This document shows, piece after piece, positions 1-53,374 of a stretch of DNA of 53,374 bases (its first letter is position 1; each line of letters begins with the position of its first letter). The translations under genes and the position numbers were made by a program. The notes beneath the pieces are model-generated. The model did not search any database and had not been told where the DNA came from. It worked only from the letters and a program-made list of their open reading frames with translations. Origin of the DNA: a virus. Taxonomy: Duplodnaviria; Caudoviricetes. The DNA is taken from the IMG/VR virus record IMGVR_UViG_3300042890_003727, positions 1-53,374 of that record, one strand, 5' to 3'.

Positions 1-1
1 A

Positions 2-796
2 AACGCTGCTAACTCCGCTAAGAACCTTCTAATCGCATCCGTAAGTGCTTTGGTGCTTACCGTTTCTCCTATTCAGGAATCAACTCTAGTAGCTGAAGGT
101 CCAATCGCTTCCGTTACAGCTACTGCTACAGGTAAGATTACTTTTGTACCTGCTACTGCTCATACTGATGATTCATTTACTGTAGAAGAGTTCTATGCTG
201 ACATTGCTCAGTCAGAAGTTTACACTGGTATGAAAGTAAACAGCTTAGCTGTTCAACTACCTGCTACTGGTTTGACTACTATTGACATTGGTTTTGCTGG
301 TAAGGATATGACCCAGACAGGTACTAGCCAGTACTTTACCTCACCTACTGCTCAGAATACAAATGGTATTTTTGCTGCTGTAAATGGTATCATGCTTGTT
401 GCTGGTCAACCTGTTGCTCTTATTACTTCTGCTGATTTTAGTATCGAACGCGCTACTGAAAATGCTATCTCAGTTGGTTCTAACTCAGTATCAGAAATCT
501 TTACAGGTCGTATCCGTGTTACAGGTAACATGAGTGTTTACTTCCAAGATGCTGCATTCCGTGGCTACTTCGATGATGAGACTCCAGTTTCTGTAATTCT
601 AGCAGTAAGTGCTGATGCAACTTCCGCTTCTAACTTCGTTACCTTTACTCTACCTAAAGTAAAACTAGGTAGCTTTACTAAAGATGATGGTGAACTAGGT
701 GTTGTTGCTTCTACAAGCTTCCAAGCTTTACTAAATGATGTAACTACTGCAGGTCTACCTGCTACTACAATTCAAATTCAGGACTCTGCTGCTTAA
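2..796 (+). CDS. major tail tube protein (5'-truncated by window)
   Basis: Frame is open from base 2 (NAANSAKNLLIAS...). Thr/Ser-rich beta-type protein directly upstream of chaperone and tape measure genes and followed by a terminator. Confidence 0.8.
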   Translation, partial: NAANSAKNLLIASVSALVLTVSPIQESTLVAEGPIASVTATATGKITFVPATAHTDDSFTVEEFYADIAQSEVYTGMKVNSLAVQLPATGLTTIDIGFAGKDMTQTGTSQYFTSPTAQNTNGIFAAVNGIMLVAGQPVALITSADFSIERATENAISVGSNSVSEIFTGRIRVTGNMSVYFQDAAFRGYFDDETPVSVILAVSADATSASNFVTFTLPKVKLGSFTKDDGELGVVASTSFQALLNDVTTAGLPATTIQIQDSAA

Positions 797-816
797 TAGC
801 AAAGTAACTTGAGAAT

Positions 817-847
817 AAACCCGAGGCTTTATGCTTCGGGTTTTTTT
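817..847 (+). terminator. intrinsic terminator after tail tube gene
   Basis: AAACCCGAGGC-TTTAT-GCTTCGGGTTT stem followed by a T-run. Confidence 0.85.
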
Positions 848-858
848 GTTTATGACTC

Positions 859-887
859 TTGATTTTATTTTATATTCGTGCTATAAT
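859..887 (+). promoter_or_regulatory. sigma70-type promoter (TTGATT-17-TATAAT, extended -10)
   Basis: TTGATT 859-864, TGcTATAAT 879-887, 17-bp spacer, upstream of the chaperone RBS. Confidence 0.75.
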
Positions 888-917
888 AACTACGTTATTA
901 ACAATTGAAAGGATAAT

Positions 918-1328
918 ATGTCATTAGATTTAGCAAAGACGAACTTAGCGGAAGCTGCAGATGCAGGTTATGAATTTGAACTTAAACTACCCGGAACAGG
1001 TGAAGCTACTGGAGCATTCGTTACTGTACGTGGTGAAATGTCAAAGACTGTAAAGAATTATGCTCGGCAGAAGTTTCGAGAGTATCAATTAAAAGAACAA
1101 CAAGCTAAGCGCAGGGGTAAAGAATCTGATGATTTAACCTTAGAAGAAGCTGAAGAGTTATCAATCGAAACTGCAATTGTTCGCGTTATCGGATGGAGAG
1201 GTATTACCAATGAAGGTAAAGAAGTTCCTTTCACAAAAGAAAATGCAACAAATATTTTTCGTGAACACTCTTGGATTCGTGAACAAGTAATGGAGGAATC
1301 AGCACAACTGCTGAACTTTCGATGCTGA
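918..1328 (+). CDS. tail assembly chaperone (gpG-like)
   Basis: Position between tube and tape measure genes, AAAGGA RBS, 136 aa. Confidence 0.8.
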   Translation: MSLDLAKTNLAEAADAGYEFELKLPGTGEATGAFVTVRGEMSKTVKNYARQKFREYQLKEQQAKRRGKESDDLTLEEAEELSIETAIVRVIGWRGITNEGKEVPFTKENATNIFREHSWIREQVMEESAQLLNFRC

Positions 1329-1704
1329 ATCGGTAAAGCTTGCTGTTGAGTACGCCAAGCAAGAATTTGATCTATCATCTAGTTTTAAAGATGGAAATAC
1401 TTTAAGAGATCAATTAAAAAACGCATGGCGACAAACTGGTAAGAAACCAAAGCAACTTGAAGAACTCTTGGAGTTACCTCAAAATTGTGAGCATGTTTGG
1501 AAATGGTTTATTGATTTGAACTCAACAAGATCCAGCAATGGATTTTCACCTAATGCAATTACTTATAATGAAATGCATTCTTATTTTAGTTTAATCAACA
1601 TGGTTCCTGAAGAGTGGGAACTTGACTTGATTAAACTTCTAGATAGAACTGCAATGAATCACTTTGCAAAAGAAGCTGATAAGAAAAGCAAAACCAAAAA
1701 CTAA
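1318..1704 (+). CDS. tail assembly chaperone C-terminal extension (gpGT-like), reached by predicted +1 frameshift
   Basis: The +1 frame is open 1315-1704 (FDAESVKLAVEYAKQEF...LRDQLKNAWRQTGKKPKQLEELLELP...WKWF) with no ATG/RBS at its start; it overlaps the end of the upstream ORF at TTT_CGA. Confidence 0.7.
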   Translation, partial: FDAESVKLAVEYAKQEFDLSSSFKDGNTLRDQLKNAWRQTGKKPKQLEELLELPQNCEHVWKWFIDLNSTRSSNGFSPNAITYNEMHSYFSLINMVPEEWELDLIKLLDRTAMNHFAKEADKKSKTKN

Positions 1705-1713
1705 ACAAGCAAT

Positions 1714-1733
1714 AGCCCCGTAAGGGGCTTTTA
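1714..1733 (+). terminator. intrinsic terminator-like hairpin
   Basis: AGCCCC-GTAA-GGGGCT followed by TTTAT. Confidence 0.65.
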
Positions 1734-1788
1734 TCTTTGTGAATTAATTAGTTTATAAAGATAAAATTCCATCACACAGGAGAATAAA

Positions 1789-4700
1789 ATGGATCTAGCA
1801 GAATTAAAATTCGTTGTAAATACGGAAGATTTAGATAATGCAGCAAAGAAGATTGATGCACTAGGCGTAGCCGTAAGTAAAGTTAATAAACCTATAACTC
1901 GTGCAACACTTGACACTGAAAAATTAGCAAAATCTCAAGCTGAAGTAGCAGAATCATCTGCTAAAGCTTCTTTAGCTCAACTTAAACTACAACAGGCACA
2001 AGAAAACTCAACACGAGTAACTGGTAATTCTACTACAGTACTTGAACGCCAGCAGATGATTCTGCAATTCATGACTGATGGTTTCTCAAAGGGTCAAGCT
2101 TCACAATTAGCTTACGCTAAGGCTGCTCGTGCATCTGCTGGTGATCTTGAAGCACTAGGTCAAGTTCTGCAGACACAACGTAAGCTAATGGGTACAGATC
2201 CATTTGATAAAAGCATGGGTGCATTACAAAGCTTACGTAATGAATACACAGTTATCAAAGAAGTGCAAAGGCTTTATAACGCAGAATTAGGCTTGAGTAA
2301 ATCACAGATGGAAAATCTTGCAAAAGAAAAACTTCGTCTAATAGAAAAACTTAAATTAGAAAATGCTTCACTTACCGATATTAAAAACGGTATTATGGAA
2401 TTGAATGCAGCTTATCTAAAGAATGCAAGTGCAGAAAATGCAATAACTACTAATCTTAAAACTAAGCAAAAAGCTACTCTCGATGCTGCAAGAGCTAATG
2501 AGTACATGATCAAAGAATTAGATCGTGTCAATAGATTAACTGAAGAGCAAGGTAATATTACTAGCGCAACAAATAACGCTATTATTAGATTTGATAGAGC
2601 TTTGAAAATGTCAGGTTTGTCAGCGGCTGAACAAATTCCTAGATTAGAAGCTTACAAGAAATCCTTAATGGATATTCAAAAGCAATCCGGTAATAGACAA
2701 GTTGATTATCTTTCACGCGCACTTGGTCCTCAGATTACTGACGTATTCGTTGGTCTTACAACTGGGCAATCTCCACTAATGGTTCTATTGCAACAAGGTG
2801 GTCAGTTGAGGGACCAGTTTGCTCTTGCTGGTGTAGCAGGTAAAGATATGGGTGACATGTTGACCAAAGCAACCTTGGGGATGGTCAGTAGCGTTAAAGA
2901 TGTTGGTATAGCAGTAGGTAGCGCTCTTGTAGGAGCTTTCAATGCTGCAGGTAAATCTGTTTTAAATTTCATAGGTAATATTACAGGTGTTAATTCCGCA
3001 ATTGATAATTTTAAACGCATAGTTGTTTCAAACGGTGAAGTATCTTTTGGATATATTGGAATATTGAATACTATAGGTAAAGCTTTTGTTTCATTAGCTG
3101 CTGTAGGTATTGCTTCTGGAATTGCGGCATTCATCGCATACGGTATAGCTTTAAAACAAGTAATACAAGAAGAATCTGCTCTTTCTAAATCTCTTGCATT
3201 GACAGGTGCTTCATTGGGTGTAACTCAGGATTCAGCATTGCAGTTATCAAAAGAACTTGCTGGCTCTAAAGGAAACGTGGGTTCTTATGTAACCGCTATT
3301 ACTGAACTTGCAAAAGTTGGTGGAGTTACTTCTGATAATCTTAAAACAGTAGCATCGACAATTGTTCAAGTAAGCAGAGTTACAGGAATTAGTGCTGCTG
3401 AATTAGCCAAGAATTTTAGTAAGATTTCTGAGAAACCACTAGAAGGTCTTATTCCTTTTGCCAAAGAACTTGGTACTATAAACATAGAAACTCTAAAACA
3501 GATTGATAACTTGGAAAGAGCAGGTAAGAAAACTGAAGCAGTTAAACTTGCCACTGATGCATACGCTAGTTCATTGAAAGATGCAGCAGACACTATTAGA
3601 AACGACATGGGTTACTTAGAATCCTTTTTCTTTACAATAGGAGAATCTGCAAAATCAATGTGGAATAGTATTCTTAACTTAGGAAGAAAAGAAACTATAA
3701 AGGACAGACTGTCTGAAGCTTTAGGTACTCTTTCTGATTTACAAGCTGGTAAAGGTTTTATGACCAATCAGTATCGTCAAAATTCCATACAAGTTGCTGC
3801 TGCAGCTGTAAGTGGTATATTGGATGAAATCGCGGCAGAACAAAAGCTTGGAGAAACTAAAGCTAAGAATTCAAAAGCTGCTGCTGGTTTACCCAAACAA
3901 CTAAAAGAAAGAAATGAAGCTTTAACTTATTATCAAAACATGATAAAAAGAATTGCTAATATTGAAGCAGAAGCTACGGCAGGAACAACTAGCTTAAATA
4001 CTGCACAAAAAGAAATGGTTAGTTTATTGAACGATCCTGAGTTCATGAAACAAAGTTTACAAGTTCGTCAAAAAGCAATGGCTGATTTAGTTAGTGCAAG
4101 TGCTAAGATTGAACAAAGCAAAGCACTCGAAGCTTACAATAAAATAATGAAGAGTGTTGTCGATATAGAAATCGAAGCTATTGCTGCAGGAAATGATTTA
4201 AATAAAGCTGAAAAAGAAAGATTAAAACTTGCTTCTGATCCTGCTTATTTAGCACGTAGTGATGCTGAGAAGAAGAATATACAAGCTAGTCTTGATAGAG
4301 CAAGTGCAGTAATTGATGAAGTTTCTGTAGAAAAGGATTTACTCAAAGCTATTGAAGACAGCACAAAAGCTTATAATGATAAACAAGTAGCTAGCTATGA
4401 TTTAGGTATTACTTCGCGTGAAGCATCAAATGAAGCCACCCGTGCTGCAATAATGGAAGGTCAAGCTTTAGATTATCAAAGTAGCATTCTGTCAAAAACC
4501 GAACGCGAAAGAAATAAACTTTTAAAAGTTCGTCAAGTTGAATTAGAACTTCAGAAAGAAATTCTTGATCTTGATAAAAAAGTAGGATTGAGTGCTGTTG
4601 ATAGAGAAAACTTAAAAGCTGAAGCTGCAACGAGAGCAGCTATTAAACTTGCAAACGTAAATAAAACTATAAACTACGAAGATGACTTAGCAAGAGTTCA

Positions 4701-5331
4701 AGCATACGGTTCTGCTTTTGAAAATGTCTTTACAGGTATGGCTGATGCTATTGTTGAATTTGCTAAAACTGGTAAGCTCAACTTCAAAGATCTTATTGAT
4801 AACATGATTGCTGATATTCTTAGGTTTGAACTAAGAAAACAAGCTACTTCAATGTTTGAAGGATTTGGTGGTTCTGTAGGTATTATGAAATCTATTGTTC
4901 AGGCTTTTACAGGTACTCCTATTTCACTTAACGCCGCTGGTAACGTATTTGGTACTTCAGGTATTCAAGCATTTGCCAAAGGTGGATCTTTCACCAATAG
5001 CATTGTGGATAGCCCTACCATGTTCAAGTTCGCTAAAGGAACAGGTCTAATGGGTGAAGCAGGCCCAGAAGCCATTATGCCGCTTCGTAGAGGTGCTGAT
5101 GGCTCTCTAGGGGTTGTTGCTGGTGGCGGTGGTTCTAACGTGTCTGTGCAGGTTATAAACAACAGCAATGCTCAAGCAACTACAAATGAAACTACTGATT
5201 CAAAAGGTAATCGAAAGATTGAAGTTGTAATCGGTGACATGACTGCAGGAGAAATTTCTCGCAGTGGTAGTGCTTCACAGAAATCATTGAAATCAACATT
5301 TGGCATACAGACGCAATTAATTAGGAGATAA
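1789..5331 (+). CDS. tail tape measure protein (lambda gpH-like)
   Basis: 1180 aa Ala/Leu-rich helical protein; QITDV..LTTGQSPLMVLLQQGGQLRD motif; C-terminal FAKGG...GEAGPEAIMPL motif. Confidence 0.95.
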   Translation: MDLAELKFVVNTEDLDNAAKKIDALGVAVSKVNKPITRATLDTEKLAKSQAEVAESSAKASLAQLKLQQAQENSTRVTGNSTTVLERQQMILQFMTDGFSKGQASQLAYAKAARASAGDLEALGQVLQTQRKLMGTDPFDKSMGALQSLRNEYTVIKEVQRLYNAELGLSKSQMENLAKEKLRLIEKLKLENASLTDIKNGIMELNAAYLKNASAENAITTNLKTKQKATLDAARANEYMIKELDRVNRLTEEQGNITSATNNAIIRFDRALKMSGLSAAEQIPRLEAYKKSLMDIQKQSGNRQVDYLSRALGPQITDVFVGLTTGQSPLMVLLQQGGQLRDQFALAGVAGKDMGDMLTKATLGMVSSVKDVGIAVGSALVGAFNAAGKSVLNFIGNITGVNSAIDNFKRIVVSNGEVSFGYIGILNTIGKAFVSLAAVGIASGIAAFIAYGIALKQVIQEESALSKSLALTGASLGVTQDSALQLSKELAGSKGNVGSYVTAITELAKVGGVTSDNLKTVASTIVQVSRVTGISAAELAKNFSKISEKPLEGLIPFAKELGTINIETLKQIDNLERAGKKTEAVKLATDAYASSLKDAADTIRNDMGYLESFFFTIGESAKSMWNSILNLGRKETIKDRLSEALGTLSDLQAGKGFMTNQYRQNSIQVAAAAVSGILDEIAAEQKLGETKAKNSKAAAGLPKQLKERNEALTYYQNMIKRIANIEAEATAGTTSLNTAQKEMVSLLNDPEFMKQSLQVRQKAMADLVSASAKIEQSKALEAYNKIMKSVVDIEIEAIAAGNDLNKAEKERLKLASDPAYLARSDAEKKNIQASLDRASAVIDEVSVEKDLLKAIEDSTKAYNDKQVASYDLGITSREASNEATRAAIMEGQALDYQSSILSKTERERNKLLKVRQVELELQKEILDLDKKVGLSAVDRENLKAEAATRAAIKLANVNKTINYEDDLARVQAYGSAFENVFTGMADAIVEFAKTGKLNFKDLIDNMIADILRFELRKQATSMFEGFGGSVGIMKSIVQAFTGTPISLNAAGNVFGTSGIQAFAKGGSFTNSIVDSPTMFKFAKGTGLMGEAGPEAIMPLRRGADGSLGVVAGGGGSNVSVQVINNSNAQATTNETTDSKGNRKIEVVIGDMTAGEISRSGSASQKSLKSTFGIQTQLIRR

Positions 5332-5333
5332 AA

Positions 5334-5693
5334 ATGGCTTATACTTGGCCCGGATCATTACCCCAGAAACCACTATCTAACTATTCTGAAACTACTGGTG
5401 TATTGGTTATCAGGACACAACCAGATGTAGGTCCAGCTAAAATGCGTAGGAGAGGTCAGCGCCCTGATACTCTAAGTGTTCAATACGATATGAGTACTGC
5501 TCAAGTACAAACACTTAGAGATTTTATTCAAGATGATCTGCTTGGGACAATTCGTTTTGAGTTTCCTCATCCTAGAACTGGTTCAGTTGTAGAGGTAAGA
5601 GTTATACCACAAGGCGATGGTGCCATGTTTACAACCTCTTATCTACTACCTGGATATTGGCAAGTTTCTTTGCAATTGGAGGTGCTACCTTGA
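5334..5693 (+). CDS. minor tail / distal tail protein (gpM-like)
   Basis: Follows tape measure; WP..LP and GPAKMRRR motifs typical of this position. Confidence 0.7.
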   Translation: MAYTWPGSLPQKPLSNYSETTGVLVIRTQPDVGPAKMRRRGQRPDTLSVQYDMSTAQVQTLRDFIQDDLLGTIRFEFPHPRTGSVVEVRVIPQGDGAMFTTSYLLPGYWQVSLQLEVLP

Positions 5694-6214
5694 GTCGATT
5701 AAGTTCAATGTCACCAAATGCACTGAAGGCAGTATTTTCACCTGATTCAGATGATGATATGATTATTCTGCTAACAGTGTACGATCCATTAGATGATTCG
5801 AAAGTGCTTGCTAGACTTGCAGATGGTTTTACTAAAAGGATTTCACAAACGGATGAAGAAGTTATATACGGTATAACCAGTAATTATTTTGATTACATGT
5901 TCATACCTATGGAAATATCTTTGCCTTCTGAAGATGAAGCACAAGCGCCTCGTTGCTCAATTGTAATGCATGATGTTACAGGGTACTTGACTCCAATAAT
6001 CAGAAAAGATATAACTGCTCCACCAAAGATTAAACTGGAATTGGTTCTGAGTAAATCGCCTGATGAAGTAGAAGTATCATTCAGTGACTTCTATATTAAT
6101 GCTTTTACTTATAATTCAGATTCTGTTACTGCTGAATTAGCCATGACGGATTATGAACGAGAGCCTTTCCCAAAAGATAGTTTTACTCCTAAGTATTTCC
6201 CTGGTATGTTTTAA
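5690..6214 (+). CDS. minor tail protein (DUF1833/gpL-like)
   Basis: Probable TTG start at 5690 with GGAGG at 5678-5682, overlapping the previous stop; C-terminal EPFP...FTP..FPG.F. Confidence 0.7.
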   Translation: MSRLSSMSPNALKAVFSPDSDDDMIILLTVYDPLDDSKVLARLADGFTKRISQTDEEVIYGITSNYFDYMFIPMEISLPSEDEAQAPRCSIVMHDVTGYLTPIIRKDITAPPKIKLELVLSKSPDEVEVSFSDFYINAFTYNSDSVTAELAMTDYEREPFPKDSFTPKYFPGMF

Positions 6215-6224
6215 AGGAATATAA

Positions 6225-9200
6225 ATGAATTTTGAAAAATATGTAGGTATTCCTTATCTCAAGAAGGGAAGGGATATTGAAGGTTTAGACTGCTATGGTC
6301 TTGTTAGATTAATCTACAAGAATGAACTCAATATTGATCTACCAAGTTTTACTTCTGACTACTCTGCTGGCGACAATGAAAGAATCGAGGAATTGATTGC
6401 TCAGTACAAAGAAGGTTGGGAAGAAGTACAAGAACCTGTTGTTGGTGATATTATTGTTTTCAAAGTCATGGGTCAAGAGGCGCACGTAGGATTAATAGTT
6501 AGTCCTGGGTACTTTATTCATTGTCGTGAAAATCAAGATAGTGCAATCGAATCACTGAATTCTCATAAATGGAATAGAAGAATTACAGGTTTCTTCAGAT
6601 ACTCCGAGAAAAATAACGCATTATTAAATACAGTACCTCATCCACTTAAGACAGAAAGATATACTGTTCCAGTTATACCCGGAACAACTGTTACTGAATT
6701 AGTTGAAAATATTAGTTCCAAGTACAATGTAGCTTGTGAATTAAAAAGTAGAATAAGTATCTTAATTAATACTCGTTTAATCAATCAAGAAGATTGGTCA
6801 AGTACTATTATTAATACTGGTGATGTAATTGAATACAGAGCAGTTCCAACAGGTTCTACAGGAAGATTACTTGCTGTTTTAGCAATTGCTTATTTTGCTC
6901 CTATTCTAGCAAATCAAGCAGCAGGTGCATTCTTCACTGCTGCAGGTGGCGTAGGTGGTGGTGTAACTGCTTTTAGTGTAGGCGCAGTATACACAGCAGC
7001 TTATGCTGCTACCATTTTAGTTGGTACAGCACTAGTTAATGCTATCGCTCCTATTAGACCTCCTACTGATGCATCTGCTAATCAGAAAGATCCAGGTTCT
7101 GCTGAGAGGCAATTGATGGTAAATGGTGGCTCAAATAGAGCAAACCCTTATGGTTCAATTCCTGTAGTCTTGGGTAAAGTTAGAATGACACCTTTACTCG
7201 GTGCAAATAACTATCTTACTTATGAGAATGAAAGAGACAGTTTTGTTTCAATGCTTTTGATCTGGGGATATGGTCCTTTAGATATAGATACTTCAACTTA
7301 TAGGATAGGAGAAATTCCGTTAACATCCTACACTGACTATGAAAAGGTTGATTTGCATAGAAAAACAGAACCTACATCAACTGAGTTAAATGCATTCAAT
7401 GCTATTTATGGAAATGATGTTACTCCAGTTACTGTTTCAACTGAATTAGCATGCGAAGGAAATCCTGAAACTTCAGTAACTCCTGGCCCTTTTCTACAAG
7501 CTGCAACTAGCGATGTTGTTGATAGTGCTACAGTAGCTTTGCATTTCCCTCAAGGTCTTCGTAAGATTAAAACTAAAGGTGATGGTGCAGGTGAATCATA
7601 TGCTACTGCTGTAAGTTTTAGAGTTGAATACTCAGTAGATAACGGTGCAAATTGGTTACTGCAAGAAGTCCTGTCAATTGGTGGTGATGCACCCAAGAAA
7701 GATGGATTTACTTTTACCAGAACTTATAAATTTCCTTCTAGACCATCAAGTATGATTATGAAGGTTAGGAGAGAAACTGGTGATAATGCAGAAGATAGTC
7801 CTAATTATAGATATTATTTTACTTCCGTATTACAGAGCGTTACTTTTACAAGAAATGCAAGACCTGCAGTTGATCCTTTAAATTCTAAAATAGCAAAGAC
7901 TGCTTTTAAAATTAAAGCAACAGATCAGCTAAACGGAAGAGTAGAGGGTTTGAGTGCAGTGGTTCAAACATGGTGCAAGAAGTGGAATGGTTCTGCGTGG
8001 GTGGATGGTGCTACAAGCAATCCCGCTGCTTTATTCAGATACGTTTTAGAGCATCCAGCTAATCCTAGAAAAATTACAGATGCAAGTTTGCAAATTAACC
8101 TAACTCAATTGCAGGAGTTTTATAATTACTGCGAATCAAAAGGTTTTGAATACAACTCAGTATTAGGTGAAGCAAGAAGTATATTAGAAGTTCTAAGAGA
8201 TATCTGCGCTGCTGGTAGGGCAAGTCCTGCACTTATTGATGGTAAGTGGACAGTAATTATTGATAAAGCAAGGGACAATGTTGTTCAGCATTTTAGCCCT
8301 CACAATAGCTGGGGATTTGAAGGAACAAAGAGTCTTCCTAAGAAACCAGATGGTTTAAGAATCACCTATTTTGATCAGGATAAAAACTATCAAGAAAGCG
8401 AAATAATCGTTTACGATATTGATAAGGATGAGAATAATTCTTCTTTATTTGAAAGCATAAGCCTTCCCGGTGTTACTAAAAAATCCTTAGTCATTGATCA
8501 TGCTAAATGGCATATGGCTCAGATTAAGCTAAGACCAGAAGTATATACACTGAATGTAGACATTGAATATCTAGTTTGTAATAGAGGTGATTGGGTTAAG
8601 GTTTCTCATGATGTACCAATGTGGGGAATCGGTAGTGGTAGAATTAAACAAAGAGTATCAAGTACTAAGTTAATTCTCGATGAAGAAATGCCAATGCAAG
8701 CCAATTTAGCTTATACTATTCGTTTTAGAAATAAACTAGGTGGCTCTGTTGCAGTAAATGCAGTTCCCAAAGTATCCGATGGTTATTATTCGGAAATTGA
8801 TTTATTAACTAGCGTAACTACAGATGATGCTGACGTAGGAGATTTATTCTTATTTGGTGAATTAAATAATGAATCCCAGGATCTTGTAGTATTAAGTGTA
8901 GAACCATCAACTAATAAATCCGCAAGATTAGTTCTTGTTGATTATGCTATAACAGATGAATATAATATATTTACTGACTATATATCACTGAGTTCTTCTA
9001 CTGTATTTGAATCACAAATTACTCTACCTGCTGTATTGCAGGTGGAAAACTTCAAAACTAATACTCCGAATATTACTGGATTTGTTAGCGATGAATCCGT
9101 AATGGAAAGAGTATCCAAAGGTGTTTACAGATATAATATTAATATGTCTTATGTGAATGCTCAGAGTTTACCATTAATTACGGAAAGTGTAGAAGTTCAA

Positions 9201-11150
9201 TATGATTTATTTTCTGCGACAACTTCTGTTAATACAAAATCAATATTTGTGCCTTACCAAAAAGGTTCTGCTCAAATAGCTGACGTAAAAGAAGGTGAGA
9301 CATATAAGATAAGAGCGCGTTATATTGGAAGAAATGGTAAGGTAGGTATTTGGTCTTCTTATAGTAATCATACTGTAATTGGTAAAAGTAATCCACCTTC
9401 TGATGTTACTGTATTTACAGCAAGTTCTGATAGATCAAGTGGACAACTTCTTTTAAGCTGGCAATCAAATCCTGAGCTTGATGTTTATACATATGAAGTA
9501 AGAACTCAAAATGCTAACTGGGGTTCTAATGATGCTTTTAGAATCTTCTACGGTGATGCAAATAGATGCTTCACTAAGTTTATTACAAATGGTTCAGCAT
9601 CTTTTTATATAAAAGCTATTGATAGCGCAGGTAATTTCAGCACAAATAGCACACAAGTTTCCTATAGCTCACAAACTGTACCGAACATTACAGAGATAAG
9701 GCATTCATTTGCTGATACTGCTCTTACTAGTGCAACGGTTACATTAGAGTGGGATGAAGTTACAAGTTCTGAATTTGGTATAGATTACTACGAAGTATCT
9801 TATGATTCAGTTCTAGTTACTGTAAAAGGAAATACTATTACGTTACCTGCTGATTGGCTTGGTGAAAGAATATTTACAATAAAAACAGTTAATATTCATG
9901 GTAAGAAATCTTCTGGTTATTCTGATGATGTTTTCAAAGCTGTACCTAATCCCCCAACTAATGTAAAAACTCAAGTTGTGGACAACACAGTGATGCTTTA
10001 TTGGAACCTACCAATAAGAACATCTTTACCGATTGATCACATACTAATCAAGAAAGGTTCTTCTTGGGAAACTGCTGAACCTCTTGGTGATAAAAAAGGT
10101 GAGTTCACTACAGTTAATGAAAGCACTGGTGGTAACTTTACTTATTGGTTAGTGGCTGTAGATACTGAAGGTGTAGAAAGTGCTCCTGTTTCTGTTACTA
10201 CATTAGTTGCTGAGCCACCTGACTTCGTGTTTCATGAGCAATTTGTCAGTAGCTTTTCAGGTACTAAATCATCTGCTGCTTTTGACGGTACAGTACTAGC
10301 TCTACCCGTAAACACTACTGAAACTTTTCAGCAGCACTTTGCAAGTAGATTATGGAATAGTCCACAAGATCAGATTAATGCTGGTTATCCAATCTTTATT
10401 CAACCTACAGGTGGTGCAGGTTACTATGAAGAAGTCTTTGATTTCGGACAACCTCTAGCTTCCAGTAGAGTTCTATTGAACTTCACAGGTAGAGTGCTTG
10501 CAGGTGTACCTATAGTTACTCCAAAAATTAGTCTTTCTCTTGACAATTCAACTTATGTGGATTATGATGGAGTTACTGATGTATTTGGTTTAAACTTTCG
10601 ATATGTAAAGATTAGGATTTCTGTAGATGAAGTATCGGAGGTGGGTGTATACATAGCCTTGTATGAAATTTCTCAACTTACAGTTAGACTTGATGCTAAA
10701 CTTAAAAATGATGCAGGTAATGTAGACGCTCTGTCAACAGATACTCTAGGTACTATTGTGAACTTCAATAAGGAGTTTATTGATGTACAAAGTATAACAG
10801 TATCACCTTCTGCGACAACTGCTGTTATTCCAGTATATGATATCAAAGATGAATTTGTTTCTGGTGCGTATACTGTAAGTTCTAGTACTAGTATTTGCAC
10901 AGTTATAATATTTGATCACGGTCTTATAACTGGTCAAAAAGTAAAATTATTTATTAACTCAGGTTCTGGTGTACCGGGTATTTATACCATTCTAAGTCAC
11001 GGAACAAATACTTTTACTGTAAGTATGGCAACACCGACAAACGCAAGTGGTAGCTGCTCAATGTATCCTCAATCTTTTAGAGTTTACTTATTCAACAATT
11101 CTGGCACAAGAGTAAGCGCAAATACTTCTTGGTCTATTAAAGGATATTAA
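6225..11150 (+). CDS. fused tail tip protein: NlpC/P60 + ubiquitin-like (gpI-like) + gpJ-like central tip/host-specificity domains with FN3 repeats
   Basis: N-terminus YVGIPY..KGR..GLDCYGL...HVG...FIH (NlpC/P60 Cys-His-His), then Ubl-like segment ending GDVIEYRAVPTG, hydrophobic stretch, YGSIPVVLGK and SNPA motifs of gpJ, FN3-like repeats. Confidence 0.85.
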   Translation: MNFEKYVGIPYLKKGRDIEGLDCYGLVRLIYKNELNIDLPSFTSDYSAGDNERIEELIAQYKEGWEEVQEPVVGDIIVFKVMGQEAHVGLIVSPGYFIHCRENQDSAIESLNSHKWNRRITGFFRYSEKNNALLNTVPHPLKTERYTVPVIPGTTVTELVENISSKYNVACELKSRISILINTRLINQEDWSSTIINTGDVIEYRAVPTGSTGRLLAVLAIAYFAPILANQAAGAFFTAAGGVGGGVTAFSVGAVYTAAYAATILVGTALVNAIAPIRPPTDASANQKDPGSAERQLMVNGGSNRANPYGSIPVVLGKVRMTPLLGANNYLTYENERDSFVSMLLIWGYGPLDIDTSTYRIGEIPLTSYTDYEKVDLHRKTEPTSTELNAFNAIYGNDVTPVTVSTELACEGNPETSVTPGPFLQAATSDVVDSATVALHFPQGLRKIKTKGDGAGESYATAVSFRVEYSVDNGANWLLQEVLSIGGDAPKKDGFTFTRTYKFPSRPSSMIMKVRRETGDNAEDSPNYRYYFTSVLQSVTFTRNARPAVDPLNSKIAKTAFKIKATDQLNGRVEGLSAVVQTWCKKWNGSAWVDGATSNPAALFRYVLEHPANPRKITDASLQINLTQLQEFYNYCESKGFEYNSVLGEARSILEVLRDICAAGRASPALIDGKWTVIIDKARDNVVQHFSPHNSWGFEGTKSLPKKPDGLRITYFDQDKNYQESEIIVYDIDKDENNSSLFESISLPGVTKKSLVIDHAKWHMAQIKLRPEVYTLNVDIEYLVCNRGDWVKVSHDVPMWGIGSGRIKQRVSSTKLILDEEMPMQANLAYTIRFRNKLGGSVAVNAVPKVSDGYYSEIDLLTSVTTDDADVGDLFLFGELNNESQDLVVLSVEPSTNKSARLVLVDYAITDEYNIFTDYISLSSSTVFESQITLPAVLQVENFKTNTPNITGFVSDESVMERVSKGVYRYNINMSYVNAQSLPLITESVEVQYDLFSATTSVNTKSIFVPYQKGSAQIADVKEGETYKIRARYIGRNGKVGIWSSYSNHTVIGKSNPPSDVTVFTASSDRSSGQLLLSWQSNPELDVYTYEVRTQNANWGSNDAFRIFYGDANRCFTKFITNGSASFYIKAIDSAGNFSTNSTQVSYSSQTVPNITEIRHSFADTALTSATVTLEWDEVTSSEFGIDYYEVSYDSVLVTVKGNTITLPADWLGERIFTIKTVNIHGKKSSGYSDDVFKAVPNPPTNVKTQVVDNTVMLYWNLPIRTSLPIDHILIKKGSSWETAEPLGDKKGEFTTVNESTGGNFTYWLVAVDTEGVESAPVSVTTLVAEPPDFVFHEQFVSSFSGTKSSAAFDGTVLALPVNTTETFQQHFASRLWNSPQDQINAGYPIFIQPTGGAGYYEEVFDFGQPLASSRVLLNFTGRVLAGVPIVTPKISLSLDNSTYVDYDGVTDVFGLNFRYVKIRISVDEVSEVGVYIALYEISQLTVRLDAKLKNDAGNVDALSTDTLGTIVNFNKEFIDVQSITVSPSATTAVIPVYDIKDEFVSGAYTVSSSTSICTVIIFDHGLITGQKVKLFINSGSGVPGIYTILSHGTNTFTVSMATPTNASGSCSMYPQSFRVYLFNNSGTRVSANTSWSIKGY

Positions 11151-11153
11151 AAT

Positions 11154-12533
11154 ATGGCGAATCATTTACAGCCTACTTTAACAAGTACTTATTCAAACTT
11201 CGTATCTGAGATGGATGCTCGTTTTGATGATCTTGCTTTTCAGCTTGATCCTGCTGTTACTACAGCAACTAACGTGCCAACTAATTCAATCAGATGGAGT
11301 AGTGCTTCTAACAAGTGGCAAAAATATAACGGTTCTGCATGGAATGATTTAGCAACTACTTATGCAATTTCTATTTCAGGCAATGCAGCTACTGCTACAA
11401 ATGGTGTTGTTACTACAGGTACTTATATCAATCCATCTTGGATTACTCAACTTGCGGGATCTAAAATAAGTGGTGCGATTACAGGTAATGCCGGTACTGC
11501 TAGTAAATTAGAAACACCTAGAAATATCAATGGTGTAGCTTTTGATGGGTCTGCTGCAATTTCTGTGAACCTGGGTAATTCTCTTACCTTCAATAACGGT
11601 GGTGCAGGTTCAGCATCTGGTATTGCGTTTAATGGAGATACTGCTACAACAATTAGTTATAATTCAGTTGGTGCTCCAAGTATAAGTGGAGCAAATGCTA
11701 CTGGTACTTGGTCAATTAGTATTTCAGGGTCTTCTGCTAGTACAACAGGTAATGCAGCATCAGCTACAAACCTAGCTGGTGGTGCTGCAGGTAGGATACC
11801 ATTCCAAGGTGGTGTTGGTACAACTGGTTTTACTACTGTTGGAACTTCAGGACAAGTGCTTATATCAAATGGTGCAGGCCCACCCACATGGTTTTCCAAA
11901 GCTAGTACAAATACAGTAAGTACTATTGTACAAAGAGATGCATCCGGTAATTTTGCTGCAGGTACTATTACGGCAACTACGTTTAGCGGTGCAATGTCTT
12001 CCACTTCCACTGCTACAACTCAAACTGCAGGTGACAACAGCACCAAGATTGCTACTACTGCATTCGTGCAATCTGCTCTTGGTGGTGGTCCAACTGGACT
12101 TACTGCTGGTACTAACTACGCAATTTATCCATATTTTGGTATAACACCTGTTTCACCAAATTCAACAATGGGAAGTGCTGGTGTTGGTAATCAAATTGTA
12201 ACATCATCTTATACGTTAGTTGGTGGTAAATTAATCATTAATTGCACAGGTACGGTGCGAGTGTTTTTTACATCTTGGTATGTTGTTGATGGATATGGTC
12301 AGGCATCTAATGGATATTCTAGGGTTTACAAAAATGGCGTAGCAGTAGGAACAGAAATTGGTGGTGGTAACTTTACTACTGGTTCATTTGACATAGCTGT
12401 TGTTCCCGGTGATGTTTTTCAATTATATGCTAGGTCTAATGCAGGAACATACTATTTGGCAAACGCAATTGGTGCTGTTATAGGAACTGCTACAACATAT
12501 CCTCAGTTTACTCTAGGTCAAAGTTATTCATAA
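11154..12533 (+). CDS. tail fibre protein
   Basis: Gly/Ala/Thr-rich; fibre motifs GNAATAT, PRNINGVAFDGS, IVQRDASGNF.AGTITA, DNSTKIATTAFV. Confidence 0.85.
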   Translation: MANHLQPTLTSTYSNFVSEMDARFDDLAFQLDPAVTTATNVPTNSIRWSSASNKWQKYNGSAWNDLATTYAISISGNAATATNGVVTTGTYINPSWITQLAGSKISGAITGNAGTASKLETPRNINGVAFDGSAAISVNLGNSLTFNNGGAGSASGIAFNGDTATTISYNSVGAPSISGANATGTWSISISGSSASTTGNAASATNLAGGAAGRIPFQGGVGTTGFTTVGTSGQVLISNGAGPPTWFSKASTNTVSTIVQRDASGNFAAGTITATTFSGAMSSTSTATTQTAGDNSTKIATTAFVQSALGGGPTGLTAGTNYAIYPYFGITPVSPNSTMGSAGVGNQIVTSSYTLVGGKLIINCTGTVRVFFTSWYVVDGYGQASNGYSRVYKNGVAVGTEIGGGNFTTGSFDIAVVPGDVFQLYARSNAGTYYLANAIGAVIGTATTYPQFTLGQSYS

Positions 12534-12544
12534 GGTTTATACAT

Positions 12545-12790
12545 ATGTATTTTATTTCACTTACTCCTGAAAATCGCGTTCTCAATGTCTATAATGAAAA
12601 TGTCTGGTTAGACGAAGGCGTTGTAGTTTATGCATTACGAGAAGAGGACTTTCAAGCTATCTGGGCTTCTGGTAAAAACGGAGATTGGGTTTATAACAAT
12701 GATGCACAAAGAATTGTTTATGACCCTGAGCCTATTCCTGTAAAGTCAGCAAATGCACCTTCTGGTGAGATTCCTCAACAAGTACTATGA
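12545..12790 (+). CDS. hypothetical protein, possible fibre assembly/accessory protein
   Basis: Directly after the fibre gene; position only. Confidence 0.5.
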   Translation: MYFISLTPENRVLNVYNENVWLDEGVVVYALREEDFQAIWASGKNGDWVYNNDAQRIVYDPEPIPVKSANAPSGEIPQQVL

Positions 12791-13146
12791 GTGAACCCGT
12801 AGTACACATAGGTTGTGTAGCCAATCTTTATAGTCGCATGATGCATTTTAAAAACGCAGGTGATATAGAGATTGGTCATACTCATGCTTTTGATCACTTG
12901 ACTTTACTTGCTAAAGGTAAGCTTAAAGTTACGGTTGAAGGCGTATCTACTGAATTTACTGCTCCAAATATGATTTATATTAAAGCAGATAAAGTTCATG
13001 AACTTGAAGCCTTGACTTCTGAAACTGTTGCTTATTGCATTCATGCTTTAAGAACTGATAATGAAACAGGTGACATTTTAGATCCAAGCATGATTCCACA
13101 AGGAGTTAATCCAATGAGTCTTGCTGACAAAATAGCAATCGGATAA
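12787..13146 (+). CDS. cupin-fold protein
   Basis: GHTHAFDH...GKLKV...IYIKADKVHEL matches the two-motif cupin pattern. Confidence 0.7.
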   Translation: MSEPVVHIGCVANLYSRMMHFKNAGDIEIGHTHAFDHLTLLAKGKLKVTVEGVSTEFTAPNMIYIKADKVHELEALTSETVAYCIHALRTDNETGDILDPSMIPQGVNPMSLADKIAIG

Positions 13147-13153
13147 ATCAACC

Positions 13154-13182
13154 TTGATTTTATTTTAATTGCATGATATAAT
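13154..13182 (+). promoter_or_regulatory. sigma70-type promoter upstream of lysis cassette
   Basis: TTGATT-17-TATAAT with TGn extension; shares CTTGATTTTATTTTA with the promoter at 859. Confidence 0.75.
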
Positions 13183-13194
13183 TATATCTATTAC

Positions 13195-13228
13195 GGCTGG
13201 CCTTTAATTAGGCTGGCCTTTATTTTTT
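13195..13228 (+). terminator. terminator-like hairpin between lysis promoter and holin
   Basis: GGCTGGCCT-TTAATT-AGGCTGGCC (two G:U pairs) followed by TTTATTTTTT. Confidence 0.55.
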
Positions 13229-13249
13229 CTTATTAAGGCGAATTATAAT

Positions 13250-13477
13250 ATGTCAGTAGAATCTCATGGCGCATTTGATGCAACAATGGCGGCAATCGGA
13301 AGCAAAGCAACATATACAGGAGCTACCACAAGTATTTTAGGATGGGTTATGTCTTCAGAATTTGGCATATTAATCGGTATTGTTCTGGGTGTAGGAGGTT
13401 TTGCAGTTAATTGGTACTACAAATACAAGCAGGATAAAAGAGAACAAGAGCTTCATACTCAGCGAATGAAAGGCTAA
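13250..13477 (+). CDS. holin
   Basis: 75 aa, hydrophobic segments, basic C-terminus (VNWYYKYKQDKR), upstream of endolysin. Confidence 0.85.
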   Translation: MSVESHGAFDATMAAIGSKATYTGATTSILGWVMSSEFGILIGIVLGVGGFAVNWYYKYKQDKREQELHTQRMKG

Positions 13478-13478
13478 G

Positions 13479-13952
13479 ATGATTGATCGCAAAACAATAG
13501 CAGCACTAACCCTTAGTGCATCTGCACTTATAACTATGGCGATAACCGAAGGTTATAGAGGTGATGCTTACATCCCTGTGCCTGGAGATGTGCCTACAAT
13601 CGGTTTTGGGACGACTTCTAACCTCGATGGTAGTCCTGTACTACTAGGGCAGAGAACTAGCCCAGAAAAGGCTTTAAAACGCCTTGGTGAAGATGTAGAG
13701 AGATTTGAAACTGCTGTTAAGACTTGCGCCCCAGTTCCTTTGCATCAATATGAATTCGATGCTTATGTTTCTATTACTTACAACATAGGTGGAAACGCTT
13801 TTTGTAAAAGCACTATGGCTAAGAAACTTAACCAATTTGATTACGAAGCAGCTTGTAAAGAAATTCTTCGTTGGGATAAGTTTCAGGGAAAGCCTCTCAA
13901 GGGTTTAACTGCACGTAGGCATGAAGAATATCAAACTTGCATAGGTAAATAA
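13479..13952 (+). CDS. endolysin, GH24 lysozyme, probable SAR type
   Basis: EG..AY...GDVPTIGFG catalytic E/D/T pattern, GL..RR..E C-terminus, N-terminal weakly hydrophobic helix. Confidence 0.92.
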   Translation: MIDRKTIAALTLSASALITMAITEGYRGDAYIPVPGDVPTIGFGTTSNLDGSPVLLGQRTSPEKALKRLGEDVERFETAVKTCAPVPLHQYEFDAYVSITYNIGGNAFCKSTMAKKLNQFDYEAACKEILRWDKFQGKPLKGLTARRHEEYQTCIGK

Positions 13953-14437
13953 TGAAATTACAACTCTGGCAGATTAAAATTTTAATTGCAATTACAGTTC
14001 TGATGAGTGCTATCTTTTGGCACAAGTACGAAGTTAAACTTGCTGTAAACAATGCAGTTGCTGTGCAAAAAGCTGAATATAATAAACTCATAGATGAGGT
14101 AAAATTAAAAAGCTCAGAAACTGAAAGTCAATTAAATAAACAAGTTTTAAACATGGAGGTTAAAAAGAATGCTGAGATTAAAAATCTTGATCGCAAGTAC
14201 ACTTCTATTGTTGACAGCTTGCGCCAGCGTCAAGAAAGAAGTACCGCAAGTAATACTACCGGAAATACCTGCAATCCAGAAAGCCCCAAAGGAGCTACTG
14301 GAGCAGAATTATATAGAGAAGATGCAAAATTTCTTATCGGGTTCGCTAGAGATACCGAAGAATTAAAGATTAGTTTAAATCAGTGCTACTCTCAGTACGA
14401 TGCCTTAAAAGATAGTTTAGAAAAATTTAAGAAATAA
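13952..14437 (+). CDS. inner-membrane spanin (Rz-like)
   Basis: N-terminal TM, coiled-coil periplasmic region, Cys residues, follows endolysin. Confidence 0.8.
   Translation: MKLQLWQIKILIAITVLMSAIFWHKYEVKLAVNNAVAVQKAEYNKLIDEVKLKSSETESQLNKQVLNMEVKKNAEIKNLDRKYTSIVDSLRQRQERSTASNTTGNTCNPESPKGATGAELYREDAKFLIGFARDTEELKISLNQCYSQYDALKDSLEKFKK
14169..14366 (+). CDS. outer-membrane lipoprotein spanin (Rz1-like), embedded in Rz
   Basis: GGAGG RBS, signal peptide with lipobox LTAC, Pro-rich mature part, +1 frame inside Rz. Confidence 0.85.
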   Translation: MLRLKILIASTLLLLTACASVKKEVPQVILPEIPAIQKAPKELLEQNYIEKMQNFLSGSLEIPKN

Positions 14438-14483
14438 AAATACCCCGTAAGATCCTTGGTTGGAACTTACGGGGTTTTCTTTT
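14436..14483. terminator. bidirectional terminator between convergent late and replication arms
   Basis: A-run, ACCCCGTAAG...CTTACGGGGT stem, T-run. Confidence 0.85.
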
Positions 14484-14491
14484 GTCTGTAC

Positions 14492-14740
14492 TTATTGCAA
14501 CTGCAAGAATTCTTTTAGTTGCTCAGGAGTTACATAACCAGATTTACGTTTCATAACTACATTATCGTCAATCAAAAGCAGTGTAGGTACACCTCTGATT
14601 GCATAATGAATAGTAGATACTGGATCTTCATCTATATCAATAATATTAACTGGAATTTCCAACTCCATACTTTTTAAAGTTTTCTTGAGTTGCTGGCAAG
14701 GGTTGCACCAACTGGCGCTATAAATAACTAGATTTTTCAT
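14492..14740 (-). CDS. thioredoxin
   Basis: ASWCNPC active site and GVPT cis-Pro motif; next to RNR. Confidence 0.9.
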   Translation of the reverse strand: MKNLVIYSASWCNPCQQLKKTLKSMELEIPVNIIDIDEDPVSTIHYAIRGVPTLLLIDDNVVMKRKSGYVTPEQLKEFLQLQ

Positions 14741-14752
14741 TAGTTTCCTTTC

Positions 14753-16447
14753 TTATTGACAAGCTTCGCATTCACCTTTACTGGCTTGAACACCAGCTTG
14801 AGTATAAATATAATAAAGTGCTAGGATGTTTGGATCACGGAAAGCATCAGCATGCACTTCAGCAATCCAAGCTGGATCTTCATCTGCTGAAAAGAACAAG
14901 TTAAGTGACTGCCACTGGTCAATATACATGCTACGAGCAGAAGCCAATCTTAGCACAGCTTTTTGATTGATTTCAAATGCAGTTTTAAATACTTGCTTTT
15001 CTTCATCAGTTAACCAACTTACATGCTGCACAGAGCCTTGCTTATCTGTAATTTCTTGAACGTGTTTCTTGGTGTAAACATCTTTCTTTTTCATTAGCTC
15101 AAGTAGTACAGGATTCAAACGATCAATCTCACCTGCAGAAGTAGTTTGATTATAACTCATAGCAGGGTCTGGATTGATACCTTCAGATACACCACCCATT
15201 AGCAATGCAGTTGATTTGGTAGGTGCAATAGCAATCAAATGCGTATTACGAATACCATAACCTTTGCACCATTCGGGTTCACCTAAGATTACAGCCATTT
15301 CTTTACTAGCAGTTTGTGCATGGTTCCAAATGACTGATTGAATCTCTTGGCTTAATCTATGTGCATCAAAGCCTTCAAACGGTAGCATCTCTTGCATAAA
15401 CAATGTATGAATACCACATAGACCCAAACCCAACGCTCTACTCTTCTTAGTGAATCGTACAGCTTTTTCTAGACCTCGGATACCTTCTGCTCTTTCTACG
15501 AACTCCGAAGCTACACAATCCAAGAAAATAGTTGCCCAATAAGGTGCATCAGTATAAATCCATTCTCTGTACTTAGCTGCATTCATTGAAGATAGCACAC
15601 AAGTATAAGTATGTTCATCGTCATTGAAAAGCATAATCTCAGAGCATAGCTGCGAGTTATTAATCTTTAAACCACGATCAGTGTAAGTAATTGGTCGCTT
15701 AGCATTTGCTTTGTCAATAAAGAAGAAATAGCCTTTGCCTGTTACCATTTTAATCTTCATAGCTTTTTGGAATCTTTGCAAAGCTTCTTGATCATTGCTT
15801 TCTAGCTTGTCAATAAAACTCTGACGAATAGTCCATCCTGCATTTAAATCATCCGGTTCTGATAAGATATGATCAGAGATTTCATTAAAATCACCGTGTT
15901 CAATATCTAAGTAAAATGCCCACGCACCTCTACGTGCAGTACCTTGTGCAATATTACGCATTGCATTAACGTGCTCTTTAATAACAGGAAGAACTCCACT
16001 TGCCTTACCGCCTACACTGATATTAGAACCACGAGGGCGAATAGAGCTTAAATCAGTGGCTGTACCAAAGCCGTACTTGGTCAACATGGCTACTTCATGC
16101 AAGTTGCTGTAGAAACCGTCCACAGAGTCATCTACGATGGTTCCTGAGCATGATACAGGCATTCCACGGGTTGTTCCCATGTTAGCTAGTACAGGAGTGC
16201 TGGGAGATAACCAACCGTTCCAGAGCAGATTAAAGAACTCTGCTTCAGCTTCAGGAAGCATAGGAACATGCTTTGCTGCAGTATAGGCTATCCTCTCAAA
16301 CTGACCCCGGACAGAACGACCTCCGGTTTTATATTCGTATTTATCCTTGAACATTTGATACCCAGCAGTTGTATACCACTCAGGAACCATACCCTGCTCT
16401 TGTAACTTCTTGCGTTCTGCGCTTAGTTCTTTATAAATATTACTCAT
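14753..16447 (-). CDS. nrdA: ribonucleotide reductase class I alpha subunit
   Basis: SPSTP, PVSC, QLCSE, IAPT.ST, LYY and C-terminal CEAC; start probably MSNIY at 16447; no ATP cone. Confidence 0.95.
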   Translation of the reverse strand: MSNIYKELSAERKKLQEQGMVPEWYTTAGYQMFKDKYEYKTGGRSVRGQFERIAYTAAKHVPMLPEAEAEFFNLLWNGWLSPSTPVLANMGTTRGMPVSCSGTIVDDSVDGFYSNLHEVAMLTKYGFGTATDLSSIRPRGSNISVGGKASGVLPVIKEHVNAMRNIAQGTARRGAWAFYLDIEHGDFNEISDHILSEPDDLNAGWTIRQSFIDKLESNDQEALQRFQKAMKIKMVTGKGYFFFIDKANAKRPITYTDRGLKINNSQLCSEIMLFNDDEHTYTCVLSSMNAAKYREWIYTDAPYWATIFLDCVASEFVERAEGIRGLEKAVRFTKKSRALGLGLCGIHTLFMQEMLPFEGFDAHRLSQEIQSVIWNHAQTASKEMAVILGEPEWCKGYGIRNTHLIAIAPTKSTALLMGGVSEGINPDPAMSYNQTTSAGEIDRLNPVLLELMKKKDVYTKKHVQEITDKQGSVQHVSWLTDEEKQVFKTAFEINQKAVLRLASARSMYIDQWQSLNLFFSADEDPAWIAEVHADAFRDPNILALYYIYTQAGVQASKGECEACQ

Positions 16448-17432
16448 TAGTTTCTTTCTTCCATATAAAATCAGCACTATCCCAACTGCGATGATACTGA
16501 TTACCTAAGCCACTGAAAAAGTCATTAAAGGTGTAGTCATTGATACCTTTATAAAACCAAGAAGAAATTGGATTGTAACCAACATCGTATTCTTTTGCAA
16601 AACCTAACTGCTTCAAGCATTCATTTACTCTTGACTGCACGAAGTTCTCTAGTTGATGAGCAGTAATACCTTTAATATCACCTTGTTCAAATAACTTGGC
16701 AATAATCTGGCACTCATGATCATACAATGTTTTGGCTACTTCACGAACTTGTTTCTCAATATTTACTTTACGTGCATTAAACTCTTCAGTTGATAACTCA
16801 GCTTTCAGTTGCTCAAGCTTGTACTTGAATGCCCAAGCTCCACCTGTCGAATGCATGTTCTCATCACGAACTGAGAAGTTAATACCTCTTACAATGTTCA
16901 TTAGTTTATTTTTACCTTGAGACTGATAGTGCTTTAAGAACGCAAAGGAAGAATAAAGAATAACTCCTTCGACCATTGAGAAAGCTGCTAAGGAAATCAA
17001 ATCGTCAGGATGGTCAATGATTTCACCAATGTGATCAACCCTTTGTTTAAGTACAGGATCATTTAGATAAGAGGTATAAAACTCAGGTGTGTCGATGTGC
17101 AATAGTTGATTGATCTTGTTATAAAAAGGAGCATGTACTGCTAGTTCAAACATGGAGAATACAGAAGCCATTCTGTGAAACTCTGCTGCATTAAACATGT
17201 TCTTAAATCTTCCACCCCAGTATTCAGATCCTGCATGTGTTTCATAAATGCTGAATAACTTCAGCGTAGTGATAACTGCATGTTTTTCAGCAGGTGTGAA
17301 ATTGACTAACACATCTTGAATATCTTTTTCTACTTTAATCTCGTCAGGTAGCCAAAAAACCTTCAACTGCTGGTCTGCAAATTCTACTGGTTCATGTCTT
17401 TCGTTAATTGGCAACAAGTGCTTTTCTAGCAT
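16440..17432 (-). CDS. nrdB: ribonucleotide reductase class I beta subunit
   Basis: FWLPDEI, VEGVILYSSF, RDENMH ferritin-like ligands, DFF near C-terminus. Confidence 0.95.
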   Translation of the reverse strand: MLEKHLLPINERHEPVEFADQQLKVFWLPDEIKVEKDIQDVLVNFTPAEKHAVITTLKLFSIYETHAGSEYWGGRFKNMFNAAEFHRMASVFSMFELAVHAPFYNKINQLLHIDTPEFYTSYLNDPVLKQRVDHIGEIIDHPDDLISLAAFSMVEGVILYSSFAFLKHYQSQGKNKLMNIVRGINFSVRDENMHSTGGAWAFKYKLEQLKAELSTEEFNARKVNIEKQVREVAKTLYDHECQIIAKLFEQGDIKGITAHQLENFVQSRVNECLKQLGFAKEYDVGYNPISSWFYKGINDYTFNDFFSGLGNQYHRSWDSADFIWKKETNE

Positions 17433-17845
17433 TATTCTTCCTCTGTAATTTTACTGTATTTATCTCTTGCTTCTAATAGCGCCTGAGTATCTTCTGTTAG
17501 GTACTTGCTGCGATATAAATCTTCAAGAATCTTACTTCCGCTTGCTTTATCAATTGCTTCTCTACTGGCATAACCACCCTCTATCCAGTTTCTGTCAATT
17601 CTTTCTTGTCCAACCCATCGGCTGCAAACTACAATTTCATTTAGTCTATTGCGATGCTGCAAACCATCTTGTCGTTGGTAAGGTTTATTAATATCCATTC
17701 CTAGTTTAAATAGTAATTCAGTAAACATTTCTGTTTCTTCTTCAAACTGAAAGGAGTAGTCAGGAAGAATTTTAGAAATTTCTGATTCTGAAATAATGCA
17801 TAGAGCAACAATTGCACTAGGACGTAGGGGTTTTGTTTTGATCAT
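17432..17845 (-). CDS. hypothetical protein
   Basis: Start at 17845 (MIKTK) with AAGGAG RBS. Confidence 0.6.
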   Translation of the reverse strand: MIKTKPLRPSAIVALCIISESEISKILPDYSFQFEEETEMFTELLFKLGMDINKPYQRQDGLQHRNRLNEIVVCSRWVGQERIDRNWIEGGYASREAIDKASGSKILEDLYRSKYLTEDTQALLEARDKYSKITEEE

Positions 17846-17873
17846 AAATACTCCTTGGAAAGCGGAACTAACG

Positions 17874-17902
17874 ATTATATCACGGGGTTTGAGGGTAATC
17901 AA
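17874..17902 (-). promoter_or_regulatory. sigma70-type promoter for RNR operon
   Basis: Reverse strand cTTGATT-17-TATAAT with TGa extension. Confidence 0.7.
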
Positions 17903-18022
17903 GGTTGTTGTTTGCAAAAAATAATTTACTTGTCTTATACATTTTAATCATTTTTATCGCACAATAACCAAGAAGTAAAACCTCAAGAATAACAAATATA
18001 TTTAAAATAATTAGCAGTGTTA

Positions 18023-18418
18023 TCATTTTTTAACTTTCAAATCAGGGTTAAGCATGAACTCAAGTAAAAACATTGCGTTTACAGCCACTGCTGCTAGGTG
18101 AGGCATATTTGGTGAAGAACTATCTGCATCATATATTTCACCCTTCCTGTGAGCTTCTAGATGCCTGTAAAGAGCATCCAGATACCTTTGTTCAGCATTG
18201 GGTACTTTCTTCCAGTTATCTCTTTCCTTGTACTTCTTTAAACCAATTGTAAGATTTCTTGCGATTTCTTCCAAAGCGTATGAAGGTATCAGACTGTACT
18301 GCAGTTTATCCTCATCGTACTTTGTACCGGGAACTTGTCTTAAAATTCCTTCATCGTCTGCATTTGTTATAGAATAATTCTTAATATCTTCTGTTATTGA
18401 TCTATTAAAAGTAATCAT
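18023..18418 (-). CDS. dATP/dGTP diphosphohydrolase-like protein (DUF5664-like)
   Basis: G.KYD..K..YSLIP, G.KKY..DNW, ALYRH, HLA....NA.FL motifs. Confidence 0.8.
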   Translation of the reverse strand: MITFNRSITEDIKNYSITNADDEGILRQVPGTKYDEDKLQYSLIPSYALEEIARNLTIGLKKYKERDNWKKVPNAEQRYLDALYRHLEAHRKGEIYDADSSSPNMPHLAAVAVNAMFLLEFMLNPDLKVKK

Positions 18419-18421
18419 AAA

Positions 18422-18952
18422 TTAACTCCAGTTTTCTGATGAAAGATTAGAAATATCGAAATCTTTAAAACCCTCAATGTTAGGTAAACAATCTTTCAGG
18501 TCATTGCTTACGAAATTACTAGGTTTACGAATCTTATCGTTAGAATCTTTGATTACAAATACATCATATTCTGAATTATATGAAACTTTAACATCAATAT
18601 CTTGTTTGTCATACATTTCTGCAGTTTCAATAGCCAATGCTTCAGTAATAGGATATTTACTGTGATTATTTTCTGCAGTTGTTAGCATTGCTTTACTTAC
18701 ATCAAAACCTAAGTTTTTTAGTTTCTGCAGCATCCCTAAAGTAGTTACAAGAACATCAATAGTTCCATCTAGTACTTCTTCTAGATCATTCTTAGCTAAA
18801 CCTATACGAGTTTCCCTTAGTTCTTCTTCAATTAGATAATATTGCCTGCATAAGTCTTTGTGCGTAGTTTTTTCATCTTTTCCAGCAATGGAATTAAAAG
18901 CATCGCAATCTATTTGAAAATCAGCAATGTTATAGTCATCAACAATAATCAT
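18422..18952 (-). CDS. MazG-like NTP pyrophosphohydrolase
   Basis: LIEEE..E...EVLDG.ID motif, N.SK and KIRKP motifs. Confidence 0.75.
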   Translation of the reverse strand: MIIVDDYNIADFQIDCDAFNSIAGKDEKTTHKDLCRQYYLIEEELRETRIGLAKNDLEEVLDGTIDVLVTTLGMLQKLKNLGFDVSKAMLTTAENNHSKYPITEALAIETAEMYDKQDIDVKVSYNSEYDVFVIKDSNDKIRKPSNFVSNDLKDCLPNIEGFKDFDISNLSSENWS

Positions 18953-18975
18953 TATTCCTCCTTTTATTCACTAAC

Positions 18976-19005
18976 AAAAAAATCCCGAAGCACGAAGCCT
19001 CGGGA
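18976..19005 (-). terminator. intrinsic terminator
   Basis: TCCCGAGGC-TTCGT-GCTTCGGGA plus T-run on the minus strand. Confidence 0.8.
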
Positions 19006-19018
19006 GAATTATATCAAA

Positions 19019-19960
19019 TTATCGAGCAGTTACCAAGAGGTTGGCTCGTTTTTCTTTGCAATTTATTACATTCCTTGTTCGACTACGATGACCGCAATCA
19101 TTGCAAATGACTTCCATGAATTCAGACACTGGTGTAAACACTGAGTTACCTGTAGGATGAATCTCTGCACTACCGCATACAGGACAACGGTGAAGATCAT
19201 CCTCATGGTAATGACCTGCATTTGGTGGTCGAGTATCAAAGGCACGAAGCTTCATGTAAACTCTTTCAAGTAAAACTACATCTTGTTCATTGTAAGTAAC
19301 CATATTTTCCAAAGCTTGCTCATCACCTTGCATGCAACGAATCCACAAAGAGATTCCTGTTGTTTCAGCTTTACGACCTACGTTAAGATAGTTTCCTAAA
19401 GAGTCAAGTTTGTTGCTATTGAACCTTAGTCCTTTTGCAATCTGCAAAGTATCTAGTACCTTTACAGTTTTAGGTGGAGGCATTGAATGCGAGATTAACC
19501 TAGTTTTAAACAAAGGTACATCAAACCTTACTGCATTATGAGCTACTACAACATCTGCTTCTTCGAAAGCATCATACAGAGCGCATACGATCCTGCAGTC
19601 ATCACCACGGATTGCTTCTTCTGGAGTAAGTACAATCCTTGTAACTGATTTATCACCTAGATATTTCCAGCAAGCCGATAGTAAGAATCCACCTTCTCGT
19701 AGCACTGATTCTGTACCAATGTTTTGTTTCCATCGACCAAAGGTTGCAACAATACTTGGTGTGCTTTCAAGATCAAAGAATAGAATCCTTGCTCCTTCTT
19801 TCTTATCTTCAACAGTTACTTCTTCGTCATCAACTAGTCTGTTAATAATATCATTTACTGTTGACTTACCAATTCCCAAGAGACTGGCAATTGATCGACT
19901 AGATAAACCATCTGAGTTTAAGGTAATTACCTTTTCAATAACTTCTTGTGAGTGCTTCAT
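19019..19960 (-). CDS. HTH + RNase H-like (DnaQ/YprB-type) exonuclease + C-terminal Zn ribbon
   Basis: N-terminal SSRSIASLLGIGKSTV HTH; FDLES, HNAVRFD, YNEQD acidic motifs; CPVCG...CNDCG. Confidence 0.8.
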   Translation of the reverse strand: MKHSQEVIEKVITLNSDGLSSRSIASLLGIGKSTVNDIINRLVDDEEVTVEDKKEGARILFFDLESTPSIVATFGRWKQNIGTESVLREGGFLLSACWKYLGDKSVTRIVLTPEEAIRGDDCRIVCALYDAFEEADVVVAHNAVRFDVPLFKTRLISHSMPPPKTVKVLDTLQIAKGLRFNSNKLDSLGNYLNVGRKAETTGISLWIRCMQGDEQALENMVTYNEQDVVLLERVYMKLRAFDTRPPNAGHYHEDDLHRCPVCGSAEIHPTGNSVFTPVSEFMEVICNDCGHRSRTRNVINCKEKRANLLVTAR

Positions 19961-20142
19961 TCAATATTACCTTCCGTAACTTTACAATCGTCTTTATATA
20001 TCCAATTTAAAGAATTGAATACACCGTCTTTTTCTCTTGTCCAATAGGATTTATCGTCAATAAATTTCACAATAAACTCTTCACCGACATGTGCATTGTA
20101 CCACAGAATTTGGTCGCTGCACTTGATTACTTTAATTTTCAT
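19957..20142 (-). CDS. hypothetical protein
   Basis: AGGAG RBS; overlaps neighbours in operon fashion. Confidence 0.65.
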   Translation of the reverse strand: MKIKVIKCSDQILWYNAHVGEEFIVKFIDDKSYWTREKDGVFNSLNWIYKDDCKVTEGNIE

Positions 20143-20635
20143 TTCTTATTTCTCCTATGAAGTTGCGAAGTATATCATAACTGTAGTCTCTTGTCAAGAT
20201 TGCCTTTTGAAAAGACTTCTTTCTTTCCGATGCATTTTTAGCTGAAGCTATTTGCATTTTATTTAGCATTTTATCTTTGTCAGCTTCTTTCAGTTTATTG
20301 AACTCGGTGTTTATCTTTTTAATCCAACCATTGTGGTAAGGATTCTTGCTAAAGTCCTGTTCAAGATAATCCGCTAAGTTTCTAAGTATATCAGGTAAAG
20401 GTTTATCTGTTAACCACATCAAGCATCTTTTATAAGCATTGAAGCACAACCCTTCAAAGGCATTGGATTGCCTATGCAAAGCTGCTCTGCAATGCTGCGT
20501 AGTATGATCATGATCGCAAACAGAATCCTTTGGTAAAATCTTTTCTTTTAAAATCGGATCAATACCTTGTTGTTCTTGATATAACTTTTCTTTTTCTTTT
20601 TTAATATCAGCAGCAGTGTATAAACTTCTAGTCAT
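20132..20635 (-). CDS. recombination endonuclease VII-like
   Basis: DHDH...CRAALH..SN..EG His-Me motif; LRNLADYL. Confidence 0.8.
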   Translation of the reverse strand: MTRSLYTAADIKKEKEKLYQEQQGIDPILKEKILPKDSVCDHDHTTQHCRAALHRQSNAFEGLCFNAYKRCLMWLTDKPLPDILRNLADYLEQDFSKNPYHNGWIKKINTEFNKLKEADKDKMLNKMQIASAKNASERKKSFQKAILTRDYSYDILRNFIGEIRNEN

Positions 20636-20804
20636 TGGTTTTACTCTGCAGAATTAATGATTCCAAATAAGCTATCCTATCTGCTGCTTCTTCTAATAAA
20701 TCAGAAATCCTATCTGGTTTATTTTCTTGCACTGATTTACGATCTTTTATATTTCTTCTTATTTCGGATCTTTTTCTTAGTCTATAAATTAAGGATTCAT
20801 GCAT
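20628..20804 (-). CDS. small hypothetical protein (58 aa, not in ORF track)
   Basis: MHESLIYRLRKRSEIRRNIKDRKSVQENKPDRISDLLEEAADRIAYLE... fills the gap between exonuclease and endonuclease VII. Confidence 0.65.
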   Translation of the reverse strand: MHESLIYRLRKRSEIRRNIKDRKSVQENKPDRISDLLEEAADRIAYLESLILQSKTND

Positions 20805-21775
20805 TTGGCTGACAATCCTCTTGAGTTTAAAAAGTCCAGAATATTACTCTGATCATCTTTGCTTCGTTTCATGTAAGCGCATCGCCAATACAGATCAAGC
20901 ATTGTACTCCAATTGGCTTTGTTCTTTTTACCGTGGCAATCAAGATACCAGAACTCGTCAGGGTACAGGAGCTTGAATTCATTGAGCATGATATCCACTA
21001 CCTCTTGCTCTGTTTGAGCGCCTTCTAGAGCCTTCATAGCCTTTGCAGGACCGTACTTCACGCATGACAACTCATAACCACAATAAGTATCTGCAGCATC
21101 ACCTGCGAGTGCTTGAAACGCTAAGAACTTTAAACCATTACCTTTGATGGAAGTTTTCTGCTTTCGTAGCTCACCAACATCAGGTATAAGCTCAAGCTTC
21201 CAAACCTCTTGTGTCCAATCCAATATACTGACACCTTGACTTTGATAAGAATCCTTATCTACAGTTGCAATTATTGGTATGTTACCTTTTTCTAATTCTT
21301 CATAAGCTCTTATTGTAACAATGTCATCTGTTTCAATTTCTTTAACTAACTTAGCACCCCACTGCTTTGTAAGATACTTTCTTGAATCCTGTAAATGAAT
21401 GGGTTTGATTGAATCAGATCTATTGTTCTTGTAAGGACTTGGTAAAGGTAACTTATGTCTGAAAGTTTCACCTGAACCTAAATACAACTCAATGGAATCG
21501 CACCATGTAAACTCCTGAAGTTTTTCAATTGATCGCTTCATTGTAGCTAGAGCTAGACTAAATTCCTTTGGTGTCTGAACATCTTCAAAAGAATAATCCT
21601 CTGCTTTGTATTCAAAGCCTTTGCTCTTGAGTAAATTCTTAAGTTCAGTTCTGTTATCAAATTCTTTTTCTCTTCCTGATTTTAAATGCTTTACAATTAC
21701 TGTTCTTTTTTCTGCAGCAGCAGCATGTCTATAGGCAATTAAATCAGCATCAACTATTAATATCTTTTTTGCCAT
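20789..21775 (-). CDS. 5'-3' exonuclease (T7 gp6 / FEN-like)
   Basis: IVDAD, FR...YK.NR, ETDD, DKD, GD.AD acidic motifs; start MAKK at 21775 with AAGGA RBS. Confidence 0.85.
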   Translation of the reverse strand: MAKKILIVDADLIAYRHAAAAEKRTVIVKHLKSGREKEFDNRTELKNLLKSKGFEYKAEDYSFEDVQTPKEFSLALATMKRSIEKLQEFTWCDSIELYLGSGETFRHKLPLPSPYKNNRSDSIKPIHLQDSRKYLTKQWGAKLVKEIETDDIVTIRAYEELEKGNIPIIATVDKDSYQSQGVSILDWTQEVWKLELIPDVGELRKQKTSIKGNGLKFLAFQALAGDAADTYCGYELSCVKYGPAKAMKALEGAQTEQEVVDIMLNEFKLLYPDEFWYLDCHGKKNKANWSTMLDLYWRCAYMKRSKDDQSNILDFLNSRGLSAKCMNP

Positions 21776-21784
21776 ATTTTCCTT

Positions 21785-21817
21785 AAAAGAAAACCCGAAG
21801 GATTTCTCCCTCGGGTC
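21785..21817 (-). terminator. intrinsic terminator
   Basis: ACCCGAGGGA-GAAA-TCCTTCGGGT plus TTTCTTTT on the minus strand. Confidence 0.75.
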
Positions 21818-21822
21818 TTTGA

Positions 21823-22041
21823 TCAACTACGACTTACTTCAATTGCTTTGATAATCTCGTCTGATTTTTCTTTTAACTCATCTACCTTACCTTTTACAAT
21901 AGCTTTTGCTACTGCACTAATAATGCTTGCATCAAGATCACTTTCTTTTGCTTCGTCTTTAACTTCTTTAATTTCTTCAGCTAAAGACTGCTCCTGAGTA
22001 TATAGTCGAACGAGTTTTGCAATTGCTTCTTTTTGATTCAT
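21823..22041 (-). CDS. small dsDNA-binding protein (GapR/DUF2312 or T4 DsbA-like)
   Basis: L..E...L.EEIKEVKDEAK...LD...I pattern. Confidence 0.55.
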   Translation of the reverse strand: MNQKEAIAKLVRLYTQEQSLAEEIKEVKDEAKESDLDASIISAVAKAIVKGKVDELKEKSDEIIKAIEVSRS

Positions 22042-22042
22042 T

Positions 22043-22252
22043 TTAATCCTTTTTATTAATAACTGATTTACTCAACCATGTGGCATTAAGCACAATAACT
22101 GCTAACCAATTCCAAAAATTATAAGGAATTGCAAGCACTGGAAAGAGAGAATTTAAAGCCCACAGAATTGCTAGTGGTCCAAAAATAAAGATTAAAACAC
22201 AAATTGTTATTAAAAACAAGATGCTGATAATATCTGTTGTACTTTTAGTCAT
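22043..22252 (-). CDS. small membrane protein
   Basis: Two hydrophobic segments; IWALN.LFP.L.IPY.FW.W. Confidence 0.6.
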   Translation of the reverse strand: MTKSTTDIISILFLITICVLIFIFGPLAILWALNSLFPVLAIPYNFWNWLAVIVLNATWLSKSVINKKD

Positions 22253-22275
22253 AATTGTGTTTGGTTTCCTTGATT

Positions 22276-22878
22276 TCAAAATGGCACATCCTCTTCTTCA
22301 TCTAACTGCACCTTTGCCTTTGCTTTAGGTTTAGCTTTCGCTTCAGTTTTAGCAGCAGGTGCCGCAGAACCAAATTCTTCACCGGGATTGTACTTGCTAC
22401 CACTACCTTCAGTTTTAACGTATTCAACTAAGTCAGTAATTAGAATGTTTTTAAGTCGAGCAACATTTCCTTTTGCCATTTCCCAAACATCAACACTCAT
22501 TGCACCTTTTGAACCATTACCAACTAGCACCGTAGAAGTAACATCCTTATGTTCACCATCTTCAGGTACAAGGATTTTTGGTTGATAGATATCAGGAACA
22601 TCTTCACCGTTACCCAGCTTTGTGTTTTTACGAAGAGTAATAACGTATTGTTTTTTAGCACTTGGGTTTGGTGCTGGTGTTTTATACTTTGCTTCAAATT
22701 CAGAAGTTTTTACTGCAGTCGCAGGTTGTTTAGGGTAGTCTTCATTCCAAGCATCTGCTGTATCTTCATCCACAGCAATAGACGCTTTCCATTCCTTACC
22801 TTTAGTTTTTTCAAAGCAGTCAACGGGGTTTTGAACTTGTACAAAAAGTAAAGTTCCTTCAAGTTTGCGAATAGGCAT
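22276..22878 (-). CDS. single-stranded DNA-binding protein (T7 gp2.5-like)
   Basis: VGNGS motif, acidic tail ending DEEEDVPF; GGAGG RBS before MPIRK. Confidence 0.75.
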   Translation of the reverse strand: MPIRKLEGTLLFVQVQNPVDCFEKTKGKEWKASIAVDEDTADAWNEDYPKQPATAVKTSEFEAKYKTPAPNPSAKKQYVITLRKNTKLGNGEDVPDIYQPKILVPEDGEHKDVTSTVLVGNGSKGAMSVDVWEMAKGNVARLKNILITDLVEYVKTEGSGSKYNPGEEFGSAAPAAKTEAKAKPKAKAKVQLDEEEDVPF

Positions 22879-22939
22879 AATTTCCTCCAAAAGTGTTTCC
22901 AAAAGTTTACTACTTAACACAAGTAGCCAGTGTTTAATG

Positions 22940-22968
22940 ATTATACAACAGATTGACTTTCATGTCAA
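22940..22968 (-). promoter_or_regulatory. consensus sigma70 promoter for SSB, with an inverted repeat over the -35
   Basis: TTGACA-17-TATAAT; ATTGAC-ATGAAA-GTCAAT palindrome at 22952-22969. Confidence 0.85.
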
Positions 22969-22978
22969 TAGTTATTTG

Positions 22979-23055
22979 TGGTGAAATCGACAGGACTTGA
23001 ACCTGTAACCAATGGATTATGAGTCCACTGCTCTAACCAATTGAGCTACAATTCC
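22979..23055 (-). tRNA. tRNA with CAT anticodon (elongator Met or Ile2)
   Basis: GGAATTG..TAGCTCAATTGGTTAGAGC, anticodon arm GTGGA-CTCATAA-TCCAT, GGTTCAAGTCC T-loop, encoded CCA. Confidence 0.92.
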
Positions 23056-23059
23056 TTAT

Positions 23060-23416
23060 TTATACTTCAACGTATTCAGTCCTTAATACTTCTTTTGGTT
23101 TTACAAAAAACCAATCGGTGTATTCAGAACCATTATATGATTGATACCAACCATTGAATTTAACATAAAGAAAATTAGATTCTTCAGCGCCTGTGAATTT
23201 ATAAACTGACCAGTATTGATCACCCATACCTTCACCACCAAAGCATTCTGTGTGTTCAAATGCAATATTATTTTCACGCAGTTTATTTTTAAATTCAATT
23301 ACTTCTTCACTATCCCATTTACTATCTTCATTTCCAATCTCTGAACCAAAAAATTGATTTAAGATATCAGAATCTGCGTTTGATAGAAGTTCTTTGATTT
23401 TATCTTTTAACATCAT
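23060..23416 (-). CDS. hypothetical protein
   Basis: AAGGA RBS; C-terminus resembles that of the next ORF. Confidence 0.7.
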   Translation of the reverse strand: MMLKDKIKELLSNADSDILNQFFGSEIGNEDSKWDSEEVIEFKNKLRENNIAFEHTECFGGEGMGDQYWSVYKFTGAEESNFLYVKFNGWYQSYNGSEYTDWFFVKPKEVLRTEYVEV

Positions 23417-23427
23417 TTGTATTTCCT

Positions 23428-23943
23428 TTAAATTGAATAGTTTTTAAATGTCTGGCAAGTAACTTGCAGCATTCTAACAAAATGCCAATGAGAAAATTCC
23501 GTATTATTATAAGACGAATAATTGCAATTAATACGAATATAACCACCGGATTGATAATTGCTCAAATCTTTTACAGCAAGAACTACATAAGTAGGATAAT
23601 CACTAAGATCACATATTGCAACAATATTATCATTATAAGTGCTGTTATGAAAATCATTATCAAAAGAAGCAGAGTTGTACTCTACTTTAAAATCATAACT
23701 TTCTAAGTATTCATTCATATCATAAATAAAATCCGTATCTACTTTATGCCCTGTTACATGTTTGGCAAATGTTTCGTGATTTTCTTTGACGTACTTGTCA
23801 AAAACAAGCTTAAATCTTTGTTCCCAAACAAGTTTTTTCTGCAGTTCTTTAATTTTTTCTTCTGATTCTTTTCTAATCTTTTCAATCTCTTGTTCAACTG
23901 TCATTTGCAATTGAATTGCTGGAGCTTTAGCTTTAGTTACCAT
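23428..23943 (-). CDS. hypothetical protein (N-terminal coiled coil)
   Basis: AAGGA RBS; C-terminal YSSYN.TEF..W.FV like 23060..23416. Confidence 0.7.
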   Translation of the reverse strand: MVTKAKAPAIQLQMTVEQEIEKIRKESEEKIKELQKKLVWEQRFKLVFDKYVKENHETFAKHVTGHKVDTDFIYDMNEYLESYDFKVEYNSASFDNDFHNSTYNDNIVAICDLSDYPTYVVLAVKDLSNYQSGGYIRINCNYSSYNNTEFSHWHFVRMLQVTCQTFKNYSI

Positions 23944-24742
23944 TGTTTAGTTCCTTTCTTATGTTTTCAAACTTTGTCTTGCAAAATAATTCATTTACTT
24001 CTGGATAATAATCAATTGCATGATCTCTAAACCAACCGCTGCAAAGAGTAGTGCAGATTTTATCAATTGCCTTAAGATATGAATGCCTTACTGAATACTC
24101 CCAATTCCTTGGAACTAAGAATCTTTCAATTGCAATAACACTTGCTTCTTCAGCAACGCATTTAGTTTTATCTTCCAATGATAACTTATCCCAAAGATCG
24201 CGTTCGCACCATGCTTTACTCGGATCACTCTGAAGGCGAGTATACAATGGTTTGTCATAGTAAGCAACAATCTCATGCAAATAATCATGATCGTATTTTT
24301 TAACAACATAATCATCAAAGAAATCCTGCACGGATTTATTTAGCTTTGGATAACCTTGTGGAAATTCTTTCATGGTTAACTCAATGCGCTTTTGTAAAAA
24401 GGCTTCGATTTCATCATTATAATTTTGTCTCTTATAAGGAATCATTTGCCTGTGATAATGCGTAATGTGCTTTTGAAAGCTAATGTTTCTCCACAAGTGA
24501 CTTCGCTTAACTGCAGATAAGCCCCAAGGGTTTACAACATGCAGTTCAATACCTTTGAAATCAATTACGCAATCATCTCTTGTAAATCTTTCAAGATCAG
24601 CATTGTTCAATAAACAGGGTCTATGCCACTCAGCACCTTCAATTGGTTCTGTGCTAATAATATCCCAATCTGTATTGCTTGAAATTTTCATTTTAGAATT
24701 CCAGAAATTAAGTGCCCTAGAACCAATTAGCATTGCTTTCAT
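23933..24742 (-). CDS. putative nucleotidyltransferase-fold protein
   Basis: N-terminal LIGSRAL...DWDI (GS + DxD of Pol-beta-type NTases); HDYLHE in C-terminal half; start after the tRNA with AGGAG RBS. Confidence 0.55.
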   Translation of the reverse strand: MKAMLIGSRALNFWNSKMKISSNTDWDIISTEPIEGAEWHRPCLLNNADLERFTRDDCVIDFKGIELHVVNPWGLSAVKRSHLWRNISFQKHITHYHRQMIPYKRQNYNDEIEAFLQKRIELTMKEFPQGYPKLNKSVQDFFDDYVVKKYDHDYLHEIVAYYDKPLYTRLQSDPSKAWCERDLWDKLSLEDKTKCVAEEASVIAIERFLVPRNWEYSVRHSYLKAIDKICTTLCSGWFRDHAIDYYPEVNELFCKTKFENIRKELNNGN

Positions 24743-24761
24743 TATTACTCCTGATTTAAAC

Positions 24762-24838
24762 TGGTGCGCCCTGAGAGATTCGAACTCCCGACATGCGGTG
24801 TAGAAGACCGCTGCTCTATCCAACTGAGCTAAGGGCGC
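24762..24838 (-). tRNA. tRNA-Arg (TCT)
   Basis: GCGCCCT acceptor stem, GCGGT-CTTCTAC-ACCGC anticodon arm, GTTCGAATC T-loop, CCA end. Confidence 0.95.
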
Positions 24839-24846
24839 ATGCATGA

Positions 24847-24876
24847 ATTATACATCGGATTCTTCGTTCTGATCAA
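24847..24876 (-). promoter_or_regulatory. promoter upstream of tRNA-Arg
   Basis: TTGATC-18-TATAAT ending 8 bp before the tRNA 5' end. Confidence 0.55.
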
Positions 24877-25015
24877 CTTTTCTCAAAATATTTTCTTTTA
24901 TGTCCAGCCAAGCCAACAAGTTCAGATCACTCTTTGGCATGCTCATGCTGGATCTTAGCACACCTTCATCCCATTGTTGTAAAGTTTTGTATTCATCGCA
25001 GTATTTGTAATGCAT
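24848..25015 (-). CDS. small hypothetical protein (55 aa, not in ORF track)
   Basis: MHYKYCDEYKTLQQWDEG... with AAAGGTG RBS. Confidence 0.5.
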   Translation of the reverse strand: MHYKYCDEYKTLQQWDEGVLRSSMSMPKSDLNLLAWLDIKENILRKVDQNEESDV

Positions 25016-25029
25016 AGCACCTTTCGTTG

Positions 25030-27207
25030 TCAGCGGATCACAAGCTTCTCGGCTTCTTGCACGTAGTACTCAAAGTCAAGGTCTGAATCAAAGTCCTTCA
25101 TGTTGTTGCATGTTTTGACTTTCCATGATGTATCAATACCAAGCCTTCTATCTGAGTCGTCTTCATTTGTTTCCAATGCTGGCATGAGCTTTATCAGCTT
25201 GCCACCAGATGCTGAAGGGTAATACCTGCAGATGTTTTGCTGCTGGATTACTCTACCATCTTCGAATTCTAGCACAAGTTTTGAACTACGTGGAACTTTT
25301 GTTCTTAGCATGAAGTCAAAGATGTTTCCTGCATTGAAGTGCTGCTCAATAAACTGCCTTGTGCTTATGCCAGTGGTCATGCTAGCTTCTGCTGCCATAG
25401 GAATGACAAGTGCTGATTGATTTTGATGCCAACCTAAACCCTCGTACTGATAAGCTCCTTTGCGTTTAGTCTTTCCATTTGTATAAACAGCAATGTAATT
25501 ATTTACATCACGAATAATCATCTTGGAATAATCAACGAATTCAAGTTCTAGCTTTACATCTTTTTGCCACTGATCACAAATATCTTTGTACTGCTGTTCG
25601 CTTTCTCTGAGCATTGCAACTGTCAATCCATCTGTATTTAATTGCACAAGCCTAAGTGACTCAATACTTAGCAAGCGATCTGCAAGCATCAACAAAGACA
25701 ACTGACCATTGATAGTGATCGACATTGTGAACTTAGGATCATAGAACACAGAGAACTTATCATTGCTCTTGCCATAAGTGCCATTGAGTGCAAGTTTAAG
25801 CATTGCATTTTCTGCAGTATTCTTAGCGTAGGACTTTCGCTGCACGTACATATCTTGATAAATATCACAGAACTTTTCACCAAGATGCTCAGGATAAATC
25901 CTGTTTGAAATAGCAATATTTGGATACATAGAACTTACGTCAGCATCCCTGAGCATGTAGCTCTTTGTTTCCTTAACGATCTTTTCACTCAAGGATGCAT
26001 GCACACCACCTACTCCAAAATCAATCCTATAGCCATCTACAAGCACGTTTAGAGTCTCGGCATACCTGTAGCAACCCCAATAGGATTTCTTCGGTATACG
26101 GGCTTTCTTTTGCTTCTTTGTGAAGTCAGGTGATCCGTCTTCATCAAGAGGGTATTCCATTACATGATTACCTTGTGCATCAAACAAGTACTCAGTAGCT
26201 TTTAGCTCTTGTTCTTCAACCCATCCTAGAGGATACTGCTTGAGAAATAACTTAAGCTCTGCGTCATCTGGTTTGCTTTTAAACTTCTTTCGTTTAATAT
26301 CAAGCTGAGCGTACTTAGCTACATTACCAAGTCTGTGCTCTTCAATCTCGGAGAAAACACCTTTTGTTTCAGTAATTACTTGCTCACCAAACCATTCATA
26401 GATTGCTTGAAACTCAGGTCTTGTAAAGCTGTAGTAATTAAACAAGCAGTCTTTAATCGCAATGCTATCTCGCTTGGTTTGCTTAATAACTTTTTTACCA
26501 TCTTTGTGAGTATGTAAAGCAACACCTGCTTTTTCTAGCTCAATTTGAAAATACTCAGCACCAATCTTAGTATCATCAGCGTTAGTAAAGTCCTTGTCTA
26601 GTTTCTTGCTTAGATCATCCCTGAAAGAAATCTGATTTTCTGATTCGTTATAAAAAGCAAGAGTGCAAGCAACATCATGCTCGTTGTAGGATTTAATCCT
26701 ATCAAGCTTTTCATCATCAAGTTGTTCTTCAATATCATAAGGAAGATCTTCAATATTGTCCAGGCGCATATTAAACTCAAGCATCTTCAAACCAGTGGCT
26801 TTTGCTTTGTTATTAAAATGCCAGATGCGATAAAGGTCAACTTGCTTTATGTACTCATCTGCAGTTTTTACTGTATAGCCAAAACCATCGTTTTTAAAAC
26901 TATCAATCTGCCTTTGTGCCCATTGAAATACTTTAGCAGCCAGAGCTTTACCTGTCTTTGGTAAAACATCTCGGTTTTCAATAAGCTTGTGAATGATGGG
27001 ATAGTCAAACCCACAGGAGTTAAAACCCACAAGGCGATGATCATTTTCATGAAGATAGTCAAGGCATGCCAAGATGCGATCTACTTCATTGATGCGGCTG
27101 GAAACCTCAAAAGTCTTCTTGAACTTAGCATCTGCACGGATGATGCTGAAGGTAAACGCATGCTTGTATGTCTCAATGTCCCAAATCCAGTCTTTTGTTC
27201 GATCCAT
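25030..27207 (-). CDS. DNA polymerase, family B
   Basis: Exo motifs WDIETY, GFN..FD, YN.HD; pol motifs DVSSMYP, KLALNGTYGK, NTDG; GGAGG RBS before MDRTK. Confidence 0.93.
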   Translation of the reverse strand: MDRTKDWIWDIETYKHAFTFSIIRADAKFKKTFEVSSRINEVDRILACLDYLHENDHRLVGFNSCGFDYPIIHKLIENRDVLPKTGKALAAKVFQWAQRQIDSFKNDGFGYTVKTADEYIKQVDLYRIWHFNNKAKATGLKMLEFNMRLDNIEDLPYDIEEQLDDEKLDRIKSYNEHDVACTLAFYNESENQISFRDDLSKKLDKDFTNADDTKIGAEYFQIELEKAGVALHTHKDGKKVIKQTKRDSIAIKDCLFNYYSFTRPEFQAIYEWFGEQVITETKGVFSEIEEHRLGNVAKYAQLDIKRKKFKSKPDDAELKLFLKQYPLGWVEEQELKATEYLFDAQGNHVMEYPLDEDGSPDFTKKQKKARIPKKSYWGCYRYAETLNVLVDGYRIDFGVGGVHASLSEKIVKETKSYMLRDADVSSMYPNIAISNRIYPEHLGEKFCDIYQDMYVQRKSYAKNTAENAMLKLALNGTYGKSNDKFSVFYDPKFTMSITINGQLSLLMLADRLLSIESLRLVQLNTDGLTVAMLRESEQQYKDICDQWQKDVKLELEFVDYSKMIIRDVNNYIAVYTNGKTKRKGAYQYEGLGWHQNQSALVIPMAAEASMTTGISTRQFIEQHFNAGNIFDFMLRTKVPRSSKLVLEFEDGRVIQQQNICRYYPSASGGKLIKLMPALETNEDDSDRRLGIDTSWKVKTCNNMKDFDSDLDFEYYVQEAEKLVIR

Positions 27208-27216
27208 GCTTTCCTC

Positions 27217-27262
27217 CAAATAAACAAGCCCCAAGTCTATCACAACTTGGGGCCAAAGTCAA
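27217..27262 (-). promoter_or_regulatory. overlapping terminator hairpin and promoter upstream of DNA polymerase
   Basis: GCCCCAAGT/ACTTGGGGC perfect stem 27228-27253 followed by TTGTTTATTT on the minus strand; TTGACT-17-TAGACT with the -10 inside the hairpin. Confidence 0.6.
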
Positions 27263-27272
27263 CGATCTGTGA

Positions 27273-28991
27273 TCAATGACTGTTCAACCAGTCATCTAAG
27301 TTGTGCAAGGTATGCGTGGAGTTATCGTAGTAAATAAAACCAGCAGGACCAGTTAGACCACATACTCGATTTTTTGTTACGCTAATTTCTGTGCTGTTTC
27401 TAACGACCTGATCATCTGCCATTTTATCTCGTTTGAGTAAAATATTTGCTGAAGCTGATTTAATAATAGTGCTAGAACCCATGATGTTCTGTTCACTATC
27501 TGCACCATTTTGACCAGCAGGTGTTTTACGCATATGATTAATAAAGATGAAAGTAATGCCGTGGCTTTTAATAAAACCCTTAGCCCACTTCATAAACTCA
27601 GCTTGTTCTTCATTGGATAAACCATCTAGAATATCCTGAAGAGGATCAAGCACGATTACTTTTGCACCACAAGCAGATACCAGTTCTTCAACAGTATCTT
27701 GAATCTCTTCAATGCTACCATCACGATTATCTAGCAGATAAAATCTTGAATCACCATCTTCTTTAATGGTAAGTTCTTTTGCTTTTTCAATAACCTTATC
27801 TGTGCTTAGATAAGCAATCTTTTCATCTTGGCTTTCAATCAAAGCAAGTTTCTTTTCAAGATGTCTTGATAGAAGTACTTCACCGTATTGACCTGCATCT
27901 AGTTCCATAGAAACAATACCTACAGTATGAGGTGAATTAAAAATCCAGTAGTAAATCAACTCATTGACAAGTGTAGTTTTACCAACACCTGTATCTGCTG
28001 CGATATTAACAATATGACCAAGAGGCATTCCACCTACAAATAACTCATTTAGTTTTTGCATAAAAGGTGGAAATGGAATTTTAGCAACCACAGACTGACC
28101 CATGATTCTATCATACAGATTACTTGATGCAAGAACTCCAACTGGTACTTGTTTTTTAGCTGAATAAAAATCACTAATGAATGCGTCATCTTCGGCTTTC
28201 TCAAGATATTCGTTAGCATCTTTATACCGCATTGGCATAATTTTAACTTTACCTTTTGGTAGAACTTTTAAAATCTGTTCAGTAGCAGTTTGTCCAGCCT
28301 TATCATTATCGTAAGAGATAATAATATTATCAAACGAATCAAAGAATCTAAACTGAGCAGCAATTTGCTTGTGAGAATTTGCACCTGTAGTTGGACTAAC
28401 AACTGCTGTTTCAAAACCCCAACCTTTTTTCTCATTGTACTCAGAAAGCATTTGATAAGCTGACAATGCGTCAAGTTCACCTTCAGTAATTATGATGTAC
28501 TTACCACCTCGGTTGAATTTAAACTGCATGAATAATTCGCAGTCAGCACCAGTTCTACCTTTGGAGTAAAAGTTCTTAGGTACTTCACGAATCTTGTAAC
28601 CAACAAGCTGACCATCCTGTGTGCAAGGATAGTACTGCTCAATAACTTCATCTGACTCTTCTGAGTAAGAATGCCTGACACCAAACTTAGTGTAGATACT
28701 ATCATCAATAGAACGAAAGCCATTTGCCTTTACTGAAGTGCGGGATTTAATATCCTGATTCTCTTCTGGTGAAATAGCAGGTTTGGTGCTTGGTTTAACT
28801 TCCATGTTTTCTGATTCCTTTTTAATACCTGATCTTACTTTTGATGACTTCTTTGAGTTTTGTTCAATGAACTCATTCGATGGTACTGTATGTTCGCAAA
28901 CAAAACAGTGAGAAGAATCATCAGCATAAATTGCTTTACCATCTGAACTACCGCATTTATCACAACTTGTATGCCTGATAAAATTCGCCAT
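27273..28991 (-). CDS. primase-helicase (T7 gp4-like)
   Basis: N-terminal Zn finger (CDKC...CFVC), TOPRIM (ITEGELDAL, YDND.AG), Walker A TGVGKTT, LDP, K.R motifs. Confidence 0.95.
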   Translation of the reverse strand: MANFIRHTSCDKCGSSDGKAIYADDSSHCFVCEHTVPSNEFIEQNSKKSSKVRSGIKKESENMEVKPSTKPAISPEENQDIKSRTSVKANGFRSIDDSIYTKFGVRHSYSEESDEVIEQYYPCTQDGQLVGYKIREVPKNFYSKGRTGADCELFMQFKFNRGGKYIIITEGELDALSAYQMLSEYNEKKGWGFETAVVSPTTGANSHKQIAAQFRFFDSFDNIIISYDNDKAGQTATEQILKVLPKGKVKIMPMRYKDANEYLEKAEDDAFISDFYSAKKQVPVGVLASSNLYDRIMGQSVVAKIPFPPFMQKLNELFVGGMPLGHIVNIAADTGVGKTTLVNELIYYWIFNSPHTVGIVSMELDAGQYGEVLLSRHLEKKLALIESQDEKIAYLSTDKVIEKAKELTIKEDGDSRFYLLDNRDGSIEEIQDTVEELVSACGAKVIVLDPLQDILDGLSNEEQAEFMKWAKGFIKSHGITFIFINHMRKTPAGQNGADSEQNIMGSSTIIKSASANILLKRDKMADDQVVRNSTEISVTKNRVCGLTGPAGFIYYDNSTHTLHNLDDWLNSH

Positions 28992-29006
28992 TTAACTCCT
29001 TATAGT

Positions 29007-30032
29007 TTATTCGTTCTTAAGCAACCAAGAGTTTGAAATTGCTTTAAAGCTTCGATAATCAACGCTGTTGCTCTTAAATACAAGACCTTCTCGCTGGCAA
29101 GTATTCAATTGCGATTTACCTTCAGCTTGCTCAAGGATTCCAGCAATGCTTTCACCAACTAGCGAAATGCTTTCAGCTAGGATAGGTACGTGGTTTAATC
29201 CAAGACGCTCACAGGCAGCTTTAAGCTGAATTGGCAGCAAGTATCGCCCTGTGGAGGTATTGTACATATCGTAAACATAAAAGTCAAGCTGACGTTTGTA
29301 TGAATTGCCTTGGATACCTTCACCAATCATCTCACCTTGGATTGCCATGCCTAGCATAGTATTTCGGCGCATGACACCTTCAACATCGTATTTCCTAGCT
29401 ACTTTCCAAAAGCTGTTTACTTCGTCTTCCTTCAAGTCCAAATTACGTGAGCATACGTGAAATACTCCTTCTGCATCTAGATAGAAAGTGCAAGATGAAC
29501 CATCTAGCTTTTCAGTAATTGACCAGTCATCATCTTGATATTCATTATTGAATTGTTTTACAATATTTTGAATTCGCTCCTGATCTGTCTTTGGTACTAG
29601 CGCAGGAAAATTACCTCGGGCCATACCAGCGAGTTGAGCATTCATTGGCTTTTCCCACTTGATGATACAAAGCTCTTGTGTTACATCTTCACCTTCTTTT
29701 ACCATTGATTCAATATTGGAGTTATCTGCCAATGCAGTTAATCCCAGCAACAAACCTTGTGATAATTGACCACGTAGTTTTACAGTACGCAGGCGCTCAC
29801 CCTTTACACCTTCAAATACACGAGGTTCTTTATCTTTAGATAGAAAAGGTGCAAGCTCTGTAGGAACCCATGAATCAATTTCTAGGTAAATAGCAAGAGA
29901 ACCTGCACTGAACTCGCCTTTCTTTACTACAACTTTCCAGCCATCAACTACAGCTACTTCAATTGCATCAGCGCCCTCAATAGCTTCAATAGCTGAGATT
30001 TTACGGATTGTTGCAAGTTTACGTTCTGTCAT
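29007..30032 (-). CDS. RNA ligase, DRB0094/Rnl5-like
   Basis: RKLATI...I..IEGADAIE N-domain, KLRGQLSQGL, PKTDQERIQN, TEKLDGSS, EGLV, FKAISN. Confidence 0.88.
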   Translation of the reverse strand: MTERKLATIRKISAIEAIEGADAIEVAVVDGWKVVVKKGEFSAGSLAIYLEIDSWVPTELAPFLSKDKEPRVFEGVKGERLRTVKLRGQLSQGLLLGLTALADNSNIESMVKEGEDVTQELCIIKWEKPMNAQLAGMARGNFPALVPKTDQERIQNIVKQFNNEYQDDDWSITEKLDGSSCTFYLDAEGVFHVCSRNLDLKEDEVNSFWKVARKYDVEGVMRRNTMLGMAIQGEMIGEGIQGNSYKRQLDFYVYDMYNTSTGRYLLPIQLKAACERLGLNHVPILAESISLVGESIAGILEQAEGKSQLNTCQREGLVFKSNSVDYRSFKAISNSWLLKNE

Positions 30033-30201
30033 TTGTTTTCCTTTTAAAATATAATTTTGTAAAATAAGAAGTTGAAGCCATTGATAGGTTTGAATAAATA
30101 GTACCGAAAGACAAAAACATAATAAGTCCATCAAATACTTCACATAAACCAATTAGCATTAGTTCGTACTTCCTGAGTCTACTACCTGATTTTCTAAGCA
30201 T
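30019..30201 (-). CDS. hypothetical protein
   Basis: AGGAG RBS, operonic overlap. Confidence 0.55.
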   Translation of the reverse strand: MLRKSGSRLRKYELMLIGLCEVFDGLIMFLSFGTIYSNLSMASTSYFTKLYFKRKTNDRT

Positions 30202-30228
30202 AATTACTCCTATGTTTCCGTCAAAATA

Positions 30229-31134
30229 TCACAAATCATCTTTGTGCCGAATACCAACCAGCACAGGAAATCTCGGGACACTGTAGCCATTACCTACATC
30301 AAAGTACTTTACCTTTGCTAGCTTGCCTTTGAGTTCGTTGCGCTCAAGCCATAGTTTAGCACGAAGATCATCGGTAAAACCACTTCCGCAAGTAAAAATC
30401 AGACCTTTTTCTGTCTCCAAGATCAAAGCCCCCATTGTATCCAGGGGTATCATTCCAGCTTTAGCAGTGCTGCGTTCAGTTCGACCTAGCTCATTTGTCT
30501 TTGCTTCATTTGAATTATGATACTTTGGCTCATACCCAATGATAAGAAATTCTTTATCTACAAAGCGTTTAACCTTTTGTAGTTCTGGTGTTTTAGTTCC
30601 AGACCTTCCGCATTTGTATTTACCGCATGCATCTCGTAGCATAATACCTTCAGCACCTTGAGCAAGCATCTTAGCTTCAAACTCTTCAATATCTACTAAG
30701 TTATTAACAGGATAATGCTCAAGTAGTTTTACTCTATCTGGTAAAGCACCAAAATCATTAAGTTGCTCAAGTCCTGCAAATCTAAATCTCCAATAAGAAA
30801 AATTAGCATATTCATCAAAGATCCAGAATGCGAAGTCAGGAGTACCATCTTGTCGCATTACACCGCTTGTGCTTTGATTAAACACATCAGGAGCGTTTTT
30901 ATCACCTACGATAAGCTCACCATCAACACCTTCAAGAACCTCGGCATGCTGCTTGAAATAAGCCTGAATAGAAGCATTAGGGATTGGCTTTAGACTGCGA
31001 GAGTAACCTACACCACCAAATACAATGCATCGAATACCATCAAGCTTTTCAGACATGTAAAGATTTTCTGGTTGTACTTTTACTTTACTTTGCTCAATTG
31101 CAAGCAAAGGTTTAAAACCATCAGGAATAGCCAT
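30229..31134 (-). CDS. ATP-dependent DNA ligase
   Basis: SEKLDGIRC, DGEL, EGIM, KVK, GSGF, PRFP motifs; GGAGG RBS before MAIPD. Confidence 0.93.
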   Translation of the reverse strand: MAIPDGFKPLLAIEQSKVKVQPENLYMSEKLDGIRCIVFGGVGYSRSLKPIPNASIQAYFKQHAEVLEGVDGELIVGDKNAPDVFNQSTSGVMRQDGTPDFAFWIFDEYANFSYWRFRFAGLEQLNDFGALPDRVKLLEHYPVNNLVDIEEFEAKMLAQGAEGIMLRDACGKYKCGRSGTKTPELQKVKRFVDKEFLIIGYEPKYHNSNEAKTNELGRTERSTAKAGMIPLDTMGALILETEKGLIFTCGSGFTDDLRAKLWLERNELKGKLAKVKYFDVGNGYSVPRFPVLVGIRHKDDL

Positions 31135-31459
31135 AAGATGATGCCTCCAAAATTTCTTTAAGTTTAATACTAATATTTCCAAGATGAAGAAGACGATCAT
31201 TTTCATCCAGAAATCCACCTAGAAATGGTTCATCTACATAATCATAAGAGTATATAACTTTACCACCTACATCTGGAATACTGCAATATAAATGCCCGTA
31301 TCGTAATCTAACATATGCAACTTGATATATTGAAGCATCTGCAGCAAAATAAATTACATCATACTGCTCAGGACAAGCAGGGCATGTACCTATAAATGCG
31401 AAATCATTAAACATATAATCAGGTTCATTATATAAAAATTCACCAACATATGGAATCAT
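31121..31459 (-). CDS. hypothetical protein
   Basis: TCPACPEQYD...YVRLRYG motif; AAGGAG RBS. Confidence 0.7.
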   Translation of the reverse strand: MIPYVGEFLYNEPDYMFNDFAFIGTCPACPEQYDVIYFAADASIYQVAYVRLRYGHLYCSIPDVGGKVIYSYDYVDEPFLGGFLDENDRLLHLGNISIKLKEILEASSYGYS

Positions 31460-31647
31460 ATCTCTCCTTTGTTTTCTGATATTTCAATACAAGCTGCACT
31501 AATTCTAGTAACATCTTGTTTTTGTCTTAGTTCAACAATGTTTTGTCTTACTACTGAATTGCACAATGATTCTGAAGTAATAACAGGAGAAACCATAAAA
31601 CCGCACTCAAGTGAAGTGAAGCAAACAAATATAATAGCTAAAAACAT
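31456..31647 (-). CDS. small Cys-containing, possibly exported protein
   Basis: Hydrophobic N-terminus, 4 Cys. Confidence 0.55.
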   Translation of the reverse strand: MFLAIIFVCFTSLECGFMVSPVITSESLCNSVVRQNIVELRQKQDVTRISAACIEISENKGEI

Positions 31648-31787
31648 TAATTAGCCTTAACTACAGAAAGTATCATATTAATACCTTGAATAACTTGCAT
31701 TTGCTGCATTGGGTCTAACTGATGCCAAGCTCTTCCATCACCGAACTTAGAAGATACCTGCTTCCAGAAAATTTCTACATTACTCAT
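31647..31787 (-). CDS. small hypothetical protein (46 aa, not in ORF track)
   Basis: MSNVEIFWKQVSSKFGDGRAWHQL...; ATGA and TAATG coupling on both sides. Confidence 0.6.
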   Translation of the reverse strand: MSNVEIFWKQVSSKFGDGRAWHQLDPMQQMQVIQGINMILSVVKAN

Positions 31788-32203
31788 ACTCCACCTTCCT
31801 TTCTTGAACAACGATAATTTAACTCTTTTTTAAATAACTCCTCAACATAAGTATCCTTTATGTGATCTTGAGTTTTTAAAATATTCTCAATGTGGTTTGT
31901 AGCCATATCGCACAAAGCAATGTATATACCTTTAGGTGCATGCTCTTGATTTAAACCGTATGATTTCCACATGAATACAAATCTAATTTTATTTTCAAAT
32001 GAATCATTGAGATAAACATTTAAATCCTCGGCATTAACTATATTTAATGATCTACGGATATAATCATTGCCACCATCAACAATGTATATTTCAGAAGTAA
32101 CTTTATCTTTATGCTCTTTGTAATCATGCCTGTGATAACTTCGCAAGTAAGTACCATCTGGAGTCATGATAGCATTTCTAATAATTATGTCTTCATCTTG
32201 CAT
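31784..32203 (-). CDS. hypothetical protein
   Basis: S.HRHDY...VDGG.DY.RR motif. Confidence 0.7.
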   Translation of the reverse strand: MQDEDIIIRNAIMTPDGTYLRSYHRHDYKEHKDKVTSEIYIVDGGNDYIRRSLNIVNAEDLNVYLNDSFENKIRFVFMWKSYGLNQEHAPKGIYIALCDMATNHIENILKTQDHIKDTYVEELFKKELNYRCSRKEGGV

Positions 32204-32364
32204 TACTTTTTAATCCTTGGGTTAATGATTACGCTGGGGCTCTTTCGCATCTCTACCATGTGCCACATTGCGTCAGTGCGGCTGCATGAGTAGGATTTTT
32301 CAACAAGTGTACCATCCTTTTTGACTTCTTGCCAAAGAATTTTACAATCTTTTATTTTTTGCAT
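32203..32364 (-). CDS. small hypothetical protein (53 aa, not in ORF track)
   Basis: MQKIKDCKILWQEVKKDG...; GGAG RBS, stop/start overlaps. Confidence 0.55.
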   Translation of the reverse strand: MQKIKDCKILWQEVKKDGTLVEKSYSCSRTDAMWHMVEMRKSPSVIINPRIKK

Positions 32365-32597
32365 CAGTACTCCATGTCAGAAATTGTTGCTGGCTTATAG
32401 ATGGTGTTGCGTGTCTCAATGCAACCATCCTCGTCTTTTTTCACTATCGCTGAAGTTCTCACGTTGTTTGCACTACCCAAAGCAGGATGGTCAACTACGA
32501 AGTCAAGGTGAGCAACCTCAATGTCTTCATTGTACAACCATTTTTCAATTCTAGCTTTACCTAGATATAAAACTACTGGTTTGTTACTGTTAGTCAT
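32364..32597 (-). CDS. hypothetical protein
   Basis: AAGGAG RBS; DHPALG...VRTS.IV...IETRNTIY. Confidence 0.7.
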   Translation of the reverse strand: MTNSNKPVVLYLGKARIEKWLYNEDIEVAHLDFVVDHPALGSANNVRTSAIVKKDEDGCIETRNTIYKPATISDMEY

Positions 32598-32720
32598 AAT
32601 TTAACTCCTTTAATTAATTAGTTAGTAGTAAAAATCTTAGATAATTCTTAGATTTTAATTCCTGAGTTTGTCATCCGTCGCTTGTCCCTCCGCGCTGCCC
32701 CCGCAGCCCCGTTGCTACGA

Positions 32721-32810
32721 ATTGTACACGTTAAGAGCATCTTGTCAAGCACTTTTTGCAAAAAATTTTTACACCCAGGGGCTTGCTTTCTTTGAAATCC
32801 GTGCTATAGT
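32721..32810. promoter_or_regulatory. divergent promoter pair at the strand switch
   Basis: Minus: TTGACA-16-TACAAT (32748-32721). Plus: TTGCTT-16-TATAGT with TGc extension (32783-32810). Confidence 0.65.
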
Positions 32811-32841
32811 CTCGTCTTCACAACAACTTGGAGGAACCAGC

Positions 32842-33261
32842 ATGATGCTAAAGCAAGAATTCAACTCTATTGTAAAGCGACTTGAGCTTGACAGCGAAAG
32901 AGATCTCTATCTAGCTGAGATTGTATGGGAAAAATGCGAAGCTGTTCATGGCATGCGAGGCACACAGACACCTGCTCTTCTAAAGAAGCCACCCGTTGAC
33001 CTGAGCAATGACAAAGAGCTTAGCAGATCAGAGCTTCAGTTCTTGACAGGATTTCTTCGTGACATTCAGCACATCGGTTACAATTCCGTTTATGCACTTA
33101 AGCAAGACATTCGAGATGAATGGGAAAGGTGCGATTCAGAAAATAAAGATTCTTACAAAAATTTTAAGGAGTTAAATAAGCTAAGAACATTGCACAGGGC
33201 TGTAAAAAAACAAATGAACAAACTTTCTCTAATTCAGAATAAACTAAAGAAAATTCGATAA
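32842..33261 (+). CDS. hypothetical protein
   Basis: GGAGG RBS before MMLKQ; the ORF-track 5' extension runs through the promoters. Confidence 0.7.
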   Translation: MMLKQEFNSIVKRLELDSERDLYLAEIVWEKCEAVHGMRGTQTPALLKKPPVDLSNDKELSRSELQFLTGFLRDIQHIGYNSVYALKQDIRDEWERCDSENKDSYKNFKELNKLRTLHRAVKKQMNKLSLIQNKLKKIR

Positions 33262-33608
33262 TGAAACCAAAAAAGCGTTATACTATTGTTGCCACATGCT
33301 TTGATCGAAAAGGAAGAGTAATTGGTTCAGGAGTAAATGAGTATCACAGAAGTCATCCTTTAATGCAGGAGTTTGCTATTAAAGCAGGTGAGTCAGAAGA
33401 TAAGATTTACAGGCATGCCGAATTCAATGCGGTCCTTTCTTCAGGTAGAAAAGATGTGCATTCAATCCTAGTGCAACGCTTTCACATAAATGGAGATATG
33501 GCTAATGCAATGCCTTGTCCAACATGCCAAGGAATGCTAAGGTCATTTGGTGTTAAAATAGTTCGTTATACAACTGATGAAGGAATTAAAGAATATGAAA
33601 TTACCTAA
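33261..33608 (+). CDS. zinc-dependent cytidine/dCMP-deaminase-fold protein
   Basis: HAE and PCPTC motifs. Confidence 0.8.
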   Translation: MKPKKRYTIVATCFDRKGRVIGSGVNEYHRSHPLMQEFAIKAGESEDKIYRHAEFNAVLSSGRKDVHSILVQRFHINGDMANAMPCPTCQGMLRSFGVKIVRYTTDEGIKEYEIT

Positions 33609-33873
33609 ATTTTACAATCCATTTAAACCACACATTGTGGAGTTTGAAAGTTCTAAATTTGCTGTACGTAAATGGGACAATTTCGGATGGGTTTATAAAG
33701 AACACACAACATACGAGAAAGAAACTCGTATCTCATGGTGGATGGACTATGGTTGTGCTCAAAGATGGTGCTTTGTTGATTCATTGCAAGAAGCAGTTGC
33801 TTTACTTAATAAAACTTGGGATAAAAATAAAGAAAAGATCAACAGCATGAAAGTGGTAGAAGTTCATGGCTGA
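33595..33873 (+). CDS. hypothetical protein
   Basis: Operonic ORF MKLPKFY. Confidence 0.6.
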   Translation: MKLPKFYNPFKPHIVEFESSKFAVRKWDNFGWVYKEHTTYEKETRISWWMDYGCAQRWCFVDSLQEAVALLNKTWDKNKEKINSMKVVEVHG

Positions 33874-34318
33874 TCAAATAGAACTTGATGGAATTTACAT
33901 GGGAACAGCATTTCTTCATGCAATGCTTTCAAAAGCCACCAGAGCTAAGGTAGGAGCCGTTTTAGTAACTGAGCAAGGGGTGACACTCACTGGCTTCAAT
34001 GGAACGCCTACAGGTCGTCCTAATGAATGCGAGTACGAAGTTCATTATGTTCAAGATGAATTTCCTACCATGCTTACTAAAGAAGAAGTCATTCATGCTG
34101 AACTTAATTGCATAATGAAAGCTGCTAGGGAAGGTATAAGTTGCATCAACGCTTCAGTTTATGTTACACTTAGCCCTTGTGTAAGATGCAGTGCAATGCT
34201 GATACAAGCAGGCGTAAAACGAGTTGTGTATTTTGATACATATAGAAACACAGAAGGTATTGAGCTTTTAAAAGATGCAGGTGTAATTGTGGAAAATTAC
34301 TCCATGCAACATAAGTAA
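33866..34318 (+). CDS. dCMP deaminase
   Basis: S...R.KVGAV...GFNG, HAELNCI, TLSPCVRC, AGVKRVVY. Confidence 0.9.
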   Translation: MADQIELDGIYMGTAFLHAMLSKATRAKVGAVLVTEQGVTLTGFNGTPTGRPNECEYEVHYVQDEFPTMLTKEEVIHAELNCIMKAAREGISCINASVYVTLSPCVRCSAMLIQAGVKRVVYFDTYRNTEGIELLKDAGVIVENYSMQHK

Positions 34319-34323
34319 TAAAT

Positions 34324-34725
34324 ATGCTTTCACTTTATTTAATTCGTGGACTTCCGGGTTCTGGTAAATCCAGCTTTGCTAGTACTTTAAAAAACTACGG
34401 TGTAGTGGATGAAGTATTCGAAGCAGATGATTTCTTTACTTCAATATCTGGTGTTTATAATTATGATTCTTCAAAAATCAAAGATGCTCATGCAATATGC
34501 AAAATGAATACCAGATATTTTCTATCACAAGGGCAGTCTGTAGCAGTATCTAATACTACAACAACTGAGTTTGAAGTAGGTGCTTATGAAATGATAGCAA
34601 TTGAATTCAATGCTAAGTTGATAAGCGCAGTTATCGAAAATAGGCATGGCAACTCAAGTATTCATGATGTACCAAATGATGTAGTTCAAAAAATGAAAAA
34701 TAGGTTTTCAATAAAATTATGCTAA
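34324..34725 (+). CDS. P-loop kinase (polynucleotide-kinase-like AAA domain)
   Basis: IRGLPGSGKS Walker A, EADD, VSNT, HDVP. Confidence 0.8.
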   Translation: MLSLYLIRGLPGSGKSSFASTLKNYGVVDEVFEADDFFTSISGVYNYDSSKIKDAHAICKMNTRYFLSQGQSVAVSNTTTTEFEVGAYEMIAIEFNAKLISAVIENRHGNSSIHDVPNDVVQKMKNRFSIKLC

Positions 34726-35594
34726 ACACTTATGATCAGCAAATCAATTTAGTAAATCGTGGATTAGCTATTTTGAAAAACGATGGTAAATACACCACTT
34801 TTAAATACTCACGTAAAGCCATGTATGATTACTTGTGGTACAAAGAACCTCAACTTAAGGAGTGCAGAGGTCATGTGTATGAGAACGATACGAAAAAACT
34901 TGTTCAGGCAGCACCAACAAAATGCTTCAATTATCTTGAGCGCCATCATTGGAGTCACCTACCATTAGATACTCCAGTTGAAATGCATAAGAAAATCAAT
35001 GGTTATATGGCTTGCGCTACAATGCACAATGGTGAACTAGTTGTAAGCACTACAGGTACAACTACAAGCGAATATGCAAAGTGGGCTAGGGAGTTATTAA
35101 ATAGTGATTACAAATTGCATAAGATGCTTGCACCAGATATTACTACACTGTTCGAAGTTATAGTACCGCAAGATCCTCATATTGTGCAAGAACGCGAAGG
35201 TTTGCATTTGCTTGGTATGCGTGAAAAAAATACAGGTAAATTTCATCCTCTAGGTGACTTCACTCATTGTACTCTTAAGCAAGCAATTTCAATTGCAACA
35301 GAAGATCGTGGTGAAGGTTTTATGATATATCCAATGCTACCTACTGGTCGTTATGATTATAACAATTGCTGCAAACTAAAAAGTCTTTACTACGTAGATA
35401 AGAAAAAATTGATGCGTATGACAGCAAAGAACATAGAACTGATGTATACTCGGACAGCAAATGCTTTTGATTATCTTGGTCTATCAGAAGTGTGGAAGTT
35501 TGCACCTAATCTGATAATTGAACATCATTCGAAAGAGGCTTGGTGCAACATGACAGATCAGCAACGAAGAAAGTTTTTAGAATACATAGAATAA
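34719..35594 (+). CDS. RNA ligase 1 (T4 Rnl1-like)
   Basis: ECRG, K.FN..E, motif I KING, TLFE, EGF, KLKS..Y. Confidence 0.8.
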   Translation: MLNTYDQQINLVNRGLAILKNDGKYTTFKYSRKAMYDYLWYKEPQLKECRGHVYENDTKKLVQAAPTKCFNYLERHHWSHLPLDTPVEMHKKINGYMACATMHNGELVVSTTGTTTSEYAKWARELLNSDYKLHKMLAPDITTLFEVIVPQDPHIVQEREGLHLLGMREKNTGKFHPLGDFTHCTLKQAISIATEDRGEGFMIYPMLPTGRYDYNNCCKLKSLYYVDKKKLMRMTAKNIELMYTRTANAFDYLGLSEVWKFAPNLIIEHHSKEAWCNMTDQQRRKFLEYIE

Positions 35595-35603
35595 GGAATA
35601 AAA

Positions 35604-35792
35604 GTGCAAGGTCATAATTTCAGTAAAACATTGCATGCAAAAGGTATGTTTGTTTATTGCGCTAGATGCGGATTAGTTAGACTAGGCAATCGTGCAACAG
35701 AAAAGCAAGTAAATAAATCCTGCATAGGGTTACGTGAGCTTGAAGATGAAGAATATCTTAGACTTAGCAATATGATTAAAGGTAGAAAATGA
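35604..35792 (+). CDS. hypothetical protein
   Basis: AAGGA RBS, GTG start, H...CxxC...C possible Zn site. Confidence 0.6.
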   Translation: MQGHNFSKTLHAKGMFVYCARCGLVRLGNRATEKQVNKSCIGLRELEDEEYLRLSNMIKGRK

Positions 35793-36139
35793 AAAATAAA
35801 ACTCAAAAAGTTTATGCCGTGTGGTCAAACACTGATCTAACAGAAGGTCGTGGATATGAATACGCAAAGTATATTTGTTGGAACGAAGCAACTGCTATTC
35901 GTTTATCAAAAGGTGCTTATACAATGGGTAGCGATGCTCGTGTCAGAGAAATTGAACTAATCTTTCATAATAATTACTGGTGTGGTCCTGTGCTTATTCA
36001 TAGTCCAAATGCTGCAGATAATGAAATAGAAAAAACACTGGAATTAAAACGCAAAGCAGCACAAGCAAAAGCTGATGCTATTTTAAAAGCACAAAATTTA
36101 GGTTTATCTGCAGAAGATGTTGCTGCATTGAAAGGTTGA
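35789..36139 (+). CDS. hypothetical protein
   Basis: NTDLTEGRG motif; coupled start. Confidence 0.7.
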   Translation: MKNKTQKVYAVWSNTDLTEGRGYEYAKYICWNEATAIRLSKGAYTMGSDARVREIELIFHNNYWCGPVLIHSPNAADNEIEKTLELKRKAAQAKADAILKAQNLGLSAEDVAALKG

Positions 36140-36143
36140 TCAA

Positions 36144-36317
36144 ATGAAAACCAAGAAATTATGGATTGTTTATTGGGAAGACAATCGAAATGGTAATTCT
36201 GAATTTGTAGAATTGTGGTCTACAGAACAGTTAGCACAGGCTGCTGCAGAAAAATACGAAGAATCACATGCTGGTGTTCTAACTTTTACATACGAAGAAA
36301 TTGAGTTAATGAAATGA
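36144..36317 (+). CDS. small hypothetical protein (57 aa, not in ORF track)
   Basis: MKTKKLWIVYW...WSTEQLAQ; AAAGG RBS, ATGA overlap with next gene. Confidence 0.6.
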   Translation: MKTKKLWIVYWEDNRNGNSEFVELWSTEQLAQAAAEKYEESHAGVLTFTYEEIELMK

Positions 36318-36889
36318 AAATATTCACCAGTGATTTGCATTTTGGGCATAAAAGAATTGTGGAATTTACTAATCGTTCTAAGGAATGCTTATCTCAAGAA
36401 AACCACGACAGATGGTTAATTGATTTATGGTACACAGAAGTATCAGCAGGTGATACCGTTTATCATCTAGGTGATTTCTCATTCTTTAGTAAATACGATG
36501 ATGTAGCCAATGTAGTTAGTAAACTAAAAGGTCAAAAGATTTTTATCAAAGGTAATCATGATAGAAGAGATCATTTTGATCAATTAGTAAAAGATAATCT
36601 TATTGAAGCATGGTATGATTATAAAGAAATCAAAATAGCAAATTTCTCTGTTGCGTTATTTCACTTTCCTATTGCATCGTGGCATAAACAATCCTCTGGT
36701 TCTTGGCATTTACATGGGCACTGTCATGGAAATTTCAAGGATTCTAAAGGTAAAATGCTTGACGTAGGTATTGATTCGGTATATAATATGCATGGAAAGC
36801 ACAAATTTTTAGATGAACATCAGATTAAATACATGATGGAATTCACGCCAATATATCTAGCAGATGAACACAGAAAGGATTTAAGTTGA
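36314..36889 (+). CDS. calcineurin-like metallophosphoesterase
   Basis: SDLH.GH, GD, GNHD, H.P, HGHCH motifs. Confidence 0.9.
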   Translation: MKIFTSDLHFGHKRIVEFTNRSKECLSQENHDRWLIDLWYTEVSAGDTVYHLGDFSFFSKYDDVANVVSKLKGQKIFIKGNHDRRDHFDQLVKDNLIEAWYDYKEIKIANFSVALFHFPIASWHKQSSGSWHLHGHCHGNFKDSKGKMLDVGIDSVYNMHGKHKFLDEHQIKYMMEFTPIYLADEHRKDLS

Positions 36890-37524
36890 AAGTAAAATTA
36901 GTAGGATATACTCAACCGAGTAAAGAGTTTATTGAGGACTTTAAAACCGCAAAAGAGTTAGTTGCTTATTGCGCCAGGGTTAGTAATCCAAGTAATCAGT
37001 TGAATAGCGAAACAGCAGATAAGTTACTTAATTATTTGAGTAAACATAAGCATTGGTCGCCGTTTGAAATGGCTTCAGCTACCTTAGAAATTGAAACTAC
37101 TAGAGATATCGCTAGGCAGTTCTTGCGCCACCGTAGCTTTTCTTTTCAGGAGTTCAGCCAGCGATACGCTGATCCAACAAAAGACCTTGAGTTTGTTATT
37201 CGTGAAGCTCGTCTGCAGGATACTAAAAATCGTCAGAACTCAATTGAAACAGAAAACCTTGCACTACAAAGCTTTTGGGAAAACTACCAAAGGAAAGTAA
37301 TTCAGCATGCCACCGATGCATACACATGGGCTATTGAAAATGGTATTGCTAAAGAGCAAGCTAGATGCGTATTACCAGAAGGTAATACAGGTTCTAGACT
37401 GTATGTTAATGGTACAATTCGTAGTTGGATTCACTACATTGAAGTACGTAGCGATGAATCAACTCAGAAAGAGCATCGTTTGCTAGCTCAGGAAATCGCC
37501 AAGGCTATAAAGGAAATCTTTTAA
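36886..37524 (+). CDS. thyX: FAD-dependent thymidylate synthase
   Basis: H.SPFE, RHRSFSFQEFSQRY ThyX motif, KEQAR.VLP, TQKEH. Confidence 0.95.
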   Translation: MKVKLVGYTQPSKEFIEDFKTAKELVAYCARVSNPSNQLNSETADKLLNYLSKHKHWSPFEMASATLEIETTRDIARQFLRHRSFSFQEFSQRYADPTKDLEFVIREARLQDTKNRQNSIETENLALQSFWENYQRKVIQHATDAYTWAIENGIAKEQARCVLPEGNTGSRLYVNGTIRSWIHYIEVRSDESTQKEHRLLAQEIAKAIKEIF

Positions 37525-37934
37525 TGAAATACGAAAAAGTGAAAAAAGAAGTGCATTATAAAAGTGCTAGTTATAAGCAGTTAGTTAAAAATATCTCAAT
37601 AAGTTCTGGTTATAATTTATACGAAGTGCAAGATGTTCTTAATCACTTTATCGGTCATACTCAGCAAATGCTAGCTGAAGGTCATAGGGTGAAGATTTAT
37701 GGTATCGGTGTGATAGATCTTCACAAAATGAAGGTAAAAAAAGTTCTGAACAACAGGGAAATAAGCTATACTACATGTCGTCTGTCACTTTCGACGGATA
37801 AACCGATGATGAGATTTTTAAAGGAGAACTACCTTGCAACAGACCCCTGCACCAAAGAACTGGCCCTTTCCGATTCACAACTCTCAGAGGACACCGGAGA
37901 GTCAGAAGTTGCTAGACAACAAGAACTTTTCTGA
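37524..37934 (+). CDS. HU/IHF-like DNA-binding protein
   Basis: KQLV..IS...V..VL..F...L.EG..VKI.GIG pattern. Confidence 0.6.
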   Translation: MKYEKVKKEVHYKSASYKQLVKNISISSGYNLYEVQDVLNHFIGHTQQMLAEGHRVKIYGIGVIDLHKMKVKKVLNNREISYTTCRLSLSTDKPMMRFLKENYLATDPCTKELALSDSQLSEDTGESEVARQQELF

Positions 37935-37994
37935 GAATAAACCAAAAACAATTGACTTGAGTGACTGCGAAGAAGCTCTACTTTAAAGGCACAG

Positions 37995-38429
37995 ATGCAA
38001 GATTATGTAGTTAGCGTAGAAGAAGTTCTTAACAATAAAAGTTTACCATCTTGGATATATAAATGCGCTTTTGAATTACAAGTTCAATCATATTTACCAA
38101 CAGGTGAATTCTTTGAAAAATTAGATGACGAAGAACTTCTGCATTTAAAAGAATGCGCTGAGAAAATAAGAACCAAGGATTTTACTAGTTTTGAAATCAA
38201 TGACATAGAGTCACAAAAGAATCTACAAAATCTTTGCTTGCTTTGTTTTCTATTAGCTCTTGGTGAAGGTATTGCTGAAATTAATCCAGAGGCATTATCT
38301 TCTATGCTTGAGTCACTTTTTATGCTAATAGCAATTGATGGAATGCATAGAAATAATATATTGCAAGCAATTCGTAAGAATTATTCTTTGTTGGATTCAA
38401 CTAATCCTGTTGTAAAGGGGAAGAAATGA
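37995..38429 (+). CDS. hypothetical protein
   Basis: ORF track, RBS-like AAAGG. Confidence 0.65.
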   Translation: MQDYVVSVEEVLNNKSLPSWIYKCAFELQVQSYLPTGEFFEKLDDEELLHLKECAEKIRTKDFTSFEINDIESQKNLQNLCLLCFLLALGEGIAEINPEALSSMLESLFMLIAIDGMHRNNILQAIRKNYSLLDSTNPVVKGKK

Positions 38430-38902
38430 AAGTAAATATTGGTAAATATCCTAAAACTGGTTCATTAAGAAAAGTATCAGTAAAAATTGATTCTTATGAT
38501 ACGTGGAGTGCAGATCATACATTAGCGTTAATTATTACTCCATTATTGGAGAAGATAAAAGAAAAAAAGTACGGCGCTCCTTTGGTTGATGATGACGATG
38601 TACCTGATGAATTAAAATCAACTTCTGCTGATAAAAAAGAACATGAATGGGATACGGACAGTAATCATTTTAAACGCTGGGATTGGGTATTGGATGAAAT
38701 GATTTACGCTATGCGTGAAATATCAGAAGATAATCCCGGTCAGCATAAATTCTTTGATGATTCTGATTTTATAGAATCTGACAATCTTTTTGATCAGCTT
38801 GACAAAATGAAGGTTGATATTGAAGGTTTAGATGCATATCATGCAAGAATTCGAAATGCATGCAAATTATTTGGTAAGTACTTTCAATCTCTTTGGAGTT
38901 AA
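38426..38902 (+). CDS. conserved phage hypothetical protein
   Basis: ID.YDTWS.D.TLA.II.P.L, RWDWVLDEMI.A, LFGKYF..LW. Confidence 0.75.
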   Translation: MKVNIGKYPKTGSLRKVSVKIDSYDTWSADHTLALIITPLLEKIKEKKYGAPLVDDDDVPDELKSTSADKKEHEWDTDSNHFKRWDWVLDEMIYAMREISEDNPGQHKFFDDSDFIESDNLFDQLDKMKVDIEGLDAYHARIRNACKLFGKYFQSLWS

Positions 38903-39028
38903 TCATGCCTAAGAAATTAAAAGAAATTGATACTACTTTAAATAATTACGATGATGACGTTGAGTTCTTATCTAAGAAAGAAGAAAAAGAAATTCTTTAC
39001 TGCTTAGAAAGTTATAATCAATTTAATA

Positions 39029-39211
39029 ATGAAAGAATTAACCATGATTAAAGAAGAGTTTAATCGATCTTTGATAAAACTAGTTCATGAAGCTAACGCA
39101 AATGAATTACCGATAGATGATGTGTTTGAAGTGCTAAATGCACAGCGAATTATTGCAGAAACAATTCTTCGCCTTAGTATAGAAAAAGCTTATAAAGAAA
39201 GGTTTGTATAA
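39029..39211 (+). CDS. hypothetical protein
   Basis: ORF track; TAATG coupling. Confidence 0.55.
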   Translation: MKELTMIKEEFNRSLIKLVHEANANELPIDDVFEVLNAQRIIAETILRLSIEKAYKERFV

Positions 39212-39364
39212 TGAAATACGTGGTAAAATGGAACAATGGATACTGGAAGGTATTCGATCAGGTCAGTTACAGCGATGCAATGCTTTGCAATCTTAAAAGC
39301 GAAGCAGAAAGTCAGTGCAAGCGATTGAACTCTCAGGAAAAGCGAAAAGCTTAAAAACATATTT

Positions 39365-39407
39365 CTCACAGGGTCTTTTACCTTGTGGGATTTTTTAGTG
39401 CTATACT
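39365..39407 (+). promoter_or_regulatory. terminator hairpin immediately followed by extended -10 promoter
   Basis: CTCACAGGGT/ACCTTGTGGG stem, T-run, TGCTATACT at 39399-39407, then CAACCAACAGGAG. Confidence 0.6.
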
Positions 39408-39437
39408 ACATGCTCACCAACCAACAGGAGTCTTAAG

Positions 39438-39644
39438 ATGACAGAAGATGCAGAAAAGTCAGTATTTGTTAGCAGCAAAGAATACGAAGTTCTAATCCTT
39501 CGTAACGCTTGCTTTAAACAACTTTATGATGTAGTTCGTGTTGATTTCTTTAAAGAAGAAATTGAGTATTTGGCTAAAGGTATTGATTTTGTGGATGCGG
39601 TAGTTATTGTTGAGGAATTTGAAAATGAAATCGAACATGCGTGA
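39438..39644 (+). CDS. hypothetical protein
   Basis: AGGAG RBS. Confidence 0.65.
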   Translation: MTEDAEKSVFVSSKEYEVLILRNACFKQLYDVVRVDFFKEEIEYLAKGIDFVDAVVIVEEFENEIEHA

Positions 39645-39792
39645 TTTTTTTGCACAATGCAATAAGGATGAACTGCGTAAGTTTCGTAAAGAACGCGATG
39701 ATGAAAATCTAGCGGATCAGAATCGGCGCAAAGAAAAGAAAAAACAAAAGTACATTGATGAAAGACGCAAACAAAAACGCAATGAAGTATAG
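39637..39792 (+). CDS. small basic hypothetical protein
   Basis: MRDFF... Lys/Arg-rich, coupled to neighbours. Confidence 0.5.
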   Translation: MRDFFAQCNKDELRKFRKERDDENLADQNRRKEKKKQKYIDERRKQKRNEV

Positions 39793-40312
39793 ATTACTTC
39801 TAGTATTTGTTTTAATCTCAAGTATTTTTATCACTGCTTATTTATTCAAGTTAACTCTTGAAGAAAAGATTAGGATAGAAATGCTTGAGGAATTTAAACA
39901 AAAAGAAAAACAATGCATTGCTACAGCTTTGTATCACGAAGCTAGAGGTGAAGGTGAGCTTGGTATGAAGGCTGTAGCTAATGTTATTCATAATAGATAT
40001 AATCATCCTAAGTATCCTAGTACTTATTGCGGAGTCATTAATCAGCATAAGCAGTTTAGTTATACTCTGGAGAAAAAACCAATAGGTAATGATTTGAAAG
40101 CATCTTTGATTATTTCAGATGCAAATAAAAAAGCTTATGATAAGGCTGAAGAAATTGCTGATGATTTAGTGCAAGATAACTTCAAGGGATTTTTACCTAG
40201 TAATGCACTTCATTATGCTACTACTAGAGTAAAAAATTACTGGACTAGAAGTAAACATGTAGTAATGCAAATTGGTAATCATAAATTCTATGCTGAAAAG
40301 GAAAAGAAATGA
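39782..40312 (+). CDS. cell wall hydrolase (SleB/Hydrolase_2-like) with N-terminal TM
   Basis: C.A.ALYHEARGE...AVA.VI.NR...QFS...IGNH.FY. Confidence 0.88.
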   Translation: MKYRLLLVFVLISSIFITAYLFKLTLEEKIRIEMLEEFKQKEKQCIATALYHEARGEGELGMKAVANVIHNRYNHPKYPSTYCGVINQHKQFSYTLEKKPIGNDLKASLIISDANKKAYDKAEEIADDLVQDNFKGFLPSNALHYATTRVKNYWTRSKHVVMQIGNHKFYAEKEKK

Positions 40313-41850
40313 ATGATCGTGATATTATGCAGCAGGTGCTGTCTGCGGTTGAATGGATTGCCAAACAACGTACTGGGGGCATGATCCAGCGTAAAGCAAC
40401 TGAAGTCATCACCGCACTGCGCGAGAGGCTGGCACAGCCAGAGCAGGAGCCTGTGGCGATTGCCTTGAATACAGGAACAAAGCAAGGTGTGAAGTGGCTG
40501 AAAAACGTAGAGCATGGTGAGAACCTTTACACCACCCCACCCGCAGCACAGCCAGCACAGCATCCGGTAGCGTTTGTAAACGCTGACCACTTGCAAGGCT
40601 TGACATTGGGGCATTACGGATACGCTGAAATTTACACAGATGAATCGCAAGGGCGAGTACCCCTCTACACCACCGCACCTGCAGCACCAATGACTGAGTT
40701 TGAAGAAGCTGTAGCTGCTTGCGACAACACGCTGCATTATGCTATTGACTATTGGCAAGACAGGGCGATGAAGGCAGAGGCACTGCTAACGCAGCCAGAA
40801 CTAACCAACCAATGCGGTGAAACCTGCGAGAGAGCCAAGTTGTGTGCAACCTGTGGGGGAATGCTTTCGCAGCCAGAGAAGCAGGCCGTGGCGATTGATT
40901 GGGACACCAAAACTGATACGCCCATCATGGGCTACACCGCCCCACCCGCAGCACTCACGCAGGAGCCTGTGGCGTGGATGTACCAATGCACCGCAGATAA
41001 CTCAAGGCCGGTGCTTTTACATCAAAAACAAAATTGGGCAGAAAGCGGTACAGGACTTTGGGTGGAATCACCCCTCTACACCACCGCACCTGCAGCAGTG
41101 CAGGAGCCTGTGGCGTATGAGTACGGCGATGAATTGTATTGGCACACAAACCCTGCACTGAACGATTACATCCGAGACAACGGGAAGGCTTTGGTTTATG
41201 CCACCACACCCGCAGCAGCGCAGCGCACATGGGTTGGGCTGACGGATGAGGAAGAAGATGCGGCGTCTTTACGCCCAAGCCATCGAAGCCAAACTCAAGG
41301 AGCTAAACAAATGACAAACAAACTGAACAAAATGTGGGCAGCACTAGCTGCTTATCAACCCCAAGCCGATGCCGCAGGGCATGGAAAATCTTGGGCGCGG
41401 ATGTGCAGTGAGAGGACTGCTGCTTCTGCTGATGCTGCTGCTGATGCTGCTGCTACAGCTTATGATGATGCTGCTGACGCTGCTTATGCTGCTGCTTATG
41501 CTGCTTATGCTGCTAATGCTGCTGCTGCTGAGTGGTCGTGTAAGGCGATTGATCGCATTAACAAAGTGCTCAAAATACAGCCAGCACCCGCAGCACCTGT
41601 GCAGGAGCCTCGCGGGTATCAATGGCTTGATACATCAGTGTTCCGTAAAAAACTGCCGGAAAACGCCGAGCCTGATGCGTGGAATGCCCTCTACACCACA
41701 CCACCCGCAGCACAGCCAGAACGCGATCTGATACGCCGAATGCAGGGGCAGATTGAGAGGCTTCAAGCGGCACTACATACGCTGCCTGACCGTGGACTTT
41801 CCGCGATGGTAGCCGGTCAGTTGCAAGCAGCACCAACAAATAAGCAATGA
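40309..41850 (+). CDS. GC-rich mosaic repeat protein (QEPVA...LYTTPPAA modules); probably two genes joined by a frameshift, second start at 41311
   Basis: Repeated constant blocks flank unrelated 13-32 aa inserts; AAGGAG + ATG at 41311; a natural-looking C-terminus YAQAIEAKLKELNK* lies in the +1 frame at 41258-41314. Confidence 0.7.
   Translation: MNDRDIMQQVLSAVEWIAKQRTGGMIQRKATEVITALRERLAQPEQEPVAIALNTGTKQGVKWLKNVEHGENLYTTPPAAQPAQHPVAFVNADHLQGLTLGHYGYAEIYTDESQGRVPLYTTAPAAPMTEFEEAVAACDNTLHYAIDYWQDRAMKAEALLTQPELTNQCGETCERAKLCATCGGMLSQPEKQAVAIDWDTKTDTPIMGYTAPPAALTQEPVAWMYQCTADNSRPVLLHQKQNWAESGTGLWVESPLYTTAPAAVQEPVAYEYGDELYWHTNPALNDYIRDNGKALVYATTPAAAQRTWVGLTDEEEDAASLRPSHRSQTQGAKQMTNKLNKMWAALAAYQPQADAAGHGKSWARMCSERTAASADAAADAAATAYDDAADAAYAAAYAAYAANAAAAEWSCKAIDRINKVLKIQPAPAAPVQEPRGYQWLDTSVFRKKLPENAEPDAWNALYTTPPAAQPERDLIRRMQGQIERLQAALHTLPDRGLSAMVAGQLQAAPTNKQ
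40444..41719 (+). repeat. dispersed intragenic repeats CAGGAGCCTGTGGCG and CCCTCTACACCAC(C/A)..ACC(C/T)GCAGCA
   Basis: CAGGAGCCTGTGGCG exact at 40444, 40960, 41101 (variant 41602); 26-bp exact repeat at 40661 and 41072; variants at 40524, 40933, 41200, 41687. Confidence 0.9.
41418..41529 (+). repeat. low-complexity GCT/GAT/TAT codon repeat (Ala-Asp-Tyr-rich tract)
   Basis: gctgctgatgctgct...gcttatgctgct. Confidence 0.85.
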
Positions 41851-42056
41851 TACGCTGGTTAGGTACAATTACTTACCTCATCAGCATGGTTCTTACTTCT
41901 TTAAATATTTATCCAATCAACCTAGTTTTTGGTGCAATCGGTGCTATACTGTGGTGCTTGGCTGGCTTGCAGTACAGAGACAATGCATTGATTGTTGGTG
42001 AAGTTGCATCTAGCGCAATTTATATTTTTGGTTTAATTGCATGGAGTTTAAAATGA
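41847..42056 (+). CDS. small membrane protein
   Basis: Three hydrophobic helices, YP.N motif. Confidence 0.7.
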   Translation: MIRWLGTITYLISMVLTSLNIYPINLVFGAIGAILWCLAGLQYRDNALIVGEVASSAIYIFGLIAWSLK

Positions 42057-42319
42057 CTGAAATGACTGAAATGACTAAAATGAACGAAAGAATTCAAGAA
42101 CTTGCTGAACGGGCTTTTCATGAAACCGCTTTGTATGGTGGTAAACAAGGTGAGAAAGGTTTTGACCAACGATACAGCGAAAAGTTCGCCGAGCTAATTG
42201 TTGGTCATGCTACGGAATGTGTGCGTGATGTTCTTCGTGATGAAAATTCAGAGTTGAGTTATGCTGCGGCAACACAGGTTCAGAATCGTATTAAAGAGTT
42301 TTTTGGAGTTGAAGAATGA
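42053..42319 (+). CDS. MNERI-family paralog 1
   Basis: MTEMTEMTK-MNERIQELAERA...KFAELIV...EC...FFGVEE. Confidence 0.8.
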   Translation: MTEMTEMTKMNERIQELAERAFHETALYGGKQGEKGFDQRYSEKFAELIVGHATECVRDVLRDENSELSYAAATQVQNRIKEFFGVEE

Positions 42320-42522
42320 ACGAACGAATTAAGAAACTTATTGAACAAGCCACTAGCATTGAGTACGGTGCAGATAATGGTTTTGACCGTGTGACTTTTG
42401 ATAAAGAGAAGTTTGCTGCTTTGGTTATAAAAGAATGCAGTGAGTATCTTTGGCATTATGAACCTGAATGGTATTACACCAAAGAAAACAAAATGTTTGA
42501 ATTTTTCGGAGTTAAAGAATGA
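42316..42522 (+). CDS. MNERI-family paralog 2
   Basis: MNERIKKLIEQA...KFAALVIKEC...FFGVKE. Confidence 0.8.
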   Translation: MNERIKKLIEQATSIEYGADNGFDRVTFDKEKFAALVIKECSEYLWHYEPEWYYTKENKMFEFFGVKE

Positions 42523-42722
42523 AGATAGAAACAGTAACAATGGATCGTGAATTTCCATTTTGGGTTGTTGCTGAATATAAACCGGGCAAGCGAGTTACTA
42601 AAGATATGATAACTTTTGATACTAACCGTCCGGATGTTCATGTAAACAAGTATGGCGTGGTACTATTCTATAATACTGATACGGCACTGATGTTGTTGGA
42701 AAAAGATTTCGGAGTTGAATAA
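42519..42722 (+). CDS. hypothetical cassette ORF ending FGVE
   Basis: Unrelated to the MNERI family but bounded by junction repeats. Confidence 0.7.
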   Translation: MKIETVTMDREFPFWVVAEYKPGKRVTKDMITFDTNRPDVHVNKYGVVLFYNTDTALMLLEKDFGVE

Positions 42723-42859
42723 TGAACGAACTATTAAATCTACTGTTTACCCAGCGTGATCAATTTTCTGCAATAGAATTTGAGTTCTTGGTTAAGTTGA
42801 TTGAAGATGGTACTATTGTTTCTTTTGAAGAACTTGCAGAATATGGAGTTGAAGAATGA
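42722..42859 (+). CDS. 45-aa cassette ORF (MNELLNLL...YGVEE), not in ORF track
   Basis: Starts and ends in junction repeats. Confidence 0.7.
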   Translation: MNELLNLLFTQRDQFSAIEFEFLVKLIEDGTIVSFEELAEYGVEE

Positions 42860-42933
42860 TTTATGTTGTAACTGCTTTCAATGCAATCATTGTGTTGTTT
42901 CTGTTGTACCTATTGGTATTCCATTGTAAATGA
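42856..42933 (+). CDS. 25-aa hydrophobic cassette peptide (MIYVVTAFNAIIVLFLLYLLVFHCK)
   Basis: Starts at junction ATGA; stop directly abuts the next junction. Confidence 0.55.
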   Translation: MIYVVTAFNAIIVLFLLYLLVFHCK

Positions 42934-42947
42934 GGAGTTGAAGAATA

Positions 42948-43103
42948 ATGTGGCAAATCTATAGAAAGCGACCAGACGGCACTCACTTGGATATCTGTGG
43001 TGAGTACTTTGACACCGAGCAAGAAGCCCAGGAACGTGCCGAGTATCTGGATGATGCATGGTTAGCAATGGGTGATTATCATTGGGTGAAGGAAGTAATA
43101 TGA
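42948..43103 (+). CDS. 51-aa cassette ORF (MWQIYRK...), not in ORF track
   Basis: Start supplied by junction GGAGTTGAAGAATAATG. Confidence 0.65.
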   Translation: MWQIYRKRPDGTHLDICGEYFDTEQEAQERAEYLDDAWLAMGDYHWVKEVI

Positions 43104-43318
43104 ACGAACGAATTAAAGCATTAGCCGTCGAAGCAGACTTCATGCTTTGTGAGGACGATCACTTTTACAGCGAGGGCCATTCACAAAAAATTACCAAACA
43201 ACTACAAAAGCTCGCCGAGTTGATTGTTGGGGAATGTGCTGAAGTTGCTAATGCACATGACTGTAATCATTCTGGCAATGATGGTGCAATTTTGAATTAT
43301 TTCGGAGTTAAAGAATGA
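43100..43318 (+). CDS. MNERI-family paralog 3
   Basis: MNERIKALAVEA...KLAELIVGECA...YFGVKE. Confidence 0.8.
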   Translation: MNERIKALAVEADFMLCEDDHFYSEGHSQKITKQLQKLAELIVGECAEVANAHDCNHSGNDGAILNYFGVKE

Positions 43319-43557
43319 AAACAATTTACAAATATACTCTAGATGGGTCGGTGTATATACCACAAGGCTCGACCGTTGTGCAAGTTGGTGTCCAGGATGG
43401 ACTTTACTGCATATGGGCTGCGGTTGATACTGATGCTCCTGTCGAAGAACGGGTTTTTGTTGTAGTCGGCACAGGTAGCGAGTTAAGTGACAATATGGTC
43501 CATGTTGGTACTGTGTTCGAGAATCCATTTGTATGGCATATTATGGAGTTAATATGA
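43315..43557 (+). CDS. hypothetical cassette ORF
   Basis: MKTIYKY...WAAVD...R.F.VVGTG...VGT...VWH, a common small phage protein pattern. Confidence 0.75.
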   Translation: MKTIYKYTLDGSVYIPQGSTVVQVGVQDGLYCIWAAVDTDAPVEERVFVVVGTGSELSDNMVHVGTVFENPFVWHIMELI

Positions 43558-43784
43558 ACGAACGAATTAAAGAACTGGTTGAGCAGGCTACTCCAAGACC
43601 TTACCGATCACAAGGCTTCGGTGGGGAACCGACACACATCTATCCAGGAACCCTTGACCAAGTAAAGTTCGCTGAGTTGATTGTTAGGGAATGTGTTGAG
43701 ATTTGTGATAATACAATTAGTGATTTGGATGGTTGGTATGCTGCTTGTAAACAGATTAGGGAACATTTCGGAGTTGAATCATGA
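43554..43784 (+). CDS. MNERI-family paralog 4
   Basis: MNERIKELVEQA...KFAELIVREC...EHFGVES. Confidence 0.8.
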   Translation: MNERIKELVEQATPRPYRSQGFGGEPTHIYPGTLDQVKFAELIVRECVEICDNTISDLDGWYAACKQIREHFGVES

Positions 43785-44002
43785 ACATAGATAAAAGCGC
43801 AATATTCTCGCAATGTGTCTACGATGTAGATAATCGGTATGTTGATTTAAGGATTGAGCCTACCTTTGGTGATTCGTTCATGCTTATTATGACGGATGCA
43901 TCCGATGAGGAAGAATCCAACACCGAGATTGAACTCTTTCTCACAAAAGAAAATTTAAAAATTATAATTGACCGTTTGACTGAGGTTTTGAATAATGAAT
44001 GA
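43781..44002 (+). CDS. hypothetical acidic cassette ORF
   Basis: Starts at junction ATGA. Confidence 0.7.
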   Translation: MNIDKSAIFSQCVYDVDNRYVDLRIEPTFGDSFMLIMTDASDEEESNTEIELFLTKENLKIIIDRLTEVLNNE

Positions 44003-44315
44003 AATAATTAAAGAACTTGCAAATCAATGCGGATTTAGAAGTAATCCTGATATATATGATCGTAATCAATCATTTGATATTCCAAAGTTTGCTGAGTTAA
44101 TTGTTCAGGAATGTATCGGCATCGTTAAGCAAAGATGGATTAATCCTGACGAAGATGTAATCGCCGAAGAAATTAAACAACATTTCGGAGTTGAAGAACT
44201 GAAAAAAGTTGCACCTAAGTCTAGATGTAGTGTATGTGGTACAACTGAAAATGTAAAGTATATGGGCGGCTATCAACCTTACCTATGTGATTCAGAAGAT
44301 TGTATTCCGTTTTAA
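43995..44315 (+). CDS. MNERI-family paralog 5 fused to a Cys4 peptide
   Basis: MNEIIKELANQC...KFAELIVQEC...HFGVEE-L-KKVAPKSRCSVC...LC...C. Confidence 0.75.
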   Translation: MNEIIKELANQCGFRSNPDIYDRNQSFDIPKFAELIVQECIGIVKQRWINPDEDVIAEEIKQHFGVEELKKVAPKSRCSVCGTTENVKYMGGYQPYLCDSEDCIPF

Positions 44316-44339
44316 GGAGTTGAAGAATAACCACACAAC

Positions 44340-44380
44340 TTAGTCAACTATTGTTTTTTCTTAAAAAACTGTGCTATACT
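44340..44380 (+). promoter_or_regulatory. early-type promoter
   Basis: TTAGTCAACTA, TTGTTT, TGCTATACT, then CAACAAGGAG. Confidence 0.65.
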
Positions 44381-44406
44381 TGCATCATCGCAACAAGGAG
44401 AGCATC

Positions 44407-44601
44407 ATGGGATACAAAGTAATCGCAGACAAGACAGAGATGGACATCATGCGCGTGAAGTACAGCCAGCGAGAAGGTCTTGAAGGACCATTTAACTTCT
44501 ACGGTAGGGTTCTTTACTACGACAACAAAGAAGGTCAGTACTACGATCCTACTACGGATTTCTACGTAGAACAAAGTGAAATGAATGAGCTTCTTAAGTA
44601 A
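44407..44601 (+). CDS. hypothetical protein
   Basis: AAGGAG RBS; GLEGPF...LYYD.KEG.YYDP.TD.YV. Confidence 0.7.
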   Translation: MGYKVIADKTEMDIMRVKYSQREGLEGPFNFYGRVLYYDNKEGQYYDPTTDFYVEQSEMNELLK

Positions 44602-44610
44602 GGAAATGAA

Positions 44611-45000
44611 ATGCCTAAACTCCTGATAAAAACACAAATTTATGAAAACTACGGTTATCGCTGGAAAGCCAAAGGTGATTCTGATTATGTAATTAAGAAT
44701 TTTGATTTTAGCGCCAATGAAACTAATTTAATTGTAAGTAAGATTCGTTCAAGGATTGAATACAGCAATGATTCTTTTATTGAAAAGATTATTGACTGGA
44801 AAATAGTTCCTGATGAGTATCTTACTGAGTTTGAACAAAGTCAGTTGGATTATGAAGGCTTTATTAAATATAGTCCTGTGGAGTTGTTCCTTGATAATTT
44901 AGGGTATTTCACAGAAGATTGGGAACCTTCAGATGAATGGTTCAGGGAGCAAGCTGGATACAATAACCCTAAAAATCACTCAGGTATTGTTTTTCCTTAA
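44611..45000 (+). CDS. hypothetical protein
   Basis: TQ..ENY..WK.KG..Y; TEFE.SQL.YEG.I.Y. Confidence 0.7.
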   Translation: MPKLLIKTQIYENYGYRWKAKGDSDYVIKNFDFSANETNLIVSKIRSRIEYSNDSFIEKIIDWKIVPDEYLTEFEQSQLDYEGFIKYSPVELFLDNLGYFTEDWEPSDEWFREQAGYNNPKNHSGIVFP

Positions 45001-45015
45001 AAATCCTGCTACAAT
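44978..45015 (+). promoter_or_regulatory. early-type promoter
   Basis: ACTCAGGT, TTGTTT-17-TACAAT with TGc. Confidence 0.65.
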
Positions 45016-45042
45016 GACTGCTCATCAACACAGAAGGTCTTC

Positions 45043-45246
45043 ATGATAAAATACTACAGTGAAAAAGTTCGCAAGGTAAAGGAAGGTAGCATCATTACAA
45101 TCCAAATCTTGAAGAATGAAGAGTGGGTTAAGTACTGGTCAACTGATGAAAGGAGCAATGATTATGCTTATTCAGAATCTACCAAAGTAGCAAGTAACTT
45201 GATATCAACAATGAGTTCCGTTAATTCAGCTAATAAACAAAACTAA
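45043..45246 (+). CDS. hypothetical protein
   Basis: ORF track, follows promoter. Confidence 0.6.
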   Translation: MIKYYSEKVRKVKEGSIITIQILKNEEWVKYWSTDERSNDYAYSESTKVASNLISTMSSVNSANKQN

Positions 45247-45258
45247 GATTGGTTTATA

Positions 45259-45711
45259 ATGAAAATTAAAGTTAACCTAATTGATCCTATCTCTGCAGGT
45301 AAATTCTCTGAAGAAGAGAACAGGGATTGCTCTGTACGTGCATTGGCAAATGCTGCTGATATTGATTATGATGAAGCTCATGATTTACTTGCTTATCATG
45401 GAAGACCTGATAAAAGAGGTGTTGATCATAAAACACTTATGAGTGCTTATAGAGATGCAGGGTTTACTAAGATTAAAACTTTTGGTACTACCAAGATGGC
45501 TTGGCATTTTAACTTTAATTACAAAGATATTATTGAATCAAAAGAAAAAGGTATTACGCTGGATAACTTCTGCAAGAAATACAACAAAGGAAGATTTATT
45601 GTTGTATACGCTGGGCATGCTCTTGCTGTTGTCAATGGTAGCATAATTGACAAATTTTCAAATCTTGCCAACAAGCGCGTGACTGTAGCTTTTGCTAAAA
45701 GTTGGAAATAA
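45259..45711 (+). CDS. hypothetical protein, possible Cys-His-Asp (papain-like) fold
   Basis: DCSVRALA...GHA..V.NG..ID. Confidence 0.55.
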   Translation: MKIKVNLIDPISAGKFSEEENRDCSVRALANAADIDYDEAHDLLAYHGRPDKRGVDHKTLMSAYRDAGFTKIKTFGTTKMAWHFNFNYKDIIESKEKGITLDNFCKKYNKGRFIVVYAGHALAVVNGSIIDKFSNLANKRVTVAFAKSWK

Positions 45712-45720
45712 CCCTTCGGT

Positions 45721-45760
45721 TTAGTCAACTACAGGCACAACGTAATTTTTCTGCTATAAT
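45721..45760 (+). promoter_or_regulatory. early-type promoter
   Basis: TTAGTCAACTA ... TGCTATAAT, then CTTCAACAAC leader. Confidence 0.65.
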
Positions 45761-45792
45761 TTAACCTTCAACAACTTCAAAGGAATTTAAAA

Positions 45793-46059
45793 ATGATTTA
45801 CTCCAAGTCCCTCGCTAGCATCATCGACAACAGCAATGGCAAAATGCTCACCGTTACGTTCATCAAGAAAGACGGTACTGAGCGAGTTCTAAACGGTCGT
45901 ATTGGTGTAACAAAGTACATCAAAGGTGCTGGCACTAAAAATAAACCAGATGAGTTCATCAGCATTTATGATGTTCAAGCAAAAGGATATCGAAGTGTAA
46001 ATCGCAGCACTATTGTTGCTGTTCGATCTGCAGGTATTGAAGCTTTTGCTGTGAGGTAA
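45793..46059 (+). CDS. SH3/Sm-like (WYL-like) small protein
   Basis: TVTFIKKDG.ER...YD....GYRS. Confidence 0.6.
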   Translation: MIYSKSLASIIDNSNGKMLTVTFIKKDGTERVLNGRIGVTKYIKGAGTKNKPDEFISIYDVQAKGYRSVNRSTIVAVRSAGIEAFAVR

Positions 46060-46065
46060 TAAAGC

Positions 46066-46287
46066 ATGAGTCGAAGCATTATTCAAATGGCGCTGGATGC
46101 TGGGTTTGAATCCAACTCCTTGGGAATGACTTACACAAGTGGGAGGCTTTCCGACTTGCTTGAATGCTTTGCTGCGCTTATCCGTGCAGATGAGCGATAT
46201 CAAGCTCAGGAGCGCGTGGTTGACTTGTTTGCAGATATGGAAGACCCTTATTTACCAGACATTGTTGCTGCGATTATGGGGAAATAA
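46066..46287 (+). CDS. hypothetical protein, distantly MNERI-like
   Basis: IIQMA.DAGF...LE.FAALI. Confidence 0.65.
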   Translation: MSRSIIQMALDAGFESNSLGMTYTSGRLSDLLECFAALIRADERYQAQERVVDLFADMEDPYLPDIVAAIMGK

Positions 46288-46301
46288 TGTCTGACTTTTT
46301 T

Positions 46302-46340
46302 ACTCAGGTTATTTTCCTTCTTTGTAATTTGTGCTACAAT
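46302..46340 (+). promoter_or_regulatory. early-type promoter
   Basis: ACTCAGGT ... TGCTACAAT, then AACAACAGGAG. Confidence 0.65.
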
Positions 46341-46367
46341 AAGTTTTCCAAACAACAGGAGTCACTG

Positions 46368-46721
46368 ATGCTAGAACTTCAAGAAATTTATATGCAAGCG
46401 GTTAATGCTGGTCTTAAAGCAGTATCTGAACTGGAAGTACAACCAATGGTAGTTATTGATGAAGATAGGAAATTTTCTTATTTTGTTTCAGATGGAGCAT
46501 GTGGATTTGCATGGATTCAGATTAAGCCAGCAAATAGCAAGTTTGTAAAATATTTGAAAGAGCAAGGTATTGGCAGGAAGTCAATATATGAAGCAGGTTA
46601 TAGAATCGGTGTATCTGAATTTAATCAAAGCTTGCAGAAGAAAGAAGCTTATGCTAATGCATTTGCTGAAGTACTTCAAAAGCACGGCATCAATGCTGTT
46701 TCTAACTCACGCATGGATTAA
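46368..46721 (+). CDS. hypothetical protein
   Basis: AGGAG RBS; CGFAW...QS...KEA.A.AFA.VL...GI.....SRMD. Confidence 0.75.
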   Translation: MLELQEIYMQAVNAGLKAVSELEVQPMVVIDEDRKFSYFVSDGACGFAWIQIKPANSKFVKYLKEQGIGRKSIYEAGYRIGVSEFNQSLQKKEAYANAFAEVLQKHGINAVSNSRMD

Positions 46722-46723
46722 TT

Positions 46724-46936
46724 ATGAATAAAATAATTCAAGAACTGATCCAGCAGTCAATGGTTGAATATCAATTTCAGAATCGTTTTAGTCCAGAGAA
46801 GTTTGCCGAATTAATTGTGCGTGAATGTGCTAGAATTGTCAGTAATACTAACTTGGAAGATGTTGATGGTGGAGATAGTGCTGTGCTAGGGGCCGCCCGA
46901 GAACAGATTTTAGAACATTTCGGAGTTGAAGAATGA
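46724..46936 (+). CDS. MNERI-family paralog 6
   Basis: MNKIIQELIQQS...KFAELIVRECA...EHFGVEE. Confidence 0.8.
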   Translation: MNKIIQELIQQSMVEYQFQNRFSPEKFAELIVRECARIVSNTNLEDVDGGDSAVLGAAREQILEHFGVEE

Positions 46937-47079
46937 AATTCAAATTTGAAATGAGCGATGCTTGGGACGACGACTACATCATCGTCATAGAAGCCAAAAC
47001 TGAGAAAGAAGCGTGGCACATTGCCACGATGATCGATGACGATGCGGTGCCAGATAAACTACTCGGAGTTGAAGAATGA
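46933..47079 (+). CDS. 48-aa cassette ORF (MKFKFEM...LLGVEE), not in ORF track
   Basis: Bounded by two exact junction repeats. Confidence 0.75.
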   Translation: MKFKFEMSDAWDDDYIIVIEAKTEKEAWHIATMIDDDAVPDKLLGVEE

Positions 47080-47282
47080 ACGAACGAATTCGAGAGCTTC
47101 TGTTACAGGCTACCACCCTTAACGGCCCATTCATAAGGTTTAAAGTTGACCAAGAGAAATTCGCCGAGTTGATTGTTAGGGAATGCGCTGGAGTATGTGA
47201 AGACTATCGTGGTACTGAGTGGGGTAAAGCTGCTGAGTGCATTGGTGACAGCATTAAAGAGCATTTTGGAGTTGAAGAATGA
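47076..47282 (+). CDS. MNERI-family paralog 7
   Basis: MNERIRELLLQA...KFAELIVRECA...EHFGVEE. Confidence 0.8.
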   Translation: MNERIRELLLQATTLNGPFIRFKVDQEKFAELIVRECAGVCEDYRGTEWGKAAECIGDSIKEHFGVEE

Positions 47283-47446
47283 AATTGATTTTATCATTAT
47301 TTACAACATACATTGTAGCATTCACAGTTACTTATGGGCATTCCTATCATCAAGTTGGTTCAGCACTTGCTGTACACAAAGCGATTGGAGCATTCATTTC
47401 ATCAATGTTCTGGCCTCTTTATTGGTCTGTTCAAGTATGGAAATAG
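47279..47446 (+). CDS. 55-aa membrane cassette ORF (MKLILSL...WPLYWSVQVWK)
   Basis: Starts at junction ATGA; stop overlaps next junction. Confidence 0.7.
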   Translation: MKLILSLFTTYIVAFTVTYGHSYHQVGSALAVHKAIGAFISSMFWPLYWSVQVWK

Positions 47447-47456
47447 GAGTTAAAAA

Positions 47457-47627
47457 ATGAACGATGAAATAAAATTGCCAGTTGAAGTACGGTTAGTGGT
47501 GAGAGATAGAGCTGTGGAACTAGATGATACTCACGAATTGCTAAATCATTTACAGGATATTGTAAATGAATGGTATTGGAAATATGTTCCTACTATCCCA
47601 TGCAGTGTAGTGTCTAAAGGTCGATGA
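47457..47627 (+). CDS. 56-aa cassette ORF (MNDEIKLP...)
   Basis: Starts in junction GGAGTTAAAAAATGA. Confidence 0.65.
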   Translation: MNDEIKLPVEVRLVVRDRAVELDDTHELLNHLQDIVNEWYWKYVPTIPCSVVSKGR

Positions 47628-47926
47628 TGAACGAACAAATCAAACTACTTGCTGAACAAGCTGGCTTTGTACTCTGGAAAGATGAGGATTATAATCCTGG
47701 GGATATTATTGATTGGAGTTCTCGTTACGATAATGAACTTCAAAAGTTCTCAGAATTACTTATAGCAAAATGCATTGAAATATGCAACAAGGTATCACAA
47801 GATGCTGATATTAAAACCAAGAATAAGTTCTTAACTGAAGCTGGTATTGTACTTCATGAAGGTATATGGGCAGGTGCTAAAGATTGCCAGTGCAGTATCA
47901 AAAATTATTTTGAAAGTGAGCAATAA
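47624..47926 (+). CDS. MNERI-family paralog 8 (divergent)
   Basis: MNEQIKLLAEQAG...KFSELLIAKC...IKNYFESEQ. Confidence 0.75.
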   Translation: MMNEQIKLLAEQAGFVLWKDEDYNPGDIIDWSSRYDNELQKFSELLIAKCIEICNKVSQDADIKTKNKFLTEAGIVLHEGIWAGAKDCQCSIKNYFESEQ

Positions 47927-48109
47927 ATGCTAAATCAAAAAGTAGATGGTGTACCTGTAATATTTGAGCATGAAATAACTGCTTTGTTTCGTGATGCTCC
48001 AGTTACTTACAATTATTACAGCGTTGAAAAAACAACAGAAGTATTAAAAAACCTAAAATCATTAGGTAAGAAATTCATTCATAAAGTTAGTATTTATAAC
48101 CTTCATTGA
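47927..48109 (+). CDS. hypothetical protein
   Basis: ORF track. Confidence 0.5.
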   Translation: MLNQKVDGVPVIFEHEITALFRDAPVTYNYYSVEKTTEVLKNLKSLGKKFIHKVSIYNLH

Positions 48110-48128
48110 TATCACTAAGGAGAATAGT

Positions 48129-48326
48129 ATGCAAATTGAGTTCGTAAAAGAAAATGCAGATGGTAGCGCAGTTTATACCTTTGACATGACACCAGAAGAG
48201 AAAAATAGCCTAGTGCTATATGGTATCAAATGCGCTTTAGAAAACGCAGCTAAAGAAGCTGAGACATGGAACCCTGAGAACTTGCCAGAAGATAGCGAAG
48301 AGATTCACGCTGGGTTGAGTGACTAA
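48129..48326 (+). CDS. hypothetical protein
   Basis: AAGGAG RBS; KENADGSA motif. Confidence 0.7.
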   Translation: MQIEFVKENADGSAVYTFDMTPEEKNSLVLYGIKCALENAAKEAETWNPENLPEDSEEIHAGLSD

Positions 48327-48349
48327 ACGATTAAGAATAAAGACCTTTG

Positions 48350-48393
48350 AGTCCCTGTGGGTATATCCTGCAGGGACTTTTTTGTTGTATACT
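48350..48393 (+). promoter_or_regulatory. terminator hairpin followed by -10 element
   Basis: AGTCCCTGTGGG-TATA-TCCTGCAGGGACT, T-run, TATACT, then CTTCAACAACAG. Confidence 0.6.
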
Positions 48394-48424
48394 TGAGGCT
48401 TCAACAACAGCATTAGGAGTTTTT

Positions 48425-48787
48425 ATGAAAGTTGCAGTTTACTTTAATCTTCGCAAGAAAACCTTCAGCGTTAAAGCACTGCAGGGTATTAACAAAGGTC
48501 GAGTGATTATTCATTCCGATGATGTTGTGATTGAAAATGCTGAGTTCAAGGTTTCACAAGCTGGTCGCAATCGGGTGCTGCAAGAAAAGCGCAAGAACGT
48601 GCATGCTTATGTAGTTGGTGAGTTGAAGTCAACCGTGCATCAGGCTTGTATTGCAGATGAAAAAATCACGTATAATCCATACCTGTACAGCACCTTTGTT
48701 ACAAGCTGCAACAAGACAGCAGTGCATAATGCAAAAGAAGTTTTTATGATTTGCAGGGATAAAAAAGCTGCAATTTTTGCGCGTTGA
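48425..48787 (+). CDS. conserved phage hypothetical protein
   Basis: VYFNL.K..FSV...FKVSQAGR.RVL.EKRKNVHA...YNPY. Confidence 0.75.
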   Translation: MKVAVYFNLRKKTFSVKALQGINKGRVIIHSDDVVIENAEFKVSQAGRNRVLQEKRKNVHAYVVGELKSTVHQACIADEKITYNPYLYSTFVTSCNKTAVHNAKEVFMICRDKKAAIFAR

Positions 48788-48806
48788 TATAAATACGTGA
48801 TACAAT
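48777..48806 (+). promoter_or_regulatory. early-type promoter
   Basis: TTGCGC-18-TACAAT with TGa, then CTTCAACAACAGGAG. Confidence 0.6.
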
Positions 48807-48830
48807 AAGTCTTCAACAACAGGAGTTCTC

Positions 48831-49136
48831 ATGAAAACATACAAGTTCTACGCTGACCCCGGACATGGCTGGCTTGCAGTCAAGATCAGTGAGTTGATGA
48901 ATCTTGGTATCATTACGCAGATCAGCACATACAGCTACATGAAAGGCAGCACAGCTTATCTTGAGGAAGACTGCGATGCAGCTTTGTTCTTCAATGCTTA
49001 CAAAGACAAGCATGGTAGTGAACCTAAGCATAACTACAGCCATGCAAACAAGCGCAGTCCTATTCGCAGCTACGACAGCTACAATAGGAACAAGGCAGTG
49101 GATTTTGCTCTCACGGAAATGAAACAAGGAGTTTAA
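48831..49136 (+). CDS. conserved phage hypothetical protein
   Basis: DPGHGWL.V...IS.YSY...YLEEDCDA..F...IRSY. Confidence 0.75.
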   Translation: MKTYKFYADPGHGWLAVKISELMNLGIITQISTYSYMKGSTAYLEEDCDAALFFNAYKDKHGSEPKHNYSHANKRSPIRSYDSYNRNKAVDFALTEMKQGV

Positions 49137-49138
49137 TC

Positions 49139-49570
49139 ATGGCACATGTATCTGAAGAAGTTATTGCTAAAGCTCGTACTGCTCTCAAAGTTCTGAATAA
49201 AGAATTTGGAGTAAAGTCCACCCTTAGTGGTAAAGGTGGCAGCACTTTGCATTTGACTATTGCAGAAGGTAGGATTGATTTTATTGCTAATTACTTGCAG
49301 AACATAAATGATAAACGCGCTCAGTATTATTATGATACTGATTGGATTATTGATTCAGTTACAAAAAAACAAAACATCGGCGTGAATCATTATCATCTTG
49401 ATAGTTTATTTTCTGGTATTGCATTGGAATATCTGGAGAAAGCTAAAGAGATCATGCATGCAGATCATTGGGATAAATCAGATATCATGACTGATTATTT
49501 TTACTGCGCTTATTACGTCAATATGAGTATTGGTCGCTGGAATAAACCCTACAGGTATTTGCTTGGTTGA
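49139..49570 (+). CDS. conserved phage hypothetical protein
   Basis: VN.YH; D.SD.MTDYF..AYY...IG.W.KPY. Confidence 0.75.
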   Translation: MAHVSEEVIAKARTALKVLNKEFGVKSTLSGKGGSTLHLTIAEGRIDFIANYLQNINDKRAQYYYDTDWIIDSVTKKQNIGVNHYHLDSLFSGIALEYLEKAKEIMHADHWDKSDIMTDYFYCAYYVNMSIGRWNKPYRYLLG

Positions 49571-49599
49571 TTAGAAATAAAATTAATTCAAAAATCCAT

Positions 49600-49640
49600 A
49601 GCCCCTTTCGGAATAAAAATCCGCGAGGGGTATTTTCATT
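49600..49640 (+). terminator. terminator-like hairpin ending the accessory arm
   Basis: GCCCCTTTCGGA...TCCGCGAGGGGT followed by ATTTTCATT; imperfect. Confidence 0.5.
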
Positions 49641-49641
49641 C

Positions 49642-49701
49642 AAAAAGCCGTTTGGGGTTTTAGCTCAAAAAGCCGCGATGCTCTTTATTTTTAAAAAGCC
49701 G
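49642..49701 (+). repeat. three AAAAAGCCG direct repeats (25-26 bp spacing)
   Basis: 49642, 49667, 49693; copies 1 and 3 extend to ..YTTGGGG. Confidence 0.85.
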
Positions 49702-49753
49702 CTTGGGGGTTCATGCAAATAAAATGACTTAGAATAGTCGGTTTTTCGGCCCA

Positions 49754-49790
49754 ACCTACCAGTAGGTAGGCTACCTATCAGTTGGTAGGT
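49754..49790. repeat. two tandem palindromes CCTAYC-N4-GGTAGG
   Basis: CCTACC-AGTA-GGTAGG 49755-49770; ACCTATC-AGTT-GGTAGGT 49773-49790. Confidence 0.85.
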
Positions 49791-49909
49791 GACTAGACCG
49801 TTCAGTCACAATCTGAACTGTTCAGTCAGAGACTAGACCGTTCAGTATAATTATGACCCTTCAGTCACAATTTGAACTCATCAGTCACAAAATAGACCGT
49901 TCAGTCAGA
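49791..49909 (+). repeat. six tandem ~20-bp repeats, core T(AG/GA)AC(C/T)GTTCAGTCA
   Basis: Units at 49791, 49811, 49831, 49851, 49870, 49890. Confidence 0.9.
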
Positions 49910-49916
49910 AAATAAG

Positions 49917-50045
49917 TTATGCACAGAATATTCACAGATTATGCACATATCCACAGGCAAGCAATTATCATGCCTGACTTATTCACAGGTTCTCAGTCTT
50001 ATATAAGACTAAAATTGTGCATAACCTTCACTGCAGTGTGAATAA
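49917..50045. promoter_or_regulatory. cluster of seven DnaA-box-like 9-mers
   Basis: TTATNCACA matches at 49917, 49939, 49979 (+) and 50016, 50037 (-); one-mismatch copies at 49928 and 49947. Confidence 0.8.
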
Positions 50046-50105
50046 CATTTTTATAGGGGATAGGCTTAGAACGCGAGAAAATGCCCCAAAATCGGTTTAA
50101 ATCAC

Positions 50106-50137
50106 TGGCATGATAATTGTCTGGCATGAATTTTGCT
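50106..50137 (+). promoter_or_regulatory. tandem sigma54 (-24/-12)-like sites
   Basis: TGGCATGATAATTGTC and TGGCATGAATTTTGCT; third copy AGGCATGATAATTGCT on the minus strand at 49960-49975. Confidence 0.6.
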
Positions 50138-50309
50138 CTTCGCGTGCGTGCGCATGCATTATTTATAATGAGTATAAATTGAAAACAAAGGTTTACATAG
50201 GGTTTGTCCCTATGCAAATAATTCAATTGTGGTAACGAAACAACACATTTACCGATAGAATAGACACCATGCACTGATCGAGGTGCTACCCCATAGGGTA
50301 AACCCTATA

Positions 50310-50324
50310 GCACCAAAGTGGTGC
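50310..50324. promoter_or_regulatory. NtrC-like palindrome
   Basis: GCACCAAAGTGGTGC versus consensus TGCACCA-N3-TGGTGCA. Confidence 0.5.
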
Positions 50325-50350
50325 GCGTTCGTTAAAAATTAATATAAGCT

Positions 50351-50410
50351 AAAATATCATATTATAACCATATATTAATTATGTGGTTATAGTAGGGTGA
50401 TTTTACCCGG
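50351..50410 (+). other. intergenic long hairpin element, copy 1
   Basis: TATAACCATAT/ATGTGGTTATA stem, then GGGTGATTTTACCC. Confidence 0.7.
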
Positions 50411-50430
50411 TTTTGATAATGAGATTCAAA

Positions 50431-50571
50431 ATGAAAATATGGTTCTACGCTCAAATTGACGAAAAGAATGCTAGGTTTTCAACTGCAATTAAAGCAATTA
50501 ATAAAATGCATGCATTAATTGAATTTAAGAATAAATATCCTCATGCAATTGAAATTCAAATTCAGGAATAA
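50431..50571 (+). CDS. small hypothetical protein (46 aa, not in ORF track)
   Basis: MKIWFYAQIDEKNARFSTAI... first ORF after the hairpin. Confidence 0.5.
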   Translation: MKIWFYAQIDEKNARFSTAIKAINKMHALIEFKNKYPHAIEIQIQE

Positions 50572-50575
50572 TCAA

Positions 50576-50740
50576 ATGACAAATGAAGAAATTAAACAAG
50601 CAATTGCACATTATCAGTTGGAGTATATAACTACAATCGCAATTGATAGTATGGATTATGATAAACTAAGTTTGATTATTGCACTTGCCACCGGAAGAGT
50701 GGCAACATCACAAAACATTTTAGAACTTGTATGTTTATAA
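50576..50740 (+). CDS. hypothetical protein
   Basis: AGGA RBS before MTNEEIK. Confidence 0.6.
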   Translation: MTNEEIKQAIAHYQLEYITTIAIDSMDYDKLSLIIALATGRVATSQNILELVCL

Positions 50741-50818
50741 TTTGATTGAGTTTTATAATGCTTAAACTAAATATCATTATGTGGTTTGTCATTATGCCGA
50801 TACTGGCATACTATAATT

Positions 50819-50879
50819 AAATCAACAGATTATAACCCTTGAATAATATCAGGGGTTATAGTCGGGTGATTTTACCCGG
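50819..50879 (+). other. intergenic long hairpin element, copy 2
   Basis: AAATCA..GATTATAACCCTTGA/TCAGGGGTTATAGTC..TGATTT, then GGGTGATTTTACCCGG. Confidence 0.75.
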
Positions 50880-50899
50880 AATTGATATAGGTTAATATC

Positions 50900-51130
50900 A
50901 TGGCAAAATTCGAGAAAATCAAAGGTGTTTATTCTTTCGATGATATCTCAGAGAACAGTAAACCCGGACAATGGTTTATTGATAATGGTAGCATAAGAGC
51001 ACAGTATTTAGGTAGGACAAAATCAGGAACTATTGTAATGAATTATAAAAAGTATATTGGCAAAATTGACTTTCCGCATATGCTTGCAAATCATCATTTA
51101 CGGCAGTTTGCCATTAAATATTCTAAGTAA
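50900..51130 (+). CDS. hypothetical protein
   Basis: AGGT RBS; KPGQW..R.QY.G. Confidence 0.65.
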   Translation: MAKFEKIKGVYSFDDISENSKPGQWFIDNGSIRAQYLGRTKSGTIVMNYKKYIGKIDFPHMLANHHLRQFAIKYSK

Positions 51131-51135
51131 TAATT

Positions 51136-51194
51136 AAAATCTTCGCATAATATCTTAGATTAACTCTAGGGTATTATGCGGCTGATTTTAGCCG
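51136..51194 (+). other. intergenic long hairpin element, copy 3
   Basis: CGCATAATATCTTAGA/TCTAGGGTATTATGCG, then GGCTGATTTTAGCC. Confidence 0.75.
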
Positions 51195-51213
51195 AATCAT
51201 TGAAAGTATAAAA

Positions 51214-51426
51214 ATGCGCCTTATTTCCACAATTAATAAAGCCGTTGGATTTTCTGCCAAAGTATACTATAACTCTGAGTTGTCAGAGTATACTGTAAAA
51301 TACTATCAGGGAAAAGATACTATGCATGAGGGTACATGGTATTATTCAAATGATAAACAAGATGCTATTAATACGGCGCACCATGAGCTTAATTACATGG
51401 CAAATAATAATGCTTTGGCAGATTAA
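51214..51426 (+). CDS. hypothetical protein
   Basis: KVY....EY.V.....YY..DK.DA..TA. Confidence 0.7.
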   Translation: MRLISTINKAVGFSAKVYYNSELSEYTVKYYQGKDTMHEGTWYYSNDKQDAINTAHHELNYMANNNALAD

Positions 51427-51441
51427 CTAAGGAATAATATC

Positions 51442-51675
51442 ATGATAATCGCAATATATAATCACGAATATGGAAATGATGTACGGGTATTTTCAAGTAT
51501 TGAAAGTGCATTAAACTGGAGAAATGAAATAGCTAATGATTATTGGAATGAGCATTATTACAATGATATTAAACCCGATAATGATATTGGGGCTTATTAT
51601 TTTGCAAATATGACAGATAATTCAGGGTTTTGTGAATCATTTGAGATAATCGAAAATGTTATCATTGAGGATTAA
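51442..51675 (+). CDS. hypothetical protein
   Basis: AAGGA RBS. Confidence 0.65.
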   Translation: MIIAIYNHEYGNDVRVFSSIESALNWRNEIANDYWNEHYYNDIKPDNDIGAYYFANMTDNSGFCESFEIIENVIIED

Positions 51676-51677
51676 TT

Positions 51678-51881
51678 ATGTATAATCAAGTAAGTAAACT
51701 GTATTTTTATGATTATATCGGAAAAAAGGATGTAATAATTGAAGTACAAAAAGAGCGCAATTGTTATATTAGCTATTTTAAAATGAGGGGATTAGATAAA
51801 GTAATAGGTTATATTCAAAATCAAAATCAAATGATTAAAGAAGATAATCATTATTTTCTTATATTACCTATGAGTAGGTAA
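51678..51881 (+). CDS. hypothetical protein
   Basis: GAGG RBS. Confidence 0.55.
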   Translation: MYNQVSKLYFYDYIGKKDVIIEVQKERNCYISYFKMRGLDKVIGYIQNQNQMIKEDNHYFLILPMSR

Positions 51882-51895
51882 TCACTCAAACTAGT

Positions 51896-51952
51896 AAATT
51901 CCGATAATATCTTAGAATAACTCTAGGGTATTATCTGGATGATATTAATTCC
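51896..51952 (+). other. intergenic long hairpin element, copy 4
   Basis: GATAATATCTTAGA/TCTAGGGTATTATC, nearly identical to copy 3. Confidence 0.75.
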
Positions 51953-51978
51953 AATATCACCAAACCAAAATCAGGATT

Positions 51979-52743
51979 ATGATTATGTCATGCACTGCAA
52001 AATCAACGGCTTATACAGGGTTTAAATCAGATAATCTGCTATCAATTAGCAGTGATGCTAAAACTAGTAAGGGTGAGAAACTGGGTTTTCTAACGGGTAT
52101 ATTATATCTCGCACCATACAAAACTATTCCCCTATATAATACTTGCCCTATGGCTGAAATAGCCGGGTGTAATATTGCATGCTTATATACTGCAGGACGT
52201 GGGGCTTATAGTAGTGTTCAAAATGCAAGAGTTAATAAGACTAAATGGTATTATCAAGACAGACAATCATTTATGAATCAGTTAGTAAAGAATATTAAAA
52301 CCCTCATCAAGAAAGCACATAAACAAAATCTAATTCCCCTTATTAGATTAAATGGAACATCAGATATTAAATGGGAAAGAATAATGCTGCAATATAATGG
52401 TGAACACTATGATAACATAATGCAATTATTCCCTGATGTTCAATTCTATGATTATACTAAGATAGTAAATCGAGATAATATCCCATGCAATTATGACTTG
52501 ACATTTAGTTATTCAGGAAAGCCTGAGTTTAGTAAATACGTTAACATGGCAGTAAATAAGGGTATGAGAATCGCGGCAGTATTTAGGGATAAAAAGAATA
52601 TCCCCGATAACTTCATGGGGCTTTCAGTAGTCAATGGGGATAATTCAGACATAAGGCACCTAGATAATCAGGGTGTAATTGTTGCACTTTACGCAAAAGG
52701 TAAAGCACGAAAAGACAATTCCGGTTTTGTTATTAATAACTAA
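51979..52743 (+). CDS. Gp88-like protein with Cys cluster (radical-SAM-like fold suspected)
   Basis: GILYLAP..CP.A..AGC..ACL..AGRG, RLNGTSDI.WE, QFYDYTK, NY.LTFS.S, GD.SD.R..D. Confidence 0.6.
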   Translation: MIMSCTAKSTAYTGFKSDNLLSISSDAKTSKGEKLGFLTGILYLAPYKTIPLYNTCPMAEIAGCNIACLYTAGRGAYSSVQNARVNKTKWYYQDRQSFMNQLVKNIKTLIKKAHKQNLIPLIRLNGTSDIKWERIMLQYNGEHYDNIMQLFPDVQFYDYTKIVNRDNIPCNYDLTFSYSGKPEFSKYVNMAVNKGMRIAAVFRDKKNIPDNFMGLSVVNGDNSDIRHLDNQGVIVALYAKGKARKDNSGFVINN

Positions 52744-52760
52744 ATAAAGGAGTTATTACT

Positions 52761-52880
52761 ATGCAAAAGCTAATTATTATCTCGTGCATTATCATGGCTT
52801 TTTATGCATTATTGTGGTTAGTATGCATTTTTGTATGCATGCTAGCAGCCGCAAGAGCTAGGATTCAAGCCAGAATCTAA
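52761..52880 (+). CDS. 39-aa hydrophobic peptide
   Basis: AAGGAG RBS; one TM segment and a basic tail. Confidence 0.55.
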   Translation: MQKLIIISCIIMAFYALLWLVCIFVCMLAAARARIQARI

Positions 52881-52898
52881 CGCTAACAAACCACCAGC

Positions 52899-52935
52899 AA
52901 AGCCCCTAGAATCAAATCTAGGGGCTTTTCTTTTT
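52899..52935 (+). terminator. intrinsic terminator
   Basis: AAAGCCCCTAGA-ATCAAA-TCTAGGGGCTTT plus TCTTTTT. Confidence 0.9.
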
Positions 52936-53374
52936 GGGTTGATGCAATGCCATGCATCCGGGAAATTCAAGCCCATAAGCGATTCTAGGGGCTTGTATCC
53001 GATAGGGTTTGAGGGTTCAATGCATGGGCTTTCATGCGATAGGCATGCATCGGGTTAATGCATGGGCTTGGATCCATGAGCTAATCGAAGGCTTAACTGA
53101 CGCGCCACTGACGTAACGCAGGCATTATCCCGACTAATAATATATGACAATATATAATATGACAAAATAAAATCGCCTCACTACGTTCGGGTTAATACCT
53201 TCAAGCAATAATCAATATAATATAAACCCGAAATATTAAAACCTAATACCATTACTAGGCTAGCGCATGGTTAACGTGATATTTTAAAATCCTGCAGTAT
53301 AACTACAGGGTAACACGCTGGGCTATCAAGCACCCTTGACTTACAGCAAAGCTATAACCCTACCGGCATATGAC

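Follow-up and report, generated by a model that had tools for sequence, protein, structure and literature searches.

In the window analysed here, a stretch of 53,374 nucleotides of viral DNA, a 15-bp repeat joins a series of small genes. This 15-mer does not stand alone: it is the 3' end of the genes of a protein family, in which it provides FGVEE, the TGA stop and the overlapping ATG of the next gene. It is also one of three conserved blocks in these genes. We consider it probable that the blocks form a lattice of short homologies at which half-genes and small genes are shuffled by ordinary homologous recombination, while the 3' block maintains translational coupling to each new neighbour.

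The exact repeat, GGAGTTRAAGAATGA, occurs seven times in the window, always on the plus strand, with none expected from 100 shuffles, and an exact scan agreed with the preliminary description that it is absent elsewhere in the window. Allowing up to two mismatches gave 12 plus-strand copies within 42.3-47.5 kb (0.44 expected). The sole minus-strand match at this threshold, at 32594, is unrelated. Reading of the sequence added four degenerate copies, one in frame and internal to a gene (44187-44198) and three altered by indels (42043-42056, 43545-43557 and 43982-43997); the earlier count of about 16 copies holds if these are included and falls to 12 otherwise. Every copy sits at a gene boundary, where the preliminary description had placed them almost exclusively. 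The junctions are:

42043-42056 (+): degenerate junction (GGAGTT-TAAAATGA), read in another frame, at the end of a 69-aa ORF (41847-42056)
42305-42319 (+): exact, family gene 1 to family gene 2
42508-42522 (+): exact, A variant, family gene 2 to ORF3
42711-42725 (+): one mismatch, TAATG overlap, ORF3 to ORF4
42845-42859 (+): exact, ORF4 to ORF5
42934-42948 (+): one mismatch, non-coding, after the ORF5 stop (42933), serving ORF6
43304-43318 (+): exact, A variant, family gene 3 to ORF8
43770-43784 (+): two mismatches, family gene 4 to ORF10
44316-44330 (+): one mismatch, non-coding, ATG lost (..AATAA), at the end of block 1 of the array after the stop at 44315, with no coupled gene downstream
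46922-46936 (+): exact, family gene 6 to ORF13
47065-47079 (+): exact, ORF13 to family gene 7
47268-47282 (+): exact, family gene 7 to ORF15
47446-47460 (+): one mismatch, non-coding, after the ORF15 stop (47446), serving ORF16

The array comprises eight members of the family and a set of small ORFs:

42053-42319 (+): family gene 1, ending ..FFGVEE (profile E 3.6e-19); it likely starts at 42053, adding MTEMTEMTK to the family-type start MNERIQEL at 42080
42316-42522 (+): family gene 2, MNERIKKL...FFGVKE
42519-42722 (+): ORF3, non-family, 67 aa, ending ..KDFGVE
42722-42859 (+): ORF4, 45 aa, MNELLNLL...YGVEE, which may be a family gene collapsed to its two ends; the profile aligns at positions 1-18 only (E 0.06)
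42856-42933 (+): ORF5, 25 aa, hydrophobic, flanked on both sides by junction copies
42948-43103 (+): ORF6, 51 aa, starting from the non-coding junction at 42934
43100-43318 (+): family gene 3
43315-43557 (+): ORF8, 80 aa, phrog_3848 (function unknown; E 1.4e-13)
43554-43784 (+): family gene 4, ending ..HFGVES
43781-44002 (+): ORF10, 73 aa, 71% identical to L071:4412-4650
43995-44315 (+): family gene 5, fused in frame with a 39-aa Cys-rich extension (44199-44315)
46724-46936 (+): family gene 6
46933-47079 (+): ORF13, 48 aa, ending ..LLGVEE
47076-47282 (+): family gene 7, a mosaic
47279-47446 (+): ORF15, 55 aa, hydrophobic, 76% identical to L017:19338-19528
47457-47627 (+): ORF16, 56 aa, starting from the non-coding junction at 47446
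47627-47926 (+): family gene 8, divergent, ending ..YFESEQ, without a junction copy (E 1.1e-15)

The family, which we name FAM, consists of phage proteins of ~70 aa. That such a paralogous family lies behind most junction copies was absent from the preliminary description. A profile search found 385 FAM ORFs (299 unique) in 80 viral loci and the window, with up to 18 in a 20-kb locus; the representatives at 50% identity number 8,732 at E<=1e-3 and 1,458 at E<=1e-10. No match to FAM was found in Pfam, PHROG, PDB or GenBank phages. These small lake-phage genes form a very large and uncharacterised family, and the phage contigs that carry it range from 4 kb to 356 kb. The structure model (pLDDT 90.6) contains a helix, a β-hairpin and two further helices.

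At the junction, the DNA is conserved beyond what the peptide needs, as had been proposed. In 119 unique FAM ORFs ending in GVEE, the codons are GGA in 116 (background 28%), GTT in 112 (40%) and GAA in 119 and 119 (77%), and the TGA stop lies in an ATGA overlap in 116. Direct reading of the junction gives the previously described stop and start codons, with a Shine-Dalgarno-like GGAG located 7 nt 5' of the ATG. An ORF directly follows 380 of 398 unique complete FAM genes, through an ATGA overlap (315), another overlap (29) or a gap of 0-29 nt (36); the exact motif is present in 191 of the 315 genes with the ATGA overlap versus 3 of the 18 with no following ORF. From this sequence geometry, GGAG is the putative ribosome-binding site, and the junction appears to start translation of any downstream gene.

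The other two blocks are located at the 5' end (ATGAACGAACGAATT...) and in the middle of the gene (KFAELIVREC), the junction block being the 3' end (..TTCGGAGTTGAAGAATGA). In the window, the mid-gene block corresponds to repeat family D1:

43654-43708 (+): mid-gene block KFAELIVREC in family gene 4, synonymous sites conserved
42398-42452, 43197-43251, 44074-44128, 46788-46842 and 47146-47200: other copies of the block

All three blocks (~24-36 nt) are near-identical in nucleotides across hundreds of lake-phage contigs, and the stretches between them differ. Synonymous sites are conserved in the 5' and mid blocks as well, with codons specific to each position: AAC 0.86 versus 0.47, CGA 0.91 versus 0.38 and CTT 0.70 versus 0.25 in the 5' block, and AAG 0.89 versus 0.37, GCC 0.85 versus 0.30, GAG 0.86 versus 0.19 and TTG 0.86 versus 0.35 in the mid block. 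A ribosome-binding role cannot explain the mid-gene block.

Similarity between FAM genes breaks at these blocks. For a linkage map, FAM genes were compared pairwise between non-redundant loci, and segments were scored as shared if their identity was >=0.8 and as unshared if it was <0.6; the resulting pairs are not independent of one another. Across the 5' block, both segments were shared in 3 pairs and only one in 170, with 22 intermediate; the corresponding numbers were 10, 392 and 8 across the mid block and 4, 212 and 26 across the junction. The controls gave 206, 4 and 75 inside one variable segment, 130, 16 and 129 inside non-family genes with a 36-nt gap, and 37, 14 and 19 at motif-free boundaries of two non-family genes. 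Breaks thus occur in 87-96% of informative pairs at the three blocks versus 1-20% in the three controls. Counted per gene, the neighbouring segment was kept in 6/71, 17/142 and 8/138 cases over the 5' block, mid block and junction, versus 127/158 in the control. The junction is thus only one of three such places, and as a breakpoint the mid block is no weaker.

Individual genes in the window follow the same pattern. Small genes beside junctions recur in otherwise unrelated phage contigs and the similarity stops at the junction, as anticipated: five non-family ORFs are 71-90% identical in DNA to such loci, bounded by junctions and with other neighbours. Besides ORF10 and ORF15, these include ORF3 (90% to L038:2785-2997), ORF5 (89% to L014:561-662, where the neighbours differ) and ORF13 (80% to L064:904-1071), with the similarity of ORF3 and ORF13 bounded by junctions on both sides. 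ORF13 is also found on record 24 (run X4), behind 323 unlike letters. FAM genes 6 and 7 are mosaics with the break at the mid block. Only the 3' half of family gene 6 (46799-46937) resembles L051 (90% identity); the 5' half of family gene 7 is like L014, L009, L010 and L015, and its 3' half like L011 and L012. Lake-metagenome contigs match the window over blocks only and diverge where the blocks end, at 42079, 42115, 43206, 43246, 46936 and 47065. The searches found no close relative of the array in the window, so that no gene gain, loss or rearrangement at these junctions was seen, one candidate aside. This candidate change concerns the Cys-rich extension, which has a junction copy at each end (44187-44198, internal, and 44316, non-coding); the sequence at 44199 is ..GAAGAACTGA.. 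and other junctions at that point have ..GAAGAATGA... By coordinates only, record 26 (run X5) is ~120 nt shorter here, with 81 letters between 44114 and 44316 versus 201 in the window.

These breaks probably arose by homologous recombination in the blocks. The 3' block has three jobs: it encodes FGVEE, carries the TGA stop, and offers GGAG, a 7-nt A-rich spacer and a stop-overlapping ATG, so that the downstream gene would be translated by coupling. Crossovers in the blocks, between co-infecting phages or between copies within one genome, would allow the modules between blocks to assort independently, each module being one of the two variable halves of a FAM gene or the small genes between consecutive FAM genes. 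Recombination at or within the 3' block would also account for two features noted earlier and seen again here. Unrelated ORFs carry the tail, ending at 42722 (..DFGVE), 42859 (..YGVEE) and 47079 (..LLGVEE); none of the three is significant against the family profile, the best being 42722-42859 with its N-terminal part only, and the resemblance of ORF3 is confined to its last 8 residues. Non-coding copies survive directly after stops, at 42934, 44316 and 47446. Two points count against this reading: the blocks are short, and no recombinase was identified. RecT was not found, nor was an Enc34-type SSB, the model for which matched none of the control genomes either and so carries no information; the genes present include an exonuclease and an endonuclease VII.

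It is unlikely that plain paralogy explains the array, the motif being the C-terminus of a duplicated family whose final codons hold the ribosome-binding site of the following gene, an arrangement known from many operons, and the mosaicism being ordinary gene-by-gene exchange of an early region through illegitimate recombination and selection. FAM C-termini do account for 200 of 273 motif copies. GGAGTT is the Shine-Dalgarno form of at least six non-array genes in the window and 46 of 82 ORFs start in an ATGA context. The tail can also be a stable part of a protein instead of a fresh recombination scar, since most of the 16 ORF3 homologues found have inherited it. BLAST gave a much weaker contrast than the linkage map: similarity ends <=36 nt from the start in 79% of 224 motif-preceded rows versus 56% of 974 control rows (48% of 89 versus 24% of 178 for partners >=85% identical), indicating that single-gene mosaicism is common here without the motif. 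However, paralogy does not predict synonymous sites fixed in the junction and mid-gene block, nor mid-block breaks in 392 of 410 informative pairs versus 16 of 275 within other genes. The exact 15-mer on unrelated ORFs and the junction copies in non-coding DNA also argue against it, and the ATGA overlap leaves no intergenic slack for imprecise joints.

A phage or host factor that recognizes nucleic acid could instead conserve the blocks, with the breaks as a by-product. It might target early mRNAs as a translational repressor or as an endoribonuclease, like T4 RegA or RegB, or it might be a DNA-binding protein. Such a factor would fit the synonymous conservation at all three blocks, the invariant GGAG and the strict strand specificity (with <=1 mismatch, 76 of 80 loci covering 1.17 Mb contain the motif, 262 times on the gene strand and never on the opposite one). 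We regard it as quite improbable: the blocks share only GAGTTGA, with 8 copies outside the array versus 8.25 expected for the whole window; no conserved RNA structure was found in 7 junctions or 60 diverse genes (consensus fold -0.5 kcal/mol); no candidate factor was identified; and a factor alone does not explain the independent assortment of segments.

Every locus compared is a metagenome assembly, and assemblers can mis-join different phages at short shared repeats, in which case the assortment would be chimerism. In run X2, the breaks between k=31 contigs coincide exactly with blocks (42303-42330, 43078-43107, 46914-46943, 47066-47092 and 47457-47486), indicating that the blocks are branch points in assembly graphs. 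Nevertheless, an artefact is very unlikely. Independent assemblies from different samples gave identical arrays over 12-20 kb (L012/L013, L016/L017 and L075/L077, 99.9-100%), the blocks are shorter than the read length and are spanned by reads, and the synonymous conservation and non-family tails are independent of assembly.

In its strongest form, the preliminary description amounts to an autonomous integron-like array in which a dedicated recombinase cuts and rejoins the junctions and genes pass through excised circles. This form is hardly credible now that the junction proves to be the 3' end of a protein family and one of three blocks: although the motif lies on either side of ORF5, ORF13 and ORF15 (44 of 180 across loci) and direct repeats of GGAGTTGAAGAA at 44187 and 44316 flank the Cys-rich extension, 136 of 180 non-family genes that begin with a junction do not end with one, the family is spread over phage contigs of widely different length, and breakpoints are equally strong at two other, different blocks, for which one site-specific enzyme would offer no explanation. 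Also against this form, the window (66% of the genome) contains no tyrosine integrase, 7 junctions showed no recurrent hairpin (z from -1.99 to +1.19), no junction has an inverted repeat, and no circle was seen; the lack of an integrase and of an attC hairpin in the window had been noted in the preliminary description.

The proposed recombination at short homology blocks has a close conceptual precedent in known systems. Modular shuffling at conserved motifs has been described for PeSL cassettes (PMC2839356, PMC4122927), and conserved motifs are likewise found in T-even gp38 (PMC3157838).

The repeated junction of the window is confirmed. GGAGTTRAAGAATGA is present in 7 exact copies, with 0 expected. 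When up to two mismatches are allowed, 12 copies are found on the + strand (0.44 expected), all between 42.3 and 47.5 kb, and the lone - strand match, at 32594, is unrelated. Four more emerge on reading the sequence: one internal and in frame, at 44187-44198, and three degenerated by indels, at 42043, 43545 and 43982. With these counted, the total reaches the roughly 16 copies of the preliminary description, and the placement at gene boundaries claimed there is true of every copy. The alternative that the motif is simply the general ribosome-binding context of this genome holds for its parts, which are the usual start context of the phage, since GGAGTT is the Shine-Dalgarno form of at least 6 window genes outside the array and 46 of the 82 window ORFs have an ATGA start. 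It does not hold for the exact 15-mer, which within the window is confined to the array, as first described.

The junction is the 3' end of a gene family. Eight window genes encode members of FAM, a family of ~70-residue proteins, and match its profile over their full length:

Start 42053/42080, +, FAM gene 1
Start 42316, +, FAM gene 2
Start 43100, +, FAM gene 3
Start 43554, +, FAM gene 4
Start 43995, +, FAM gene 5
Start 46724, +, FAM gene 6
Start 47076, +, FAM gene 7
Start 47627, +, FAM gene 8

The two most divergent window members match the profile with E values of 3.6e-19 and 1.1e-15; the small ORFs at 42519, 42722, 42856, 42948, 43781, 46933, 47279 and 47457 give no profile match (best E 0.06). 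FAM proteins follow the pattern MNERIKEL, a variable part, KFAELIVREC, a second variable part, (I)KEHFGVEE and the stop. The 15-mer reads GGA GTT GAA GAA TGA, the four final FAM codons and the stop, and the ATG of the next gene consists of the A of the last GAA and the TG of the FAM stop. At the other end of family gene 1, a 9-nt tandem repeat, ATGACTGAA (~3x, 42053-42079), encodes an MTEMTEMTK N-terminal extension with several possible in-frame starts.

Viral contigs were scanned with one FAM protein as the query, and 80 loci (1.17 Mb, from contigs of 4 to 356 kb) were kept; their FAM proteins have only 40-68% identity with the query. A search with the family profile detects 385 FAM ORFs, 299 of them unique, in these loci and the window, with a maximum of 18 per 20-kb locus. 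With one mismatch allowed, 76 of the 80 loci contain the motif, and all 262 occurrences are on the gene strand. Including the 11 copies of the window, 273 copies were classified: 200 are the ends of FAM genes, 45 close a different open frame of 20 or more codons and 28 are short or non-coding. They are followed by a FAM gene in 90 cases, another ORF in 173 and nothing in 10. The junction is conserved as nucleic acid. Of the 119 unique FAM ORFs with a GVEE terminus, 116 use GGA for Gly (background 28%), 112 use GTT for Val (background 40%) and all 119 use GAA for both Glu (background 77%), and 116 stop with TGA in an ATGA overlap.

We took as the geometry expected of translational coupling an upstream stop overlapping the downstream start, with a Shine-Dalgarno-like sequence 5-9 nt upstream; direct reading of the window sequence finds this geometry at the ATGA overlaps. 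Among 398 unique complete FAM genes, 315 are joined to the next ORF by an ATGA overlap and 29 by another overlap; in 36 the next ORF starts within 0-29 nt, mostly as TAATG, and 18 have no following ORF. The exact motif is present in 191 of the 315 genes with an ATGA overlap versus 3 of the 18 without a following ORF. The junction runs from GGAG through an A-rich 7-nt spacer to ATG, an order that fits a ribosome-binding site, and GGAGtTGA matches GGAGGTGA, which we take to be the extended Shine-Dalgarno sequence (16S 3' end), at 7 of 8 positions.

A ribosome-binding role is not the whole story, because the 5' and mid-gene blocks are also fixed at synonymous sites. In an alignment of 60 diverse genes, conservation is high in columns 1-24, 79-111 and 180-204 and low elsewhere, so that conserved motifs alternate with variable segments inside one FAM gene. 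Codon usage in the first two blocks was examined in 395 genes. The 5' block prefers AAC (0.86 vs 0.47), CGA (0.91 vs 0.38) and CTT (0.70 vs 0.25), and the mid block AAG (0.89 vs 0.37), GCC (0.85 vs 0.30), GAG (0.86 vs 0.19) and TTG (0.86 vs 0.35). These codons are fixed by position and not by general preference: Glu is GAG in the mid block and GAA elsewhere, and Lys is AAG at position 28 and AAA at position 61. RNA structure was rejected as the cause of this conservation, with z scores from -1.99 to +1.19 for 7 junctions against shuffles and a consensus fold energy of -0.5 kcal/mol for the 60 diverse genes. GAGTTGA, which is common to the mid and 3' blocks, was rejected as a genome-wide hotspot (22 occurrences vs 8.25 expected, 14 in the array and 8 outside).

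Similarity between loci breaks at all three blocks. The loci and the window gave 165 sequences, reduced to 139 non-redundant ones (1.32 Mb, 496 FAM ORFs), and the segments on the two sides of each block were compared between loci, counting identity of at least 0.8 as shared and below 0.6 as unshared.

Sharing of flanking segments between loci (numbers of pairs)
Across the 5' block: both shared 3, one only 170, intermediate 22
Across the mid block: both shared 10, one only 392, intermediate 8
Across the junction: both shared 4, one only 212, intermediate 26
Control, within one variable segment: both shared 206, one only 4, intermediate 75
Control, non-family genes, 36-nt gap: both shared 130, one only 16, intermediate 129
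Control, non-family gene boundaries without the motif: both shared 37, one only 14, intermediate 19

Of 242 informative pairs at the junction, 212 show a break, versus 14 of 70 at other gene boundaries, in a comparison that offers no clean indel between close relatives. The two variable segments of FAM assort independently, with 392 pairs sharing only one half versus 10 sharing both. Counted per gene, which lessens but does not remove the non-independence of pairs, the adjacent segment is retained in 6 of 71 genes across the 5' block, 17 of 142 across the mid block and 8 of 138 across the junction, versus 127 of 158 in the control. In a cruder BLAST-extension analysis, 79% of 224 motif-preceded rows lose similarity within 36 nt of their start, versus 56% of 974 control rows; for partners at least 85% identical the values are 48% of 89 versus 24% of 178, a modest contrast. 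The smaller contrast in this analysis indicates that gene-by-gene mosaicism is common in these regions anyway and is sharpened by the blocks. All comparative data are metagenome assemblies; the assembly of identical arrays from different samples argues against wholesale chimerism. A separate pair of related arrays provides an example of reordering: the segments flanking the junction at 7833 in one viral locus (L053:7676-8120) are 1.3 kb apart and in reversed order in another (L073:9427-11069), with 79-86% identity.

A close relative of the window was sought in three ways. Megablast of 42.0-47.7 kb against GenBank phages found none, the backbone protein at 46287-46718 retrieved just 4 distant viral contigs (42-43% identity), and the 80 metagenome loci have only blocks or single modules in common with the window. 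Lake-metagenome contigs likewise match the window over the blocks only and diverge at the block edges; uncovered parts and small word shares were left out of this evidence. The runs that contain most of the window carry a lake-water habitat label, which may belong to the source sample. Joints between paralogous positions in these data were considered as deletions and rejected, as they are other FAM members matching the conserved blocks.

Five non-family window ORFs match otherwise unrelated viral loci. The matches are bounded by junctions and the neighbours differ:

42504-42719, DNA match to L038, 90%
42845-42946, DNA match to L014, 89%
43765-43999, DNA match to L071, 71%
46912-47079, DNA match to L064, 80%
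47263-47453, DNA match to L017, 76%

FAM genes 6 and 7 are mosaic at the level of half-genes. The 5' half of FAM gene 7 resembles L014, L009, L010 and L015 and its 3' half L011 and L012, and FAM gene 6 has only its 3' half in common with L051. FAM gene 5 reads ..GGAGTTGAAGAA-CTG.. where the other FAM genes read ..GAATGA.., and continues into 39 Cys-rich residues and a stop, directly followed by a junction copy at 44316. We infer that this extension was a separate cassette, fused to the FAM gene by one extra base; no free-standing homologue of it was found in the loci. A contig from one metagenome run (X5) joins 44114 to 44316 through 81 letters versus 201 in the window, with 4 and 9 differing positions in its flanks. 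These coordinates hint at a relative without the Cys-rich extension.

Tails of the junction type are also found on unrelated small proteins, such as a 40-residue hydrophobic ORF in L041 that ends in ..KKDFGVTE. Most of the 16 homologues found for the ORF at 42519 end in ..KDFGVEE or a close variant, so such a tail on a non-family ORF can be old. Two hydrophobic window ORFs, of 25 residues (42856-42933) and 55 residues (47279-47446), are kept in unrelated contigs, with counterparts at L014:572-649 (89% DNA identity) and L017:19354-19521 (76%), and short hydrophobic ORFs commonly adjoin FAM genes in other loci too. The preliminary description pictured a plug-and-play array. Among 180 non-family ORFs that start at a junction, 44 carry a further copy at their stop or behind it; in 48 the start of a FAM gene comes next, and 88 have neither. 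The usual unit is therefore a FAM gene, a junction and another gene, and not a cassette flanked by the repeat on both sides. The idea of an exchangeable array is partly supported, widened from a single junction to three blocks.

The genome around the array has several features of its own. The record is estimated to be 66% complete (53,374 bp), and its PHROG matches point to a siphovirus-like phage, with a tape measure protein, central tail fibre, DNA polymerase, primase-helicase, ribonucleotide reductase, ligases, exonuclease and endonuclease VII. An RNA ligase (phrog_968, 29007-30152, -), an ATP-dependent DNA ligase (phrog_114, 30229-31218, -), a second RNA-ligase-like protein (phrog_562, 34719-35594, +) and a phosphoesterase (phrog_547, 36314-36889, +) together resemble an RNA-repair set, as judged by analogy. 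T4 uses such a set against anticodon nucleases. Immediately upstream of the array is a 513-residue ORF (40309-41850, +) with no PHROG match, at least 5 ..LYTT(P/A)PAA(Q/V).. peptide repeats and an Ala-rich stretch. The GC content of its 2-kb bin is 0.49 versus 0.31-0.39 in the remaining window, and the ORF may have come from a source richer in GC. Between the two blocks of junction copies, the genes are instead separated by an intergenic repeat that occurs at 44326-44385, 44962-45020, 45707-45765 and about 46300-46345. It reads AATAACC..TTAGTCAACTA..TTGTTTTTyCTTAAAAA followed by (C/G)TGCTAyAAT (repeat families D9 and D11) and looks like an extended -10 promoter, so the phage may rely on transcriptional repeats in this stretch and on translational junctions in the arrays. 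In the ORF at 46287-46721, the promoter-like repeat (46312-46340) lies downstream of the annotated ATG at 46287, which is probably not the real start; a better one is cAGGAGtcactgATG at 46369.

The FAM family is large. A word-indexed search gave 1,831 FAM proteins, and clustering at 50% identity gave 8,732 representatives at E<=1e-3 and 1,458 at E<=1e-10; at least 516 FAM stretches occur in viral contigs and at least 485 in metagenome contigs. Two members used as tblastn queries found nothing among 50,697 GenBank phage records, and no description of FAM or the junction was found in open-access literature text. FAM gave nothing above cut-off in Pfam and no match in PHROG; gene 8 had a weak similarity to DUF6798 (E 0.0036), under the cut-off. 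The structure model, which is confident (pLDDT 90.6), predicts a helix, a beta-hairpin and two helices. A fold search of the PDB with it had no match at E<=0.001, and the look-alikes in BFVD and the ESM Atlas are solely uncharacterised proteins of uncultured phages, so that none of these five resources provided a function.

From the observed anatomy, synonymous-site conservation, coupling geometry and similarity breaks, we infer the following as the most likely mechanism. Short homology blocks of three kinds would form a lattice, and crossovers by general homologous recombination would fall in these blocks, whether the partners are co-infecting phages or copies within one genome. Such crossovers would reshuffle half-genes and the small genes between FAM genes, and the 3' block, in its putative ribosome-binding role, would keep whatever arrives downstream translationally coupled. 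As for the enzymes that might act here, RecT was not found in the window (66% of the genome); a search for an Enc34-type SSB had no match in the window and none in the control genomes either, and is uninformative.

A more far-reaching reading, which we regard as doubtful, is that FAM arrays are a phage-encoded system of combinatorial diversification, with the blocks kept as recombination adapters because of the shuffling and the 3' adapter expressing captured genes. The two variable segments, taken on this reading to form surface of the small protein, would then be continually reshuffled. A single genome would hold as many as 18 variants, and all genomes together thousands of 50%-identity clusters. 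Such a repertoire would be fit for an arms race in which FAM proteins might, for instance, bind or inhibit variable surface or defence proteins of the host, and any captured small gene would be expressed at once through the coupling supplied by the 3' adapter.

Small genes of unknown function crowd the early regions of phages, and how they turn over rapidly without loss of expression is poorly understood. The FAM arrays, which abound in lake viromes, are a concrete case defined at the sequence level: a gene joint there marks a limit of exchange and also appears to be where translation of the next gene starts, and the same principle extends into the individual genes of a family that has thousands of variants. 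For phages other than the T4 type, they provide a model of modular evolution through short conserved blocks that can be put to the test. They also draw attention to a very large uncharacterised family (the 8,732 clusters at 50% identity), for which half-gene shuffling hints at a function in an arms race, and the junction may serve as a natural adapter for coupling arbitrary genes.

Several known systems have features in common with these arrays. Integron arrays consist of small promoterless same-strand genes of varied content joined by a repeated sequence. The FAM array shares these traits; its repeat, unlike that of integrons, is part of a coding sequence, and there is no sign of site-specific recombination. 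As the preliminary description had noted, an integrase and attC hairpin are absent from the window: no PF00589 (IntI-type tyrosine recombinase) was found in this 66% of the genome, with positive controls, no recurrent attC-type fold was found at 7 junctions, and 0 of 4 inverted repeats lie at a junction. The array is thus not an integron, as no integrase was found in the window and it has no attC-type site.

In the modular theory of lambdoid phages, linker or boundary sequences at gene boundaries were proposed to target homologous recombination. The FAM junction resembles them as a conserved gene-boundary sequence and proposed recombination target between otherwise different phages. It differs in being a defined sequence that hundreds of contigs carry, that is conserved at synonymous sites and that is tied to translational coupling.

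A closer parallel is provided by the promoter-early stem-loops (PeSLs), cassettes of T4-type phages (Arbiol et al. 2010, PMC2839356; Comeau et al. 2014, PMC4122927). According to the cited passages, PeSLs are intergenic elements of ~100 bp with a sigma-70-type promoter and a terminator stem-loop; they were proposed as crossover points at which homologous recombination inserts, deletes or swaps the flanked genes, and they give each newcomer ready-made expression signals (PMC2839356; PMC4122927). Measured against these passages, the junction is likewise a proposed crossover point that would supply expression signals to new neighbours. It is unlike a PeSL in being 15-30 nt long and mostly coding, in carrying signals for translation rather than transcription, in belonging to a protein family with two further blocks and in its occurrence in phages of other types. 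For PeSLs, mini-circles have been demonstrated physically; the junction is known from contigs. Promoter-like sites between 41.5 and 48.5 kb number 20 (20.8 expected), with none at the junctions, and no terminator stem-loop was found at the junctions. The junction is therefore not a PeSL.

For the tail-fibre and adhesin genes of T-even phages, Tetart et al. in 1998 reportedly described ‘recombination between conserved motifs’. In the cited part of a later study, the glycine-rich motifs of T-even gp38 separate hypervariable segments and are thought to mediate their swapping (Trojet et al. 2011, PMC3157838). As in gp38 so described, short conserved motifs in FAM alternate with hypervariable segments within one gene. 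The gp38-type proteins are single-copy receptor-binding proteins of the virion; FAM proteins, in contrast, have ~70 residues and are encoded in multiple copies among small, presumably early genes. In FAM, the terminal block doubles as the start signal of the next gene, and the shuffling would therefore reach the neighbouring genes.
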